Positions 1-54,185 of a DNA stretch of 54,185 nucleotides are shown in pieces (the first letter of the stretch is position 1; each line of letters starts with the position of its first letter). The stretch lies in IMG/VR virus record IMGVR_UViG_3300036794_000064, positions 1-54,185 of that record; one strand, written 5' to 3'. The position numbers and the translations under genes were made by a program. The notes under the pieces were generated by a model, which was given only the letters and a program-made list of their open reading frames with translations, was not told the origin of the DNA and did no database searches. The stretch comes from a virus. Taxonomy: Duplodnaviria; Caudoviricetes.

Positions 1-127
1 GGTGTTGCGGTCCTGCATGTGGAGCGGGAAACGGCCGGTGTTCAACTGGACCGGCTGCCGGTACCCGGCACGCCATTCGGCCGGAATATCCAGCTCCGGA
101 GTGTCGGGGCCCGGGCATGGCACGCAG
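1..127. repeat. Terminal direct repeat, copy 1 (identical to 54059-54185); circular-assembly overlap
   Basis: ggtgttgcggtcctgcatg...gggcatggcacgcag occurs at both ends; 127 nt equals a common assembler k-mer; a CDS reads through the junction. Confidence 0.95.
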
Positions 128-318
128 CGGATCGCGTCGTGCTGGGCTTCGAGCTCGTGGGCGTAGTCGATGTCCGGCTGCAGCGACGTGTTCATGCACA
201 ACCAGATTTCGTCGATCAGCCCGGCTTGGACGTCGCGGAGCAGGTACGGGATCAGGATCGAAACGGTCCGCTCACGCCCGAACGGCACCCATGCGATGAC
301 ACGGTGGCCGCGGTGCAT
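1..318 (-). CDS. 5' part of a GT-A-like glycosyltransferase spanning the circular junction (continues to 53408)
   Basis: ATG at 318 overlaps the epimerase stop (TGATG); translation MHRGHRVIAWVPFGRERTVSILIPYL...CVPCPGPDTPELDIPAEW joins ORF 53408..54181 in frame. Confidence 0.85.
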   Translation of the reverse strand, partial: MHRGHRVIAWVPFGRERTVSILIPYLLRDVQAGLIDEIWLCMNTSLQPDIDYAHELEAQHDAIRCVPCPGPDTPELDIPAEWRAGYRQPVQLNTGRFPLHMQDRNT

Positions 319-1316
319 CAGCCGGCCCGCAGTCTCGACGACAGCAGCTTTCCGGACCGTCGGGCTTCGGCGGGGATGTGCCAGGCGTCGCCCTCATGCT
401 CGACGAACCAGTCGACCGTGCGTTTCATGCCGGCGTCGAGAGTGAGGAACTGTTCCGGGTCGATCCCGGCCTTGTGGAGGGTGGTGACGTCGGCGGCGAC
501 GGTGGCGTTCGGGACCTCGCCGGGCCGCATCGGCAGATGCGCGACTGGGACCGGGTCGTGGCCGGTGTGCGCGGCTGCGAGGTTGGCGACGAGGTGGGCG
601 ATGTCGTTGACCGTGGCCGACTCGGGCGGCCCGACCTCGAGCGGCTGCTCGTGGATGCGGCCTTCGGCGGCATGGGCGAGGGCGATCGTGAAGACTCGGG
701 CGACGTCGGCGACGTAGATCATGTCGGAGATCTGGGTGCCGTCGCCGTACACCTCGATCGGCATTCCGCACAGGGCCCGGCACACGAACGCGGGGGTGAT
801 CTTGCGAACCTTCGACCAGCCGAACGGGGCGGCGACGGACTGGCGGGGCCCGTAGGCGTTCATCGGCCGGACCACGGCGATCCGGCCGCCGCGATGGTGG
901 TTGTACATTTTGGCGAAATCCTCGGCGCAGGTCTTGGTAATGGTGTAGGCGCCGCCGCCGTGGGTGCGCATCCAGGCGTTGCCTACCGCGGCGTAGACGA
1001 CGGGCAGGCCGTATTGGACGGCGGCTTCGAACACGTTCAGGGTGCCGAGAATGTTCGTCGCTGCGGACGGCCGAGGGTTGCCGATCGTCTCCTGCGTGCC
1101 GAGGACGGCGGCGAGGTGGATGATGCCATCGACGTGGGCGGCGGCTTCGGTGACGATCACGTCGTCGCGGACGTCGCCGAGGATGGTGTCGACGCCGGGG
1201 AGCGGGTCGCGGTGACGTTCGTGGTCGAGGACGGCCACCTGGTGGCCTTCGCCTTGGAGACGTTCGGTGATGTAGCGGCCGATGAATCCGGCGCCGCCGG
1301 TGACCAGGACGCGCAT
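318..1316 (-). CDS. NAD-dependent nucleotide-sugar epimerase/dehydratase (extended SDR)
   Basis: MRVLVTGGAGFIG (GxxGxxG), IIHLAA, catalytic YxxxK (YTITK), NAYGP, GDGTQISDMIYVADVA; ATG overlaps the upstream stop. Confidence 0.93.
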   Translation of the reverse strand: MRVLVTGGAGFIGRYITERLQGEGHQVAVLDHERHRDPLPGVDTILGDVRDDVIVTEAAAHVDGIIHLAAVLGTQETIGNPRPSAATNILGTLNVFEAAVQYGLPVVYAAVGNAWMRTHGGGAYTITKTCAEDFAKMYNHHRGGRIAVVRPMNAYGPRQSVAAPFGWSKVRKITPAFVCRALCGMPIEVYGDGTQISDMIYVADVARVFTIALAHAAEGRIHEQPLEVGPPESATVNDIAHLVANLAAAHTGHDPVPVAHLPMRPGEVPNATVAADVTTLHKAGIDPEQFLTLDAGMKRTVDWFVEHEGDAWHIPAEARRSGKLLSSRLRAG

Positions 1317-2110
1317 CAGACGGTCACCGGTGTGCGGTGGATGGTGAGGTCGTGGCCGCGGCCGTCGACCGGGCCGATCTGCTCGGGGAAGTGGCGGCCT
1401 CGGACATCGTGGCGGACCCAGGTGGGGTAGCCGAGCGCGGCGGCGTCGGCGTGGTAGCAGGGGTCGTCGGTGAGGCCGTCGTCCAAGCTCCACCGCCAGC
1501 GGAGTTTGAGGAACAGGTCGCGGCGGACGAGCAGGAACCCGGCGGTGTTCATATGCTCGCGGACGTCGGCGCCTTCGGGGAACGGGCGCCCATCGAAGTG
1601 CCTGAAGGAGTAGTCGTTGGCGATCCGGGCAGCCCACTGTGGCGGATCGCCGTTCAGGGCCGTGTCGATAGCCTCGACCTTGGGGCCGTTGAGGCAGTAG
1701 GTGGGGATGTGGCCGCCGACGATCGGCCAGTCCACCTCGAGCAGCCGTCTCACCGCGTCGCCGGGCACGGTCACGTCGGAGTCGACGAACAGGATGTGGC
1801 TGGCGCCGATGTCGTGGCCGTATTGGGTGACCAGGTTCCGGCCGGCGCAGATCCGGGTGAGCCGGTTCCGGCCGGTGATCGTCTCGGCCCGGTCGTCGAG
1901 CGAGAACGTCCAGTAGACACCACCGGCCTCTTCGAGCTCGGTGATCAGCGCGGTGTGCGGCTCTTCGCCGCGGGCGTCGACTTCGAGCGCCGCGAAGAGT
2001 TGGATGTCGCTGGTGGCGTGGAGTTCTTCGACGGTCGCCAGCCACGACAGGACCGAGCGGGGGTCGTCGGTCTTGTACGGGGCGCAGGTGGTGCCGACCA
2101 GCACGGTCAC
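1316..2110 (-). CDS. Glycosyltransferase, GT-A fold (GT2-like)
   Basis: GRNLV..., HILFVDSD (DxD), TAGFLLVRRDLF, TDDPCY...GYPTWVRHDVRGRH; GTG start overlaps the upstream stop. Confidence 0.8.
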   Translation of the reverse strand: MTVLVGTTCAPYKTDDPRSVLSWLATVEELHATSDIQLFAALEVDARGEEPHTALITELEEAGGVYWTFSLDDRAETITGRNRLTRICAGRNLVTQYGHDIGASHILFVDSDVTVPGDAVRRLLEVDWPIVGGHIPTYCLNGPKVEAIDTALNGDPPQWAARIANDYSFRHFDGRPFPEGADVREHMNTAGFLLVRRDLFLKLRWRWSLDDGLTDDPCYHADAAALGYPTWVRHDVRGRHFPEQIGPVDGRGHDLTIHRTPVTV

Positions 2111-2343
2111 TGAGCCGGGGCCTCCGCAACTTCGGGGGGGGCTTCGACCGGGACGTCGGGCACCGCGACCGGTTCCGGCGCGGCCTCGTACTCGGACACG
2201 AAGTCGGCGTCGTTGACCGCGGTCACCGATCCGTCTTCGTGCTGGACGAGCCAATGCCCGGCCGGGATCGTCACCCCGGAGATGGTGAGGTCGAGGCTGA
2301 CTTGCGCGGCTTCGACGGTGGCGGGCTTGCGGATGTATTTCAT
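2107..2343 (-). CDS. Small protein of the 'YxxKP..VEA...G[DH]Whh...F..EYE' phage family (PGDYG/Acb4-like, tentative)
   Basis: MKYIRKPATVEAAQV...PAGHWLVQHEDGSVTAVNDADFVSEYE plus acidic Pro tail; RBS AAGGAG; ATGA overlap. Confidence 0.6.
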   Translation of the reverse strand: MKYIRKPATVEAAQVSLDLTISGVTIPAGHWLVQHEDGSVTAVNDADFVSEYEAAPEPVAVPDVPVEAPPEVAEAPAQ

Positions 2344-3404
2344 GCGGCGCTCCTTTTTTCGATCGGTGCGGTCCAGGTGTCCCACCAGCGGTCGCAGTGG
2401 GTTTCGTAGGTGAGGTCGGCCATCACCCGGCGCCCTTCCCCGGCCAGGTCGGTGCGGGCGTCGCGGCTGGCGCATAGCCGGCCGAGGGTGCGGGCCCACT
2501 GCCCGCGCGAGCTGGCGAGCATGCCGACCCCGGCCCGGTGCAACCGGAGGTTGTCGGGGGTGGGTGACATGACGACGGGGACGCCGAGGGCGGCCATCTC
2601 CATCGCTTTCAGGCACGACTTGGCGTGGTTGAACGCGGAGTCTTCGAGGGGGACGATGCCGACCTGGAGTTCGGCGAGCGCGTACGGGTAGTCGTCGAAC
2701 ATCACCCAGCCGGTCGCTGACGGTTTCTCCCGGAGCCGCAACGCTTGCTGGACGCCTTCGACGGGGCCGATCGTGTGGAACGTCCAGCCGGTGCGGGCGA
2801 GGACCTGCTGGACGGTGCCTTCGGTGGTTTGCAGGTCACCGGGGTGGGTGCCGACAACACCTGACCAGCCGATCGTGTTCGGGCGTTCCGGGACGGACAT
2901 GGCCAGGTAGGCGGCCGGGACCAGATTGGGGAGGAGGATCCCGTGGCCGTGGCCGTATCTTGATATCAACGGGGCGGTGGTCGCGGTGACGAGGTCGGCT
3001 TGTTGGCAGGCCCGGTCGATCCATTCGTGATGAACGTGGGTCTGCCGGTAGGAGCCGTGACCGACATGGCTTTTGGAGAGCCCGTCGAACAGGTCGTCGA
3101 CGTCGACGACCACCCGGACGCCTTGCTTGTGGAGGTCGGGGATCATGTCCGCCCACCAGCGCCGGCCGGGCCGTTGGATCACGACCACGTCAGCTTCGAC
3201 CGGCTGGGCCAAGCTGACGTATTGGACGTCGGGGCCCGGCGGTAGGCCGTCGTCGGCGCCGGGCCATTTGCGGTCCCAGTTGACGACCGGGCCGACGGTG
3301 TCGATGTGCACGTCGGCGCCCTGCTGCTGCAAGGCTTGGGCGGGCAGGATGAGCCGGTAGTGGCCGCAACCTTGAAGATCCGCCGGCCAAACGACAACCT
3401 TCAC
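2340..3404 (-). CDS. Glycosyltransferase, GT-B fold (GT4-like)
   Basis: GCGHYRLILP, VVVDVDD, ADLVTATT, IGWSG, VGIVPL..SAFNHAKSCLKAMEMAALGVPVVMSP. Confidence 0.85.
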   Translation of the reverse strand: MKVVVWPADLQGCGHYRLILPAQALQQQGADVHIDTVGPVVNWDRKWPGADDGLPPGPDVQYVSLAQPVEADVVVIQRPGRRWWADMIPDLHKQGVRVVVDVDDLFDGLSKSHVGHGSYRQTHVHHEWIDRACQQADLVTATTAPLISRYGHGHGILLPNLVPAAYLAMSVPERPNTIGWSGVVGTHPGDLQTTEGTVQQVLARTGWTFHTIGPVEGVQQALRLREKPSATGWVMFDDYPYALAELQVGIVPLEDSAFNHAKSCLKAMEMAALGVPVVMSPTPDNLRLHRAGVGMLASSRGQWARTLGRLCASRDARTDLAGEGRRVMADLTYETHCDRWWDTWTAPIEKRSAA

Positions 3405-4753
3405 TTCAGTCGGGCCAGCCTGTCCTGCACGCGGGCCAGGTCCGCGTCAAGCGCGGCGTCCGCTGCCGCCTGCGCTTCGGGACTGGCCGGCTCGGGCTCG
3501 GGGTCGGAGCGTTTGCCGGCGGTGTCAACGCCGAACTTCTTCGCCGCGGCGGTGATCTTCGGCATCGCCTCCTTCGCGAACTCGGCGCCTTGGGCGGCCC
3601 GGGCCAGCGCGTTACGGACATGAGCGGCGTCGGGCAGCGGGAAATGCCGCTTCGAGCGGGGCATCGTCTTGCCGGAGGCGTCTTTGGTGCCGCCCGGCTC
3701 GATGTAGCCGAACACCGAGTCGGGCAGGTCGTCGGTCTCCTTCGACGAGAGCATCGCCCGGCCGCCGTCACCGTCGTCGTGTTGGTCGGGGTCGTCGATG
3801 CCCATCACGTCGAGCAGCTCGTCGACCGCGACCCCGGCCGCCTGGACCAGAGCGAGGGCCTGCTGCACATTGTCCGGGAGGCTGGTGACGTCGAACCCGT
3901 CGAGCAGGTTCGCGGCCTCGTCCAGGGCGGCGTCGACCGCCGAGGCGAGCGTGGCCGGATCGCCGTCGTCTCCCCCGTCGCCGTCGCTGGCGACACCGCC
4001 GGTGGTGACGGTGCCGTCCGAGCCGATATGGATGACCATGTCCCGCAATCCGGACCCGGCCATCTCGCCGGTGAACTTCTCCACCCACGCGGCCCGCTGC
4101 TCGGCCGTCATCTCCGGTGGTCGAACGGTCGTGCCGATCTTGATGTGCTCCCGGAACGTCGGGTAATGCTCGGCGACCAACGCCCGCACCCCCTCGTCGT
4201 CCAGAATCCGCTGGTCCCGCAAGCGCAGGATCTCGTCGATGGTCGGAGTATCCAACGTGGGTGCCTCCTGGGAGCGGATCCCGACCGCGGCCGCGCCGGG
4301 GATCGACGGGAACACGACGGGAGAGTTTTCGAGCATGTCGGCCTTCACGAACCGGCGGGCCCCTCGAACATCGGGGTGGACGACGCTTCGCCCGTTGCGG
4401 TAGTGGAAGCTGAACCCGGGGACGATCTTGTCCTCGATCATCGAATGCGCCGCCCGGGCCTGGGGGACAGCGTCGAAGTCCGCGAACCGGTTGATGACCC
4501 GGGCCCGGTCGCCGAGTTCCTCGGTGCGGACGCCGGCGCCGATCAGAAGATCAGGATTGTGGTTCCACAACATCACCGGGAGACGCTTGGCGAACGATTC
4601 CCGCCAGCAGCCCCGGGCCCAGTCGGTGCGGTATCCGTCGAGGACCTGGTACGGGTAGTCGACCACCACTTGATGGCCGTCGAGGTCGGTGATCTCCGCG
4701 ACAGTGGCCACATCGGCCCGGTAGCCTTCTTCGAGTTGTTCGGTCATGGTCAC
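3401..4753 (-). CDS. HK97-type prohead protease with acidic linker and C-terminal DUF6582-like domain
   Basis: MLWNHN..IG (catalytic His), GFSFHY (catalytic Ser), LENSPVVFPS; C-terminal DLPDSVFGYIEPGG..RHFPLPDAAHVRNALAR. Confidence 0.85.
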   Translation of the reverse strand: MTMTEQLEEGYRADVATVAEITDLDGHQVVVDYPYQVLDGYRTDWARGCWRESFAKRLPVMLWNHNPDLLIGAGVRTEELGDRARVINRFADFDAVPQARAAHSMIEDKIVPGFSFHYRNGRSVVHPDVRGARRFVKADMLENSPVVFPSIPGAAAVGIRSQEAPTLDTPTIDEILRLRDQRILDDEGVRALVAEHYPTFREHIKIGTTVRPPEMTAEQRAAWVEKFTGEMAGSGLRDMVIHIGSDGTVTTGGVASDGDGGDDGDPATLASAVDAALDEAANLLDGFDVTSLPDNVQQALALVQAAGVAVDELLDVMGIDDPDQHDDGDGGRAMLSSKETDDLPDSVFGYIEPGGTKDASGKTMPRSKRHFPLPDAAHVRNALARAAQGAEFAKEAMPKITAAAKKFGVDTAGKRSDPEPEPASPEAQAAADAALDADLARVQDRLARLK

Positions 4754-4774
4754 CTCCAGGTGATGCCGGAAGAA

Positions 4775-6178
4775 TCAGGCTGCCGAGAACAGCAGCGAAC
4801 AGCGGCAGTTGCAGACTTCATCCGGTGGGGCGGTCGGGTCGCCGGGGAACATCATCCGGCTGGCGCCGACATGGAACGGGGCGTGCAAAGGGACTTTCTG
4901 GCCGTCGGCTTTGCGGTGGGTGGGCCGGGTGCGTTCGTCGTGGTGGGCGAGCCACTCCTTCGACGCCACCGCACCCGATTGCAGGCTCGCGGCATACAAG
5001 TAGGCGGCCTCGTTGAGGGCGCCGATGGACTCCGTCCGGGCGATCAGCTCGGCTCTCGATCGGGCGACGTCGAACACGTGCTGGACCCGGGCCGTCAACT
5101 GGGCGGTCGAGTCGCCGTCCTCGATGCCTTCGGCGAGGGTGTCGCGGATCTGGGCGAACGTGGTGTCGGTGATCGTGGCCGCGGCCCGGTTCTCCCGGCT
5201 CCGGAGGATGTACACCGACCGGGCGATCGACGTCGACGGGAGTCCGAGTTGCTGGGCGATTCGCTCGAGGGACAGGGTGTTGGCGTCGTCGTAGATCGGC
5301 GCGAGGGCTTGGGCGGTCTGGTCGGCCCAGAAGGTGGTGTCGAAGATGGCGGCGGCGTCGGGGACGGCCGGGACCGGGCCGGGTGTGCCGGTGGTCAACG
5401 CCGGCGGTACCGGGGCTGGGGGGAGCGCGGCCGGCGGGTTGCGCTGGTCGGCTCGGACACCGGCGAGCATCCGTTTCCCTCGGCTGCCGCGGAGACGGGA
5501 GAGGGTGCCAGCGCGTTGCCGGTCGAACAAGACGACCATCGCCTGATGGATGACCGGTTCGAGCTTGTCGGCGTCGGAAGCGAACCGGTCCTTGTGGACC
5601 ATCCGCTCGCGGTGTCTGCCCGCGGCCTGGGCTTGGCCGACAGTCGCCAGCGCACGCTTCCCGGCGGTCTTGGCCCGTTTCTTGCCGTGAATCGCGGCGG
5701 TGGCGGCCATGCCGCAGATCGTGCACTTGGTCAGGTCGGCGCCGCGGAAGGCGTGCGGAACATCCGCGTCGGGGTGCTGGCCGGCCATCTTCGCTTCGAC
5801 CGCCTGCGCTACTTTCGGCGACGGCCCACGAGGCAGGAGCGTCCCGGCCGAGCCGCCCTCGGTGACCGGGCCCATGTCCCGGGAGCCGTGGGCTTGTGCC
5901 TTTTTTGCCTCCCATTCGGCTACTGCTTTGGCGGCGCGGGCGCGGGTGGCGTCGGTGACTTTGCCTTCGCCGGCCGCCCACCGCTTCACGGTGCCGACGG
6001 CGAGGGAGACGGCGTCGGATTCGCTGTGGCCGGATCGGAGTAACGCCTGGGCGATGGCCCGGATGTACAGCGGGAGGCCGCCGACGCGGTTGACCCAGTT
6101 CTTGCCTTGGCCGATCGGGACGATGTCGCACGGACCGTCGCCGGTGCACACCCCGGAGCGGATGTCGGTGAGGGTCAC
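4775..6178 (-). CDS. MuF-like (SPP1 gp7) minor head protein with additional N-terminal domain
   Basis: RAELIARTES, KEWLAHHDERTRPTH..ADGQ, FPGDP..PPDEVCNCRC; GTG start overlaps the zincin stop. Confidence 0.88.
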   Translation of the reverse strand: MTLTDIRSGVCTGDGPCDIVPIGQGKNWVNRVGGLPLYIRAIAQALLRSGHSESDAVSLAVGTVKRWAAGEGKVTDATRARAAKAVAEWEAKKAQAHGSRDMGPVTEGGSAGTLLPRGPSPKVAQAVEAKMAGQHPDADVPHAFRGADLTKCTICGMAATAAIHGKKRAKTAGKRALATVGQAQAAGRHRERMVHKDRFASDADKLEPVIHQAMVVLFDRQRAGTLSRLRGSRGKRMLAGVRADQRNPPAALPPAPVPPALTTGTPGPVPAVPDAAAIFDTTFWADQTAQALAPIYDDANTLSLERIAQQLGLPSTSIARSVYILRSRENRAAATITDTTFAQIRDTLAEGIEDGDSTAQLTARVQHVFDVARSRAELIARTESIGALNEAAYLYAASLQSGAVASKEWLAHHDERTRPTHRKADGQKVPLHAPFHVGASRMMFPGDPTAPPDEVCNCRCSLLFSAA

Positions 6179-6615
6179 AGCGCCTCGAAGAATGCAACCG
6201 TGGCTGCGGCCGGGTAGTCGCCGTAGCCGTGGAGCAGCCACGTGCAGAAGGCTTCGGCAAAAGCCTCCATCCGGTTTCTTTGGGCGTAACTCGTGACCGG
6301 CTTGGCGTCGTGATCGAACCCCACGGAATGGTGGAGGACGTGTCCTAGTTCGTGAACCACTGTTGCTGGGCGGTGTCTCTTGGGAAGGACGACCGTCGTG
6401 CGGCGTCGGCTGGCAGCGAGGTGGTTCTGATGGAACGGGTAGGCGACGTGAGCGGTCGAACTGTACGCTCTGCCGTCGGTGGCCGTCTCGAAGTGGTGGA
6501 GGCCAGCGAACACTGGATCGACGCCGACAAGGAAGTCGCAGGCGACGAGGGGGTGAAGCGGCTTGGGGATGACGCCGAGGGCCGCGGTGATCGCTTCGGA
6601 ACGGCCGCGGTTCAT
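6175..6615 (-). CDS. Zincin-like metallopeptidase (HExxH)
   Basis: TVVHELGHVLH followed by SYAQRNRMEAFAEAF (third Zn ligand, lethal-factor-like pattern); ATG overlaps the portal stop. Confidence 0.8.
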   Translation of the reverse strand: MNRGRSEAITAALGVIPKPLHPLVACDFLVGVDPVFAGLHHFETATDGRAYSSTAHVAYPFHQNHLAASRRRTTVVLPKRHRPATVVHELGHVLHHSVGFDHDAKPVTSYAQRNRMEAFAEAFCTWLLHGYGDYPAAATVAFFEAL

Positions 6616-8774
6616 ACGCCGGCGACGGTGAGGGCGTCGCCGAGCCGCTCGAGGCGGTCCATGTCGAACACCGGCTCGCCCCGCTTCCCGGCCTGGTCGA
6701 CCGGCTGCGCGGCGTGCACCACCGGCAGCCACGACCCGGCATCGGCTTTCAGTTCGTCCCGCACCGCCGGGTTCTCCGGCAGATGGTCCGGGTCGAACCA
6801 GGCGGCCGTCTCCTGATACTTCCCGCGAGGATTGTCCGGGTTGCGGATCTTCGCCCGATCCGGGTTCACCTTCAAACCGGCCTCTTCGGGGATGACAAGC
6901 ACATGCCCCCGGTAGACGCCGTTCGGACTGGTCCACGACCCGGCGACGTTCCCGTCGGGCATCGGGACGCCGACCTCTTCCTGCCACTCCCGCCGGGCGG
7001 CGTCGAACGAGTCCTCGCCCGGTTCGATATGACCGCCAGGAAACTCCCACCGACCCGACGACGGATCCTTCTCGTCCAACGCCCGCTGCAACATCAGCAC
7101 CCGGCCGGTGTCACCAGCTTTGACCGCGACACCCGCCGCGACGAGCTTGGAGGGGCCGGAGCGGATGCCGAGCTCCCGGCGGCGGCGCATCCGGGCGACC
7201 TGCTCGCAGATCTGATCCGCCAGGATCGGCGTCGGAACCGCGGTGCGAGCCCGGTGGGCTCGGATACCGGCGGCGGTGATCCGCTCCCGCGGTTTGCGGA
7301 CCAGACCCCAGCCGGCCCGGCCCGAGTTGATCGTGAACGTCGTCGTCGGCCGGTGCCGCCACAGCCACCCTTCCGGCGCCCCCATGGCCGGCGACCCCGC
7401 ACCGTGCAGGCGCAGCGACCGGCCGCCCGCGCCGCCCGACGACGAGGCTTCGTCGACCTCCTCGCCGAGCGGCGCCGTCGAAATGTCCTCGCCGGTAGCG
7501 GTGAACGACGGGATCCGCAGCAGATCCGACGCCTGCTGCGGGCTGATCACCCCGGCGTCGATGGCGTCCTTCAATGACGGCGCCTGAAAGATCGTCGGCG
7601 GCTGGAGGGCGACGACACGGGACAGGTCGAACCAGCCGACATCTTCCCCCAACTTGGGGGCCAGCTGGAGGTTGACGTCGTCCTGGAGCTCCATGATGTC
7701 GTTCACCGCCGTCAACGTCCAGAAGTTCCGGTACTCGCTGTCGGCGTTCGCGTAGATCCGCTGCGACGCGTCACCGATCAGGCTCTTGGACACCCCCAAC
7801 GCGATGTTGATGTCGGACTTCGCTGTCTCCACCATCTGCAGCAGCTGGGCGTCGACGGACTTCATGGACAGGTCGACGACCTGCACGCTGGCCTGGTCGG
7901 CGAGTTTGCCGGCCTGGTCGTAGTCGTTCTCCGCCTCCGCGAAGATCGTCTTACCGGCGTTGTCGAACCCGGAGAACTCGGAGAAGAACTGGTCTTCCCA
8001 CGCCCGCCGGTCGGCGGGATCCTCGAACGGCGGGGCGATCACGATCTTCGACGCCACCATCCCGTTTTTCAGCAGGGACCACATGTACCGGTCGGAGGCG
8101 ACAGCGATCTCGATCGGCAGTTTCGCCGCTTTCAACACGGACTCGGGTTGGCGCCAGTCTTCGATGCTGGGCCGCCAGGCGTAGAAGACCCGGTCGACGG
8201 TGAACGGGATGATCCCGGTCGGGGTGCGGTACTGGAAGCCTTCGAACCAGGTGGGTTTGCCGGGCATCGACGGGATCGGGTCGAGCGCGGCGGCGACCAG
8301 CGGCCACAGGGCGATGATGTCTTTCGACTGCGGGTCGAGTTGCTGTTCCCAGGCCATGCGGCCGGTGACGATGCGCTGCACGATCGACCACGTCCACAGG
8401 GCTCGGGCGGTGGTCGTCGGGTTCGGTCCGCCCGGCTCCTGCGGGCTGGCGGGGCCGAGGAGTTTGGCGAGGGGTGCGCCGGGGGTGGTGACGGACGGGT
8501 TGTCGGGGTCAGGTCCGGCGCAGAACGGCAGGGCGCTGATGGTTTCGGCGCGCAGCCGGACGCAGCGCATCACATAGGTGTGGCCCATATAGGCGATCTG
8601 GGCGGCCTGCTGGGCGTCCCAGTCGACGTACAGCGGCTGGTGGGGGCTGACGTAGGTGGTGCTCGAGGTGGCGCCGATTTTCCCGCGGCCGGCGGCGGGC
8701 GGGTTGATGGCCATGCCGAGTCCGGCGCCGGTGCCGGGGAGGGCTCGGACGGCGAGGCGGTCTAGGAATCCCAT
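6612..8774 (-). CDS. Portal protein (HK97-like) fused to a C-terminal NUDIX hydrolase
   Basis: Position after terL; YVMRCVRLRAETISALP, NAGKT, DAQLLQ...INIALGVSKSLIG...YANA; Nudix box GGHIEPGEDSFDAARREWQEEVG at about 6968-7036. Confidence 0.9.
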   Translation of the reverse strand: MGFLDRLAVRALPGTGAGLGMAINPPAAGRGKIGATSSTTYVSPHQPLYVDWDAQQAAQIAYMGHTYVMRCVRLRAETISALPFCAGPDPDNPSVTTPGAPLAKLLGPASPQEPGGPNPTTTARALWTWSIVQRIVTGRMAWEQQLDPQSKDIIALWPLVAAALDPIPSMPGKPTWFEGFQYRTPTGIIPFTVDRVFYAWRPSIEDWRQPESVLKAAKLPIEIAVASDRYMWSLLKNGMVASKIVIAPPFEDPADRRAWEDQFFSEFSGFDNAGKTIFAEAENDYDQAGKLADQASVQVVDLSMKSVDAQLLQMVETAKSDINIALGVSKSLIGDASQRIYANADSEYRNFWTLTAVNDIMELQDDVNLQLAPKLGEDVGWFDLSRVVALQPPTIFQAPSLKDAIDAGVISPQQASDLLRIPSFTATGEDISTAPLGEEVDEASSSGGAGGRSLRLHGAGSPAMGAPEGWLWRHRPTTTFTINSGRAGWGLVRKPRERITAAGIRAHRARTAVPTPILADQICEQVARMRRRRELGIRSGPSKLVAAGVAVKAGDTGRVLMLQRALDEKDPSSGRWEFPGGHIEPGEDSFDAARREWQEEVGVPMPDGNVAGSWTSPNGVYRGHVLVIPEEAGLKVNPDRAKIRNPDNPRGKYQETAAWFDPDHLPENPAVRDELKADAGSWLPVVHAAQPVDQAGKRGEPVFDMDRLERLGDALTVAGV

Positions 8775-8796
8775 GCGACCACCTCCGGTCCGGTTG

Positions 8797-8958
8797 CTAA
8801 CGATGTTGGGCGGTGCGTCGGGCCAGTTCCCGCAGCTGGTCGGCCGACGCGCGGGCGAGGATCTCGGGGAGGTGGCGGGTCGCCCAGCGGATCCCGGCGT
8901 AGAAACTGCCGGCGCAGCCGACGCCGGTGATGATCGCGGACCATTCGAACGGGGTCAC
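8797..8958 (-). CDS. Small membrane protein
   Basis: MTPFEWSAIITGVGCAGSFYAGIRW hydrophobic segment; GTGA overlap with the terL stop. Confidence 0.55.
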   Translation of the reverse strand: MTPFEWSAIITGVGCAGSFYAGIRWATRHLPEILARASADQLRELARRTAQHR

Positions 8959-10238
8959 CGGCGGCTCACGTAGGTCATGCGGGCACCTCTCGGTTTCACG
9001 CTTTCGGCCAGGTCCGTGACCGCCCACACCAGGGCGTCCATCCGGTCCGGCGACGTCCCCGAGTCAGGCACCCACGACAACATCTGGTCCTCCAGCTGCG
9101 GGAACATCCCGACGTGGTGGACGCGGCCTTGCTCGTACAGGGCGGAGACAGGCTCGGCCCGCTGCCGTTTCCCCCGGGACGCGTGCACGACCCGGACCGG
9201 CACGTTGGGCCGCACGGAGCGGAGTGTGTGTTCGACCATCTGGCCGCCGTAGTTCGACTCGGCCACGACCCGGTCCCCGCAAAACTCGTCCAACGCCAAC
9301 AGGGCCCGGTCGGCCCACTGTTGCGGGGTGCCCCGACACGACCGGTCGGCCAGCACATAGAACTCGCTGCCCGCCCGGCCGCAGGCGACGATCCCGGTCT
9401 CGTCGTTGTGTTCGCCGGTGCCGCCGGCAGGGTCGATCGCCACCACCACCCGGTCCAGGTCGGGCGGTTCGCTGATTCTGCCGGCATCGACCAGGGCGAC
9501 AGTCCACAGGGCGCCCTCGACGTCGTCCAGGAGCTCGCCTTCGAGCTCCTGGCGGCCAAGGCGGGTGCCGCCGTAGTCGGCGTACAGCTGGTCGCGGACC
9601 ATCTGGTCGAGGTGGATCGCTTCGGAGGTTTTGCCTCGGGTGACCCGTGTTTTCGGGTCGGCGATGAACCCTTTCAACGCCAGGCGTGGTTTGGGGGTGG
9701 TCGACGCGACGATATGCGGCCGGGTGCCGAGGCGGAGACCGTAGCGGGAGTGGCGCATCGCCTCGTCGAGTTTCGCCCAGGCGGCGAGCTCTTCCCACCA
9801 GGCGAGGCACCGGTTTCCGCCGGCCCGGAGCCGTTCGACGTCTTCGGGTCCGTGGGCGCCGAACAGTTTCCCTTCGGCGCCGCCGGGGAACAGGACGTAG
9901 GTGCCGCCTTTGCGGGTCACTTCCCGGATTTCGGGCCAGTACGCTTTGAGGCCGGAGGGGCCGTTGACGCAGGCGTCGGATGCGTCGCCGAGGGTGGGGG
10001 CGATGATGGCCATGCGGTGGCCGCCGGGGAGTCGGTGGTCGCAGGCGGGGCCGCGGACGTGGTCGATGACGTAGTGGGCTGCCCCGTCGGTTTTGCCGGT
10101 GCCTCGGCCGCCGAGCTGGAGCCACGCGCCGGCTGGGGGGATGTGGTCGGGTGGGATTTGCCACGGGTACGGCTCCCAGCCGCCGTGATCGGGGGGCGGC
10201 CGGTCGACGAGTGCTGCTGTGGCGGCGAGGACTCCCAC
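8955..10238 (-). CDS. terL: Terminase large subunit
   Basis: Walker A GGRGTGKT, Walker B AWWEE, STTPK coupling motif, nuclease AIDPA, AESNYGG, SPDRMDALVWA. Confidence 0.95.
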   Translation of the reverse strand: MGVLAATAALVDRPPPDHGGWEPYPWQIPPDHIPPAGAWLQLGGRGTGKTDGAAHYVIDHVRGPACDHRLPGGHRMAIIAPTLGDASDACVNGPSGLKAYWPEIREVTRKGGTYVLFPGGAEGKLFGAHGPEDVERLRAGGNRCLAWWEELAAWAKLDEAMRHSRYGLRLGTRPHIVASTTPKPRLALKGFIADPKTRVTRGKTSEAIHLDQMVRDQLYADYGGTRLGRQELEGELLDDVEGALWTVALVDAGRISEPPDLDRVVVAIDPAGGTGEHNDETGIVACGRAGSEFYVLADRSCRGTPQQWADRALLALDEFCGDRVVAESNYGGQMVEHTLRSVRPNVPVRVVHASRGKRQRAEPVSALYEQGRVHHVGMFPQLEDQMLSWVPDSGTSPDRMDALVWAVTDLAESVKPRGARMTYVSRR

Positions 10239-10239
10239 G

Positions 10240-10524
10240 TCATCGGGCTCGGCGGCGCTGCATGCGCACTACTCGGTGACCGACCCGCTCGAGAGCTGGG
10301 ACGATCTCCTCGAGCGACCGGTAGGTTTCGAGTGGGAGTCGGGCGTAGAGCGTGCCGTCGGTGGTGGTGACGCCAAGATGCTTCCAGGTGATCGGCGGCT
10401 CGAAGATCACGTACTCGTCGAAGAGCTCCCACACTGCCGGATGGACGGACTCGACGCACACGGTGGTGACTATTCGGACCTTTCCGCCTTCGATCCCCCA
10501 CCCGGAGATGCTCATCGTGGGCAC
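10240..10524 (-). CDS. Hypothetical protein
   Basis: 94-aa ORF directly upstream of terL with normal composition. Confidence 0.5.
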   Translation of the reverse strand: MPTMSISGWGIEGGKVRIVTTVCVESVHPAVWELFDEYVIFEPPITWKHLGVTTTDGTLYARLPLETYRSLEEIVPALERVGHRVVRMQRRRAR

Positions 10525-10549
10525 AGTCCGCCATCACTAGCCGAACCGA

Positions 10550-10579
10550 AGCATGGCGTGTAGCAAACCCGCTTGTCAA
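10550..10579 (-). promoter_or_regulatory. Putative sigma70-type promoter for packaging/structural genes
   Basis: TTGACA (10579-10574), 18-nt spacer, CATGCT (10555-10550) in one of the few intergenic gaps. Confidence 0.5.
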
Positions 10580-10590
10580 GCATCCCCACG

Positions 10591-11292
10591 TCAGGACGCC
10601 TTCGCCTGCCGTTGGCGGGTGACGGTGAACCAGCAGGATTTGGCGTGGAAGGCTTGCCCGTCGATGCGGCGGATCGGGTCGTCGCGGCCGCCGGCGACCG
10701 GCTTCTCGCACAGCCCGCACGTCTCGGAGGCCGGGGTTCGCTGCCCGACCGTCACGCCGCCCATGCTGGTGCCTTTCGATGGCGGCCCGGGCCAGTGCCG
10801 GGCGGCGGAGTCGGCGAGTCGGTACAGGAGGCCGCGTTGGTGGTCGTGGCCGGGCCGGTGCGCATCCCAGCTGTCGGCGAGCACGCTGACAGCGGCGAGG
10901 AGTTGGGCCCGGACGGGGTCGGGTTGCCATTCGACCTGGACATGCGCGGTCGGGTAGGCGGCGGCGAGGATGGCGAGGACGGTGTCGTGGAGTTCGGAGA
11001 TCCAGCCGACTGCGTAGCCGATGTCGTGGCCGGTGAGCGCCGCGAGTTCGACACCGGTAGCCGAGACGCGTTCTTCGTGGTCGCCGACCTGCACCCGCAA
11101 TGTCGGGCCTCCCCCGCTGCCGCCGTCGTAGCCGGCCCGGCCCGGGAATCCGATGGCGCCGACGTCGAGGAGGGCGTCCGGCCACGCGTCGCAGACCCGG
11201 TCGACGGCGGTGCGCATCGCCTGGCGGTGCTGCTGCGCCGCGGTCAGCGGTTTCGGCTCGGCGGTCCGTTTGAGGCGGGATTGCTTGCTCAT
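10591..11292 (-). CDS. Hypothetical protein with C-terminal CxxC..H..C motif (possible late regulator)
   Basis: 233-aa ORF, RBS AAGGAGG, ATGA overlap; CGLC...HAKSC. Confidence 0.65.
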   Translation of the reverse strand: MSKQSRLKRTAEPKPLTAAQQHRQAMRTAVDRVCDAWPDALLDVGAIGFPGRAGYDGGSGGGPTLRVQVGDHEERVSATGVELAALTGHDIGYAVGWISELHDTVLAILAAAYPTAHVQVEWQPDPVRAQLLAAVSVLADSWDAHRPGHDHQRGLLYRLADSAARHWPGPPSKGTSMGGVTVGQRTPASETCGLCEKPVAGGRDDPIRRIDGQAFHAKSCWFTVTRQRQAKAS

Positions 11293-11945
11293 ACGCCCTC
11301 CTTGATGCCGGCCGAATCGAGCCGGCGCAACTCCGTCCCCAACACCTGCCGGGCCCTGTCATGCAACTCCGCCGGCACCACCGACGCGAGCATCACATCC
11401 ACCGCCCCCGCCAGCAGCACCGCCTGCGCCTCCTCGACCCGCACCCGCCGCTCGGCCATCCCGAGTTTCACGCAGATCTCATCGATCTTCGCCAACCGGT
11501 CCGACCAGTCGCCCAACATCTGGACCAGCACGTGAGGTTTCGCCTCGCCGGTCGGCTTCCCGGTCTGATGGTACGTCCGCCCGTAGATCCCGTCCGTGCC
11601 GCCCGCCCCCGGCATGTCCGCCTCGGGCACCAACTTGAGGTTCCCGACCAGCGTCCACAGGGCGTCGACAGTCCCCCGGTACCGGTCCCGGAGCTCCGCG
11701 AGCGCCTCGCCGTCCGACGTGCGGATCGGCAGCCCCAGACGGGCCAACTCGGCCGCGGCGACCTCGACCTGGATGCGCCGGTCCGCGGCGGCCGCCACCT
11801 GGGCTGCCCGGGCGCCGTGGTAGCGGCAGACGGTGGCACCCCGTCTCGGCCAGTTGCCGCACGGTTCGCCGTCGGTGCTGCGATGGCTGGTGCAGCCTCG
11901 TGGATGGGTTTTCCCGCAGTCTGAGCACTGGAAGGGTCCGCTCAT
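11289..11945 (-). CDS. Putative terminase small subunit (HGGxSTG-like Cys/His domain)
   Basis: CTSHRSTDGEPCGNWPRRGATVCRYHGARA motif followed by a helical region; upstream of terL. Confidence 0.6.
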   Translation of the reverse strand: MSGPFQCSDCGKTHPRGCTSHRSTDGEPCGNWPRRGATVCRYHGARAAQVAAAADRRIQVEVAAAELARLGLPIRTSDGEALAELRDRYRGTVDALWTLVGNLKLVPEADMPGAGGTDGIYGRTYHQTGKPTGEAKPHVLVQMLGDWSDRLAKIDEICVKLGMAERRVRVEEAQAVLLAGAVDVMLASVVPAELHDRARQVLGTELRRLDSAGIKEGV

Positions 11946-12217
11946 GGCCGTACTGGCGGGTCGGGGATGGCGATGTGTTGGGTTCGGGCCCGTACGAGGT
12001 GGCTTTGGCCTCGGCCTCGGCGTTGGGTGATGTGTTCTTTGTGGGCTCGGTCGAGGAGGTTGAGGGCTGTGCGTGGTGCGACCCCGGCGGCGGTCATGGT
12101 TTGGATGAGGCTGGGACGCGGGTGCCATTTGCCGTCGCTGATGGTGATGAGCATGGTTTGCCATGCGGCCCAGAGGCGGGGGGATGTGTCTGGCCGGATG
12201 TCGGGTTGCCAGGTCAC
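11942..12217 (-). CDS. Small putative winged-helix protein
   Basis: 91-aa ORF coupled to the downstream gene; GVAPRTALNLLDRA helix pattern. Confidence 0.5.
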   Translation of the reverse strand: MTWQPDIRPDTSPRLWAAWQTMLITISDGKWHPRPSLIQTMTAAGVAPRTALNLLDRAHKEHITQRRGRGQSHLVRARTQHIAIPDPPVRP

Positions 12218-12254
12218 TGGATGTTGTGTCCTGGTGCGGGTGCTTGCTGGTTGT

Positions 12255-12415
12255 TAGCGGTGCGCATGGGGGTGCGCATTCCCCTGTAAGGAGTGCACGC
12301 ACTCTGCGCACCCCGCTTTTGGGCAGCGGGGTGCCGTGCGCGCACCCCCCACATCTTGGGGTGCGCATGGTTTGCGTGGGTGCGCATGCGCATTCTTGCG
12401 CCCCCCGCAATTGGG
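12255..12415. repeat. GGTGCGCAT repeat cluster; candidate replication origin
   Basis: GGTGCGCAT at 12259, 12271, 12360 and 12379; inverted GCGCACCCC copies near 12306 and 12340; gap directly downstream of the primase-helicase. Confidence 0.55.
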
Positions 12416-14359
12416 TCAGAAGGGCGGGTCATCGTCGTGGTCCTCCGGGTCGTATTCGAGTTCCGGCTCAGCCGGTGGGGGCACGGATCTGGGGGGCCAG
12501 GTGTCGCCGAAGCGGCGGCCCAGTTGGTCGTGGGCGTCGAGCGCCCGGTAGGAGTACGGCTGCCCGCTCTCGCCCTGGCCGTACGAGGCGACCAGGTTTT
12601 TGTCGACGAGCTTCTTGCAGGCGTCTTGGATGGTGCGGCGTTTGAGGCCGGTGCCGGTGGTGTCGTCTCGGGCTACCCGGTCGCCTATCTCTCGGACCGA
12701 TAGCCAGTCTGTAGCGGCGAGGAGGACGGCGTGGATTCGTTTCAGGGCGGGGCTGAGGTTCTCGGCGCCTTCGATGCTGTCGGAATCGTCGGCGTGGAGT
12801 TCCTCGATGGTGTAGTGGAGCGGCGAGTCGAGGTGGTCGGGGTCGTCGGCCCACACCCGCCGGCGTGTCCGGAACGTGGTCTCGGGGACTTCGTCGCCGA
12901 TCAGGTCCCATTCGAGGGTGACCCGGGATTCGCCGGTGTCTGTGTCGGTGGCTCGGGCTTTGACCGCGGCGGAGAGGAGCACCCGCCCCCATTCTTGGCC
13001 GCCGACGCCGGTCATCCGTTGGGCGCCTTGGCCGGTGCCGGTCTTGTTCCAGTGGTGGATGAGAGCGAGAGCGGCGCCGGAGTTCTGGGCGACCTGTTGG
13101 ACGGCTTCGAGGTGTTCGCCCATCTCGATTAGCTGCGACGCTTTGGCGCCGCGGGCGGCCAGGTAGAGCGGGTCGATGATGACGAGGGTCGGGCTGACGG
13201 CGGTGACTTTTTCGGTGAGCGCCTCGAGGTGGTTGCGGTCGGTGAGGTGGGGCACCCGGAAACACACGTGGATGGGGAGGTTCTCGTAGGCCACCTGGTG
13301 GAAGGCGGCGATGGCGCGGAGGCGGCGGAGCATTTTGCGTTGGCCGCCTTCGCCGAGGCAGACGATCACGGGCCCGGGTGTGTCGCACGCCCACATGCCC
13401 ATCCATGGGGTGCCGGCCGCGACAGCGACGGCCATGTCGAGCGCGGCCCATGTTTTGCCGGCTTTCATCTCTGCGGCGACGACGCCGTAGCCGTCGGCGG
13501 GCCAGATCGGCCGGATCAGCCACCCGACCGGTGGTGCGCCGTCGACTATGGCGGCGTGTTCGGCGGCGGTGAACCACTCGAGCGGCGGCCGCGGTTCGGG
13601 GTCGCCTTGGAAATCGTCGATGGTGTACCCGGCGCCGAGGTGTTCGGCGGCGTCTTTGCCGTGGACGGGTTCGACGAGGCGGATGGTGCGGGCCACGTCG
13701 CCGAGCTCTACCGCGACGTCGAGGGCGTGGCGTCGGCCGGTGTCGTCTCGGTCGGCGACGATAACAACCCGGGCGCCTTTCAGATGCTGGTTGTACTCGC
13801 GTCGCCATTTCCCGGCGCCGCCCGGGTTGGTGGTCGCGGTCTCGCCGGCGGTCTCGAGGGCTTCGACGTCTTTTTCGCCTTCGACGATCCACACTCGCCG
13901 TCCGCGCCGGACGGCGTCGATGACTTGGGGGAGTCGGTAGAGGGTGCGATCGACGCCTTGCATGTTCCACACCCAGCCGCCGTTGCCGTCGGGGTGGCGT
14001 TGCCGGAACGCCTTCGGGGCCATCCTGACTACCTGGTAGAGGAGCGTGCCGGCGGGGTCGGTGTAGTCGTAGGTGCGTTCGATGGCGGCCCGGTCCGGGT
14101 CTGCGTGGCCGTTGCTGTTCGAGGTTTGGTCGAAGAGGTCGTTGACGGTGAGGTGGAGGGCTTCGACGATCTGGTTGACGGAGCAGCCGGCGTGGCAGTG
14201 CACGGCGATTTTGCCGTCGCCGCGGGTGACGGACAGCGACGGGTTCCGGTCTGTGTGCGCGGGGCACCGCCAGCCTCCCTTTTCGTTGGGTGGCTGATAG
14301 CCGGTCACTTCGGCCAGGCGCCGGGTGACGGTGTCGTAGGCGTCGATGTCGGCCATCAA
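12416..14359 (-). CDS. Primase-helicase (Zn finger + TOPRIM + RecA-like AAA_25 helicase)
   Basis: CPAH.D.NPSL...CHAGC; IVEGEKD, ADRDDTG; AEMKAGKTW, VIIDPL, IHHWNK. Confidence 0.9.
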   Translation of the reverse strand: MMADIDAYDTVTRRLAEVTGYQPPNEKGGWRCPAHTDRNPSLSVTRGDGKIAVHCHAGCSVNQIVEALHLTVNDLFDQTSNSNGHADPDRAAIERTYDYTDPAGTLLYQVVRMAPKAFRQRHPDGNGGWVWNMQGVDRTLYRLPQVIDAVRRGRRVWIVEGEKDVEALETAGETATTNPGGAGKWRREYNQHLKGARVVIVADRDDTGRRHALDVAVELGDVARTIRLVEPVHGKDAAEHLGAGYTIDDFQGDPEPRPPLEWFTAAEHAAIVDGAPPVGWLIRPIWPADGYGVVAAEMKAGKTWAALDMAVAVAAGTPWMGMWACDTPGPVIVCLGEGGQRKMLRRLRAIAAFHQVAYENLPIHVCFRVPHLTDRNHLEALTEKVTAVSPTLVIIDPLYLAARGAKASQLIEMGEHLEAVQQVAQNSGAALALIHHWNKTGTGQGAQRMTGVGGQEWGRVLLSAAVKARATDTDTGESRVTLEWDLIGDEVPETTFRTRRRVWADDPDHLDSPLHYTIEELHADDSDSIEGAENLSPALKRIHAVLLAATDWLSVREIGDRVARDDTTGTGLKRRTIQDACKKLVDKNLVASYGQGESGQPYSYRALDAHDQLGRRFGDTWPPRSVPPPAEPELEYDPEDHDDDPPF

Positions 14360-14475
14360 TGGGTGCGCTGCTTTTCCTCCAGGTCGCAGATCAGGTCGTA
14401 TTGGGCGCGGACGATCCGCTCGAGCCGGCGGCGGCCGGCGAGGCGGATGCGGAGCCGGTAGGCGAGACGTTTCAT
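14356..14475 (-). CDS. Small hypothetical protein
   Basis: MKRLAYRLRIRLAGRRRLERIVRAQYDLICDLEEKQRTH; overlaps both neighbours. Confidence 0.45.
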   Translation of the reverse strand: MKRLAYRLRIRLAGRRRLERIVRAQYDLICDLEEKQRTH

Positions 14476-14672
14476 TCGGCTCCTGTCGTACGGCGGTTCT
14501 TGGCGAGGGATTCGGCGGCGCAATCGTCGGAGCAGTACAGGTAGCGGGGGGTGCTGTCGGCGCCGCAGTTGATGCACCGCCGGGATGCGGGCCCGGTGGG
14601 TTCGCGTCGTTTTTTGGCGCGGGTGGCGTCCCATCGCGCCGACGCGCTCCCCTCCTCCGGCTGGTCGGTCAT
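14472..14672 (-). CDS. Small zinc-ribbon protein
   Basis: CINCG...YCSDDC; ATGA overlaps. Confidence 0.55.
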   Translation of the reverse strand: MTDQPEEGSASARWDATRAKKRREPTGPASRRCINCGADSTPRYLYCSDDCAAESLAKNRRTTGAE

Positions 14673-14866
14673 GTGCCGGCCTGCCCGGTTTTGATCCAAC
14701 GGCCGGCGTGATGGCGGGCGGGGTCGCCGTAGTGGCCGCACCGGTGGCATTGCCACCAGGTGCAGGCGGGGTTGTGGTCGGGGTGGCAGTGGGGTGTGAG
14801 CGCGCCGGTGGAATGCCCGAGTCGTTTCGGGCAGGTGGGGCATTCGGGGGCGCGTGGGGCGGCCAC
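14669..14866 (-). CDS. Small Cys/His-rich protein
   Basis: CPTC...CTWWQCHRCG. Confidence 0.5.
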   Translation of the reverse strand: MAAPRAPECPTCPKRLGHSTGALTPHCHPDHNPACTWWQCHRCGHYGDPARHHAGRWIKTGQAGT

Positions 14867-14887
14867 AGGGGAAGATGCGGCCGGCTA

Positions 14888-15823
14888 CTAGCTGTTCGTG
14901 ACTGCGAGCATCCGCTCGAGAAGGTCAACGGCGGATGCTTTGGCGGCGGCCCGCGGTTCGGCCAGTTTGGTGTTCAGGACCTCTTGGAGTCTGGCTCGGA
15001 CGGCGTCGCGGATCGCCCAGTAGACGTGCGACCACCGGGCAACGGCAGCGGCAACGGCAGCGGCAGCGGCAACGGCAACGGCATCGGCAGCGGCAGCGGC
15101 AACGGCAACGGCAGCGGCAGCGGCAACGGCAGCGGCAACGGCAACGGCAGCGGCAGCGGCAACGGCAGCGGCAGCGGCAGCGGCAACGGCATCGGCAGCG
15201 GCAACGGCAACGGCATCGGCAGCGGCATCGGCAGCGGCAACGGCAACGGCATCGGCAGCGGCAGCGGCAACGGCAACGGCAGCGGCAACGGCCGTGAGGC
15301 CTCGCTTTTCAAGCTCGGCCTTCACGGCCCCCCTGATCTTCTTGCTCCACGAGTCCCGCAACGGCCACGTGACGTCACGGACCGCGTCAATCGTCGGGCC
15401 GCACGCCAGCCAGTCGGCCCGGCTGGTGACGGTCGGGAGAGCCTCTACCTGGGCGGCCTGGTCGTCGAGGCCGGCGGCGCGCAGCCAGAGCGGCAGGTGG
15501 AAGTGGACCATCCAGTCGGCGGCCATCCAGCCCCGCTGGTCCTCTTGGGCTTTGGTGCCTTTCGATCCGACGAGCCGGGTGATGTACGGCTTGAGGGCCT
15601 GCCGGTCGGTGTCGCCGAGGTCGTCGTTCCACCGGCGCATGAACGCCGCGATCGTCGGCGATGCGCACTGTGGATGGTCGGACCAGGGTTCGCCGGCGAC
15701 CCAGGCGACGGCTTCCATGATGCACGCTTGGATGTCGCCATCGGTGGGCGGCCGGTGGCCTCCGGATTTCAGGATGAGGCTGTCGATTCGGGCGGCTCGT
15801 TCGGGGATAAGGGCGGTGGTCAT
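14888..15823 (-). CDS. Phage protein with an 84-aa Ala-(Val/Ala/Asp) repeat insert
   Basis: RBS GAAAGGA; N-terminal CIMEAVAWVAGEPWSDHPQCASP..FMRRWND; repeat is in frame. Confidence 0.8.
   Translation of the reverse strand: MTTALIPERAARIDSLILKSGGHRPPTDGDIQACIMEAVAWVAGEPWSDHPQCASPTIAAFMRRWNDDLGDTDRQALKPYITRLVGSKGTKAQEDQRGWMAADWMVHFHLPLWLRAAGLDDQAAQVEALPTVTSRADWLACGPTIDAVRDVTWPLRDSWSKKIRGAVKAELEKRGLTAVAAAVAVAAAAADAVAVAAADAAADAVAVAAADAVAAAAAAAVAAAAAVAVAAAVAAAAAVAVAAAAADAVAVAAAAAVAAAVARWSHVYWAIRDAVRARLQEVLNTKLAEPRAAAKASAVDLLERMLAVTNS
15041..15292. repeat. 42-unit hexamer tandem array (AACGGC/AGCGGC/ATCGGC)
   Basis: 252 bp built from three hexamer variants; reads GCC-G(T/C/A)T on the coding strand. 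Confidence 0.95.
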
Positions 15824-17174
15824 GCTCGTTCCTTTCAGGTGGCTGATTCTGCGGGAATGGGTGTGCCGACACCGCGGCCGGCGAGATGGGTGTCGGCGAG
15901 GGGACGGGTCGGGCGTGTGCCGCCGGGCTGGCCTAGGCACGCGCCGCAACGAAAACACCAGCTGACATGCGGGTCGGTGCGGTCGGTGGCGAGCCAGCCG
16001 TCGCCGCACGCGTGGGCCTCGGACTGCAGCTCCTCGACGGTCGGGAGTGGGCCACGAACGGCGACGGTCGAGCCGATGAGGGTCACGGTTGACCCGTGCT
16101 AAACGGCCCGATATCGTCATCGCTGGCCTGGTCCCTGGAGTCAGAGACGTTTGCCCCCGTAGGAGGCGTTTCGGATTGTCCGTTGCAAGGGGCCAGGCCC
16201 AGCCGCTCGACTTGGTCAGATAGGTACTCGGGGATACGTTCGGCGTGGTAGGGCTCGGGGTAGTCCAGCCAGTCAGGATTGCAGCTAGTCATGTATCACC
16301 GGCCGCTATCGCTCGTAGTTGGGCGGCCATCAGGGCCTCGGTCGTCGCCTTCTGCTCGGCCAGTTCTTCCTCCGTGTCGGGCCGATCTTCGGTCAGCCCT
16401 GCTTCACGCATGGCTTCCACGGTTGCCCGAAGGCTGCCAAGCCGAGCTATTGCCTTCAGCCGCTCACGTTCATCCTTGTTCATTCAATCACTCCCGCCCG
16501 CCTCGGGCTTGCCGTCGAGAATGTGGTACAGCCACGACCCGAACTGGTCGACCTTGCGCCGCTCGGCGGTCACGTCGATGCCCGTTGGCTCGCTTCATCA
16601 TCTCGATTGTCTCCCAGGTGATCTGAGCGCCGCGGCAATGCCGCAGTGGGGAGAACTTCTCGGGGTCGTAGCCCTTCGCGTATCCCTCACCTATCCCGAC
16701 TCCGATTTTTGCTGTATCTGCCATCAGTCAGCCTCCTTCTCGATCGGCGGTATCCCGCCCGTCTTTGAACATGGCCGACTGGCCGCAGCGCATCGCCTCG
16801 GTCAGCGAATGGTCGGCCAAGGTCGAGTGGCAGCACGGGCAGTCCATCAGCACCAACTCGCTGAGTTGGAAGCCGTATAGCTGGTCGATGTCAGCCTCAC
16901 TCATCACGACTCCCCTGTTCCGCCCAGGTCTTCCAAGTGCTCGGCCACGGCATCGTCCCGCTTCCACGGATGGGTCAGCACTGGAGACGCGGTGGCGCAC
17001 AACTCCTCGATGGCATTGAGTTGCGCCTCGCTGATATCACGCCGCCATTGCGGATCGCGGCTCAACGCACGGTTGTGGCTTCGGACGAGGTCACATCCAG
17101 CGCAGTCACCGCATGGCTCAGTGACGTGATCCGTCGTGCAGCACCATGTGCCGTCCTCGGTGTAGAACTCGCTC

Positions 17175-17342
17175 TTATCGCTCACGGTCGCTCCCACCCG
17201 GCTCGACGGGGACCAGACCTCGGTCACACTTTCGACACGGGACAGCGTGCTCGTCCATGTCCGGGCTGGCGTCCATGTAGTAAATCTCGCCCATCCCGTC
17301 GCAATCGGGGCACCACTTCATGCCTTCTGGAAGGTCACTCAT
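17175..17342 (-). CDS. DnaJ-type Cys-rich zinc-finger protein
   Basis: CPDCDGMG...CRKCDRG. Confidence 0.55.
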   Translation of the reverse strand: MSDLPEGMKWCPDCDGMGEIYYMDASPDMDEHAVPCRKCDRGLVPVEPGGSDRER

Positions 17343-17669
17343 CGTTCGCTCCTTCTCGCCCCTCGGCTTCCTGTGCGGCCTTGATCGCCTCAAGCTGGCG
17401 GCTCATCTCGGCCAGGTCTTGGCAGGTATCCCAAAGGGAGCAATAACTCCCTCGGACATAACCACAATGCTCGTTGCTCCTCGGGCACCCAGCGGCACTA
17501 CTTCTCATCGGTGACCCTCCCGCCCTGGCGTCGTGCTCGTTCGTCGGCATAGATCTTCTGGCATCTGGCGCACAGCAGATCGTCCAGCGGTATTGCTGCC
17601 AGGCAGTCGTAGCAGCGGTTCGGGTACATGCGCTCCAATGGGCTAGTCATGTGTTTCGCCCGTGTGTGG

Positions 17670-18170
17670 TCATACGGCGATCAGCGCCCCTTCTCTCGGT
17701 AGCGGCTCTATGGCATCGGGCATCCGGTCGGGGAGGAGCTGCCAGACCCACAGCCCGGCCTTGGTGAACCCGACGTGCTCGAAACCGGCCTTCTTGTAGC
17801 AGTAGCCCGGCTCCCGCTTGTGCTCGACCTCGTCGGCGTTGACGAACGTCACCATCCCGAGCGGCGGTGGTACCGGCCACTTCCACAGCGTGTGGGCGAC
17901 CGCCTGGCGGATCATGTCGGATGCCACGCCGGGGCCTTCTTTGCGGAAGCACGAGTTCATCCACGCTCCAGCCCAGTCGTGCTGGACGTACTCGGCCTTC
18001 GGGCACGAGGTCACCCACAGAGCGGGAGTGTCGGCCAGGAGGACCAGGCAGCGGCCTGGTGGTACGAAGCCGTCAGCGCCGACGTTCTGCCGGTTGTAGT
18101 GCCGGTCAGCAATGGCGCGGCCTACCGGGTCGTTCCGCCATGAGATCCGCCAGTTGCAGTTACCTATCAC
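17670..18170 (-). CDS. Putative Mom-like GNAT-fold protein (possible DNA-modifying acyltransferase)
   Basis: ADRHYNRQ..., NSCFRKEG..ASDMIRQAV, MVTFVN...EPGYCYKKAGFEHVG (resembles the Mom G..Y.A.G[FW]..G motif). Confidence 0.55.
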   Translation of the reverse strand: MIGNCNWRISWRNDPVGRAIADRHYNRQNVGADGFVPPGRCLVLLADTPALWVTSCPKAEYVQHDWAGAWMNSCFRKEGPGVASDMIRQAVAHTLWKWPVPPPLGMVTFVNADEVEHKREPGYCYKKAGFEHVGFTKAGLWVWQLLPDRMPDAIEPLPREGALIAV

Positions 18171-18372
18171 GATTCACCTCTCTCCCGCCCTTCGGATCGG
18201 AGAACCGACCGCCGCACGGGGAGCCATCAGGCTGAGTCATGCGGTCCTCTTGGCCGAACTGGTCGGGGTCCCAGGTCTTGCGGCCGCAACGCCCACACGA
18301 CGCCTCGGGGGCGTCATCCCGCAGGTGTGGAGGTAACTCATTCTGGTCTTGGTCGTCGGCCCACATGCTCAC
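18160..18372 (-). CDS. Small CxxC protein, paralog of 30592..30861
   Basis: WADDQDQNELPPHLRDDAPEASCGRCGRKTWDP...CGGRFSDPK; 50/58 aa identical to the other copy. Confidence 0.8.
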   Translation of the reverse strand: MSMWADDQDQNELPPHLRDDAPEASCGRCGRKTWDPDQFGQEDRMTQPDGSPCGGRFSDPKGGREVNRDR

Positions 18373-19039
18373 GATTCAGCCTCCTTGTCGTTCAACGGTT
18401 GCCCGCCCTCGTCGGGCATGGCGGGTGGGAATAGCGCATCGTGGGCCTCGGTCCAACGCAGTTGCTCCTCTTGGGTGGGGTCCTCCAACATGAACAGCTC
18501 CCACCTCCCACCGCCCACGTGCTCGCTGCTCCCGTACAGGCGCCTAATGGTCATCGTCCGATTCCTTCTTCTTCTCGCCCTTCGGTGGAACCTGTTTGAT
18601 CGCTCCGATCAGAGCGTTGATCTCGTCTTGCGGGCAGTCGAATAGAAGCTCGGTAAGGCAATAGCCGCCGTCCACCTTGTCTCGGAGCACCCGCAACAGA
18701 TGCAGAAGCATCCGATGTTCAGCGTCGTTAGCGGACTCGGCCCGCAGGCAACGGCGCTCCCACTCCTTGGCCTCGGGGCAGTATCCGTCCGCTGGCGTCG
18801 GGTAGGCGCACCCTTCGCATTCACCCATCACGCCTCACCTCTGTTCCGCCCTTTTCCGCCCCTCGGGCTCGCCTGGGCTCGTGGAGTTGCCCTGTCGAGA
18901 CGTGGATCCAGTGGCACAAATGGCCGACGTGTGTCTCCGGCGAACGCCAGCACGCCGAGCCGGACTAGGACTTTCACGAGCAGATCACGCATGGCCATGG
19001 GCGAGGTGCTGCAGAGCGGAGTGGTGCCCTTATGGCCCT

Positions 19040-19369
19040 TCATCCGACGACCTCGGCGTCGAGGTGGAGGGCACGGCAGATGAGGCCGACAGCGCGGCCG
19101 TCATCGACCATGTCGGTAGTGACCCGGATGATCCGCCATCCGAGGACGGCGGCTTCGGAGTATTTGACGGCGTCGGATTCGAAGTGCGCGCCGCGGTTGT
19201 GGGCGCCACCGGTCCAGCTGCCGCCTTCGACCTCTACGGCGAGGAGCAGCGCTGGCCAGGCGAAGTCGAACCGCCATTTGCGGGTCGGGTGGAATCGGTG
19301 CTCGCGGACGTAAGCGGGTCCGTCGATCATTCGCAACTGGCCGGCGAGCCGGTCTTCAAGGTCGCTCAC
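19040..19369 (-). CDS. DUF559/Vsr-like PD-(D/E)xK endonuclease
   Basis: EHRFHPTRKWRFDFAWP..LAVEVEGG..H...D..KY..A...GWRIIR. Confidence 0.8.
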   Translation of the reverse strand: MSDLEDRLAGQLRMIDGPAYVREHRFHPTRKWRFDFAWPALLLAVEVEGGSWTGGAHNRGAHFESDAVKYSEAAVLGWRIIRVTTDMVDDGRAVGLICRALHLDAEVVG

Positions 19370-19535
19370 GATGCCGTCTCCTGCTCGGCTGGCAGTGTTT
19401 CGGCGAGCCGGCGGTAGTACTCGGCGTCGGTGCACAGGAACGAGAGGGGGTGTTCGTCGAGCCAGGCCATGGCGCAGATGATGTCGAGGTGCTGGACGAA
19501 CCCGCCGCAGGTGCGGCATCCGAGCGTCATCAGGA

Positions 19536-20534
19536 TCATGAGGCGTCGGCTTCCTCGAACGCTTGGCGGCGGGCGTCGTCGATGCCTCGGTGGGTGGGGT
19601 GTGGGAGGCCGGTGTCGATGAACGCGCCCCGCTTGGCCGGGCTCGGGTGGACCCGGTCGACGTGGCCTTCGAGGGAGGTTTCGGTTTTGAAGAATTGGGG
19701 TGGTTTGCAGCGGGTGCAGCCGAACGTTGACCCGGCCAGATTCGGCCGCTCTCTATCACTTTCTGGTAAGTGGTTGACAACTGGTTGCGTCCAGGCACGC
19801 ACCATGATTTGCGGGTGGTGGTTGTCCGGGTTGACGACGGAGCGCAGGTGGGAGCGGAGGCCACCGATGGTGCGCCGGCGGGTGCCGCAGTCGCATTCCC
19901 ACAGTTGGCCGTCGGCGCGCATCCAGGCGTTACCGGGTGTCTGTTCGGCGCCGTCGATCCATTCGGGGTTGTCGAGGATCGCCATGGCCGTGGCTGTGTC
20001 TGCAGACACGGCCTCCGCTGTCTCGATGGTGACGGCCGCGGGGGCGGCCGGCGGGTCGGGGGTGAGGTCGCTTTCGCCGGCCGGTCCGGTTTTATCTCCG
20101 GGGGTCCCATCCGTGACGTTGGCAGCAGGCCCGTTGTCAAACGGCTGTTCGACCGGTGTGCGCTCTAACTCACCCCCGACCGGCCGGCCGCCCCCATCAC
20201 CTTTTGGGGGGAACCGGCGCGCCCATTTCTGCAGGACTGACTCGACGACGTCGAGCTGTCTCGACGCGGCGCGCGGGCCGATCCGGCGGACCAGGTCCGC
20301 GCCCTCCTGCTTCTGCTCATCGGTGAACTCGCGGCGTTTCCGAGGACCGGTCTTCTGCGGCGCGGGCGCCGGCCCGATCCTGCGGCTGTCCGGGTGCGGG
20401 TCGTCGGCGACCACGAACGGCTGCGCCGCCAACGGACGCAGCGCCACGATGGCGGCGTCGAGTTTGGCCAGCTCTGCCTGCTTCTCGGTGCGGGCCGCGA
20501 CCAGAGCGGCGACGATCTCGTCGAGTGATGTCAC
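19536..20534 (-). CDS. Hypothetical DNA-binding protein (HTH plus two C2H2-like fingers)
   Basis: FTDEQKQE..GPRAASRQLDVVESVLQKW; CDCG...LRSH; CTRC..F...LEGHVDRVH. Confidence 0.6.
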   Translation of the reverse strand: MTSLDEIVAALVAARTEKQAELAKLDAAIVALRPLAAQPFVVADDPHPDSRRIGPAPAPQKTGPRKRREFTDEQKQEGADLVRRIGPRAASRQLDVVESVLQKWARRFPPKGDGGGRPVGGELERTPVEQPFDNGPAANVTDGTPGDKTGPAGESDLTPDPPAAPAAVTIETAEAVSADTATAMAILDNPEWIDGAEQTPGNAWMRADGQLWECDCGTRRRTIGGLRSHLRSVVNPDNHHPQIMVRAWTQPVVNHLPESDRERPNLAGSTFGCTRCKPPQFFKTETSLEGHVDRVHPSPAKRGAFIDTGLPHPTHRGIDDARRQAFEEADAS

Positions 20535-20881
20535 AGCGGATACTCGTCGTCATCGGGGTCATCGTCGACCTCTTCGGCGTCGACCAGGTCCTGGAAGACG
20601 GGCGCCAGTTCCGGTGTCATGGACCGAGCCGCGGGCCAGGCGTAGCCGGCGACGCGCTCCGCCTCCTCCCGGGAGCACGGACGGATGGCGAAGATGGAGT
20701 CGGAGCCGTAGTACTCGGTGAGCGGTTCGGTGCCGGTGTGGTCGGTGCGGGTGGGGTGCTCGATGCGGAGCAGGGTGGCGCCGCCGAGCTGGGCGTCGGA
20801 GAGGAGCCCGGCCCGGGTGCGACGGCCCATGATCTCCACGACCGCCCACAGGCCGACGTCGGCTGGGGCGGCGTCGCTCAT
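20531..20881 (-). CDS. Hypothetical phage protein
   Basis: WAVVEIMGRRTRAG...LLRIEHP...YYGSDSIFAIRPCSREEA; acidic tail. Confidence 0.7.
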   Translation of the reverse strand: MSDAAPADVGLWAVVEIMGRRTRAGLLSDAQLGGATLLRIEHPTRTDHTGTEPLTEYYGSDSIFAIRPCSREEAERVAGYAWPAARSMTPELAPVFQDLVDAEEVDDDPDDDEYPL

Positions 20882-21759
20882 GCCGGGGGTGTGCCACGGA
20901 AGGCGACGAGGCCGACACCGTGCTCGACGTCGGACACAACATCGTCGAACGCGGTGCGGATCACGTCGTGGGGGCGGGTGAGCAGATAGCGGACCCGGAG
21001 GGCGCCGTCGTTGATTCGGAACTGGAAGCGGGCGTCGACCGGGTAGCCCTCGGTTTGGCCTTCGAAGCAGATCAGCCCGAGCTTGAACTTCGAGGGGATA
21101 GTGATGGTGGCGTTCTCGCCGGCCCGGGCGTCGATGGTCTCGTGGTAGGTGAACTGGCGTTGCCCGTTCCCGAGGAGCTGCTGGGAGCGGAACTCGAGCC
21201 GGTTCTTCGCCGACATGGTCTGCGCCAGCTCGAGCATCTCCGCGGCGGACGGTTCGACGATCTCGCCGTAGCCTTCTTCGAGGTGTTCGCCGAACTCGAC
21301 CTGGGCCAGCCACACCCGGTCCTGGGACGTCCAGTGCAACCATTCGGGGGCGTAACGCAGCGCGAGCGCGGCGCGGTGGTCGCCCCAGCCGGGGATGGCG
21401 CCGCCGGCGCCGTGGCCGTTGAGGACGGCGGTGACGGTCACCTTGTCGACATCGGCGTAGAGGGCGGTGCAGACTTTCTCGGTCTGGTCGGCCCGGGCGG
21501 TGTCGACCTGGTTGCGGTCGGCGGGGGCGGTTTCGTGGCCGTGTTTGCGGACGTACAGGACCAGCGAGTCGGGGGTGTGGACCGCGACGCGGGCTTTCAC
21601 CCGTCGGGGCGCGTCGAGGAGCGCCTCGTGGTCGTAGTGGTGCAGTGCGGTCTTGTTCGAGTAGACGATGGTGCCGGCGTCGCCGGCGATGGCGGGGATG
21701 TCTTCGCTGGTGGTGGCGTCGACGGCGAGGTCGGCGATGGCTTCGGCTTCGGTGCTCAT
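20878..21759 (-). CDS. YfdQ/DUF2303 family protein
   Basis: WGDHRAALAL..PEW..W, QVEFGEHLEE, PSAAEMLELA, IPSKFKLGLICFEG, ARFQFRI. Confidence 0.85.
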   Translation of the reverse strand: MSTEAEAIADLAVDATTSEDIPAIAGDAGTIVYSNKTALHHYDHEALLDAPRRVKARVAVHTPDSLVLYVRKHGHETAPADRNQVDTARADQTEKVCTALYADVDKVTVTAVLNGHGAGGAIPGWGDHRAALALRYAPEWLHWTSQDRVWLAQVEFGEHLEEGYGEIVEPSAAEMLELAQTMSAKNRLEFRSQQLLGNGQRQFTYHETIDARAGENATITIPSKFKLGLICFEGQTEGYPVDARFQFRINDGALRVRYLLTRPHDVIRTAFDDVVSDVEHGVGLVAFRGTPPA

Positions 21760-22142
21760 CAGGCTTCGTTCTCCTTGCGGTCGTTTTCGGGGATGACGGC
21801 CTCGGACCCGGGCACGCCGCGCAACGGCAGCCGGGTCTGGGCGGGATTGTGGCGGCTTAAATTGCCGTCTTCGGTGACGTACCAGAGGGTGTTCGGCCGT
21901 TTCCCTTCCGGGATTTTCACGGTCACGTTGTCGGTGATGCGGACCATGCCGTCCGCGTCGTCCTCCGGTGCCACCTTCAAGGTGAGTGTGAGGGTGCCGA
22001 CTTTGCCGGTGGCGGACACGGCCAAGATGAGCTCGTTGAATTGCTCGGACAGTTCGTGGTGGGTGAGTCCGCCGTTGACCTCGGCGAGGAAGTCGCCGAA
22101 CGGGCGGATCTGGCGGTCAGGGTTGTGGTCGGGCTTGGGCAT
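21759..22142 (-). CDS. YfdP-like partner of YfdQ
   Basis: FLAEVNGG..ELSEQFNELILAV.ATGKVGTLTLTLKV...WYVTEDGNLSRHNPAQ; coupled to yfdQ. Confidence 0.75.
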   Translation of the reverse strand: MPKPDHNPDRQIRPFGDFLAEVNGGLTHHELSEQFNELILAVSATGKVGTLTLTLKVAPEDDADGMVRITDNVTVKIPEGKRPNTLWYVTEDGNLSRHNPAQTRLPLRGVPGSEAVIPENDRKENEA

Positions 22143-22155
22143 GGGGTCCTTTCGG

Positions 22156-22503
22156 TTAGGCGGGGCTGCGGGCGAGGACGATCGGGGTCAGCACGCTCTT
22201 GGCGTGCAAATGTTTGAGCGGGTCTTTGTGGCGGATCTCGTCGGTGCCGAGCACCAGCAGCAGGTCGCGGAGAGCGGGGAGTTGGATGATGTCGCCGCCG
22301 GCGCCTGGGGCGGTGTCGGCGAACGGGAATGTCTCGTAGAACGGCGCCCCCCGGTAGATCCCGACGACCTTGACGAAGACCTCGCCGTCGGCGTCGGCCC
22401 AGGAGTCGATGACGGCGCCGCCGCGTTGCAGGTCGCCGCCGGGGTGGAAGTGGGTTTTCGAGAATCGGTACATCCCCGTGTCGACGTATTCGGGGCCGGT
22501 CAT
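22156..22503 (-). CDS. Hypothetical protein
   Basis: MTGPEYVDTGMYRFSKTHFHPGG...; ATGA overlap. Confidence 0.55.
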   Translation of the reverse strand: MTGPEYVDTGMYRFSKTHFHPGGDLQRGGAVIDSWADADGEVFVKVVGIYRGAPFYETFPFADTAPGAGGDIIQLPALRDLLLVLGTDEIRHKDPLKHLHAKSVLTPIVLARSPA

Positions 22504-22700
22504 GCTGCGCCGATCACGATTTGGAGGCCGCGGCCTTCGACCTCTTGGACGTCCATGACGAAGTCGCCGGCCCATTCGCCGTCCTCGTCGACGTAGATGT
22601 CGGTCGGGTCGACTTCGATGAGCACGTCGATGTCCCGGGCTTTCGCCCCCAGATGGGCCCGGACGCGCTCCAGGTCCTCCAAGAACCGGTCGAGCGTCAT
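22500..22700 (-). CDS. Small acidic hypothetical protein
   Basis: 66-aa ORF with overlapping start and stop. Confidence 0.55.
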   Translation of the reverse strand: MTLDRFLEDLERVRAHLGAKARDIDVLIEVDPTDIYVDEDGEWAGDFVMDVQEVEGRGLQIVIGAA

Positions 22701-22924
22701 CGCTCGGGCTCGCGGTGTGGGTCGGTGTGAGTCTTGACGAGCTCACGGTGGTGGGCGCACAGCTTGAAGTCGACCTCGTCGTCTCCGTCGTGAAGGACGA
22801 CGATCTGGACGGCCTGCTCGGCGCACGGCCTGCTGTCGTCGGGGAGGCTGATTCGGCGGCCCCACTGGCAGCCGAGCAGATCCTGGAAGAGCGGGTGGCT
22901 GCGGATGGCGTTGTCGAGGCTCAC
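22697..22924 (-). CDS. Small Cys/His hypothetical protein
   Basis: CQWG...PCAEQA...LCAHH. Confidence 0.55.
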   Translation of the reverse strand: MSLDNAIRSHPLFQDLLGCQWGRRISLPDDSRPCAEQAVQIVVLHDGDDEVDFKLCAHHRELVKTHTDPHREPER

Positions 22925-24801
22925 GGCGTCTCGATGTCGTGGACGGCGGCGAGATGGTGGGCGCGGGCGTCGTTGGCGAACTCCTCGGTGGTGTTCTTAC
23001 CGAGATCGCCGCACGCGGTGCAGGTGACCGTCCACTTCTTCGCCCGGCCCGGCCTGGCGATGGTGACGGCCGGGGCTTCGGCGGGCGACCCCTCCCCGCC
23101 CGTGTCCGTCGCAGCCCGGGGCGTGTCGAGGCACTCGGAGCAGAGGTCGTCCTCAACCCACGAGCAGCCGCCGTCACACGCCTCGGCGTCGGTGCAACCG
23201 CACGCCCGACACGAGCGTACGCTTGTATCGTCCCCCACCGGGCTCTCCGCGGCTGCATCTTCCGGCTGCGGGTCCTCAAGCAACTCCCGTTCGGTACCCG
23301 AGAGTGCGTAACCGTGCGCCTCGAGGTGCTGCAGGTAGAAACGGTCCGACGCCCGCCGCTCGCCGTCGACAGGGTCGTACCACGCGGACGGCATGCGCTC
23401 TTCGGCGGCGTCGAGCGCCATCGCGTAGAGCACCCGCAGTTGGGTTGCGGTCTTGTCGCCGGTCTGGCCTCGGACCCAGTCGACTCGCTGGGTGTAGCTG
23501 GCGCTCTTCTTGCCATCGTAGCTCAACCGGTCGGCGATGCGACCGGCGTTGGTGTTCGCCCGGAGCAGGAACATAGCGGCGAGGGCGATGACTTCGTGCT
23601 GCTCGGAGGGCCGCGCGGCCAGCAGCGCGTAGTCGGTCAGGCGCCGCTTGATCCAGGCGTCCCGACGGGACTTGTCTGCCTCCCGCTGGGCCCGGCGGAA
23701 CTTGGCTGCCTGCTCCGCGGCCTTCTCCTTCTCGAGCGCGGACCGTTCCTTGTCGGTGAGCTCGGTGATCGGGGTCCAGCCCTTCCCTTGGACGAAGACC
23801 TCCTTCTCGTCCTCGTCCTCAGTCGTTTCCGGATGGCGGGTCGGTTCGGTGCAACAGGCGGTCTCATAGCCGTAAGCGTCGACGTGCACGGCGTGGCACG
23901 GCTCAGTCTTGTGGGCCTTCTCGTTGAGGTCGATCGAGTGGAGTCGGCACGGCGCGTGCTCCCGGTTCCACCCAGGCTGCTTCTTCGTGACGGTCACGCC
24001 GTCCTTCTGCAGCCGGGCGATCACCTTGGCGCGCTTCTCTTCGCCCTCCTGGCGGCGGAGTGCCTGATCGATTTCGTAGTGGGCTGGCCGGCCGGACTTG
24101 AAGAGACCGGCGACGGTCTTCTCGTCCAGCTTGGCCAGTCCGATCCCGTCTTCGAGGGTGATGCCGCCGGAATCGACCGCCGCCCGGGCCACCTCCGGCA
24201 GTTTCAGGAGGGCCAACCGTTTGGAGATGACCGGCTGGCTGAACCCGAGCAGGGCGCCGATCTCCCGCTGGCTCTTGCCCAACTTGACCAGGTCCCCGAT
24301 CCCGCCGGCGAGCTCCATCGGACTGAGGTCCTTCCGGTGCAGGTTCTCGACCAGGGCGATTTCGAGGGCGCCGGCGTCGTCGACGTGGCGGTACACGCAC
24401 GGCACCCGGGTGAACCCGGCCGCCTTCACCGCGGCGAGGCGACGGTGACCGGCGAGCAGCTCGAACCGGTTCCGTCCGTCGTCACCTTTCGGGAGGGGGC
24501 GGACCACCAGCGGTTCGATCAGGCCGTGGGTCCGGATCGACTCCACCAGCCCCTCGTCGGGGGCGGTGTCCCGCCGTGGGTTGGCTGGGTTGGGCTGGAT
24601 CGAGTCGACCGGCAGGCGCAGGTTGTGCTCGTAGCTGTGCGGCGTGTCCACGATCGTCGTCGGCTGGTTCGTGCCGTTGCTCTCGGGGGCCGGAAGGCTT
24701 CCAGGATCGCCACGGCCAGGTTCGGGCGTAGTCGCTTGGGTCTGCGATGACTCCACCTCCTTGTCGGCTGCGAGCTCCTTGAGTGTTTTCGTTACCGTCA
24801 C
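22921..24801 (-). CDS. ParB/Spo0J-like protein with C-terminal Cys-rich domains
   Basis: IQPNPANPRR, ESIRTHGLIEPLVVR, LLAGHRRLAA, ALVENLHRKDLSPME, HTH SQREIGALLGFSQPVISKRL; CRACGCTD..AC..GCSWVEDDLCSEC. Confidence 0.88.
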   Translation of the reverse strand: MTVTKTLKELAADKEVESSQTQATTPEPGRGDPGSLPAPESNGTNQPTTIVDTPHSYEHNLRLPVDSIQPNPANPRRDTAPDEGLVESIRTHGLIEPLVVRPLPKGDDGRNRFELLAGHRRLAAVKAAGFTRVPCVYRHVDDAGALEIALVENLHRKDLSPMELAGGIGDLVKLGKSQREIGALLGFSQPVISKRLALLKLPEVARAAVDSGGITLEDGIGLAKLDEKTVAGLFKSGRPAHYEIDQALRRQEGEEKRAKVIARLQKDGVTVTKKQPGWNREHAPCRLHSIDLNEKAHKTEPCHAVHVDAYGYETACCTEPTRHPETTEDEDEKEVFVQGKGWTPITELTDKERSALEKEKAAEQAAKFRRAQREADKSRRDAWIKRRLTDYALLAARPSEQHEVIALAAMFLLRANTNAGRIADRLSYDGKKSASYTQRVDWVRGQTGDKTATQLRVLYAMALDAAEERMPSAWYDPVDGERRASDRFYLQHLEAHGYALSGTERELLEDPQPEDAAAESPVGDDTSVRSCRACGCTDAEACDGGCSWVEDDLCSECLDTPRAATDTGGEGSPAEAPAVTIARPGRAKKWTVTCTACGDLGKNTTEEFANDARAHHLAAVHDIETP

Positions 24802-24917
24802 CACGTCCTCCTGACCCACCGCTTCACCCGGTTGTAAATGGCGACGGCCACGACCAGCACCACCGTCTCGGCGCCGATCACCAACACGGCCATCTGCCCG
24901 TCGGTCAGGCGGCTCAC
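24798..24917 (-). CDS. Small single-TM protein (39 aa)
   Basis: MSRLTDGQMAVLVIGAETVVLVVAVAIYNRVKRWVRRTW; GTGA overlaps on both sides (not in the ORF track). Confidence 0.5.
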   Translation of the reverse strand: MSRLTDGQMAVLVIGAETVVLVVAVAIYNRVKRWVRRTW

Positions 24918-25171
24918 GACGCCACCTCCTCGGCTTCGGGCAGCTTGGCGAGCAGCCGATCAGCGGCCCGCGCCTCGTCGACCGCGGCGAGGATCCGGTT
25001 GGCGAACTGCTCGAAGAACGCAAGATCATCTAGTCGTCGTTGCCGGCACGGCTCGTCGTGTAGGGGCGCGTGTAGCGTGAGGTCGCCAAGGTGCAGCACG
25101 GCGAACCCTTCGTGTGTCGAGGTGTCGACGGGGTCGTCCGTCCCGAGAAAGACCACGGGCTCGATCCTCAT
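24914..25171 (-). CDS. Hypothetical protein
   Basis: 85-aa ORF with ATGA overlap. Confidence 0.55.
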   Translation of the reverse strand: MRIEPVVFLGTDDPVDTSTHEGFAVLHLGDLTLHAPLHDEPCRQRRLDDLAFFEQFANRILAAVDEARAADRLLAKLPEAEEVAS

Positions 25172-26463
25172 GACGCGATCGCCTTCTCGTACTCGTCGAC
25201 CGCCTTGTCCCCCGCCGCCTGCTTGGCCCGGTGGTCGTCGTTCGCTGACCGGACGGTCTCCATCGTGATGCGGCCCTCGGAGACGTCCTGGCCCATCTGG
25301 TAGGCAGTAAGGGTTTCCTGCTCGCTCAGGTCAGCGGACGACTCGGTACGACCTGACGTGGCGCAGTAGATGATGGCGTCCTGCTCGTTGTCGGTGAACT
25401 TCAAGCGGCCGAGATCGGCGTGGAGCTTCGACCCCGGTGACCTGGTCCGCCGGGCCTTCGGCTTCTCCGGGTCCGGGTCGGCAGCGGGCGCCGGTGCTGG
25501 CGTCTTGCCATCGAGCGCAGCGAGGACCTTGTTCGCATCCTCGTGGCTGGCGATCTCCGCCAACGTCTTGCCCACCACGCCGCGCGCCAACGAGTCGAGA
25601 GCGGCGGCGTCCATCCCGAGCCGGGCGGCCTTCCCCCGGATGACACGTCCGAAGGCGCTGCCGTCACCCGCCGGGGCAGGAGCGGGCGACGGGGCCGGGG
25701 CAGGTGGTGTCGTACTGGCGGTCGGCGGCGAGGCGACCGGCAGTTCCCGGCGGTCATCCGGGGCCGGGCCGATCTCGCCGCCGATGATCTCCCCCGTCAT
25801 CAGCGTGTGCGTCGTCATCGTCGGCAGCTCGATGACCGGCACCGCGAAGTTCTTTGTCTCCCCATCGCGCTTCATCGTCCGCTGCTCGATCCGCAGGCGG
25901 GCCGGGATCAAAGTCCCGTTCGCTGCGGCGGCGCGAATGATGTTGATCGTTCCCGGGATCTCCGTCGCGGCGTAGAAGCCGTGCGACTCGAAATGCCACA
26001 GCCCCACATCGGGCAGACGGGGTTGGATGACGAACAGGCGGGTGGTCGGCTTGCACGCCTTCCCCTTGCCGGCCAGCTCCAGCCGCTCGTCCACGTCGGC
26101 AGGGCAGACACACGCCGTGTCGCCGATGATCTCCGTTTGGCCGTCACAGCGCCGCTGGCACCCGCCACCGGACCACATCTCGAACCACTGCGAGAACGCC
26201 ATATCCCCGGGCGGGATGATGACCTCGATCGCCGACGCGTCGGTGAACAACTCCCACTGGCGGCCGGACGGAGCGTCGGCCCATTCCTTGACCTCCCCGC
26301 CGTACATGACCGCGGCGGCTTCGAGCAGCTCCTGCGACGGGCTGGTCATCCGCCAGGTCTCCAACTTGTTCGGGCGGGTCTTGCCGTTGGCGGCGGGCAC
26401 CTGGGAGCCCATGCGGACGCGGCCGAGACGGCGCATCGACTTCTGCAGAGTGATGATCGGCAT
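25168..26463 (-). CDS. phiC31 gp3-like (recombination-directionality-factor-like) protein
   Basis: LGRVRMG, WRMTSPS..LL..AA..YGG, WSGGGCQRRCDG, CKPTTRL, GLWHFESHGFYAATEIPG; RBS AAAGGAG. Confidence 0.75.
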   Translation of the reverse strand: MPIITLQKSMRRLGRVRMGSQVPAANGKTRPNKLETWRMTSPSQELLEAAAVMYGGEVKEWADAPSGRQWELFTDASAIEVIIPPGDMAFSQWFEMWSGGGCQRRCDGQTEIIGDTACVCPADVDERLELAGKGKACKPTTRLFVIQPRLPDVGLWHFESHGFYAATEIPGTINIIRAAAANGTLIPARLRIEQRTMKRDGETKNFAVPVIELPTMTTHTLMTGEIIGGEIGPAPDDRRELPVASPPTASTTPPAPAPSPAPAPAGDGSAFGRVIRGKAARLGMDAAALDSLARGVVGKTLAEIASHEDANKVLAALDGKTPAPAPAADPDPEKPKARRTRSPGSKLHADLGRLKFTDNEQDAIIYCATSGRTESSADLSEQETLTAYQMGQDVSEGRITMETVRSANDDHRAKQAAGDKAVDEYEKAIAS

Positions 26464-26478
26464 TCGTGTTCTCCTTTC

Positions 26479-27294
26479 TCAGTCGACGAGCGCAGCGACG
26501 TTGGTCGGGGCGCTGTCACGGGGTGGGTCTTGCGGGACGGCGACGGGGGCGAGTAGGACGCCGCGGGAGATGTCGTCGCAGAAGTCCCGGACCGCCTGGG
26601 CGTGCAGGAAGTACTCGAACGCCAGAGGTCCGGCGTCTACCGGGATCAGCTGGTATCCCCGCTCGGTGATGTGCAAAACGGCGCACCACTCCACCGGAGG
26701 CATGGGGACTTCGGCGCCGTCGGCGAGGCCGACGAACTCGGCGCTGCGGTAGGCGGACAACTGCAGGGCAACTTCGCCGTAGACGCCCTTGCCGGTCTTG
26801 TAATCGACCAGGCCGAGCCCGTCCCCCATGGCAGGGACCCGCATCAGGGCGTCGAGGGTGCCGGCGTAGCCGTGCTCCCGGTTGAACACCGACGCCTCCG
26901 CCATCTCCCACTCGGGGTGCATCTCCCCGACGAACTGCAGGAACGCCTCGCCGTACGGGCGCTGCTCGGGCGGCATGTCCTCGACGGTCACCGGCAAGCC
27001 GAGGACCCGCTTCTCCGCCCAATCGTGGATCGCGGAGCCCTGCAGGGCGGCGCCTTCCTTCTCCCGGTAAGGCGCTCGTTTGAGCCAGTCGATCTGCTCC
27101 ATCGGGTTGTCCATCCGGGTCCACACGTTGTGCTTGCCGACCGCGATCTCCGCGACCCGCTTGGCGGCCCAGTTGACAAGAGCGGGCTTGGGAATCCCGC
27201 CGCCGATGATCGTGGTCACGCTCGTGAAGGTTTCGTCCCGCCACTTGTAGGTGCGGCCCCGGGCGGTCGTGGTGGCATTGCGAGGGTTGGCCAT
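26479..27294 (-). CDS. PD-(D/E)xK exonuclease (Cas4/RecB-like phage type)
   Basis: SVTTII, KPALVNWAA, GSAIHDWAE, YAGTLD, VDYKTG, QLSAYR. Confidence 0.85.
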   Translation of the reverse strand: MANPRNATTTARGRTYKWRDETFTSVTTIIGGGIPKPALVNWAAKRVAEIAVGKHNVWTRMDNPMEQIDWLKRAPYREKEGAALQGSAIHDWAEKRVLGLPVTVEDMPPEQRPYGEAFLQFVGEMHPEWEMAEASVFNREHGYAGTLDALMRVPAMGDGLGLVDYKTGKGVYGEVALQLSAYRSAEFVGLADGAEVPMPPVEWCAVLHITERGYQLIPVDAGPLAFEYFLHAQAVRDFCDDISRGVLLAPVAVPQDPPRDSAPTNVAALVD

Positions 27295-27415
27295 CAGTCG
27301 TCGTCCTCCGATGGCAGCCACACCCGGCCACGATTCGGATCGATGATGCACGGGTCGCCGCAACCGTCCAGCCGCGGGACGGGGCGCCTGTCCTCGTCGC
27401 GCTCTTGGCGGGCCA

Positions 27416-27928
27416 TCACGCCGGCCCGAATTGCGGGTGGCGGTCGGTGAACTGCTCGAGCTGCTCGAGCAGCGTGGCCCGGCGCGTCTTGATCCAGCAC
27501 TCCTGGCCCGGCTGTAGCGGCATGCCGTCCCGGTTACGGCACCGGTGGTCCATTTCGACGCACTCCGGGTCGAACACCCAATCCGCCCCATACGAGGTGC
27601 CGCCCTCCCGGAACCCGGCCTCGGGGGGGGTGAGGCCAGGTTCGACGGGAGGTGCAGGCTCCGACGCCACCGCGGTCCGATGCGTGGGCGTCGAAGAAGT
27701 GACAGTCCTCGGCAGGTCACCTTCTAGGCGATCTACGGGCGCCGTCATGGCAGGCGACCCTTCTCCGAGTAGAGGCGGCTCGGCTAGCCGAGGACTGGCA
27801 TCAGTGAGCGGACCGGTGAACCGGGCCGCGGGCAGGCACAGGTCGACGAGCATCCAGCAGACCTCGCCGACGTCGGCGGCGAGGTCCCGGAGTCGGCTGA
27901 CCGTTTTGGGTATCGTGGTGTTGGCCAT
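27416..27928 (-). CDS. Hypothetical protein
   Basis: 170-aa ORF preceded by AAGGAGG. Confidence 0.5.
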   Translation of the reverse strand: MANTTIPKTVSRLRDLAADVGEVCWMLVDLCLPAARFTGPLTDASPRLAEPPLLGEGSPAMTAPVDRLEGDLPRTVTSSTPTHRTAVASEPAPPVEPGLTPPEAGFREGGTSYGADWVFDPECVEMDHRCRNRDGMPLQPGQECWIKTRRATLLEQLEQFTDRHPQFGPA

Positions 27929-27961
27929 CGGTTTTGAGCCCTCCTTCGGCTCGGCTGTTGG

Positions 27962-28387
27962 TTAAGCCGTCGAAGCCCGGTCGCACCCGGGCTCGGCGGC
28001 GTCCTGCTGGGAAACGTCCGACTCGCTGGTGGCTCTCTCAGGCCCTTCGGTGCGGTGACGTCGTTGTGCGTGATTCGGGCGAGTCGGAAGAACAGCGGTG
28101 AGCACCTGGTGGGCGACCGCGGCGGCGATCACCCGGGCGTCACGGTCGTCGATCAGCCGCTCCCGGTGCGATGCCATCGCCACAGGCAGCAGCTCGGGGC
28201 GCAGCGCGTCGCCGTGCAGGTACCGCTCCAGCCGCGGGCGGCTGACCAGCCAGCGGCGGCCGACCTTCCGGGCCGCGTCACCCGGGAACCGATGCTCGGA
28301 CGCCATCTTCCGGGCCCCCCGGGGCGTGTACCCGAGCAGGGCGGCCGCCTCGGGGAGGGTGAGCAGATCCGATTCCGCCGGCATCAC
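27962..28387 (-). CDS. Excisionase-like HTH protein
   Basis: LLTLPEAAALLGYTPRGARKMA..RFPG..ARKVGRRWLVSR. Confidence 0.78.
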   Translation of the reverse strand: MMPAESDLLTLPEAAALLGYTPRGARKMASEHRFPGDAARKVGRRWLVSRPRLERYLHGDALRPELLPVAMASHRERLIDDRDARVIAAAVAHQVLTAVLPTRPNHAQRRHRTEGPERATSESDVSQQDAAEPGCDRASTA

Positions 28388-28617
28388 GACCCGCCCCCAG
28401 CCTCGAGCTCGGCGTGCAACGCAGCGACCGCGTCAGCTTCCGCCGCAGTGTTCAGGGCGGCAACGATCCGTTTCCCCTCGTCGTCGTTGACCGGGCTGGT
28501 GTACGGCTCCCACGTCGCCCCGCCGTCCGTGGTGCGGATCACGTACACGCCGGTCACGACCGGAACCCCGACGAAGTTGAGAGTCCGCTGCACCAGCAGC
28601 GCATAGCGGGCGACCAT
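28384..28617 (-). CDS. Hypothetical protein
   Basis: TGATG overlap with cro; 77 aa. Confidence 0.5.
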   Translation of the reverse strand: MVARYALLVQRTLNFVGVPVVTGVYVIRTTDGGATWEPYTSPVNDDEGKRIVAALNTAAEADAVAALHAELEAGGGS

Positions 28618-28847
28618 CAGGAGGCCTTCTCCGAGTCGACCGTTGACGGGTCGCGGGCCAGCGCTGCCACGGGGACGCCGAGGGCGTCGGCCAGTTTGCG
28701 CATCGTCTGGGGCCGGACCTTGACGTCACGGCCGCCTTCGATCTCGCAGATGTAGGAGATCGACACGCCCGAGACGGCCGCGAGATCTTTCAGGCCGTAG
28801 CCGTTCAGTTCTCGGATGGCCTTGAGGGTGACCCCGTTGATCTGCAC
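28617..28847 (-). CDS. cro: Cro-like XRE HTH regulator (probably leaderless, GTG start)
   Basis: LKAIRELNGYGLKDLAAVSGVSISYICEIEGG...MRKLADALGV; divergent from the repressor. Confidence 0.85.
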   Translation of the reverse strand: MQINGVTLKAIRELNGYGLKDLAAVSGVSISYICEIEGGRDVKVRPQTMRKLADALGVPVAALARDPSTVDSEKAS

Positions 28848-28854
28848 ATCACGA

Positions 28855-28883
28855 ACGATAACGAATGAGAGCGAATCTGTCAA
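28855..28883 (-). promoter_or_regulatory. Early lytic promoter with an operator in its spacer
   Basis: TTGACA (28883-28878), 17 nt, TATCGT (28860-28855), 7 nt, GTG; spacer contains TTCGCTCTCATTCG. Confidence 0.8.
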
Positions 28884-29007
28884 TCTTTTCGTGAAGGTTC
28901 GTCATATCCGCAGGTCATCGGCACATTCCGCAGGTGAACTACAACGATGACGTTTAGGGTTTTTTCGCTCTCATTCGCTTCCGGTCGCTAGATTTCGCTG
29001 TGATTCG
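28862..29007. promoter_or_regulatory. Three putative repressor operators
   Basis: CGAATGAGAGCGAA at 28862-28875, its exact reverse complement at 28964-28977, and a 12/14 variant TTCGCTGTGATTCG at 28994-29007. Confidence 0.75.
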
Positions 29008-29024
29008 TTGAGATAATCGGACGC

Positions 29025-29438
29025 ATGGTCAACGAACCATCCTCGTTTGTCGTCCTCTTCGTGAAGGCCCGGCTCATCGAGATGCGCCAGTACGGCAACC
29101 TCACCCGCCTCGCCAACGAAAGCGGCATCTCTGACGCCACCTGGCGCCGGCTCCTCAACGGCGGCACCCCCAAACGCGAGAACAAACGGATCGCCATATG
29201 CGACTACCTCGGATGGACGGCCAACAGCCTCGACCTACTCGAGCGCGGCGAAGAACCGGTCAGCGTCCTTGCACCGAATGCAGCACCGGGCCCAGCGTCA
29301 GAGGAGACTCTCGATCTCCTGGAGGAAATGATGGGCACCCTGCGGCGCTGGACGGAGCGGGTAGAGGCGGCAGTAGCCGAAGAGGTGGGCCGAGCTCGCG
29401 GCGACGAAGCTGGACGAGTTGGGCGAGACAACTCGTGA
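29025..29438 (+). CDS. Immunity repressor (XRE HTH), probably leaderless
   Basis: LTRLANESGISDATWRRLLNG...AICDYLGW; GATAAT -10 box ends 7 nt before the ATG. Confidence 0.75.
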   Translation: MVNEPSSFVVLFVKARLIEMRQYGNLTRLANESGISDATWRRLLNGGTPKRENKRIAICDYLGWTANSLDLLERGEEPVSVLAPNAAPGPASEETLDLLEEMMGTLRRWTERVEAAVAEEVGRARGDEAGRVGRDNS

Positions 29439-29729
29439 GACGCTCCTGCAGCTCGGCGATTTCGCTCGTGATGCGCAGGTACCGCTCGGTCCGGTCCTCC
29501 AGCCCCTTCTCCATCCCCGACTCCCGTTCTACTCACGCCCGACAGGACCGGCCCGAGGTCTGGGAGCCGCCGCCGTCGCCGACCGTACACCCAGAGTGGG
29601 ACGCCAACCACTGTCCATCTTCCGGTTCTGCAGAAATAGCCCGTCTGGACTACCTGGGTTCCCCGATCAGGGGACCTGCTACTGGTAGCAACTGGTCGCA
29701 CCCCGTAGCGTCCGGTTACACCTTGTGCC

Positions 29730-29948
29730 ATGACGCGCAGGAGACGCCCCGTCCTGTCAGCGGCCCTCAGCGAGGAGGCCTACGCCGGCTTCGAGCGGTT
29801 CTCCGCCGAGCACGCCATCACCATCACGGCGACCGTCGAGGCCCTCGGCCTGATCCTCTTAGCCGGCCTTCCGGCGCGGGTCGTGGCCGAGATCGAGCAC
29901 ATCGGCCACCAGGTCGACATCGAACGGCGGTCACGACGACGGCAGTGA
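29730..29948 (+). CDS. Small ribbon-helix-helix-like protein
   Basis: RRPVLSAALSEEAYAGFERFSAEHAITITATVEALG. Confidence 0.55.
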   Translation: MTRRRRPVLSAALSEEAYAGFERFSAEHAITITATVEALGLILLAGLPARVVAEIEHIGHQVDIERRSRRRQ

Positions 29949-30337
29949 TCCTCGGCGTGTCGCTCTGCGCCGGTTGCGGGAGTTCCAAAGCGGCCATCCC
30001 GCCTGCGCCGACCCATATCCTGAACGGGACCATGGCGCTAGCCGCGGACGGGACCGGAACGGCCGGGGATCCGTGCGCCGGCTCGGGTGGCTATTCGGAC
30101 ATCACCCCCGGGGCCCAGGTTGCCGTCGCCGACCAGGCCGGAACGGTCCTCGCTGTCGGGCAGCTCGACGGCGGCCGCTCCGACGGCCGCTATGGCTGCG
30201 ACTTCGACTTCGCCATCCCCGGCGTGGGTCCGGCGACCGTCTACGAGGTGACCGTGTCGCACCGCGGCGCCGTCGACTTCACTATCGCCCAGATGGAGGC
30301 CGACAGTTGGATGGTCCAGTTGTCGCTCGGGTCATGA
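29945..30337 (+). CDS. Putative lipoprotein
   Basis: Lipobox-like LCAG-C; CAGSGGYSDI...CDFDF..YEVTVSHRG; GTGA overlap. Confidence 0.65.
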   Translation: MILGVSLCAGCGSSKAAIPPAPTHILNGTMALAADGTGTAGDPCAGSGGYSDITPGAQVAVADQAGTVLAVGQLDGGRSDGRYGCDFDFAIPGVGPATVYEVTVSHRGAVDFTIAQMEADSWMVQLSLGS

Positions 30338-30540
30338 TCTTGGTCTATCTGTTGGTCTATATGCGCGCCAGGTCGGGACGCTCGACCACTTCCGGAAGGC
30401 CGCATCGTGGCTGCTCAGAGGGTCTTTACGGGTCGCAGCGGTCCGCCCAGTTCCCCGCTTGGTCGTAATCCCGCCTACAGACCGACTCACCGTCACACAC
30501 GATCTACCAGGACTTTAGTGCTATGATTCTCTCTATGGGA
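30335..30540. other. Putative attP with arm-type integrase sites
   Basis: TTGGTCTAT direct repeats at 30340 and 30352 (12-bp period); degenerate CTAT pair at 30521 and 30533 with the same period; non-coding, near int. Confidence 0.55.
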
Positions 30541-30591
30541 TTCCAAAGGGATTTCAGAATCGACCGGGCGGCGCGAGAGAGGATGAATCCA

Positions 30592-30861
30592 ATGACTGGC
30601 TTTTGGGCTGAGGATCAGGACCAAGCCGATCTGCCTCCTCACCTACGAGATGATGCACCAGAGGCGACGTGTGGCCGCTGCGGCCGTACGACCTGGGACC
30701 CCGAGATGTTCGGTCAAGAGGACCGCATGACCCAACCCGATGGCTTCCCCTGCGGAGGTCGCTTCTCTGATCCGAAGACAGACGGCGTCGATTTGGGGGA
30801 CATGGACGTATTCCGCATGGCTCAAATCAGCCAAGAATCTCAGACAGACCTCGACGCGTGA
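30592..30861 (+). CDS. Small CxxC protein, paralog of 18160..18372, coupled to the integrase
   Basis: WAEDQDQADLPPHLRDDAPEATCGRCGRTTWDP...; stop overlaps the int GTG. Confidence 0.75.
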   Translation: MTGFWAEDQDQADLPPHLRDDAPEATCGRCGRTTWDPEMFGQEDRMTQPDGFPCGGRFSDPKTDGVDLGDMDVFRMAQISQESQTDLDA

Positions 30862-32102
30862 CCGGGAAGCCGCTGAGCGGCAAGGGACGCCGGGGCCGCG
30901 GTGAGGGCACGCTCGAGCAGCGCGGCAAGGGCGTCTGGCGCATCCGGGTCTACGCCGGCACCGATCCAGTAACCGGCAATCCCCGACAGGTGTCCCGCAC
31001 CGTCCGGGCCCGCACCAAGACCGAGGCATTGGCGCTGATGCGCGACTTCCTCCAGGAGATTAAAGAGGGGAAGGTGCAGCTCCGCACGCAGGCCACCGTC
31101 GGGCATCTCTTCGACGCCCACCTCGAGCATCTGCGCCGGGTCGGTCGGGCCCCGGCCACGATCGAATCGTACGAGCGGGTGATCGACAAACGGCTGCGAC
31201 CCGCGTTCGGCCACATCGGGCTGCGGGACCTGACAGCGAAGGATCTCGACGACTACTACGGGGACCGCAAGGCGGCCGGGTCGAAGCCGGCGACGATCCG
31301 CCAGCACCACTCGATCATGTCCGGGGCGCTCACCCAGGCGGTCAAATGGGGTTGGCGGGACAAGAACCCGGCCGCGGCGGCCACGCCGCCGGAGAAACCG
31401 AAAGGCAAGAAGCGGATCCCGGTGGTGGAAGAGGTCCGCAAGCTGATCGACGCGGCCGGGGAGGTCCCCGAGCAGACGCCGCGGACGGATGTGGACTTGG
31501 CGGTCGCGGTGATGGTGACGGCGGTGATCCTGCTGGCGATCACCGGCTGCCGGCGCGGCGAGATGGTGGGGTTGCAGTGGGCGGATGTCAATTGGGCTGA
31601 CAGCACTCTGAGCGTGGTCCGTCAGCGGATCCCGCTCCGGGGTGGTGACGCTACGATCGAGAACACCAAGGGTGAGGGCGATGACCCGGATCCGCCGGTG
31701 GCGCTCGGCCCGCTCGGGTTGGCGGTGCTCCGGGAGTTCCGGGCTGTCGTGGCGGCGAAGGCGGCCGAGCTCGAGGTGCCGGTCGGCGTGTGGCTGCTGT
31801 CGAAGGATTGCGGCCGGTCGCCGCTGAACGCGAAGGGTTTCGGGTCGGCGATCACGGAGCTCGGCAGGAAGACCGGGGTGCCGGTGACGACGCACGCGTT
31901 CCGCCGGTTCGCTGCTACCCGGATGATCGCGGACGGGGTCGATGTCGTGACCGCGGCGGGGCGGTTGCGTCACACCCCGGAGATGCTGCTGCGGGTGTAC
32001 GCCGGGTTCGTGCCGGCGAAGGATGCCGCCGCCGCCCGGGGACTCGAGCAGCTGGTCCTCGGCCCAGCGTCGCCGTCGCAGGTCGAGGGTACGGTCGGCT
32101 GA
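30858..32102 (+). CDS. int: Tyrosine integrase
   Basis: Arm-binding N-terminus; TGCRRGE, NTKG, HAFRR, LRHT, VYA catalytic residues. Confidence 0.93.
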   Translation: MTGKPLSGKGRRGRGEGTLEQRGKGVWRIRVYAGTDPVTGNPRQVSRTVRARTKTEALALMRDFLQEIKEGKVQLRTQATVGHLFDAHLEHLRRVGRAPATIESYERVIDKRLRPAFGHIGLRDLTAKDLDDYYGDRKAAGSKPATIRQHHSIMSGALTQAVKWGWRDKNPAAAATPPEKPKGKKRIPVVEEVRKLIDAAGEVPEQTPRTDVDLAVAVMVTAVILLAITGCRRGEMVGLQWADVNWADSTLSVVRQRIPLRGGDATIENTKGEGDDPDPPVALGPLGLAVLREFRAVVAAKAAELEVPVGVWLLSKDCGRSPLNAKGFGSAITELGRKTGVPVTTHAFRRFAATRMIADGVDVVTAAGRLRHTPEMLLRVYAGFVPAKDAAAARGLEQLVLGPASPSQVEGTVG

Positions 32103-32362
32103 TGGTCCGGGTCCTGTTCGCTCTTCTGCTGGTGGTGGCGGTGGGGGTGGCGTTCCCGTGGGTGGCCGCGGTCGCGGGGCTGGTGGTGGTCGGGTTTATT
32201 CTGGCGGCATCGGTTCGGGGCCGGACGCGTAGACGCCCCCACCCGAAGGTGGGGGCGATGCGACCGTCGTTGGAGCGGCGGCTAGCGGTGCGGCGGGCGT
32301 GGCAGGAAGTGCACGGGATCGAGGCCGCGTCCGGCCTGCCGCCCACCCCGCCCGAGGCGTGA
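32102..32362 (+). CDS. Small membrane protein
   Basis: MVRVLFALLLVVAVGVAFPWVAAVAGLVVVGFILAAS; TGATG overlap with int. Confidence 0.65.
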   Translation: MVRVLFALLLVVAVGVAFPWVAAVAGLVVVGFILAASVRGRTRRRPHPKVGAMRPSLERRLAVRRAWQEVHGIEAASGLPPTPPEA

Positions 32363-33054
32363 CCGGGCGCCTACAGAACCGGCATTACGGAGCGGTCCGT
32401 CACGGGCGGTTTAGGCTCGTCTGGATGCGGGATCGACTCAGGTGGGCGGTGGCAGGGAACTCGGGGGCGAAGACACGCCTTCACAATCTCCGTGGCGAGT
32501 TCTGGGGTCACAGGGTCATTCGGGACATCCTCCCGGCCCTGCGCCGGAACGTGGGGGAATGGCCGGCGGAGCCGTGGGTGCCGCTGCCGGTCATCCGTTG
32601 GCTGGAGCGGCACCGCCGCCCGGATTGGCGTGTGCTGGAACTCGGGGGCGGGATGTCGACCGTGTGGTGGTCGACCCGTGCTGCCGAGGTGGTCACCTTG
32701 GAGGACAATGCGGAGTGGGCACAGCGTCTGGCCGATCGGCTCGGCGATAGCCCCACGGTCACTCTGCTGGTTCTGCCGCGAGAGGAATGGTGGGCGTGGC
32801 TCGCCGAAGAGCGCGCCTTCGATCTCGTCTATGTGGACGCCGCGGACGCCCCGCCCGACTTCACCCGCGTCAAGTTGCTTGAGGCTGCCCACCATCTGGT
32901 GGCGCCCGGCGGCTGGCTGGCTCTTGACGACTCGGACCGCCCTCGCTACGGGGGAGCCGACGCGGTGGTGGGGTGGCCGGCAACGCAGGTCGGAGGTCTC
33001 AAGGGGACGCCGTTCGCCGTCACCGAAACGACGTTCTACCATCGACCGGCTTAG
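32359..33054 (+). CDS. Class I SAM-dependent methyltransferase (glycan O-methyltransferase-like)
   Basis: VLELGGGMSTVWW, VTLEDNAEW, FDLVYVD, LVAPGGWLALDDS; no DPPY/NPPY or PC DNA-MTase motif. Confidence 0.82.
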   Translation: MTGRLQNRHYGAVRHGRFRLVWMRDRLRWAVAGNSGAKTRLHNLRGEFWGHRVIRDILPALRRNVGEWPAEPWVPLPVIRWLERHRRPDWRVLELGGGMSTVWWSTRAAEVVTLEDNAEWAQRLADRLGDSPTVTLLVLPREEWWAWLAEERAFDLVYVDAADAPPDFTRVKLLEAAHHLVAPGGWLALDDSDRPRYGGADAVVGWPATQVGGLKGTPFAVTETTFYHRPA

Positions 33055-33056
33055 GC

Positions 33057-35261
33057 TCATCGCTTCAGTCCGGCGAAGTTTTCGAGGGCGGCTATGGCGG
33101 CGTTCCACCCGTAGGCGAAGGCGAGGTTGAAGCATGAGCCGAGCGGATACGCGCCCGCCGAAGAGGTGGCGATGTGCTCGTGGAGGGTCCAGTCGACGCT
33201 CGTTTCGGCGGCTATCCGGTCCCGCCACATGGCGTCGAGGTCTTGGTTGACGTAGTTGTGCAGGCGTCCCGTAGCGAGGCAGAGAAAGTCGTGCAGGAGC
33301 CAGGAGCCGCCGTTCTGGTAGACGCCTCCCGGCGGGGACACGCTCTGGCCGGGATAGACGGCGTTGAAGTCGCTGGCCGGCAAGTAGCTGCCGTCCTGGT
33401 TCACGATGCAGGCGAAGGCCCGGCCAGCCGGCATCGTCTTGACGTTGGTGGAAAAGACTGTGTTCAGGTGGCTAGCGACCTGGGCATCGGTGAGCAGGCT
33501 TTCGCCTATGAGGTACTGCGACCAGAACTCCGGCTGGATGCTGAAGACATCCACAAAAGCGAGGGGGTCGGTGTAGCCCGACCGGTTGAAGAAGGTTCGC
33601 ACCCATCCGCCGACATAGAAGGACTGGTAGGCGGATTTGACGCCGTTCAGGACAGTCGATGTGACGGTGCCGCCGAGGTAGGTGGCGCAGCGGAGAGCGA
33701 CATAGCAGAGCCCGGTCATCTGGGCTGATGTGCGCTGGGTCGGCAGGCCGCTGCTGATGCTGTCGAACCAGCCCGAGCCGGGACTGTTGTCGCCGACGGG
33801 GTAGAAGGAGGCGTCGAGGTTGGCTTCGATGGCCCCGATCAGGTTGCTGATCTGGGTGCCGGTCAGGACCGCTTCCCCGAAGGTGGTGAGGTGCCAGTAC
33901 GCCCACATGAGCAGTAGGCAGGTTGCGTCGGTCCACCAGTATTGGTCGTAGGTGATCGCCCCGGTGGTCTGGTTGAGGGCGGCTCGGATGGGGGCGAGAT
34001 TCGATCCGTTGAGGTTGGCGGCGAACCGGGAGAGGAGCTGCTTGGAGATGTTGGCGTCCATCAGCCCCATCTGCGTCCAGAAGGAATCCCGCACGTAGCA
34101 GTTCGGGTAGTTCTGAGCCGGGATCAGGAACGCCCCGCTCGCGTCGGCGGCGGACGCCTTGCCGACCCTGGCGCGGGCGGTCGCGGTGAGCATCTGCGTG
34201 AACGGGTCGGAGGCGGTGGAACCGTGGACCAGGGCGGCGACGGCATGGCAACGGCGGCGGAGGGCTTCGATGGAGACTGAAGTCCACGTGGACGAGAAGA
34301 AGGCGTCGTAGATGGGGGCGGTGAAGTGGGTGAACCCGACAGTGGTCGGCACGCCCGCGGTCAAGGAGAGCGCCGAGACGCCTGCTATACCGAGGCCGGC
34401 GTAGAGGCCGAGCTTGCCGGAACCTCCGTAGATGAACCCGTTGGTGGCCGGGGCGTAGCCCCACGATCCGCCGACCCCCGTGTCGGGCATCAGGCAGAAG
34501 GCTTGGACGTTCGACCTGGCCGTGCTTCCAGCCGCGGTGGACGGTGCGGCGACGCCGACCATCGGGAACCCGGTGATGGTGATCGGTGTGTTGAGCACCG
34601 GCGTGTCGTAGCCGAGGTGGCGCCAGATCGGACCGCTGGGAGCGCTATAGCCCTGGAACAGCTGCACGGTCGTGTTCGCCGAGGCGATGAGCACGATGCG
34701 CTTCCGCCATACCCCCGTGGCCAGCTTCGTGAGAGAGACGGACACGGTGACGGTGGTCCCTGAGCCGACCGTGGCCGTGGCCGTCCATCCGTCGTTCCCG
34801 TTCGGGGTGATGGATGAATAGACGATGTTCTCGAACCAGGTCGAGCCGATCATCAGGGAGAAGTCGCTAGTCGGGGCGGCTCCGTGGGCTTCCCCGTCCT
34901 GCACCCAGGACAGATCGCCGACCTGCGGCTGAAAGACGAAGCCTCCCGCGACGGCCACGGGCGCCATCACGAACGGTATCCCTGGGGCGTCCTGCGGGAT
35001 CGGCGGCTTGAGCGGCGCGCCAGCGAAGGCACCGTTGCCGAGCGACTGCGGAACCTGGCCGGCGACCGTCCCAGAACTTGTCACAAAAGCGCCAGGACGA
35101 AAACGGTACGCGAGCGAGTTCCACGCGGTGACACCGTCGCCGAGCTTGTCCGCTCCGGTGTCAGTTTCAACGCCGAGCTCCCGCAACGCGAGGACCGGAT
35201 TCGCGGCCGTCCACTGCGCTGCAGTGCCGCCGCGGGGTTTGATCGTGTCGATCGCTGGCAT
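33057..35261 (-). CDS. Tail spike/fibre: Mtd_N-like anchor plus six-hairpin glycoside-hydrolase-like domain
   Basis: RGGTAAQWTAANPVLALRELGVETDTG..KLGDGVTAWNSLAY; YPNCYVRDSFW; YQNGGSW; lower GC. Confidence 0.75.
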   Translation of the reverse strand: MPAIDTIKPRGGTAAQWTAANPVLALRELGVETDTGADKLGDGVTAWNSLAYRFRPGAFVTSSGTVAGQVPQSLGNGAFAGAPLKPPIPQDAPGIPFVMAPVAVAGGFVFQPQVGDLSWVQDGEAHGAAPTSDFSLMIGSTWFENIVYSSITPNGNDGWTATATVGSGTTVTVSVSLTKLATGVWRKRIVLIASANTTVQLFQGYSAPSGPIWRHLGYDTPVLNTPITITGFPMVGVAAPSTAAGSTARSNVQAFCLMPDTGVGGSWGYAPATNGFIYGGSGKLGLYAGLGIAGVSALSLTAGVPTTVGFTHFTAPIYDAFFSSTWTSVSIEALRRRCHAVAALVHGSTASDPFTQMLTATARARVGKASAADASGAFLIPAQNYPNCYVRDSFWTQMGLMDANISKQLLSRFAANLNGSNLAPIRAALNQTTGAITYDQYWWTDATCLLLMWAYWHLTTFGEAVLTGTQISNLIGAIEANLDASFYPVGDNSPGSGWFDSISSGLPTQRTSAQMTGLCYVALRCATYLGGTVTSTVLNGVKSAYQSFYVGGWVRTFFNRSGYTDPLAFVDVFSIQPEFWSQYLIGESLLTDAQVASHLNTVFSTNVKTMPAGRAFACIVNQDGSYLPASDFNAVYPGQSVSPPGGVYQNGGSWLLHDFLCLATGRLHNYVNQDLDAMWRDRIAAETSVDWTLHEHIATSSAGAYPLGSCFNLAFAYGWNAAIAALENFAGLKR

Positions 35262-35605
35262 CAGGGGGTTCCTCCATCGAGTACCTGCGGGGCCGGGCTC
35301 TTACCGAACAGGGGGGTTTCCCACGGGCCGACCGTGACCGTCACCCCGGCGGCGAGCGTGACTGGCAGCGTCGCTATCACCGCGCCGTCCTGAGTGACGG
35401 TGAGCGTGTATGTGCCGGGGGTGGCGACGTAGAACGGCCGCCAATATTGGGTGCCGGCGTACGCTGATATCACGGCGTGATCGGTCGGCGAACCGAGGGC
35501 GGCGTCGTCGTACAAGGCGACTGGGGCGGCGGTGCCGTCGGCCAAGGCGACCACGATCGACTGGCCGTCTTCCGCTCCGACGGAAAGGCCGCACGCGGCG
35601 CTCAT
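35261..35605 (-). CDS. Small virion/tail-associated protein ending DGGTP
   Basis: Beta-rich (PGTYTLTVTQDG), coupled to the spike gene. Confidence 0.6.
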   Translation of the reverse strand: MSAACGLSVGAEDGQSIVVALADGTAAPVALYDDAALGSPTDHAVISAYAGTQYWRPFYVATPGTYTLTVTQDGAVIATLPVTLAAGVTVTVGPWETPLFGKSPAPQVLDGGTP

Positions 35606-35883
35606 GGTGTGCCTCCGTCGATGACCGAGAGTCCGCCGCCGGACAGGGCGTAGCGGGAGTCGGCGACCTGCTGGGTGATGAGCGCGTTCGGTTCCCACGG
35701 CACCGGCGCCGACACCGCACCCACGTTGAGTCCCACCCCGGCCGTCGCGGCCGCGGCCTGCACAGCGGCGAGCAGCGTGTTGTCAACCCAGGTGCCCTCC
35801 GCGTACAGGATCTGCGGGGCGCCGGCCACTTGCGGGTAGAACCGCAGGACCGGGGCGACAGGGGACACGAGCGTGGACGGCAT
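35602..35883 (-). CDS. Small virion/tail-associated protein ending DGGTP
   Basis: ...ADSRYALSGGGLSVIDGGTP; overlaps both neighbours. Confidence 0.6.
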   Translation of the reverse strand: MPSTLVSPVAPVLRFYPQVAGAPQILYAEGTWVDNTLLAAVQAAAATAGVGLNVGAVSAPVPWEPNALITQQVADSRYALSGGGLSVIDGGTP

Positions 35884-36188
35884 CAGCCGACCGGAGGCGC
35901 AGCCGGCGCCTCAACTGCTATGGGTGGCGGGGCCGCTGGAGGGTGCGGGACCGGGACTCCGGCTTTGACGAGCCGGTAGGTGGCGATCAGATTCCCGAGC
36001 AGCCCGTCCGTTCTGCCGGCCGGGACCGCCTGACGGTACACGGCCTCCGCTGCGGCGACACCCGCCGCGATGAGAGCGGCGCGCGTCAGGTTCGTGGTCC
36101 CGGACGCGATGGCGCCGGCGATGAGCTGCGCCACGAACGTGTACGCGCCGAGGCGGACCAGCCGCCACAGTTGGGTGATCGTTTTCAT
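35883..36188 (-). CDS. Putative holin
   Basis: Two hydrophobic segments (RLGAYTFVAQLIAGAIA; AALIAAGVAAA) in the lysis region. Confidence 0.55.
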   Translation of the reverse strand: MKTITQLWRLVRLGAYTFVAQLIAGAIASGTTNLTRAALIAAGVAAAEAVYRQAVPAGRTDGLLGNLIATYRLVKAGVPVPHPPAAPPPIAVEAPAAPPVG

Positions 36189-36760
36189 GCGGCTCCTTTG
36201 AGCGCCAACAGCGCAAGATCAGACGGAAACGTGGTGTACGGCGACCGGGTCGGGATGATCACCCCGGCGTGTTCCCAGCAGCGGGCCCCGAACGCCGAGC
36301 AGATCATCGTGCCGTCGACCGAGACGTCCAAGCGGAGCGGGGTGAGCAGCTGTACGACGATGGAGGCGATGGCCAGCCACCCGTACCGGTCCTTGTCGGC
36401 GAGTTCTCGGCGGGCGAAAGCGACGAGCCGGGCCCGGTCGACGTCGGTCGCGTCGGCTCGGACGGCGGCGAGTGGCAGCGGCCGGTATTTGTCGGGCCCG
36501 TAGTGGTCGAGCGAGTCGAGAGTGAGGCCGTCGGCGAGCGCTTCGATCACCTGGTTGTCGCCGACGTACACGGCAATGTGGTTCCCCCACGACAGGTCCA
36601 TGGGGTCTTCGGGGATCCGGGCGTGCACGACCGTGGAGACAGCCCGGGCGATCGTGGACCGCCAGCCGTGATGGTGGATTCGTTCCCCGAACCGGATGAG
36701 CGCGCCGACGACCCCGGCGGAGCGGGTCCATAGGAGGTCGCCGGGCTGCAGTTCGGTCAT
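36185..36760 (-). CDS. Permuted papain-like NlpC/P60 (YiiX/YebB-like) amidase
   Basis: LQPGDLL, NHIAVYVG...IEA (His before Cys), RYG, MICSAF, FPSDL; RBS AGGAGG. Confidence 0.8.
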   Translation of the reverse strand: MTELQPGDLLWTRSAGVVGALIRFGERIHHHGWRSTIARAVSTVVHARIPEDPMDLSWGNHIAVYVGDNQVIEALADGLTLDSLDHYGPDKYRPLPLAAVRADATDVDRARLVAFARRELADKDRYGWLAIASIVVQLLTPLRLDVSVDGTMICSAFGARCWEHAGVIIPTRSPYTTFPSDLALLALKGAA

Positions 36761-36851
36761 CGGATCCTCCTGGTGATGCACATGCTGGCGGCGTGCCACC
36801 ACAACCCGAGGAGCGCTGCGAGGGGCCGGGAGCCGTCCCGCTGCCGGTGGG

Positions 36852-37142
36852 TCACTGGTTGGCCTCGGCGTGCGCGTCGGCAATATGCTCTGCGGTCACC
36901 TGGGCGGGGACGGTGGGGTAATGTTTCTTGCACGTCTTGTACGGGGTGCCTTCCACCGGATGCTTCCCGGGACGCCAACAGAACTTCGGGTGATCGACGT
37001 GGCAGGTGTGCTCCCGGTACCAGTGCACCCCGCCGCCGACCGCGGCGAACATGGTCAGATCGGGAATCCACCCGGACGTCGGCCCGTAGAAACGGCCGTG
37101 GTCGGCCCACAACCAGCGAAAATGGATCGCCAGCCAGCCCAT
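36852..37142 (-). CDS. Small membrane protein with Cys/His-rich C-terminus
   Basis: MGWLAIHFRWLW...CHV...CWR..KH...CKKH. Confidence 0.6.
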   Translation of the reverse strand: MGWLAIHFRWLWADHGRFYGPTSGWIPDLTMFAAVGGGVHWYREHTCHVDHPKFCWRPGKHPVEGTPYKTCKKHYPTVPAQVTAEHIADAHAEANQ

Positions 37143-37474
37143 TAGTGGAGCACGGCGACGAGGACCAGGGCGCCGGTCAGGAGGGCCATCGTGAGCCCGA
37201 GCGCCACGTTCCAACGGCGCTGACTGGACACCGCTGCCGTCTCGGCGTGCTCGCGGCCGGTCTCGCGCGACACTTCCATCGTCCGCCGCCAGTCCTCCAC
37301 CTTCCCGAGCCGTTCCCCGTAGTGGGCCAGGTCGGACTGGATCGACGCCACATCAGCCTTGTCGGCCTTGTTGTCGAGCTTCACTTCCATCCGGGCGAAC
37401 CCTGCCGTCTGGTCCGCTTTGATCTGCTGGAGCAGCTCGGAGACGGTGAAACTGATGGTCGGCTCGTCGGCCAT
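37142..37474 (-). CDS. Coiled-coil protein with C-terminal TM helix (lysis accessory)
   Basis: MEVKLDNKADKADV...WNVALGLTMALLTGALVLVAVLH. Confidence 0.7.
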   Translation of the reverse strand: MADEPTISFTVSELLQQIKADQTAGFARMEVKLDNKADKADVASIQSDLAHYGERLGKVEDWRRTMEVSRETGREHAETAAVSSQRRWNVALGLTMALLTGALVLVAVLH

Positions 37475-38328
37475 CAGCAGCACTCTGCTCGGCCGGTGTA
37501 AAAGTGGTCGGGGATGGCGCCGGTGATCCGTAGACGCTGCCCGGCGGGACCGCCGACGGTCGGGACGCATTGGACACCACCGGGGTTGACGGCGGTGACG
37601 TCGCCGTCGTGATGCCCGTTGTTGTCGGTCGGGTCGAGCACGTCGGCGAATCCGCCGTGGAGGCGGGTGCAGCCGGCGGGGATTTTGATGGGCACGTAGG
37701 CGGTGCCGTCGTTGCCGGTGGTGCAGGAGAACGGGACGATCATTTTCGGTGGTTGTCCTTTCAGCGGGTAGGCGGGGCCTACAACGACGGGCGGCGCCGG
37801 AGGCGGCGCGGGCGGTGGCGCGGTGTCCCACAGGGATTCGCCGGCGGTGATGATGGACAGGTCGTAGGCGCCGAAGAACCCCCACTGGGTGGCGACACTG
37901 CGGGGGTCGAGGTGGGGGTGCTGGTCGGGTTCGGACACGAAGTAGCCGTCGAGGGGGGGGTTGGCGAACAGGAACCCGGACGACCCGTACGGCCAGACCA
38001 GATAGCCGGCGGCGTGGAGCAACTGCCCGAACCTGGTGACCCACGCCGGGTAGACCGCGGTCTCGAGGTCGAGGATGACCACGACACCCTTCGGGACGCC
38101 GTACCGGGTGAGGAGGGCGATGAAGGCGTCGGCGTCGGATTCGGGGGTGACGGCCCACGGGTTGGACCGAACCCAGCACGGCACCCGGTAGCGGGCGGAC
38201 GATGACGCCGGGGTGACCGGGTTGGGGGTGTCGCCGCCCAGGTAGATCAGTTCGGCGGCGGTGGCCGGCTCGAACCCGTTCGGGTAGGCGGCGTCACGCA
38301 TCGTGACCGCTTGCAGAGTGAGCGCCAT
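37474..38328 (-). CDS. Endolysin, GH25/DUF1906-like TIM-barrel muramidase
   Basis: IYLGG, DADAFI..L..YGVPKG..VILDLE, VWPYGS, ATQW...YDLSII; Pro linker; first gene after the tail genes; RBS AGGAGG. Confidence 0.75.
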   Translation of the reverse strand: MALTLQAVTMRDAAYPNGFEPATAAELIYLGGDTPNPVTPASSSARYRVPCWVRSNPWAVTPESDADAFIALLTRYGVPKGVVVILDLETAVYPAWVTRFGQLLHAAGYLVWPYGSSGFLFANPPLDGYFVSEPDQHPHLDPRSVATQWGFFGAYDLSIITAGESLWDTAPPPAPPPAPPVVVGPAYPLKGQPPKMIVPFSCTTGNDGTAYVPIKIPAGCTRLHGGFADVLDPTDNNGHHDGDVTAVNPGGVQCVPTVGGPAGQRLRITGAIPDHFYTGRAECC

Positions 38329-38369
38329 GGCGCCTCCTGAGGATTGGGTGATTCGGAGGGAATCAGCGG

Positions 38370-39044
38370 CTACGGATGCAGGTACGAGAAGAGGGCATAG
38401 GCGCTAACACCGCTGGTGCCTCCGGCGACGCCAGCTACGTTCTCGCTATGGTCGATCTGCAAGGTGTCCGCTGCGGCGCATTGGATCTCGTCATAGACGC
38501 TGCTCAGGACGATGGCGCCGGCCGCTTGGGCCACCGGAAAGCTTCCGGCGGTGGTCTCGGTCGCCCCGTGGAAGATGGAAGCCTGCTCCCGTTGGCCGGC
38601 AGCAGTCGGCGAGAACCAAACCTGCGCGTATACCCTGTAGAGGCCCGGGACTGGGCACGTGAACTGCCCGGTGCCGGTGTTGTAGGAACCGGATGGGTCG
38701 GTGTCTATGGTGTCGTACCCGAAGATCCCCGAACCGTTGACTGTTGTCCATGCCCCAGAGCGATGAACTCGGGCCCGGAAGGTGGCTTGCGGGGTTCCGT
38801 AGGCGCCGATGACGTAGGTTTTGTGGCCGACGACGAGCGCGTCGACGACGGTGCCGGCCGGGAGACTGGCGACGTGGCCGTAGTTGAAGGCGGTGACGTT
38901 CGTGGCCCCGCCGTCGAGCGTGACGACGGACTGGCCGATGGTGGAGGAGATGACGACGCCGCGGGCGTGGCGTATCGGAGTGCCGGGCTTCGACGCGCCG
39001 GCGACGGCCCGGGCCAACTGTCGGTGGGGATGGACGACGGTCAT
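38370..39044 (-). CDS. Minor tail / receptor-binding protein with C1q-like domain
   Basis: YDTIDTDPSGSYNTGTGQFTCPVPGLYRVYAQV. Confidence 0.72.
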   Translation of the reverse strand: MTVVHPHRQLARAVAGASKPGTPIRHARGVVISSTIGQSVVTLDGGATNVTAFNYGHVASLPAGTVVDALVVGHKTYVIGAYGTPQATFRARVHRSGAWTTVNGSGIFGYDTIDTDPSGSYNTGTGQFTCPVPGLYRVYAQVWFSPTAAGQREQASIFHGATETTAGSFPVAQAAGAIVLSSVYDEIQCAAADTLQIDHSENVAGVAGGTSGVSAYALFSYLHP

Positions 39045-40252
39045 GCGGCCACCGCGAACGACCGGTTCGTCACCTGCATCTGCGTGACCACGTCCAGCGG
39101 GTGGGTGACTGCGGCGCCGATGTAGATGTCGTTGACCTTCATGCGGGCCCGGGTGATCCCGTTCGCGTCGCCGGCGTCGAAGCCCGGGTTGCAGGTCGCG
39201 GTGAACGCGGTCTCGTCCAGGGCGGCGAGCACCAACGGCAGTTGGGCGTTCGCTACCGCCTGGGCTTGCGGGACGGTGGACACGGTCTCGTCGGTGATGA
39301 AGATCGGGCATGAGCCTTCGACGCCGGACGGCCCCAAGATCGGGTCGGTCGAATACGCCGACGCCGTCACCGGGGTCCCCGGTGACGTGGACCCGTCCGG
39401 GTTGGTGACGGTGACACCGGTGCCGATCACGATCACCCCGTTGTGGAAGTTCGCCTCGTCCAACGTCCGGGTCAGGCTCGTCATCGTGCACGTCACCCCC
39501 TCGACGAACGAGAACGACAGCGGGACCGTGTTCGGCTGGGGGACGGGGCGCATCACGACGGCGCCTTGCCGGTCGAAGAACAGTTCGCAGCCGGCGGACA
39601 AGGCCAGGTTGACGCAGTCCTGCCACCGGTTGTTCCCCCCCGACGTGGAACCCGATTGGGCGCTGACGCCGGTCGAGGTGAACTGGATCCCCAACACGGT
39701 GCCGGCCGGGACGACCACCGTCGACGGGTAGAGGTTGTAGGTAAGCGGCGGCCCGGTCCAGGTGGCGTTCAGGATGGCCGTGATCGCGGCGGGGACGGTG
39801 AGCCCGGCGGCGCCGGTGTACGGCCCGGTCCACGGGTGGCGGGCGATCTCGGACGAGCGGTCGTTGCCGGTGATCGCGATGGTCAGTTGGCTGCCGGTGT
39901 CGGTGATGACCGGTTTCGACAGGCGGAACACGCCGAGCGGGGCGAGCGTCCCGCCGGGCGCGGTCGGCAGGATCCCCGGCGGCGGCGGGATGTTCACGCC
40001 GCGGTAGGGGCGTAGTTCGTTGCCGGACAGCGGATGGAGGAGGTCGCCGAGCTCGGCGGGGACCAGGTCGACGGTCGCCAGCGTCATGGTGGCGGTGCGG
40101 CGGATAGCGGCGGTCTCGTCCTCGACGACCCCGCCGCCGACGACATCCAACGTGGCGAGCTGGTTGCCGTTCGGGTCGGTCACCACCGCCAGCAGGGCCA
40201 CGTCGTGGGTGCCGGCCAGGGCCTTCTGTGCGTCGGCGGACAGGGGCCACAT
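39041..40252 (-). CDS. Baseplate hub / minor tail protein (DUF5047-like)
   Basis: GGVVEDETAAIRRTATMTL, LHPLSGNELRPYRGV, PLGVFRL, RWQDC..LA..G.ELFFDRQG, NGVIV. Confidence 0.78.
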   Translation of the reverse strand: MWPLSADAQKALAGTHDVALLAVVTDPNGNQLATLDVVGGGVVEDETAAIRRTATMTLATVDLVPAELGDLLHPLSGNELRPYRGVNIPPPPGILPTAPGGTLAPLGVFRLSKPVITDTGSQLTIAITGNDRSSEIARHPWTGPYTGAAGLTVPAAITAILNATWTGPPLTYNLYPSTVVVPAGTVLGIQFTSTGVSAQSGSTSGGNNRWQDCVNLALSAGCELFFDRQGAVVMRPVPQPNTVPLSFSFVEGVTCTMTSLTRTLDEANFHNGVIVIGTGVTVTNPDGSTSPGTPVTASAYSTDPILGPSGVEGSCPIFITDETVSTVPQAQAVANAQLPLVLAALDETAFTATCNPGFDAGDANGITRARMKVNDIYIGAAVTHPLDVVTQMQVTNRSFAVAA

Positions 40253-42876
40253 CAGGGGCGGTCCGTGACCGTGCAGGCGACGGAGGCGAGCGCCCACGGG
40301 TTGGCGATCCGGTCGGTGGCCCGCAGGATGCTCTCGGGCAGGTCCGGTCCGATCGCGATGTACCAGCCGTCGCCCATGTCGGAGCGGAGGAGCAGGGTGG
40401 CCTGCCGGTCGCACAACGACAGGAACGTGGCCGCTTCGGCCGCGCCTTCGATGAGGGCGTTGAGGGTGAACGAAGGCGATTGGACGGTGCCGCGCTGCAC
40501 GATGGCGTTCGGCCGGCCGAAGGCGTAGAACACCCCCATCGATTCGGTGCGGGTTTTCTGGAAGGAGATGGGCGACTGGATGGTGGACAGCGACGCGGCG
40601 ACGGTGCCGGCCCGGTGGAGAGCGAGGGCGGTGGTCGGGTCTTGCGGGTCGGTGAGCCACCAGTTGGTGGATGTGACCGTCGCCGTGGCGGTCGCTGGTG
40701 TCGAGGTGACGGTGGCTACGACCGGGGTGGTGACGTTCGCGGAGATGGTGGCGGAGTACAGGCGGGGGACGCCGAACAATGGTTCGGGGTCGACGATCGT
40801 GACTTGCTGGGTGATCGACGGGACCGGTATCCCGGTGCCGTCCCGGACCGCCTGCCAGGTGGCGCCCCCGTCGTCGGAGCTCACGATGCTGACCGTGTCC
40901 AAGGGGACGAGCCCGCCGCGCGTCCACGCCGGTGCGGCGGCAGCGGCGAACAGACCGGCCTCGTCGACGTAGTGGGCGCCGGAGGCGACCTCGGAGGCGA
41001 TGGTGACGATCGGGGCCGCGTACACGGCCGTGCCGGGGGCGACGCCGACCGCGGTGGCTTGGGTCCATCCGCTGGTCGTGTCGTTGACGGGGGTGCCGGT
41101 CGAAGTGGAGATGAGGGCGCCGGCGTTGTTGTACCAGGCAATCCCGATCGTGCACGACCGTGCGGTGGCGGCGGAGCGCAGGGCCGCGACGGCCGCGTAG
41201 CTGACACCGCCGGTGATCGGGTAGGCCCCGGTTGCGACTTCCGCGCTGATGGTGCCGAGCGCGGCGGCGGTCAGTTTCATCGACTCGCTGCCGTCCAACG
41301 CCTGGGTGGACGATTGGGCGATGGTGGTGTTCGCCCCGGGCTGCCAGGTGCCGACGGAGCCTTCGAAGGAGGCGTCGTCGGTGGACAGCAGGTTGTCGTG
41401 CGCGGTGACGAGCAGCGTGACGATCGGCGCCCCGGTGGCCGCCGTGCCGGGCGTTGCGGTCAGGGTGGGGGTGGCCGGCCCGGGGTAGGTGATCGTGAAC
41501 GCGGAGGACGCCCACGCGGAGGAGACGGCGCCGGTCTCGACGATCTGCACGTAGGCGACCCAGTTGCCTTGCGCCAAGGCTGTCGGGATCGGCCACGACA
41601 GGGCGGCGGTGCTGATTACCCCGGAATCAACTGTCGCGGTGGTGACGCCAGGCGAGAAGCCGGGCTGGAGGGTGACGGCCTGGGTGTAGACGACCACCCG
41701 GAAACTGGTTTGCGACAGGCCGCCGCCGAGGATTTCGGTCCAGGTGACCGCCGGCTGGGCGGTGCTGATGGTTCCTGAGGGGCCGGTGACGGTGACGGTG
41801 GGCTGCGCCGATGCCGTGAACACCGAATCGGACGCGAATGGTGATTGCAGGTTGTAATGGGCTTCTTGGGTCGCAACGCTCCAGTTGTAGGAGACGCCGT
41901 CCGGGAGGATCCCCGCCGGGACGGTGACGGTGTGCAGCGCCGAACTGTTCCACACGATCGAGCCTTGGAAGAGTCCCGAGGTGGCGTTCCAGTACTTGTA
42001 CACCCCGGAGATCAACACCCGCAGGACGTAGGCGTTCTGGACGCCCGAGTCGGTGCCCGGGTTGTAGGTCCACGAAAACGTGACCCCCGCCGCGAACGAA
42101 TCCAGATATGCCCCCGCTCCCGGAGCGGTGAGCGTCGGCACATAAGGCGGGTCGGCGACCGTCGCCACCAGGATGATGATCCCGTTGCCGGCGCGGTTGC
42201 CGTCCGTGAACACCGGCGAGCCGACCGACGGGTCAGCGTACGACTTGCCGCCGGCTCCTCCGCCGGCAGGACCCGTCCCAGGAGAGGCGCCGCTGTCGCC
42301 AGCTCCCCCGGGGGCTATGCCGCCGTTGCCGTCGCTGGTCGCGTGGGGGGCGTTCGAGCCGGCGCCCTGGTGGCCACCGCCGCCGCCACCGGCCCCGCTC
42401 GTACCGTTATATGCGCCGGTTGGGCCATTGGCGCCGTTCGACGGCGAGAGGCCGCCTTTGCCGCCGGCGCCGCCGGTGGCAGTTCCGGACGCTCCGCCCG
42501 CCCCTCCGCCGCCGCCAGCCTCAACGAGCGGGGTGGCGCCGGACAGGACAGCCGATGATCCGCCGCCGTGGCCGCCGGCCGACGATGGCGCCACGCTTGC
42601 CGCTCCGGTACCTCCGGCGTGCTCGCCGGCGCCGGCCTGCGCTCCGACTACAGCTGTCAGTGTTCTGCCGGCGGCGACGGGCACAGTACCGACAACCTGG
42701 CCGCCTTTGCCGCCGGTCGCACCGGGCGCCCCGCCGGGCGAGCCGGGGCCCGCAGGTGACGAGTTTCCGCCGGCCGCGCCGGCGACGGTCGCCTGCACCG
42801 AGCCGTTGAGCAGCAATGCCGGCGCCGTGTACGTGTTCGTCCCGGGCGTCGAATAGGTGGTGGTCTGAGTGCTCAT
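40252..42876 (-). CDS. Large minor tail (Dit-like) protein with Gly-rich N-terminus, Ig-like and CBM-like domains
   Basis: AGGGGGAGG repeats; NLLS..ASFE....W carbohydrate-binding pattern; Dit-like C-terminus GRPNAIVQRG...TLLLRS. Confidence 0.75.
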   Translation of the reverse strand: MSTQTTTYSTPGTNTYTAPALLLNGSVQATVAGAAGGNSSPAGPGSPGGAPGATGGKGGQVVGTVPVAAGRTLTAVVGAQAGAGEHAGGTGAASVAPSSAGGHGGGSSAVLSGATPLVEAGGGGGAGGASGTATGGAGGKGGLSPSNGANGPTGAYNGTSGAGGGGGGHQGAGSNAPHATSDGNGGIAPGGAGDSGASPGTGPAGGGAGGKSYADPSVGSPVFTDGNRAGNGIIILVATVADPPYVPTLTAPGAGAYLDSFAAGVTFSWTYNPGTDSGVQNAYVLRVLISGVYKYWNATSGLFQGSIVWNSSALHTVTVPAGILPDGVSYNWSVATQEAHYNLQSPFASDSVFTASAQPTVTVTGPSGTISTAQPAVTWTEILGGGLSQTSFRVVVYTQAVTLQPGFSPGVTTATVDSGVISTAALSWPIPTALAQGNWVAYVQIVETGAVSSAWASSAFTITYPGPATPTLTATPGTAATGAPIVTLLVTAHDNLLSTDDASFEGSVGTWQPGANTTIAQSSTQALDGSESMKLTAAALGTISAEVATGAYPITGGVSYAAVAALRSAATARSCTIGIAWYNNAGALISTSTGTPVNDTTSGWTQATAVGVAPGTAVYAAPIVTIASEVASGAHYVDEAGLFAAAAAPAWTRGGLVPLDTVSIVSSDDGGATWQAVRDGTGIPVPSITQQVTIVDPEPLFGVPRLYSATISANVTTPVVATVTSTPATATATVTSTNWWLTDPQDPTTALALHRAGTVAASLSTIQSPISFQKTRTESMGVFYAFGRPNAIVQRGTVQSPSFTLNALIEGAAEAATFLSLCDRQATLLLRSDMGDGWYIAIGPDLPESILRATDRIANPWALASVACTVTDRP

Positions 42877-42905
42877 TGTCCCAGCCCGGGCGTACTGTGG
42901 CCGGC

Positions 42906-43496
42906 ATGAACAAACCCAAACTGGCGGTGCTGATCGGGTTCGCTGTCTTGGCGGCGGCGATGACCATCACTGCCGCTCACTCCAGCCAAACGCTCCATCT
43001 CGTGAGGACCAACGCTGTCCACGTCGTCACCACAGCGGCCGCCACGACAACAAGAGCAATAACGGCAATACCCGTCCGGCCGCCAGCGGTGGTGGTCCCT
43101 AAACGGCAGGGTGTCCCCGTCGCAGCTATCGTGACGACCACCACCATCGCTGCGCCTGAGAACAATGGCCAGCCGTGCCCGCAATGCACGCCCGGCAATG
43201 GAGCGACCGCGCCCAACGGTGACGCCAACGGAACGCCGATCAACACACCGGATCTGATCGTCTATATCGTCCACCCGGACGGCACATGCGGCGCTACCGG
43301 CCAGAGCGAAGCCCAACGTGACGGGTTCACCGCTATCCCAGCGTCCGAATGCGACCACGGCGACTACGTGCCGGCGGCATCGGCGGCGCAGACGACAACG
43401 ACTCTTCCGAATCTCACCCCAGCTGAGTGCGCTGTCACCCCTGCCTGCTATGCCGGCAACGGCCACCAATCGGCCACCACGACGACACTCCCGTAG
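42906..43496 (+). CDS. Exported Thr/Cys-rich protein (moron, antisense to the tail operon)
   Basis: Signal peptide MNKPKLAVLIGFAVLAAA; TTTT runs; six Cys; TACTGT -10 box ends 7 nt before the ATG. Confidence 0.7.
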   Translation: MNKPKLAVLIGFAVLAAAMTITAAHSSQTLHLVRTNAVHVVTTAAATTTRAITAIPVRPPAVVVPKRQGVPVAAIVTTTTIAAPENNGQPCPQCTPGNGATAPNGDANGTPINTPDLIVYIVHPDGTCGATGQSEAQRDGFTAIPASECDHGDYVPAASAAQTTTTLPNLTPAECAVTPACYAGNGHQSATTTTLP

Positions 43497-43501
43497 CGGC
43501 A

Positions 43502-46486
43502 TCATGCGGGGATCAGCTGGCGGATGGCGGCGATCGTCGCCGTGCGGTCAGCATTCAGAGCGGCGACCACATCGGCCTTCGACGCCAGGTCACCGATGAC
43601 CACTTGTCGCTGATCATTCAACGTGATCACCACCGCGGGAACGGACAGTTGCGACACGGTCGTGTCCCCGCCGGCCAGACCCGGGAACGCTTTGCGGGTA
43701 TCCGGATGCGACAGGACCTGGGTTCCGGTCGGCAAATAGGCGAGGGATTTGTCTTTCACGATCGACGCCCCGCCCCCCGGGACGATGACCGCCTCCGAGC
43801 CCGCCTCGCCGATGTGCGTCCACCCGCCCGGCGACGACCCCATCCCCGTAGCCGCCCCGGGCGCGGCGCCCTTCCCGGGATGGCCGGGGATCGACGTCGT
43901 CAACACCGTGTTCACATACAGCGTCGTCGACTTCGGCAACGCCGCGATCTGATTCTGCAAGCCCCGCAGATTCGCCGCCGCGGTGTCATACCCGGCGAGC
44001 AGCAGATCGGTTTTCACCTGCGCCGGAGTCAACCCCAACGAATGCAAATAGGCGTCGACCTGGCCCTTCGTGAGCCCGTACTTCCCGGCCTGCTGCTCGA
44101 TATAGCTCGTGAGGGAGGAGACTTTCCCGACGACCTGATCCGACGTCGCCCCCTGATGCTCCAACGACTGGATGGTCGAGTTGATCGCGGCCGCGACCTG
44201 GTCGAACGCCTGCCGGTTCGCCAGGCCCTTCGCCGTCGTCACGTCCAGGCTGGTGCCGTTCGTGTGAAGACTCGTCGTGAGAGTTTGGATAGCCGCGTAA
44301 AAGGTGGTGGTCGCCTGCTCCGCCGTCAGATTCGCGGACACCATGTTGTTCAGCAACGTCTCGGTCTGGGTGAGCGCCTGATTCGCGGTGTTCAACTGCG
44401 ACGTCAGCAGCCCGTACTCCAGGGCGTACGAGCCGGTGTAGCCGGCCGCGGCGCCGGTCGCGGTCGCTGACGCGTCGATCGCCGCGGTTTGGGCGTCCTG
44501 CGCCTGTTTCAGGCCGGGAAGGAGGGCCTGCAAACCTTTCTGCTGGCCTTGGAGATGCTCGAGGGTGGCGGTCAGGTTGTCGTACTGGGTGGTCAGCGAC
44601 TGGGCCGGCGTGTAGCCGTCGGCGATGAGTGACTGGCCGAGCGTTTTGAACTGGCCGGACAGCTGCCCGATCGGAATGTTCGCGGCCGCGGTCGACAGGA
44701 CCCCCATGGCGTAGGCGCCGTCGTGGGTTCGTTGCGCGACATCGCCCAGCTGGGCGCCCAGCGACGACAGTTGGGTGTTGACCGCCGCGACTTTGTCGGT
44801 GCCGGCGGGCAGCTGGGCGATGAAGTTTTTCGCCCACGACTGTCCTGAGGCGTCCGCGGCAGCCGTGAACGACCCGAACGCCCCCACCGCGTTGAGGAGC
44901 CCGTAGACGACACCTATCAGGCCGCCTTCGAGGCCGGTACCGGCCGCGCCGACGAGTGTCAGAGCGGCCGCCGAGCCGGTCGCCGCGGTGGCCACCGAGT
45001 ACACCCCGGTAGCTCCGATGGCGGCGGCGTCGCCGATGCTGGAGAACAGCCCCGGTAGGGCTTTGGCGGCGCCGGCGAGACCGCCGACGCCGACCACGCC
45101 GAGCAGCTTGTTGGCCTCGAACGCCACCGCGGCCAGCCCGAGCCCCCAGGTCGTCAACGTCGGGTTCACCTGCAACAGCAGATTCAGGAGGCTCGCCGCG
45201 GCGTCCACGATTTTCAGGGTGACCGGCCCGAGCGGTGCGGCGTCCTTGGCGATGGTCACGAACGTGGCGCCCAGGTCCTCCACCGTGTGCGCGACCAGCG
45301 GCCCGTTGGCCTGGATGTAGTTGAGGAAACTGGAGAACCCGCCGTTGGCGGCCTCGTTCCCCCATTTCGTCAGGTCCTGACCCCACCGGACCAGATCCGC
45401 GTCGATGGTCTGGAGCTCGGGGGCGAACCCTTCCGCGAATCCGGACCAGGCGTGCCCGAGACCGCCGAGGAGATGCCCGAAACTGGTGATGGCGGCGCCG
45501 CCCTCCCCGGCGATGAACTGCGAGAACTGGCGCAGGTACGGCGACCCCAGCGAGGCGGACATGTTCTGCTCGAGGCCTTGCAACGCCAGCGACGCCGACG
45601 CGACCGACGGGGTGAGGAACTGGAATACCGATGGCAGAAGCGAGACGGCGTTGACGATGACCGGGTCCACGAACGCGGCGGTCGCCAGCTGCCAGTTGGT
45701 GAGCAGCCCGTGGATCTGGTTGCCGACCGTCGCCAAATCCCCCTCGGCCGCCAACGCGAACGCTCCGAGACCGAGCCCGGCCGCCGACGCCGCGTTCACC
45801 AAACCGATCAGCCCCGACGCACCGACCGCACCGACGGTCCCAAGCGCCGGGATCAACGGCAGCACCGACCCGAGCAGGCCGCCGCCGCCGCCGGCCGCGC
45901 CCCCACCACCCAACGACGCCCCGGCCTTGTCCGCGTCCGCGCCAACCGACTGCAACTTCGAGTCCAACCCGTCCAGGTCGCCCTGCAGCCGCTGCAGGTC
46001 ACGGTCGTCGACCTTCGGCCGCAACGTCTCGTTGCTGAGCGAGTCGAGGGCAGCCTGCAGGTCGGTGATGTCTTTGCGGGCCTGCCCGGACGTGCCGATC
46101 TTGATCGTCGCCGCTTTCGTTTGCAGCTCGTCGATCTCCGCCCGCAGCTCCGCCAACTTGACCTGGGCGTCGGTGTCGTCGACGCGGATCGTGGGGTCGG
46201 CGGTTTTCGCTCCGACCTCGTCGAAACTGTCCCGGAACGCCTGCAGCTGCCCTTCCGCCGACTCGGGGTCGACCTCGACGCGCGGGCGGGCGGTCTCCGC
46301 TCCGAGCTCGTCGAGTTTCCCGCGGGTCTCGTCGATCTTCACGTCCGCTTCGGTGGTGTCGGCGTCGATGCGCACCTTCGCGTCCAGGCCGGAGGTGGCC
46401 TCCTCCAGCCCGGAGCGCAGCTCCTCCCGGAACCCGTCAAGATTGGGCTTAATCGACACGTACGCCGTTGCGATGGACTCAGCCAC
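43502..46486 (-). CDS. Tape measure protein
   Basis: 994 aa, Ala/Gly-rich, MAESIATAYVSIKP N-terminus, C-terminal ATG...IGEAGSEAV; follows the chaperones. Confidence 0.9.
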   Translation of the reverse strand: MAESIATAYVSIKPNLDGFREELRSGLEEATSGLDAKVRIDADTTEADVKIDETRGKLDELGAETARPRVEVDPESAEGQLQAFRDSFDEVGAKTADPTIRVDDTDAQVKLAELRAEIDELQTKAATIKIGTSGQARKDITDLQAALDSLSNETLRPKVDDRDLQRLQGDLDGLDSKLQSVGADADKAGASLGGGGAAGGGGGLLGSVLPLIPALGTVGAVGASGLIGLVNAASAAGLGLGAFALAAEGDLATVGNQIHGLLTNWQLATAAFVDPVIVNAVSLLPSVFQFLTPSVASASLALQGLEQNMSASLGSPYLRQFSQFIAGEGGAAITSFGHLLGGLGHAWSGFAEGFAPELQTIDADLVRWGQDLTKWGNEAANGGFSSFLNYIQANGPLVAHTVEDLGATFVTIAKDAAPLGPVTLKIVDAAASLLNLLLQVNPTLTTWGLGLAAVAFEANKLLGVVGVGGLAGAAKALPGLFSSIGDAAAIGATGVYSVATAATGSAAALTLVGAAGTGLEGGLIGVVYGLLNAVGAFGSFTAAADASGQSWAKNFIAQLPAGTDKVAAVNTQLSSLGAQLGDVAQRTHDGAYAMGVLSTAAANIPIGQLSGQFKTLGQSLIADGYTPAQSLTTQYDNLTATLEHLQGQQKGLQALLPGLKQAQDAQTAAIDASATATGAAAGYTGSYALEYGLLTSQLNTANQALTQTETLLNNMVSANLTAEQATTTFYAAIQTLTTSLHTNGTSLDVTTAKGLANRQAFDQVAAAINSTIQSLEHQGATSDQVVGKVSSLTSYIEQQAGKYGLTKGQVDAYLHSLGLTPAQVKTDLLLAGYDTAAANLRGLQNQIAALPKSTTLYVNTVLTTSIPGHPGKGAAPGAATGMGSSPGGWTHIGEAGSEAVIVPGGGASIVKDKSLAYLPTGTQVLSHPDTRKAFPGLAGGDTTVSQLSVPAVVITLNDQRQVVIGDLASKADVVAALNADRTATIAAIRQLIPA

Positions 46487-46870
46487 CGTTGCCGCCGATC
46501 AGATGGTTGGCGTGGTCGACCCAGTCCGCCAGCTGAGTGATCGACGCCCCAGACAACCCCGGCTCGTCCCCATCATCATCATCGGCGGTGTCGTCGGTCG
46601 GGTCTGCGGGCGCGCCAAGGGCCGCCCGCAGCCGGTCCACGGCCGCGGGCGCCACACCGACAGTCAGCGCGGCCCTGTCCGAGTCGCGGGCCTCCTCGAC
46701 CAGCAGCGCCTCGGCCACGCTCAACATCCCATCCGCGTCATCAGCCGTCGCGGCCCGGGTCAGCCGGCGCGCCGCTTCCGGGGTGTGCCCGGCGAGGACG
46801 AGCCTGCCTTCGACGTACCCGCGGTTTTGCGCGGCCCACGAGGCGAGCTCGAGGACCGCACCGTAGGGCG
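46479..46870 (-). CDS. Tail assembly chaperone, frameshifted (GT) extension
   Basis: -1 frame ORF (PYGAVLELASWAAQN...) overlapping the G gene; CGC CCT ACG site at about 46862-46870. Confidence 0.6.
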
Positions 46871-47170
46871 CCGCAACACCTGCTCCGCCAACATCTCCAT
46901 CAGCTTCCGGACGCGCGGCAGGGTGAGCGGGCAGTCCTGGCGGTGCAACAGGGCCCGGAACGGGGCGACGTCGGCAGGGACGAGAAGGTTGTTGAAGAAC
47001 TCCTCGACCATCAGCGTCCCGACGCCCATCAGCTGCTCGACGACCAGCGCCGGCAGCTGATCCCTCTCGCGGCACGCCCATTCCCGGCCGTCCAGCCGGA
47101 ACGTCACCGAAGGCTCCTCCGGCCCGGCGGGGATTTCGACGTCGTCGAGATCGACCAGAGGCTCGATCAT
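46760..47170 (-). CDS. Tail assembly chaperone (G)
   Basis: Between tail tube and tape measure; ends RPTVRSSSS..., typical of actinophage chaperones. Confidence 0.78.
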   Translation of the reverse strand: MIEPLVDLDDVEIPAGPEEPSVTFRLDGREWACRERDQLPALVVEQLMGVGTLMVEEFFNNLLVPADVAPFRALLHRQDCPLTLPRVRKLMEMLAEQVLRRPTVRSSSSPRGPRKTAGTSKAGSSSPGTPRKRRAG

Positions 47171-47757
47171 GAGGCCATCGCGGCGGGGACGAGCAGCCGG
47201 AACGGGTTCACGCCGACGGGCTTCTCCAGCTGGAAGTCGCAGGAGATCGCCGCGATGTTCGCGCCCTTCCGGCGGGTCACCTGGGCTTGGCCGACCTGGA
47301 ACGTCTGGCGGATCACCAGACGGCCCTGGACCTGGCCGGCGGTGGTCGCCTCGGTGAGCGAATCCCAGCCGAGCATGACCCGGACTTCGGTGCCGATCGT
47401 CGGCATCTCCACCCATGACGACCCGTCGGCGTTGGTGCCGTGCGAGCCGGCCAGCTGCGACGTGCCGATCCCCGAGTTGAGCGCGACCATCCAGTTCTGG
47501 AAGGTCGTCTCGGCGAGAGCGAACGTAAGATGGCCGTCGTAGGCGGTGATCACGTTCCGGACCGGCCAGTACTCCTCTTCGGGGGTGATCGGGTTCGCGG
47601 TCGGCTTGATCGAGAACTGGGAGCCTTGCTCGGTGTAGCCGAGCGCGGTCCATCCTGCGGGCCACGCTCCGGTGACGGAGGTGGGTTCGGTGGTGCCGAG
47701 CGGGGCGGCGTAGAGGGTGCCGGCGCCGGAGACAATGTTGAGGCCTGAGTAGGGCAT
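47167..47757 (-). CDS. Major tail (tube) protein
   Basis: GAGTLYAAPLGTTEP..WTALGYTEQG, FALAETT; strong RBS AAAGGAG. Confidence 0.88.
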   Translation of the reverse strand: MPYSGLNIVSGAGTLYAAPLGTTEPTSVTGAWPAGWTALGYTEQGSQFSIKPTANPITPEEEYWPVRNVITAYDGHLTFALAETTFQNWMVALNSGIGTSQLAGSHGTNADGSSWVEMPTIGTEVRVMLGWDSLTEATTAGQVQGRLVIRQTFQVGQAQVTRRKGANIAAISCDFQLEKPVGVNPFRLLVPAAMAS

Positions 47758-47875
47758 GGGGATTTCTCCTTTGGCTGTCTGGAGTGACGGGGTTGCCTGC
47801 CGCGCGGACGCGACGTTCAGCCCGACTGGAAGGTCCGGGCTTGGTTGTCTCCCACTCGCGTGGCCGGATTAGGGG

Positions 47876-48322
47876 TTACAGGCCTTGGATTTGCCAGCGG
47901 GAATCGAGAACGATCCGCGGTGACCCGGTGTCAGGATCCTGCGAGTCGATCTTGTTCATCGCCCGGGCGGACAGCGCCACCGTCGGGCCGCCGCCAGGGT
48001 TGAGGAGGGTTCCTGCCGGCATGGTCCACATGACCGACTCGACCGCGATGGCCAACTGGCGGACGGTGGTGTAGTCGAACGAGCCGGGCGCGCCGACGGT
48101 CTCGATCGACAGGTCGATCTGCGAGACGTTGGCGTCGCCGCCGTCGCCGATGATCCCGCCGTTCAGCTGGTAGATCCGCAGGATCGGCCACTGTCCCTGT
48201 TTCGTCGGGATCCGGAAGAACACCCGGCCACCATGCAGCGGTGTCAGGGTCGGGTGGGTTTTCAGCCACGCTTTCATGTCGGGGAGATAGTCCGGGATGA
48301 CAACGACGTTCGGGCCGGGCAT
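47876..48322 (-). CDS. Tail terminator-like protein
   Basis: Position; L..HPTL..L.GGRVFF..P...WP. Confidence 0.68.
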   Translation of the reverse strand: MPGPNVVVIPDYLPDMKAWLKTHPTLTPLHGGRVFFRIPTKQGQWPILRIYQLNGGIIGDGGDANVSQIDLSIETVGAPGSFDYTTVRQLAIAVESVMWTMPAGTLLNPGGGPTVALSARAMNKIDSQDPDTGSPRIVLDSRWQIQGL

Positions 48323-48783
48323 CAGCTGATCGCCCCGAAGAAGCCGCCGGCCGCCGGGGTCGGCAGCCCCTGCAGCCCGGATTCGACGGCCCGCAGGGCG
48401 GGGCGCAGGAACGGCCGTGGAAGCATGTAGCGGGTGCCGAGCTCGAGGTAGAGGGCGTAGTTGACGTCGGAGCCGATGCGGGCCTCGAGGTCGGTGCCGG
48501 CGCCGACGACTTCGTGATGGATGGACGACAGGAGGCGGCCGGTGTCGGACGCGGGCGGGAACCCGGGCGCGGATGCCTGGTGGGGCACGCGGCGGCCGCC
48601 GCGGCGGAGGCGGCCTTCCCGGTCGCGGTAGAAGCGGGTGGTGTACAGACGCCCGGTGCCGTGGAGGACCAGGAGCCGTTTGGCGGTCGATTCGACGGCT
48701 TGGGCTTTGTCCTCCAAGAATTGGTGGGTGGTGCGGGCCAGGAACTCGTCGAGCGCGGCGTCGTCGATTTCGATCGTGGTCAC
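48322..48783 (-). CDS. HK97 gp10-like tail completion protein
   Basis: SAPG.PPASDTGRLLSSI, VNYALYLELGTRYM.PRPFLRPAL. Confidence 0.85.
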   Translation of the reverse strand: MTTIEIDDAALDEFLARTTHQFLEDKAQAVESTAKRLLVLHGTGRLYTTRFYRDREGRLRRGGRRVPHQASAPGFPPASDTGRLLSSIHHEVVGAGTDLEARIGSDVNYALYLELGTRYMLPRPFLRPALRAVESGLQGLPTPAAGGFFGAIS

Positions 48784-49085
48784 CGGTCACCGGCCTTGTC
48801 GGGGATCGGGATCGACGGCGAGCCGGGGTAGTCGACGTAGTGGCAGGCGTCGCCGTCTTGGCACGGGCACATCGGGTCGTTGCCGATGCATGGCGCCGGC
48901 CGGTCCGGTTCGTCGTCGACGGGCATCGACGCGAGCACCCCGACGAGCGCCCGGAGGGCCTCGGCGATGGCGATGAGGGCGTGGTTACTGGAGATCTGCC
49001 ACAGCCGGCCCTCGTCGGGGCTGCCGGGCCGGGCGTTGAGGGCCTCGTCGGCGGCGTGTTTCGCGGCGTCCAGCCAGTCGGCCAT
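48780..49085 (-). CDS. Hypothetical protein with Cys cluster
   Basis: CIGNDPMCPCQDGDACHY; overlaps both neighbours. Confidence 0.55.
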   Translation of the reverse strand: MADWLDAAKHAADEALNARPGSPDEGRLWQISSNHALIAIAEALRALVGVLASMPVDDEPDRPAPCIGNDPMCPCQDGDACHYVDYPGSPSIPIPDKAGDR

Positions 49086-49417
49086 CAGGTCGCTCCTTCG
49101 ACCATCCTGAGCTGTCCTTCGATGAAGTCGAGGCCGACGGCGGTGACCCTGCGGGCCCACAGGCAGATCCAGGTGATTCCGGTGGAATCGGCGACCGTGT
49201 CGCCGGCGGCGACGCCGCACGGGTCGCAGCGCAGCCGGGCGGCGTACACGACTTTGTTGCCGCCGGACAGGGTCGCGTCGGCGGTCGGCGGGCTGACCAC
49301 CGCCCGGACACCGGTAGCGATTGTGGTGGGTGCCGGCTGGCCGGGATCGTACGGGTCGGTGTTCGCCGGCGCCTCCACCCGGGAGACGGTGATCGTGCTC
49401 GTGGCCAGCGGGATCAC
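49085..49417 (-). CDS. Head-closure (stopper) protein
   Basis: IPLATSTITVSR..DPYD...ATGVRAVVS...GDTVAD; neck position. Confidence 0.68.
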   Translation of the reverse strand: MIPLATSTITVSRVEAPANTDPYDPGQPAPTTIATGVRAVVSPPTADATLSGGNKVVYAARLRCDPCGVAAGDTVADSTGITWICLWARRVTAVGLDFIEGQLRMVEGAT

Positions 49418-49770
49418 AGGATCCTCCAGGAGTGGCCCTCGTCGAGGTAGCCGTGGAAGTAGATGCCCTCGGGCCCACCGCCGCAGGCGATCGAAGCCCG
49501 GATCTCCAGGCTGCCGTCCGGGCATTCCCGGAACGTCCACGGCGGCTCAGCGACCCGGTGCAGCCTGTTGCGGCGTTTCGCCGCCCAATCCGCCCGGTCG
49601 GTGGGAGGGTCCGCCCAATGGTCGAATGGGTTGTCGGGGTCGGCGATCGGAAGCAGGAACCAGACGGCCCGGCCGATCTTCTCGCCCGCCGCGTCGACCT
49701 CGTCGGTCGGCCCGAAGTAGTCGCCCGGGCGCTGGATCTCGCCGATGTTGCCCACCCGGCGTCCGGTCAC
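49414..49770 (-). CDS. DUF6527-like protein (tentative)
   Basis: WTFRECPDGSLEIRASI...YFHGYLDEGHSW. Confidence 0.55.
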   Translation of the reverse strand: MTGRRVGNIGEIQRPGDYFGPTDEVDAAGEKIGRAVWFLLPIADPDNPFDHWADPPTDRADWAAKRRNRLHRVAEPPWTFRECPDGSLEIRASIACGGGPEGIYFHGYLDEGHSWRIL

Positions 49771-49773
49771 AGG

Positions 49774-50388
49774 TCACCCATCGGTGAACCGGCCGCCTTG
49801 AAGGAAGCCGTGGTAGTCGTCGGCCGCGATCGAGCCGGCGCCGGCCGCGCACGTGACACCGTCCTTGTCGACCGTGATATTCGGCGGCTCGCCGTGACGC
49901 ACCCAGCAGCGATGCACCGTGTCGTCAGGCAGGGCGCAGTTGCTGGCGCGCCCGTCGATCGTCCACTCCGCGCCGTTCGGGCATTTAACTACGAGGCTGC
50001 GACCGTCGGGGCCTTTCCACGGGTACCACCAGGCGTCCCACATCGCCCCCGGCGGGGCGTCGCGAATGGTGGTGACAGCGCCGGTATCAGCCCGGCGGTA
50101 TTGGCTCTCCTGCCAGTTCTGCCACTCGTCCGCCGCGGTGAACAGGTAGTCGCAGCCGTCGCATTTCGCTGGCCACCGCGGATCGTCGTGCGGTGGGTAG
50201 GCGAAGTAGGCGCCCCGGATGTAGCCGTCGGCGCCGGTGACGGGCGTCGCCGATCCGAGAATCGCCTTGGCGTGGTGGTAGCCGTCCGCGCACGTCCAGC
50301 CATCCGAATGGCGCACATAGCGGCGCAGGCCGACCTCGACCCGGCCGGTGAATTCGATCATGAACGCCGGGACGCCCGCGTAGGTCAT
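49774..50388 (-). CDS. Cys/His/Trp-rich protein with DUF6527-like C-terminus (tentative)
   Basis: CDGC, APPGAMW, CPNG.EWTID.RASNC, HRCWVRHGEPPNITV..C..GAGSI...YHGFLQGG. Confidence 0.6.
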   Translation of the reverse strand: MTYAGVPAFMIEFTGRVEVGLRRYVRHSDGWTCADGYHHAKAILGSATPVTGADGYIRGAYFAYPPHDDPRWPAKCDGCDYLFTAADEWQNWQESQYRRADTGAVTTIRDAPPGAMWDAWWYPWKGPDGRSLVVKCPNGAEWTIDGRASNCALPDDTVHRCWVRHGEPPNITVDKDGVTCAAGAGSIAADDYHGFLQGGRFTDG

Positions 50389-51038
50389 GTGGTGGTGGTG
50401 ACCTGGGCGTCCCAGGCGTGCGCCTGCGGATGACGCCACCGTTTGATATCCCGACCCAACTGCCGGTCCCGGGACACCATCGACGCCAAATCCCCCGACA
50501 TCGACACTCCCCCCACAGACACGCTCTTCACGCCGCCCGGCATGTCCGTCAACACCGCCGGGTTCGACAGGTACCAGCAGACTTTGCACACGATCCGACG
50601 CAACGACGCCGGCAGCTGCGGGCCGGCGCCGGCGGGACCCGTGTAGCCGCCCCAGTAGGTGATGTCCGTCTGCGGGGGCACCACCCCCACCCACACCGGC
50701 AGCGACGGGAGCGGAATGAACCAGCCGACCCAGATCCCGTTCCCTTGGAAGATCCCGATGTTCGACGTCCCGGCCGGCGAGATGACCGCTTTCGACGTGT
50801 CGAGCGGCGTCGCGGTCGGGTACACCTGCCCGTTGCGGTACAGGTACAGCCGTTCGGTGTACTGGGCGTAGAGGAGGGTGCGGCGGCATTCGCGTTGGAT
50901 CATGTCCAACGCATCTGCCAGGTTCGCCGTCACAGTCTCCGACGAGGTGGCCGAATCCTGGGTGACTGCCTGATATTGGGCGACCGTCACGAGAGGGTTC
51001 GTGTCGGCAGTGCCGCTGTTCGGGGTGGCAGGGATCAT
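50385..51038 (-). CDS. Head-tail adaptor (gp6/gp15-like)
   Basis: LADALDMIQRECRR, ITYWGGY...LPASLRRIV, VKSVSVGGVS; follows the capsid gene. Confidence 0.75.
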   Translation of the reverse strand: MIPATPNSGTADTNPLVTVAQYQAVTQDSATSSETVTANLADALDMIQRECRRTLLYAQYTERLYLYRNGQVYPTATPLDTSKAVISPAGTSNIGIFQGNGIWVGWFIPLPSLPVWVGVVPPQTDITYWGGYTGPAGAGPQLPASLRRIVCKVCWYLSNPAVLTDMPGGVKSVSVGGVSMSGDLASMVSRDRQLGRDIKRWRHPQAHAWDAQVTTTT

Positions 51039-51268
51039 CGGCTCCTCCTTCCCCTCTTCGCCGCTGGCGGTACGGGCGGTACGGGCGGTTCCGGCTCGGG
51101 TTCCGGGTCCACGACGGCTGGCTGGTCGTCGGGCAGCTGATCGACCGTGAACACCCGACCCGACCAGCCGGCCGGCGCCGGCTTACGGAAATCCTCCAAC
51201 CGGATGTGCGGGATCTCGGCTTTGAGGTCGGTGGCCCGCTTACGCGGATACACACGTAAGCGGGCCAC
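51035..51268 (-). CDS. Small Pro-rich protein after the capsid gene
   Basis: 77 aa, PEPEPEPPVPPVPP and basic tail. Confidence 0.55.
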   Translation of the reverse strand: MARLRVYPRKRATDLKAEIPHIRLEDFRKPAPAGWSGRVFTVDQLPDDQPAVVDPEPEPEPPVPPVPPAAKRGRRSR

Positions 51269-51279
51269 CGATCAGCCCA

Positions 51280-52608
51280 CTACGACAGGGCCGTGTTGCA
51301 GGCCAGGTCGGGCCGGAAAATCATGAGCCCGGTCCGCTCCTCCGTGATCAGCAGCACCAAGTTCTGCTCGGCGTACCGCTCGTTGTACACCTGGGTGTTG
51401 ACCTGCTCGCGGTCGACGATCATCATCGACCGTTCGAAGTCGCACACCAGAGCGGACCCGGAAGGCTTGGCACGGGTCCGGTAGGTCGGCACACCCCACA
51501 CCGTCAGCGGCAGAGCCGAGAACGGCGTGCCGGCATCGAACGTGCCGGACCCGCCCGCCGCGCGCTTGGTGAACATCGACCAGGCGTCCGTCGGGTTGAA
51601 CACCACCGCGGTGACCGCCCCGTCCTGGTTCTCCACCTTCGCGAACGCATTCCCGACAGTGATCGCGTACTCCCCCGAGGTTGAGGTCTGGGAGAGGATG
51701 TTGGGGTCGTTGAGGATGCCGCCGATGTCCGGCCACGTGCCCGACCCGGACAGGTACTGCTGGTCCTCGCGGAACTTCACCAGGTACGGGAGACGCTGGT
51801 TGATGTACTGGACTACCGCGGGGGCGTCCTGGAACATCTGCTTCGACAAGGTCAACGTCGACGCCACCACGGTGATGGGGGCGTTCTCCGACTCGAACGA
51901 CAGCTGCGCGGACGGCTTGGTCGAGCCTTCCGCCACCGTCGAAGCGCCGCCGGAGGCGACGGACTCGCCGGCGACCGGGTTGAGTTCCCGGACGTACGGC
52001 ATCGTCGGCAGGGTGGTGGTCATGGTCGGGATCAGGTCCCGCAGGTACAGCTTGGCGTGACGCGGCACCGGAGGGATCGGCTGGCCCAACCTGGGGAGGA
52101 GACCGCCGGAGTCGGTCGAATCGAAGCTCGGAGGACCGGACGATCCCCATTCGGTGACCGCGGCCCGGACGCCTTCGCCGCCGCCGTAGATCGCGGCGAG
52201 ACGCAGCCAGTTGGTGAGCTCCTTGCCGTCTTTGCCGTCGAACTCGGCGGAGAACACGTGCTGGCGTTGACCGGAGCGGCCGTCCAGTTCGTAGTTGACC
52301 CAGCCGCCGTTCGGGCTGCGCTCGAGCGCGGCGAGGAGTTCGGGAGTGACGATGGCGTCGCCGATCGACCGGAACCCGGCGCCGACGAGCGGGGCGGCGG
52401 TGGCGGCGATGCGGGCCTGCTCGCGTCGTTCGACGGCGGCGGACAGGGTCAGGAAGGTGTCGAGCGAGTCGACCTCGCGGATCATGTCCTTGAGGGCGTC
52501 GTCGTCGATGTCGGAGCGGCGCCCTTCGGACAGGTCGATGAAGTCGCTTTTCAGCTCCTTCAGTCGGGCTTCTACGTCCTCTACGGACGCGTCGGATAGT
52601 TTCAGCAC
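51280..52608 (-). CDS. Major capsid protein (HK97 fold, N-terminal scaffold/delta domain)
   Basis: LRDLIPT, YVRE, VAEGSTKP, LSKQMFQDAP, EDQQYLSG.G, FNPTD, WGVP, NLVLLITEERTGL..FRP. Confidence 0.93.
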   Translation of the reverse strand: MLKLSDASVEDVEARLKELKSDFIDLSEGRRSDIDDDALKDMIREVDSLDTFLTLSAAVERREQARIAATAAPLVGAGFRSIGDAIVTPELLAALERSPNGGWVNYELDGRSGQRQHVFSAEFDGKDGKELTNWLRLAAIYGGGEGVRAAVTEWGSSGPPSFDSTDSGGLLPRLGQPIPPVPRHAKLYLRDLIPTMTTTLPTMPYVRELNPVAGESVASGGASTVAEGSTKPSAQLSFESENAPITVVASTLTLSKQMFQDAPAVVQYINQRLPYLVKFREDQQYLSGSGTWPDIGGILNDPNILSQTSTSGEYAITVGNAFAKVENQDGAVTAVVFNPTDAWSMFTKRAAGGSGTFDAGTPFSALPLTVWGVPTYRTRAKPSGSALVCDFERSMMIVDREQVNTQVYNERYAEQNLVLLITEERTGLMIFRPDLACNTALS

Positions 52609-52721
52609 AGCGGTCCCCTTTCAGGGTTCGATTGGTTGGGGGACGCGCGCCGTGAGCAGTCGACTCGGAACGGTGTGCGTGTCGCCCCGCAATCGACGGG
52701 GCCTTGAAGCGGTTCGCCGGT

Positions 52722-53411
52722 TTAGCTGGCGAGGGCGGTGACTGCGGCGGCGGTGAAGCGGTCGCGGTCAGCGAAATATCCGGGGCGGGTCTGCATGGCC
52801 ACCCCGTGTTGGTCGAGATCGACGAAGGTTTCGTCGCCGCGCATGGGGATGATCATGGAGCCGGGGTTGGCGAGGCCGGCGAGGATGTCGTCGCCGACGT
52901 AGGCGGCTTCGGGGTCGGCGAGGCGGACGGTTTCTTCGGCGGCGAGCATGCGGACGAGGGCGTCGTGGGCCATGAAGATGACCCGGCCGTGGAAGGCGTC
53001 GACTTTGGTGGGGGCGGGGACGACGGACGGGAAGATGAGCTGGCCGTTCATGAAGGACCGGTCGGTGAGCCGGACTCCCCAGTAGCCGGTCACGAACCCG
53101 GGTTTGGCGTGTCGGAGAAGGCATTCCAGGGTGCGGGGTCCGACCGAGGTGTCGTCGTCGGCGAGGAGGTAGTGGTGGGCGGGGTGGAAGAGGGCGGCGA
53201 CGAACTTGCCGCGGCATTCCATGTTGTCGCCGCCGATCACGCTCACCTGAGGGCCGCGGAAGTGGTCGAAACGGTGGGGGGCGGTCGGGTTGTTGTTGAG
53301 GATCAGGATCCGATCCGGCACGGCTGTGCCGTGCTGCAGGTCGTTGACGATCCGTTCGACGTTGGCGAAGCGTGGCTCCCAGAACGAGCAGACCACCGCA
53401 GTGACCGTCAT
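52722..53411 (-). CDS. Glycosyltransferase-like protein (GT-A fold)
   Basis: VTAVVCSFW..R, DRILILNNNP, HYLLADDD (DxD), VGDDIL; ATGA overlap. Confidence 0.72.
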   Translation of the reverse strand: MTVTAVVCSFWEPRFANVERIVNDLQHGTAVPDRILILNNNPTAPHRFDHFRGPQVSVIGGDNMECRGKFVAALFHPAHHYLLADDDTSVGPRTLECLLRHAKPGFVTGYWGVRLTDRSFMNGQLIFPSVVPAPTKVDAFHGRVIFMAHDALVRMLAAEETVRLADPEAAYVGDDILAGLANPGSMIIPMRGDETFVDLDQHGVAMQTRPGYFADRDRFTAAAVTALAS

Positions 53412-54185
53412 GCTGCAGTGGCTCCGTCCATCGACTGCTGCGCCGCCAGGCCGCTGTAGTACAGGCCGGCCGTGACTCGGTCGGCCAGGGCCCGGTACCG
53501 GTCGAGGATGTCGGTCCGCTCGAGCAGATAGTCGCGTTGGGTGTAGAAGGAGAAGTGGGCGACTTGGGCCATGCCGCACACCCGGTTGTCGCGGTTCACG
53601 ATCCCGGGATGGTGCATGGTCAGCCAGTGCTCCTCCTCGTCCCAACTGAGAAAACCGTTGAGGTCGGCGTACTCGGAGCCGTGAATCGCGAAGCAGGACA
53701 CAGAGAACTGCTGGCGGCGTCCCAACTGGAGCTCGGCCGGGAGGAGCAGCGAGTCTTCGGCGCCGGCCTCGAGGTAGGAGAGGAGATGCCCGTGGACGCG
53801 TTCAGCGAACACCGGGTCCTGCCAGCCGACCGGATCCACCGCGGACACCTCCTCGGAGGTCCGGGCCCGGGCGGCGACTTTCCCCCAGTCGAGCGGCAGC
53901 CGGCCGTGCCGCTGAGCCATCCACGACGAAATCGAATTGTTCCAAATCAGCGGGAAGACGGCGATGGTGTCGTACCGTCGGTCGAGTACCCGGTCGGCCA
54001 GGGTGCGCACGGTGTCGGGGTGGACCCAGACGATGTCGTCGTCGAAGCGGACGTAGATGGTGTTGCGGTCCTGCATGTGGAGCGGGAAACGGCCGGTGTT
54101 CAACTGGACCGGCTGCCGGTACCCGGCACGCCATTCGGCCGGAATATCCAGCTCCGGAGTGTCGGGGCCCGGGCATGGCACGCAG
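53408..54185 (-). CDS. 3' part of the junction-spanning GT-A-like glycosyltransferase
   Basis: TIYVRFDDDIVWVH (DxD), FSVSCFAI, DEEEHWLT, VAHFSFYTQ. Confidence 0.8.
   Translation of the reverse strand, partial: CVPCPGPDTPELDIPAEWRAGYRQPVQLNTGRFPLHMQDRNTIYVRFDDDIVWVHPDTVRTLADRVLDRRYDTIAVFPLIWNNSISSWMAQRHGRLPLDWGKVAARARTSEEVSAVDPVGWQDPVFAERVHGHLLSYLEAGAEDSLLLPAELQLGRRQQFSVSCFAIHGSEYADLNGFLSWDEEEHWLTMHHPGIVNRDNRVCGMAQVAHFSFYTQRDYLLERTDILDRYRALADRVTAGLYYSGLAAQQSMDGATAA
54059..54185. repeat. Terminal direct repeat, copy 2
   Basis: Identical to 1-127. Confidence 0.95.

Follow-up and report, generated by a model that had tools for sequence, protein, structure and literature searches.

Head genes of the phage

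The window analysed here, a 54,185-nucleotide stretch of viral DNA assigned to the Caudoviricetes, has a GC content of 63-70% and encodes its head proteins on the minus strand; all coordinates below are window positions. The largest of them is a portal-NUDIX fusion of 720 aa (positions 6,612-8,774) with Pfam matches to Phage_portal (residues 68-413, E 3e-26) and NUDIX (545-668, E 3e-19), and it consists, in order, of a portal core, a small beta domain, a helix, the NUDIX domain and a C-terminal helix. Segments with pLDDT<50 in its AF2 model (1-45, 420-451, 497-513, 532-542 and 695-707) separate these domains. The Nudix box of the NUDIX domain (PF00293; 6,771-7,142), placed by a string match starting at residue 580, is intact (GHIEPGEDSFDAARREWQEEVGV, box Gly at residue 581). 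Its only matches are generic MutT-like ones, all under NCBIfam cut-offs, and they point to no particular substrate.

The prohead protease gene (3,401-4,753; 450 aa) encodes an S78 (HK97-type) enzyme (Pfam Peptidase_S78 at residues 21-156, scoring 29.4 bits where the cut-off is 21). Its protease domain is continued by a long C-terminal extension made up of a helical middle part, a DUF6582-like domain and a C-terminal helix. The enzyme looks active, judging from the Pfam match, a predicted fold that matches herpesvirus assemblins and T4 gp21 (5jbl_B, probability 1.00), and His65 and Ser115, which are invariant in 24 sequences. The DUF6582-like domain (residues ~335-410; 3,524-3,751) is matched by Pfam below the cut-off (E 2.8e-3) and by an Atlas structural match to a DUF6582 cluster (TM 0.89). 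The HK97-fold major capsid protein (51,280-52,608; 442 aa; Pfam Phage_capsid at 189-434) carries an N-terminal delta region of ~148 residues; as the genome is circular, its gene follows that of the protease ~5 kb farther downstream.

The MuF gene (4,775-6,178; 467 aa; Pfam Phage_Mu_F, E 1.6e-18) encodes an N-terminal module (residues 8-99), a Cys-rich segment, a helical segment, a Pro-rich linker and the MuF domain (343-462); its GTG start at 6,178 was placed by codon-position GC score and by a 4-base overlap (6,175-6,178) with the ORF ending at 6,175. That small ORF (6,175-6,615; 146 aa) has in its translation a HELGH (HExxH) zinc-metallopeptidase motif and a weak, sub-cut-off match to Peptidase_M78 (E 1.3e-3), and its product is possibly an alternative processing enzyme or a cargo protein. 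The 510 head-protein homologs that were fetched and 11 related loci yielded no homolog of it, and its translation contains no G-x-R-[A/S] site.

A short arginine motif is enriched in the head proteins

An earlier note on this DNA had pointed to G-x-R-[A/S] motifs in the head proteins, with the caveat that such residues are common in high-GC proteomes. The excess is genuine and well beyond chance: across the 2,079 aa of the four head proteins there are 14 motifs where 2.4 are expected, a count reached in 0 of 5000 shuffles, whereas 68 non-head ORFs (13,872 aa) contain 9 against 13.3-13.5 expected. In an unbiased scan of 8000 X.YZ patterns, G.RS ranked first (6 vs 0.74) and G.RA second (8 vs 1.66), while the controls G.R[^AS] (9 vs 10.1), G.K[AS] (0 vs 1.2) and [^G].R[AS] (30 vs 26.2) show that P3 Gly and P1' Ala/Ser are each required for the excess. 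The high-GC caveat is thereby answered. Every site that the note had listed in portal, protease, MuF and capsid was found at translation level, three of them (GKRG in the portal, DIRS and GSRD in MuF) outside the strict motif. Its list did not include GIRA (503-506) and AVRA (8-11) of the portal or GDRA (81-84), GVRA (188-191) and GLRD (235-238) of the protease.

Candidate sites lie between domains of portal and protease

As the note had stated, the portal carries GGRS (residues 450-453; 7,416-7,427) past its core, GIRS (536-539; 7,158-7,169) before the NUDIX and GKRG (696-699; 6,678-6,689) after it. GGRS closes the pLDDT<50 segment 420-451 at the end of the linker, the additional GIRA (503-506; 7,257-7,268) lies within segment 497-513 in the linker behind the small beta domain, and GIRS lies within 532-542, immediately upstream of the NUDIX cassette. 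Among 23 homologs the motif Arg is conserved at 0.96, 0.78 and 0.78 and the full motif at 0.61, 0.52 and 0.57 for GGRS, GIRA and GIRS, respectively, with a flank identity of 0.35 at GGRS; motif counts in these homologs are 24, 32, 12 and 10 across linker and tail regions and 0 in the portal core. Two further portal sites are relaxed. AVRA (8-11; 8,742-8,753), whose P3 residue is Ala instead of Gly, falls in the disordered stretch 1-45; across 31 aligned portals its R10 and A11 reach at least 90% conservation, and portal-MuF fusion homologs have GVRA, GTRA or GDRA in this column. GKRG, with Gly at P1', lies within segment 695-707, and its column reads G-x-R in 12/12 NUDIX-bearing homologs and G-x-R-S in nine of these.

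Five sites of the protease have strong Arg conservation among 23 homologs. GYRA (10-13; 4,715-4,726), in the disordered N-terminus (pLDDT<50), has an invariant Arg, with P3 Gly at 0.83 and P1' Ala/Ser at only 0.43; GIRS (158-161; 4,271-4,282), which closes the protease domain and adjoins a pLDDT<50 linker, has an invariant Arg, P1' Ala/Ser at 0.96 and the full motif at 0.74. In the middle region, GVRA (188-191; 4,181-4,192; Arg 0.91, full motif 0.83) is of uncertain accessibility because it falls within a model helix (184-194), and the relaxed GLRD (235-238; 4,040-4,051) corresponds to G-x-R-[D/A/N/S] in most of 24 aligned sequences. GGRA (330-333; 3,755-3,766) sits in an acidic, gap-rich linker directly before DUF6582, adjoining a pLDDT<50 segment, and GKRS (413-416; 3,506-3,517), within a pLDDT<50 segment, separates DUF6582 from the C-terminal helix; the Arg is invariant at both, with P1' Ala in 21/23 homologs and P1' Ser in 19/23, and flank identities of 0.37 and 0.35. 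GYRA, GIRS, GGRA and GKRS had all been named earlier. In contrast, GDRA (81-84; 4,502-4,513) lies in a beta-hairpin turn of the folded protease domain (pLDDT >90), its Arg is conserved at 0.61, and it is probably not a processing site.

The proposal that these motifs bracket the NUDIX and DUF6582 domains is borne out by homologs in which the insert changes and the sites stay. In portal homologs that keep the C-terminal helix as well as the G-x-R sites on either side, NUDIX gives way to a coiled coil or other inserts: NUDIX-less portals still carry G-x-R-[AS/T] at the GIRS 536-539 column, and homolog P0261, which has another insert, reads GKRS at the GKRG column. Similarly, DUF6582 is exchanged for another insert in 2 of 23 protease homologs (P0011 and P0025), both of which keep the two flanking sites. 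By sequence comparison, NUDIX and DUF6582 thus behave as swappable cassettes between conserved sites, and the fragments predicted to be freed by cuts after the Arg are about S539-R698 of the portal and A333-R415 of the protease.

Sites in capsid and MuF

The three capsid motifs of the earlier list are present, two within the delta region and the third, GVRA (146-149), at exactly 52,162-52,173 on the delta/mature boundary. Across 27 close homologs, Arg and P3 Gly are invariant at GRRS (29-32; 52,513-52,524), with P1' Ala/Ser at 0.63, and GFRS (78-81; 52,366-52,377) has its Arg at 0.93 and the full motif at 0.74. The full boundary motif GVRA is conserved at 0.93 in these homologs, and its Arg at 0.96 in all 114. 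Here variable, gap-rich sequence gives way to the conserved VTEWG...GQPI N-arm, and we predict a maturation cut at this GVRA that leaves A149 as the mature N-terminus. That mature capsid domains seem to lack the motif (0-2 vs 22.8) is uninformative, as decoy patterns are depleted there to an equal degree (1 vs 22.8 and 1 vs 25.1).

For MuF, the motifs DIRS, GSRD, GKRA and GVRA are present as had been noted, but homologs show no enrichment of G-x-R-[A/S] (46 vs 34.2 expected, 1.35x) and only the Arg is conserved at the strict sites. The relaxed DIRS (5-8; 6,155-6,166), just upstream of the N-terminal module, is weak evidence; in the fusion homolog P0373, G-H-R-A precedes the same module. GSRD (98-101; 5,876-5,887), relaxed by its P1' Asp, marks the end of that module, and its column reads R-D or R-x in most of 20 homologs, one of which has a large insertion behind it. 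In the same 20, the strict GKRA (173-176; 5,651-5,662) has Arg at 0.95, P1' His in 15 and the full motif at 0.15, and we consider it doubtful as a cleavage site. GVRA (240-243; 5,450-5,461), ahead of the Pro-rich linker that runs into the MuF domain, has Arg at 0.95, P1' Ala/Ser at 0.70, P3 Gly at 0.20 and the full motif at 0.15. Processing of MuF, the weakest part of the model, probably involves a single cut at R-[A/S] just ahead of this Pro-rich linker.

Conservation of the motif in homologs

Conservation in homologs holds for three of the four head proteins, MuF being the exception (full motif 0.15). Close homologs contain 120 G-x-R-[A/S] motifs against 10.9 expected for the protease (24 proteins), 98 against 12.2 for the capsid (27 proteins) and 92 against 17.6 for the portal (25 proteins), counts that come from kin sequences rather than phylogenetically independent ones, while seven composition-matched decoy patterns give ratios of 0.0-1.8. 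In the protease, five of six motif Arg are at least 90% conserved, compared to 4% of its 27 other Arg, and the flanks of linker sites are just 0.35-0.37 identical where the motif Arg is near-invariant. The sites also map to predicted domain boundaries, with 7 of 9 strict portal and protease sites at predicted disordered linkers, at most three residues from a pLDDT<50 segment (0.52 expected from local composition). At 11 more distant loci, compared with a crude home-made gene caller and few head proteins per locus, head proteins contain 18 motifs vs 8.5 expected and non-head proteins 29 vs 28.9. Distant relatives keep Arg-Ala/Ser only (e.g., T-R-A) and have lost the P3 Gly; therefore, the strict motif is restricted to the close clade. 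Taken with the structure models, these alignments support the view that G-x-R-[A/S] behaves as a selected site in portal, protease and capsid.

A proposed model for release of head cargo

We propose that the S78 protease cuts these sites and frees NUDIX and DUF6582 inside the head, a reading to which we assign a probability of roughly 60% on the strength of alignments and models. That the G-x-R-[A/S] sites are cleaved at all seems likely on the same evidence, and the cutting enzyme is probably the S78 protease; a point for this enzyme is that the capsid delta/mature boundary, a standard prohead-protease substrate, carries the motif. More tentatively, the folded fragments may be trapped in the head and exit with the DNA. 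Under this model, G-x-R-[A/S] would be the recognition motif of the clade's own HK97-type serine protease, which would cut after the Arg, with P1 Arg as the deep constant and P3 Gly and a small P1' residue as a preference of the close clade. All cuts would take place in the interior of the assembled prohead: the capsid delta region would be cut at R31, R80 and R148 to give the mature subunit from A149, the protease would then cut itself at R160, R332 and R415 (possibly also at R12, R190 and R237), and the portal would be cut at R10 near its N-terminus and in its C-terminal linkers at R452, R505, R538 and R698. Each of the 12 portal subunits would thereby lose a NUDIX hydrolase of ~160 aa, and each protease copy a DUF6582 domain of ~83 aa. 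These two domains occupy insert positions that relatives fill with other domains between the same flanking sites.

Counting against the model are two strict protease sites in what is predicted to be ordered structure (the GDRA hairpin and the GVRA helix), the low P1' Ala/Ser at the protease N-terminal site (0.43) and the first capsid site (0.63), and a second candidate peptidase inside the module, the HExxH ORF at 6,175-6,615.

That ORF, with its HELGH motif between the portal and MuF genes, could itself cleave the motif, as could a host trypsin-like protease; in staphylococcal phage 80alpha, capsid and scaffold proteins are trimmed by the host enzyme Prp. Zincin-like peptidases are, moreover, the commonest head-packaged polyvalent-protein domain and are proposed processors (PMC5512222). 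However, the motif occurs at the capsid delta/mature boundary and in the protease's own linkers, which are standard S78 substrates, and it is conserved across the close clade although the ORF has no homologs in the 510 proteins or 11 loci, so that we consider another enzyme improbable. The chance seems slimmer still that the motif is conserved for a non-proteolytic reason, as an Arg/Ser glycosylation sequon or a short docking motif. Arginine glycosylation does occur in bacteria, and genes for glycosyltransferases and sugar epimerases separate the protease gene from the capsid gene, in this phage as in relatives. However, the motif clusters in disordered linkers, found at every domain junction, and in the delta region, which is internal and lost from HK97-type capsids; this fits cut sites rather than surface decoration. 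An invariant Arg with a small residue behind it is also what a protease P1-P1' signature typically looks like. A chance or composition artefact, conceivable where Gly, Arg and Ala are common and GC is 63-70%, is refuted by the controls: none of the 5000 shuffles reaches the count, non-head ORFs fall under expectation, same-composition decoys are unenriched, linkers hold seven sites where local composition predicts 0.52, and conservation is seen site by site.

A different objection accepts cleavage and concerns what follows it, namely that the domains do their work ahead of assembly or in the course of it, after which they are severed and removed so that DNA can fill the head, like the delta domain and protease fragments of HK97. 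They might serve as scaffold or help the portal to be incorporated, or the NUDIX might act late in the producing cell. The helical middle part and C-terminal helix of the protease resemble scaffold or targeting parts in the models, DUF6582 has no known activity, and insert-less portals retain both the sites and the C-terminal helix, so the sites would serve assembly even without cargo. Against this, portal-, MuF- and protease-fused domains are read in print as head-packaged effectors (PMC9503650, section 3.5.2; PMC5512222). Furthermore, the NUDIX (~160 aa) and DUF6582 (~83 aa) of this phage contain no internal motif sites (in homologs, 0 vs 1.3 expected in DUF6582 and 4 vs 2.0 in the portal cassette region); they would therefore survive whole and are probably too big to exit the closed prohead. 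We thus regard clearance as unlikely and retain release of the two domains within the head as the preferred reading.

Comparison with known systems

Head packaging of NUDIX is an idea already published: its fusions to portal, MuF or the capsid-processing serine peptidase are on record and have been interpreted as proteins that travel in the head and are injected (Iyer et al. 2022, PMC9503650, section 3.5.2), and Iyer et al. (2017, PMC5512222) propose that the assemblin-like peptidase processes polyvalent proteins. The portions of PMC5512222 and PMC9503650 available to us name no cleavage motif, site-bracketed cassette or conserved C-terminal helix, and their supplements may hold related architectures. 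Neither the G-x-R-[A/S] motif nor the bracketed-cassette layout turned up in the published literature searched, and a search on DUF6582 found no papers. MuF polymorphic toxins, reportedly described by Jamet and colleagues in 2017 (PMC5576092), form a related effector-fusion system.

Like HK97 gp4, the present protease belongs to the S78 family and has an assemblin-like fold and, as in HK97 gp5, an N-terminal delta region (102 residues in HK97, with the capsid cut after Lys103) precedes an HK97-fold capsid protein. Duda, Oh and Hendrix are said to have reported in 2013 that the HK97 protease degrades itself and relies on its C-terminal part for targeting. However, that protease is short and without an accessory domain, the HK97 portal is without a C-terminal enzyme, and a multi-protein cleavage motif was not found described for HK97 in the literature searched. 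Head proteases shorten the portal N-terminus in lambda (gpC on gpB) and P2 (gpO on gpQ), which the conserved R10-A11 site of the present portal parallels, although those proteases are of other families and no C-terminal portal cargo is known to be involved. In T4, gp21 trims proteins with a capsid-targeting sequence (IPI-III and Alt) at a short motif; these are separate proteins, each with an N-terminal targeting peptide, whereas cargo here would stay tethered to portal or protease until cut. Enzymes packaged in the T4 head are injected with the DNA (PMC9503650, introduction).

The prohead protease gp245 of SPN3US cuts capsid, portal, itself and ejection proteins at one short motif, A-X-E (PMC10052503). 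As for giant-phage proteases of the SPN3US gp245 and phiKZ gp175 type (A/S/G-X-E), one motif is common to capsid, portal and protease; in giant phages it is also found on internal or ejection proteins, cleavage takes place within the prohead, and several copies lie in removed regions (PMC10052503). In contrast, P1 is Glu in the giant-phage motif and Arg in the present phage, and the cuts identified for gp245 remove N-terminal propeptides, the self-cleavage propeptide excepted (PMC10052503), whereas the sites described here bracket internal and C-terminal domains of portal and protease. Unlike the giant-phage enzymes, moreover, the present protease is of the HK97/S78 sequence family and is encoded in a 54-kb temperate siphovirus-like genome.

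Genome organization and the head module

The window carries identical 127-nt ends (1-127 and 54059-54185) and a public contig runs through the junction; it is therefore a complete circular genome of 54,058 bp, in which the ORFs at 1-318 and 53408-54181 form a single 322-aa gene. Gene calling by a codon-position GC score gave 72 ORFs, and the genome encodes an integrase, ParB, large terminase, tail genes, and an HK97-type head module. The head module lies entirely on the minus strand and comprises, in order, the large terminase (8955-10238), a portal-NUDIX fusion (6612-8774), a 146-aa HExxH ORF (6175-6615), MuF (4775-6178, with a GTG start at 6178), an S78 protease (3401-4753), and the capsid (51280-52608). 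The longest ORF covering MuF (4775-6742, minus strand) has 655 aa and is too long for this protein: it begins within the portal gene, and its first 188 codons are Arg/Pro-rich, out of frame, and overlap both the HExxH ORF and the portal gene.

About seven minus-strand genes spanning the junction (1-3404 and 52722-54181) separate protease from capsid, among them a GT1-family glycosyltransferase and a NAD-dependent sugar epimerase/dehydratase. An insertion at this place is also kept in five related viral or metagenomic loci (L018, L020, L021, L023, and L024), and in cluster O mycobacteriophages glycosyltransferase genes are reported to separate portal from protease (PMC4351075). The location of the glycosyltransferase and epimerase genes in our genome suggests virion glycosylation.

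Enzymes of the head module

The protease matches PF04586 (Peptidase S78) over residues 21-156 with 29.4 bits (cut-off 21). It is a divergent member of the family, since it scores only 19.4 against the NCBIfam equivalog TIGR01543 (cut-off 59). Its predicted model has an assemblin-like/T4 gp21 fold, with Foldseek matches to herpesvirus proteases (probability 0.98-0.99) and to T4 gp21 (5jbl_B, probability 1.00, rmsd 4.5 over 145 columns). All 24 aligned sequences share His65 (WNHNPD) and Ser115 (GFSFH), which, from their position in the family, form a putative catalytic pair.

Portal and NUDIX form one ORF, an architecture shared by at least 12 homologs; with only two recognized domains, it is a minimal case of a "polyvalent" protein. 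The NUDIX domain scores 69.9 bits against PF00293 (cut-off 21.1) and retains an intact Nudix box (GX5EX7REUXEEXGU, here G-HIEPG-E-DSFDAAR-REWQEEVGV, with the box Gly at residue 581). NCBIfam and PDB matches allowed no assignment of subfamily or substrate. Domains 45-52% identical to it occur in Arthrobacter phages Sonali and Mufasa8 (within their gene-3 portal/MuF fusion), in a hydrolase of Streptomyces phage Gilgamesh, and in a "capsid maturation protease" of Pseudanabaena phage Pam4 (phage records H12-H18), all of them cultured phages.

The DUF6582-like domain of the protease falls below the PF20223 cut-off (18.4 vs. 27.3 bits), and its Atlas structural match (TM 0.89) is to a cluster with 89% DUF6582 members; several close protease homologs carry a DUF6582 Pfam match in precomputed tables. 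The 146-aa ORF contains a HELGH zinc-metallopeptidase motif and a weak Peptidase_M78 match (E 1.3e-3). It has zero G.R[AS] sites, and we found no homolog of it among the fetched proteins, including inside fused portal/MuF proteins.

A short motif is enriched in head proteins

The earlier note had proposed that G-x-R-[A/S] motifs bracket the accessory domains of the head proteins, with cleavage after the Arg (P1), Gly at P3, and Ala or Ser at P1'. All sites it listed were found in the translations where it had placed them, although three of them (portal GKRG 696-699, and MuF DIRS 5-8 and GSRD 98-101) are looser than the strict motif G.R[AS]. We found five further sites: GIRA 503 and AVRA 8 in the portal, and GDRA 81, GVRA 188, and GLRD 235 in the protease. 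The excess of head over non-head proteins that the proposal implies is clear: together, the four head proteins contain 14 strict motifs vs. 2.4 expected, a count reached in 0 of 5000 shuffles, and the 68 other ORFs contain 9 vs. 13.3-13.5 expected.

As a guard against post hoc choice of the motif, all 8000 X.YZ patterns were scored in the head proteins, where G.RS ranked first (6 vs. 0.74) and G.RA second (8 vs. 1.66). Gly at P3 and Ala/Ser at P1' are both required for the signal, because partial patterns stay at background: 9 vs. 10.1 expected for G.R[^AS], 30 vs. 26.2 for [^G].R[AS], and 0 vs. 1.2 for G.K[AS]. The top patterns of the non-head proteins, L.LP and P.PL, come from an ORF at 14974-15288 (minus strand) that consists mostly of LPLPLP repeats and may not be a real gene.

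The motif is conserved in close homologs

A nucleotide search of 50,697 phage records gave no close relatives, and a protein search of the phage collection returned only distant portals and NUDIX matches from Arthrobacter, Streptomyces, and Pseudanabaena phages; close homologs were drawn from large protein collections. In these, G.R[AS] was observed 120 times in 24 proteases (10.9 expected), 98 times in 27 capsids (12.2 expected), and 92 times in 25 portals (17.6 expected), counts of non-independent events for which the decoy and local-composition controls cover composition, not phylogeny. Seven composition-matched decoy patterns (motif reversed, spacings shifted, Arg changed to Lys, and the two half-motifs) gave ratios of only 0.0-1.8 in the same three sets. 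The excess weakens with distance, to 135 vs. 34.4 in capsids at 42-56% identity, 48 vs. 26.4 in more distant portals, 66 vs. 46.4 in proteins sharing the protease domain only, and 39 vs. 52.4 in proteins sharing NUDIX only. The top 37 MuF homologs showed no enrichment (46 vs. 34.2, 1.35x). In 11 related viral or metagenomic loci (capsids 35-63% identical; two short fragments with capsids at 72% and 79% were left out), a crude gene caller of our own and few head proteins per locus gave 18 vs. 8.5 in head proteins (2.1x) and 29 vs. 28.9 in other ORFs.

Position by position, the Arg of protease GYRA, GIRS, GGRA, and GKRS is present in 23/23 homologs, the last two within flanks of 0.35-0.37 identity; Arg conservation is 0.91 at GVRA and 0.61 at GDRA. 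Over the 27 protease Arg outside the motif, mean conservation is 0.52, and just 4% reach 90% or more. In 27 close capsid homologs, Arg is kept at 0.93-1.00 across three sites. The boundary site, a GVRA that the earlier note had placed where the mature HK97 fold should begin, keeps the full motif in 0.93 of them. Across all 114 capsid homologs, its Arg is conserved at 0.96 and its P3 Gly at only 0.56, and the delta/mature boundary of more distant capsids reads T-R|A. Arg conservation at the three strict portal sites is 0.78-0.96. At the two strict MuF sites, Arg is conserved at 0.95 and the full motif at only 0.15: P1' of residue 173 is His in 15/20 homologs, and residue 240 has Ala/Ser at P1' in 0.70 and Gly at P3 in only 0.20. 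By these alignments, what persists over long distances is an Arg with a small residue after it; Gly at P3 is a preference within the close clade.

Mature capsid domains are nearly free of the motif (0-2 vs. 22.8 across 114 homologs), a pattern that was considered as avoidance of self-cleavage and dropped. It is unusable as evidence because decoy motifs are equally depleted there (1 vs. 22.8, 1 vs. 25.1, and 14 vs. 109.5); the depletion reflects only strong conservation and shared ancestry.

Most motif sites lie in predicted disordered linkers

An AlphaFold2 model of the protease, built on a 24-sequence alignment (mean pLDDT 78.9), places a disordered N-terminus before the protease domain (to ~160, pLDDT above 90), followed by a helical middle part, an acidic linker, a helical hairpin, a linker, the DUF6582-like domain (~335-410), a linker, and a C-terminal helix. 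The portal model (31 sequences, mean pLDDT 70.0) has a disordered stretch at 1-45, the portal core, a linker at 420-451, a small beta domain (453-493), a linker at 497-513, a helix at 517-534, a linker at 532-542, NUDIX (546-688), a linker at 695-707, and a C-terminal helix at 705-718. The terminal helices of portal (705-718, window 6621-6662) and protease (425-449, window 3407-3481) are conserved, amphipathic, and rich in L-D/E-R-L, and directly follow the last G-K-R site of each protein.

Mapped onto these models, most of the strict sites fall at predicted domain boundaries, as the earlier note expected. In seven of nine strict portal and protease sites (protease 4/6, portal 3/3), the Arg lies within 3 residues of a segment with pLDDT below 50, vs. 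0.52 expected from the linkers' own composition. The relaxed portal sites AVRA and GKRG also sit within such segments. Two protease sites are exceptions and, judging from the model, may be left uncut: GDRA, which falls in a hairpin of the folded protease domain, and GVRA 188, which falls in a helix.

Homologs show the same distribution. In 23 portals, the motif occurs 12 times vs. 2.2 expected at the N-terminus, 24 vs. 1.5 in the 420-453 linker, 32 vs. 2.4 in the 497-545 linker, 10 vs. 0.8 in the tail, and 0 vs. 4.9 in the core. In 23 proteases, it occurs 17 times vs. 0.4 at the end of the protease domain, 18 vs. 0.8 and 14 vs. 0.6 in the linkers before and after DUF6582, and 0 vs. 1.3 in DUF6582 itself.

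The sites flank swappable domains

NUDIX is present in 13 of 24 aligned portals, between the site at alignment column 536 and the post-domain site. In the remaining portals, this slot holds a short coiled coil, an unrelated domain (homolog P0261), or a module of the MuF N-terminal type (P0269); in P0258, such a module is placed after the NUDIX domain. Nearly all 24 portals keep G-x-R at both flanks and the same end helix (consensus L-D/E-R-L-G-D-x-L). The post-NUDIX column is G-x-R in 12/12 NUDIX-bearing homologs and G-x-R-S in 9/12, the window's own protein having GKRG. By precomputed Pfam labels, the C-terminal domains of more distant portals (for example, P0278, P0286, P0332, P0296, and P0270) include MuF, ParB, Zeta-toxin/AAA, 2H phosphoesterase, and inteins, with Hint or LAGLIDADG intein parts in some; P0373 has an intein-like insert inside its portal part. 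In two of 23 protease homologs (P0011 and P0025), DUF6582 is swapped for a different insert, and R-A before and R-S after it are kept.

The N-terminal module of MuF (residues 8-99, window 5882-6157; GVCTGDGPC ... WEAKKAQAH) is mobile, occurring at the C-terminus of portals P0258 and P0269, at the N-terminus of protease homolog P0035, and as stand-alone proteins of ~110 aa. An Atlas structure search with it gave weak leads only (best 0.84, ChaB 0.79) and named no family.

Probable processing sites and a possible cargo slot

G-x-R|[A/S] is most simply read as the cut site of the close clade's S78 prohead protease, because it lies at the capsid delta/mature boundary and inside the delta region, standard substrates of S78-type enzymes, and recurs in every linker between domains of the protease and the portal tail. 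Motif statistics, conservation, linker location, and cassette behavior are results of the analysis; cleavage of the sites is likely, and we put the probability that the S78 protease is the cutting enzyme at about 0.7. The earlier note's interpretation is partly supported: for portal, protease, and capsid, sequence comparison argues strongly for a selected processing site, and for MuF, whose homologs lack enrichment, the case is weak.

Cleavage at these sites would yield a mature capsid of A149-442; a portal core of A11-R452, a free NUDIX of S539-R698, and three small portal pieces (453-505, 506-538, and 699-720); and a protease domain of A13-R160, a free DUF6582 of A333-R415, and a protease C-terminal helix. 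The C-terminal helices of portal and protease may serve in assembly or targeting and may themselves be removed by cutting. Folded NUDIX and DUF6582 contain zero internal motif sites and so should survive processing whole, and the free domains are probably too large to exit a closed prohead. Their survival and size fit the packaged-cargo idea as an argument rather than a result, and we regard retention of the fragments in the head and their ejection as rather doubtful.

A still more speculative and, at present, unlikely extension is a modular cut-out cargo slot, in which any domain set between a pair of G-x-R|S sites would enter every prohead at fixed copy number, to be excised by the head protease and injected with the DNA. 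The slot would sit immediately upstream of the conserved helix that ends the portal (12 copies per head) or the protease (tens of copies), and the flanking motif would co-evolve with the S1 pocket of the protease. A NUDIX payload would perhaps destroy NAD- or ADP-ribose-derived defense signals on entry; DUF6582, the ParB, Zeta, and 2H domains of relatives, and the mobile module from the MuF N-terminus could be other payloads. If real, the slot in either protein could offer a means of placing proteins of choice in capsids at defined copy number.

The motif provides a directly testable sequence-level rule for cutting by an HK97-family head protease. If true, it could help to predict mature virion proteins and cargo in many uncultured actinobacterial phages.

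Comparison with known systems

In the literature searched, main texts gave no P1-Arg motif for an S78 enzyme and no sites bracketing a swappable insert in portal or protease tails. The searches also returned no multi-substrate cut motif for an HK97-family protease, no papers on DUF6582, and nothing relevant on actinophage capsid N-termini, and the accessible portions of the Corndog and D3 literature give no cut-site sequence.

Head packaging of a fused NUDIX is an already published idea. Iyer et al. describe NUDIX fused to MuF, portal, and capsid-processing serine peptidase, proposed to be head-packaged and injected (PMC9503650, section 3.5.2), and propose that assemblin-like peptidases process polyvalent proteins (PMC5512222). 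Our system shares with these head-protein-fused effectors an enzymatic domain fused to the portal in the late head gene cluster, and adds a concrete candidate mechanism with predicted fragment ends (S539-R698, A333-R415, and A149).

With giant-phage and T4-type systems it shares one short enriched motif in capsid, portal, and protease, MuF being the exception here (1.35x). The T4 prohead protease likewise cuts head substrates at one short motif. SPN3US gp245 cuts capsid, portal, itself, and ejection proteins at A-X-E, with Ser favored at P1' (PMC10052503). In contrast to the T4 and phiKZ/SPN3US type, the candidate cargo here lacks a removable N-terminal targeting propeptide; its domains instead lie inside the portal and protease chains or toward their C-termini, with sites on both sides.

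What the first reader, a model, noticed from the sequence alone, without database searches (positions are those of the whole stretch)
6612..7170. Portal protein fused to an intact NUDIX hydrolase
Seen: one 720-aa ORF with a portal N-terminus, a linker of about 100 aa, and a NUDIX domain with a complete Gx5Ex7REUxEExG box. Known: portals are dodecamers whose C-terminal crown faces the capsid interior. Inference: about 12 NUDIX domains per virion could hydrolyse ADP-ribose, NAD-derived or other nucleotide defence signals at injection, or regulate NDP-sugars for the adjacent glycosylation cassette.
Basis: partly seen in the sequence, partly recalled or inferred. Interest (0 to 1): 0.75.

Follow-up and report, generated by a model that had tools for sequence, protein, structure and literature searches.

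The report
Phage portal protein carrying a NUDIX enzyme
A soil phage's portal protein really does end in an intact NUDIX nucleotide-pyrophosphatase domain, one example of a large group of phage head proteins carrying this enzyme that has been described by computer analysis but never tested at the bench.

Summary
ORF 6612..8774 (-) encodes one 720-aa protein with an HK97-type portal (aa 68-413), a conserved tether of about 105 aa, and a NUDIX domain (aa 545-690) with a perfect Nudix box (aa 581-603). Third-position GC stays in one frame throughout. Contigs from other soil runs carry no indels. Twelve relatives at 50-77% identity keep the same fusion, so it is not an assembly or frameshift error.

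It is not new in kind. The same NUDIX clade (about 50% identical) sits inside portal-NUDIX-MuF proteins of Arthrobacter phages Sonali and Mufasa8, a MuF-NUDIX protein of Pseudanabaena phage Pam4 and a prohead-protease-NUDIX protein of Streptomyces phage Gilgamesh. Iyer et al. 2022 (PMC9503650) already describe Nudix fusions to MuF, portal and the capsid protease and propose head packaging and injection.

- The clade has 437 clusters at E<=1e-30, and nearly all of the best matches are embedded in larger proteins.
- The catalytic REUxEE core is present in 237 of 237 members checked.
- The nearest solved structure is mycobacterial RenU, an ADP-ribose/FAD/NADH pyrophosphatase (Z 16.8, next 13.2).
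- The neighbouring glycosyltransferase occurs independently of the NUDIX domain.

Substrate, cleavage from the portal and injection are all untested.

The parts
6612..8774 (-). Portal-NUDIX fusion gene, 720 aa, stop TGA at 6612-6614
7536..8573 (-). HK97-type portal domain (aa 68-413)
   Evidence: Pfam PF04860 E 3.3e-26. TIGR01537 portal_HK97 is below its cut-off. Foldseek matches to GTA, HK97 and T5 portals at E 7e-10 to 2e-7.
7458..7478 (-). TAPLGEE motif at the end of the portal part (aa 433-439). T433, P435, G437, E438 and E439 are invariant in 13 of 13 close relatives. A variable low-complexity stretch follows.
   Evidence: A role as a processing site is speculation only.
7173..7424 (-). 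Conserved tether (aa 451-534): beta-hairpin module around aa 470-493 and a helix at aa 517-534
   Evidence: Conservation. AF2 secondary structure with block-mean pLDDT 54-85 over aa 451-540 in the domain model.
6705..7142 (-). NUDIX hydrolase domain (aa 545-690)
   Evidence: Pfam PF00293 E 2.8e-19. Block-mean pLDDT 84-96 over aa 541-680, 80 for 681-690. VIA-align Z 16.8 to RenU 6uuf_B.
6966..7034 (-). Nudix box GX5EX7REUXEEXGU (aa 581-603)
   Evidence: Regex match. R595, E596, W597, E599 and E600 invariant in 120 of 120.
6615..6704 (-). C-terminal tail (aa 691-720) with invariant G696 and R698 and a terminal helix (LERLGDAL)
6175..6615 (-). 146-aa HExxH (HELGH) zincin-like gene. Its start overlaps the portal stop (ATGA). 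It is specific to this phage among the loci compared.
4775..6178 (-). 467-aa MuF / SPP1 gp7-type minor head protein. Its start overlaps the previous stop (GTGA).
   Evidence: Pfam PF04233 E 1.6e-18. phrog_2662 positions 426-708.
3401..4753 (-). S78 prohead serine protease with a long C-terminal extension. It is the candidate protease for any release of the NUDIX domain.
   Evidence: Pfam PF04586 E 1.1e-6. phrog_80.
8955..10238 (-). Large terminase, immediately upstream of the portal gene
   Evidence: Pfam Terminase_6N and Terminase_6C

Best explanation
The gene encodes a genuine HK97-type portal protein whose C-terminus carries an active, monomer-type NUDIX pyrophosphatase on a conserved tether of about 105 aa. 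Because the portal is a dodecamer with its C-terminal end inside the head, up to twelve NUDIX domains would be built into each capsid next to the MuF minor head protein. That makes it a head-internal cargo enzyme of the MuF/polyvalent-protein kind.

The most likely chemistry is hydrolysis of the pyrophosphate bond of ADP-X compounds: ADP-ribose, NADH, FAD, ApnA, or the same linkage in NAD-capped RNA or ADP-ribose-derived signals. The most likely timing is at or just after genome delivery, following release from the portal by the prohead protease encoded two genes downstream.

Shown here: the fusion, the intact catalytic core, the recurrent fusion to head proteins, and the structural closeness to RenU. 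Inferred: the capsid-interior location. Not shown: substrate, cleavage and injection.
For: 1. The fusion is real: frame-consistent GC3, no indels in other runs' contigs, and the same layout in 12 relatives at 50-77% identity.

2. The enzyme is under selection. R595, E596, W597, E599 and E600 are invariant in 120 of 120 aligned homologues. The REUxEE core is found in 117 of 117 and 120 of 120 proteins checked by regex.

3. The partners are head proteins.
- Of the 120 best matches of 396-1260 aa (the window's own protein included), 74 carry Phage_portal, 26 of them with MuF as well. Three more carry MuF alone, 8 the S78 prohead protease and 1 the Mu-type portal.
- Named phages show portal-NUDIX-MuF (Sonali gp3, Mufasa8 gp3), MuF-NUDIX (Pam4 gp13) and S78-NUDIX (Gilgamesh gp52).

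4. A length-unbiased search gives 437 representatives at E<=1e-30. Of the best 150, only 6 are under 260 aa and many are 1200-3088 aa. In 26 long proteins scanned, the domain occurs alongside portal (10), GNAT (4), MuF (3), ADP-ribosyltransferase (2), Arr (1) and 2H phosphoesterase (1).

5. In this portal lineage the usual form is a portal-MuF fusion (11 of 19 portal ORFs scanned). phrog_2662 covers the window's portal and its separate MuF protein end to end. The NUDIX therefore occupies the slot between portal and MuF.

6. The nearest solved structure is RenU (6uuf_B): Z 16.8, rmsd 3.2, 135 residues aligned. The next matches reach 13.0 and 13.2 in two searches, over 48,161 and 997 chains. RenU is monomeric, prefers ADP-ribose, FAD and NADH, and is poor on NTPs and GDP-mannose (PMC4401782, passages read).

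7. Iyer et al. 2022 reached the same head-packaging inference for Nudix fusions to MuF, portal and capsid protease.
Against: - No virion proteomics, structure or enzyme assay exists for any member. The literature searches found only the computational paper.
- A domain covalently tied to the portal stays in the capsid unless it is cleaved, and no cleavage site is established.
- Substrate inference from fold is weak. RenU does not appear among the best 60 PDB sequence matches, either to the single domain or to the family profile. The best sequence matches are BdRppH, MutT2 and MutT-like proteins, mostly over the Nudix box.
- No curated NCBIfam model reaches its cut-off.
- T4 NudE falls in a different PHROG: phrog_1185, against phrog_1198 for this domain.
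Confidence: 0.55

Rival explanations
1. RNA 5'-end enzyme. The domain acts like RppH, NudC or T4 NudE.1, removing pyrophosphate or NAD/Np4N caps from host or phage RNA early in infection, to trigger host mRNA decay or protect phage transcripts.
For: - BdRppH is the best PDB sequence match (E 2.6e-7).
- BdRppH, E. coli RppH and Dcp2 are among the second-tier structural matches, tied with Ap4A hydrolases (Z 12.5-13.2).
Against: - The RppH models of NCBIfam score far below cut-off (26.8 against 116 bits).
- RenU stands 3.6-3.8 Z units above all RppH and Dcp2 chains.
- This rival overlaps chemically with the best explanation, since an NAD cap is an ADP-X linkage.
Confidence: 0.2
2. Producer-cell enzyme. 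The NUDIX acts in the infected cell late in infection, for example clearing ADP-ribose or NADH produced by NAD-depleting defences, or sanitising nucleotides. Fusion to the portal only ensures co-expression, and its presence in the capsid has no function.
For: - Late expression with the head genes is guaranteed by the fusion.
- Six of the best 150 clade representatives are under 260 aa and may be free-standing.
- JGI labels many members with the generic MutT name.
Against: - Independent fusions to three different proteins that all end up inside procapsids (portal C-terminus, MuF, S78 protease), and to giant polyvalent proteins, are hard to explain by co-expression alone.
- The MutT equivalog model scores 38.1 bits against a cut-off of 97.9.
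Confidence: 0.15
3. NDP-sugar control for the neighbouring glycosyltransferase.
For: A GT-B type glycosyltransferase (2340..3404, -) lies four genes downstream in the same head operon.
Against: - Homologues of this glycosyltransferase occur in 10 of 23 related-portal loci, and only one of those (L007) has the NUDIX.
- None of the four named NUDIX-fusion phages shows a homologue in the fetched flanks. Some loci are short, so absences are soft.
- RenU, the nearest structure, has low activity on GDP-mannose.
Confidence: 0.04
4. Assembly or frameshift artefact, or a dead domain.
For: High-GC genomes give long spurious open frames, and the tether is Arg/Gly-rich.
Against: GC3 periodicity, no indels in other runs, 12 relatives with the same fusion and a conserved tether, and an invariant catalytic core.
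Confidence: 0.02

Closest known systems
Portal-NUDIX-MuF fusion proteins of Arthrobacter phages Sonali (gp3, 995 aa) and Mufasa8 (gp3, 1000 aa)
   Same: Portal at the N-terminus and a NUDIX domain at about aa 545-650 of the same clade, 51-55% identical over about 120-135 aa. The gene follows the large terminase directly.
   Different: In those phages MuF is part of the same polypeptide. Here the protein stops after the NUDIX domain, a 146-aa HExxH gene intervenes, and MuF is a separate, translationally coupled gene. The portal parts themselves did not match in tblastn.
Head-packaged Nudix fusions described by Iyer, Burroughs, Anantharaman and Aravind 2022 (Viruses 14:1977, PMC9503650)
   Same: The architecture class (Nudix fused to MuF, portal or the capsid-processing serine peptidase) and the proposed logic of packaging into the head and injection (section 3.5.2 read).
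   Different: The paper calls them 'T4-like nudE'. Here T4 NudE and this domain fall in different PHROGs, each being the other's second-best, and BLASTP similarity is limited to 64 aa around the box. The paper's supplementary lists were not opened, so I cannot say whether close relatives of this protein are listed there.
RenU, Nudix hydrolase of Mycobacterium smegmatis (PDB 6uuf)
   Same: Best structural match over nearly the whole chain: Z 16.8, 135 of 155 residues, rmsd 3.2. Both are single-domain. RenU is monomeric.
   Different: Only 21% identity, and RenU is not among the top 60 sequence or profile matches. It is a free cellular enzyme working with PknG and L13, not a virion protein.
MuF (SPP1 gp7) cargo proteins and polyvalent proteins (Iyer et al. 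2017, PMC5512222)
   Same: An enzymatic effector domain attached to a head-internal carrier. In long homologues the same NUDIX clade occurs alongside ART, GNAT and 2H domains (passages read).
   Different: Here the carrier is the portal itself, an obligate structural ring that is not ejected. Delivery would need cleavage.
T4 NudE.1 (nudE, NP_049737)
   Same: A phage Nudix enzyme encoded next to late and internal-protein genes. The record annotates it as active on FAD, ApnA, ADP-ribose and NADH, the same substrate set as RenU apart from ApnA.
   Different: Free-standing at 151 aa, and in phrog_1185 rather than phrog_1198.

Membership tests
Nudix hydrolase superfamily (PF00293) | Nudix box GX5EX7REUXEEXGU with the metal-binding Glu residues | tested here: met
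   Strict regex match at aa 581-603. REWxEE invariant in 120 of 120 homologues.
Nudix hydrolase superfamily (PF00293) | Profile score above Pfam's gathering threshold, and a Nudix fold | tested here: met
   69.9 bits against 21.1. AF2 block-mean pLDDT 84-96 over aa 541-680. 101 solved chains at Z>=8, and all 50 listed are Nudix-fold entries.
Nudix hydrolase superfamily (PF00293) | Mg/Mn-dependent pyrophosphohydrolase activity | not testable with these tools
   Needs an enzyme assay.
HK97-type phage portal (PF04860) | Profile score above threshold, portal fold, and a gene next to the large terminase | tested here: met
   92.7 bits against 39.1. Foldseek E 6.8e-10 to the GTA portal and 2.1e-8 to the HK97 portal. 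TerL at 8955..10238 directly upstream.
HK97-type phage portal (PF04860) | Dodecameric ring at one capsid vertex with the C-terminal crown inside | not testable with these tools
   Inferred from homology to solved portals. No oligomer prediction was run.
T4 NudE-like phage Nudix clade (as named by Iyer et al. 2022) | Specific sequence relationship to T4 NudE | tested here: inconclusive
   T4 NudE hits phrog_1185 (4.7e-74) then phrog_1198 (3.4e-7). The window domain hits phrog_1198 (5.8e-17) then phrog_1185 (1e-9, box only). BLASTP E 6e-6 over 64 aa.
Head-packaged MuF/portal cargo (polyvalent-type) effectors | Effector domain fused to or embedded among portal, MuF or prohead-protease proteins | tested here: met
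Head-packaged MuF/portal cargo (polyvalent-type) effectors | Physical presence in virions and delivery into the host | not testable with these tools
   Needs virion proteomics and ejection assays. No such data were found.
RenU-like ADP-ribose/FAD/NADH pyrophosphatases | Close structural similarity over the whole domain | tested here: met
   Z 16.8, rmsd 3.2, 135 aligned. The runner-up is 13.0 in the wide search and 13.2 in the second look.
RenU-like ADP-ribose/FAD/NADH pyrophosphatases | Detectable sequence-family relationship | tested here: inconclusive
   6uuf is not among the best 60 phmmer or profile matches shown. Identity in the structural alignment is 21%.
MutT 8-oxo-dGTP diphosphatase (TIGR00586) | Score above NCBIfam's equivalog cut-off | tested here: not met
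   38.1 bits against 97.9
RppH RNA pyrophosphohydrolase (NF001938) | Score above NCBIfam's equivalog cut-off | tested here: not met
   26.8 bits against 116

The most novel reading that the evidence does not exclude
The portal-borne NUDIX is a pre-loaded counter-defence enzyme. It is released inside the head by the prohead protease and expelled with the DNA. It then destroys ADP-ribose-based immune messengers (Thoeris-type cyclic ADPR or His-ADPR), or NAD caps, before any phage gene is expressed. The portal-[cargo]-MuF slot would then be a general, swappable delivery site, here also holding a small HExxH peptidase. Another reading that the evidence does not exclude is that the twelve enzymes stay on the crown and act on the DNA end or on nucleotides inside the capsid.
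Probability: 0.2. Interest if true: 0.75.

Novelty: new member of a known kind. Interest (0 to 1): 0.35.

Why it matters
If virion-borne NUDIX enzymes are delivered with the DNA, they would be a widespread class of immediate-early phage effectors acting on NAD/ADP-ribose chemistry. That chemistry is the currency of Thoeris, DarTG, NAD-depletion defences and NAD-capped RNA. The clade is large: 437 clusters at 50% identity score E<=1e-30. The class has been predicted from domain architectures but no member has been assayed, located in a virion or mutated. Cultured members exist (Arthrobacter phages Sonali and Mufasa8, Streptomyces phage Gilgamesh, Pseudanabaena phage Pam4), so the question is directly testable. 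The structural link to RenU narrows the first substrate panel. For this particular window the finding is a clean, well-supported example rather than a discovery.

Tried and rejected
- Frameshift or assembly error: rejected.
- Independent translation of the NUDIX from an internal start: M529 has no clear ribosome-binding site and is not conserved in relatives. Unlikely.
- Close DNA relatives among deposited phages: megablast of 4000-12000 found none.
- The search for related loci with the single protein found none. It worked with alignment A3.
- Profile searches of PDB sequences with A1 and A2 matched only the Nudix-box region, so they did not discriminate subfamilies.
- BFVD fold search returned generic viral Nudix proteins with no informative top match.
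- Fused forms of the 146-aa HExxH protein: none at E<=0.001 among 257-2000-aa proteins, which is weak evidence.
- RNA evidence: no RNA holder was listed among the sequencing runs, so nothing can be said on expression.
- Earlier scan notes: none for this genome.
- A short contig in X2 and X7 that joins 8026 to 6629 with 27 other letters rests on pieces of about 24 nt with mismatches. I take it as unrelated sequence.
- No complex prediction was run, because no binding claim is made.
- The supplementary files of PMC9503650 were not opened. They may list relatives of this protein.
Full report
**What is there**

The window is a complete 54,185-bp virus record with 127-bp direct terminal repeats. 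It is a temperate siphovirus-type phage at about 68% GC, with the following genes:
- tyrosine integrase at 30858..32102 (+)
- HK97-fold major capsid protein at 51280..52608 (-)
- tail tube protein
- tape measure protein
- large terminase at 8955..10238 (-)

Immediately downstream of the terminase lies ORF 6612..8774 (-), 720 aa. Pfam finds Phage_portal at aa 68-413 (E 3.3e-26) and NUDIX at aa 545-668 (E 2.8e-19), both far above their gathering scores. The canonical Nudix box GX5EX7REUXEEXGU matches exactly at aa 581-603, nt 6966-7034. Its coordinates mark the NUDIX part of the ORF.

**Is the fusion real?**

In this high-GC genome the coding frame shows as a high third-position GC. That signal stays in the portal frame (0.77-1.00) from 8714 to 6614, through the junction region, and only then moves to another frame for the next gene.

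Logan contigs of four other soil-metagenome runs were laid on 6100-8900 and show no inserted or deleted letters:
- Two runs span the stretch in one contig, with 0 and 1 substitutions. The tool notes that near-identical runs may be the source sample.
- A third run tiles it with 0 differences.

The stronger evidence is evolutionary. Twelve proteins at 50-77% identity, from several databases, have the same layout in one ORF of 710-798 aa. The region between portal and NUDIX is conserved among them (GW.W.H.P.TT.T..SG.AGWGL.. and a following helix). AlphaFold models it as a small beta-hairpin module plus a helix, separated by low-confidence stretches. The start codon has a GGAGG upstream. The only Met before the NUDIX domain is not conserved. 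I put the chance of an artefact at about 2%.

**Surroundings**

The head operon is tightly coupled.
- The portal-NUDIX stop overlaps the start of a 146-aa ORF with an HELGH motif (ATGA at 6612-6615).
- That ORF's stop overlaps the GTG start of a 467-aa MuF / SPP1-gp7-type protein (GTGA at 6175-6178).
- Next come an S78 prohead protease with a long C-terminal extension, and a glycosyltransferase.

phrog_2662, a 717-position portal-MuF fusion profile, matches the window's portal part (positions 43-470) and its separate MuF protein (positions 426-708).

IMG/VR gave 23 loci with related portals. I scanned 19 portal ORFs. I left out L016 (it runs off the contig), L021 (a short frame), and L026 and L027 (same length as L025). 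The result:
- 11 portal-MuF fusions
- 6 portal only by Pfam
- 1 portal with an intein
- 1 (L007) portal-NUDIX

The NUDIX module therefore sits in the slot between portal and MuF of an otherwise common fusion, and in this phage the polypeptide ends after it. In L007 the MuF gene follows directly.

**How widespread, and is it known?**

tblastn against deposited phages found the same NUDIX clade at 45-53% identity:
- Arthrobacter phages Sonali gp3 and Mufasa8 gp3: portal-NUDIX-MuF, 995 and 1000 aa, annotated 'portal and MuF-like fusion protein' or 'MutT/NUDIX hydrolase'
- Pseudanabaena phage Pam4 gp13: MuF-NUDIX
- Streptomyces phage Gilgamesh gp52: S78 protease-NUDIX, next to the capsid gene

A search restricted to proteins of 396-1260 aa gave 469 clusters at E<=1e-5. 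Of the 120 best (one is the window's own protein):
- 74 carry the portal family, 26 of them with MuF as well
- 3 carry MuF alone
- 8 carry S78
- 1 carries the Mu-type portal
- 29 have no other family on record

A length-unbiased HMMER scan of 1.84 billion representatives gave 437 at E<=1e-30. Of the best 150 only 6 are shorter than 260 aa, and 37 of the 117 new ones exceed 1200 aa. In 26 of these long proteins the domain occurs alongside portal (10), GNAT (4), MuF (3), ADP-ribosyltransferase (2), Arr (1), 2H phosphoesterase (1) and inteins (3).

This is the 'polyvalent / MuF cargo' world described by Iyer et al. 2017 (passages read). The specific point is in print in Iyer et al. 2022, section 3.5.2 (read in full). 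[quoted passage not shown] My searches for experimental work on virion-borne Nudix enzymes found none. Subscription journals are not covered by the library.

**Is the enzyme active, and on what?**

The metal-binding core is invariant. R595, E596, W597, E599 and E600 are conserved in 120 of 120 aligned homologues, along with family-specific positions W614, E631, W659 and R672. REUxEE is present in all 237 proteins checked. The only common box variant is Asp for the first Glu. A dead domain is excluded as far as sequence can show.

Sequence comparison does not assign a subfamily:
- No NCBIfam equivalog reaches its cut-off: MutT 38.1 against 97.9, RppH 26.8 against 116, NudE 18.7 against 169.
- PDB sequence and profile matches cover little more than the box.

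Structure is more informative. A domain model (aa 441-720, mean pLDDT 81, NUDIX core mostly above 90) was aligned to 48,161 representative chains, and again to Foldseek's best 997. Both searches put M. smegmatis RenU (6uuf_B) first at Z 16.8 (rmsd 3.2, 135 of 155 residues, 21% identity). It stands above a plateau at 12.5-13.2 made of Ap4A hydrolases, BdRppH, RppH, Dcp2 and the NadM Nudix domain.

RenU is monomeric. It prefers ADP-ribose, FAD and NADH, does not hydrolyse NAD+, and is poor on NTPs and GDP-mannose (PMC4401782, passages). That is almost the substrate list in the T4 record for NudE, and T4 NudE.1 also decaps NAD-RNA in vitro (abstract).

T4 NudE itself is not in the same PHROG as this domain. 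Each is the other's second-best family. I therefore treat 'T4 NudE-like' as unproven and 'works like an ADP-X pyrophosphatase' as the best guess, at about 45%. A shared fold does not prove a substrate.

**Mechanism**

Shown: the fusion, the conserved tether, the intact catalytic site, and the repeated attachment of this clade to three proteins that all reside inside procapsids.

Inferred from the known architecture of HK97-type portals: the C-terminal end lies inside the head, so up to twelve NUDIX domains hang beneath the crown. By my own rough arithmetic, twelve domains of about 30 kDa amount to about 1% or less of the volume taken by a 54-kb genome, so space is not an obstacle.

Not shown: whether the prohead protease cuts the domain free, and whether it leaves with the DNA. 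An invariant TAP[ILV]GEE motif ends the portal part and an invariant G-x-R follows the NUDIX. As processing sites these are speculation.

A portal ring is not ejected, so without cleavage the enzyme would stay in the capsid. This is the main weakness of the injection idea for this architecture in particular.

**The glycosylation idea**

Homologues of the glycosyltransferase are present in 10 of the 23 related loci, and only one of those has the NUDIX. None of the four named NUDIX-fusion phages shows a homologue in the fetched flanks. The glycosyltransferase belongs to this head-module lineage, not to the NUDIX.

**Verdict**

This is a new member of a kind that has been described computationally but never tested. 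It is worth a bench test in the cultured relatives, but it is not a surprise to specialists in phage comparative genomics.

Noticed in passing
window 6175-6615 (-): A 146-aa ORF with an HELGH zincin motif, wedged between portal-NUDIX and MuF with 4-base overlaps at both ends. The protein Atlas places it with small viral clusters, some labelled ATLF/M90-like (a lead only). It may be a second cargo in the portal-MuF slot.
   Followed up: partly
window about 5897-6100 (-), aa 27-94 of the MuF protein; also L008:6121-6351, L009:3458-3664, L010:7074-7277, L028:9849-10091: A domain of about 70 aa (..NWV.R.GGLP.YI..IA.AL...GHSES.A....) at the N-terminus of the MuF protein. It is 44-71% identical in four related loci (60-71% in L008, L009 and L010; 44% in L028), more conserved than the rest, and lies directly after their portal ORFs. 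In relative P0006 it is fused to the C-terminus of the NUDIX domain.
   Followed up: partly
window 2340-3404 (-): A GT-B glycosyltransferase (phrog_7162, E 4e-32) inside the head operon, between the prohead protease and the capsid gene. It is conserved in 10 of 23 related loci, which suggests virion glycosylation in this lineage, independent of the NUDIX.
   Followed up: partly
relatives P0012, P0159, P0163, P0203 and L028:6001-9774: Inteins or homing-endonuclease domains (LAGLIDADG_3, Hom_end_hint, Hint_2) in relatives: P0012, P0163, P0203 and L028 have portal hits on record; P0159 has only NUDIX and intein-type hits. The window's portal has none.
   Followed up: no
window 33057-35261 (-): A 734-aa tail-fibre-like protein with an Mtd_N (major tropism determinant N-terminal) domain, E 7.6e-12. 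I did not check for a diversity-generating retroelement.
   Followed up: no
window 3401-4753 (-): The S78 prohead protease (aa 21-156) carries an extension of about 300 aa: an acidic, Ala-rich stretch and a DUF6582-like end (E 2.8e-3, below cut-off). It may be a protease-scaffold fusion.
   Followed up: no
window 25168-26463 (-), 22921-25029 (-), 20878-21759 (-): A Gp3-like recombination directionality factor domain (E 1.3e-41) in a 431-aa protein, a 702-aa ParB-like protein and a DUF2303 protein lie in the early region.
   Followed up: no
protein P0010: A 720-aa relative, 65% identical in the NUDIX region, is recorded by NCBI from an Acidimicrobiaceae MAG. This hints that the hosts of this phage group are soil Actinomycetota.
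   Followed up: no
window 7660: One run (X5) carries C instead of G in its spanning contig. This is the only difference seen across 6100-8900 in four runs.
   Followed up: no
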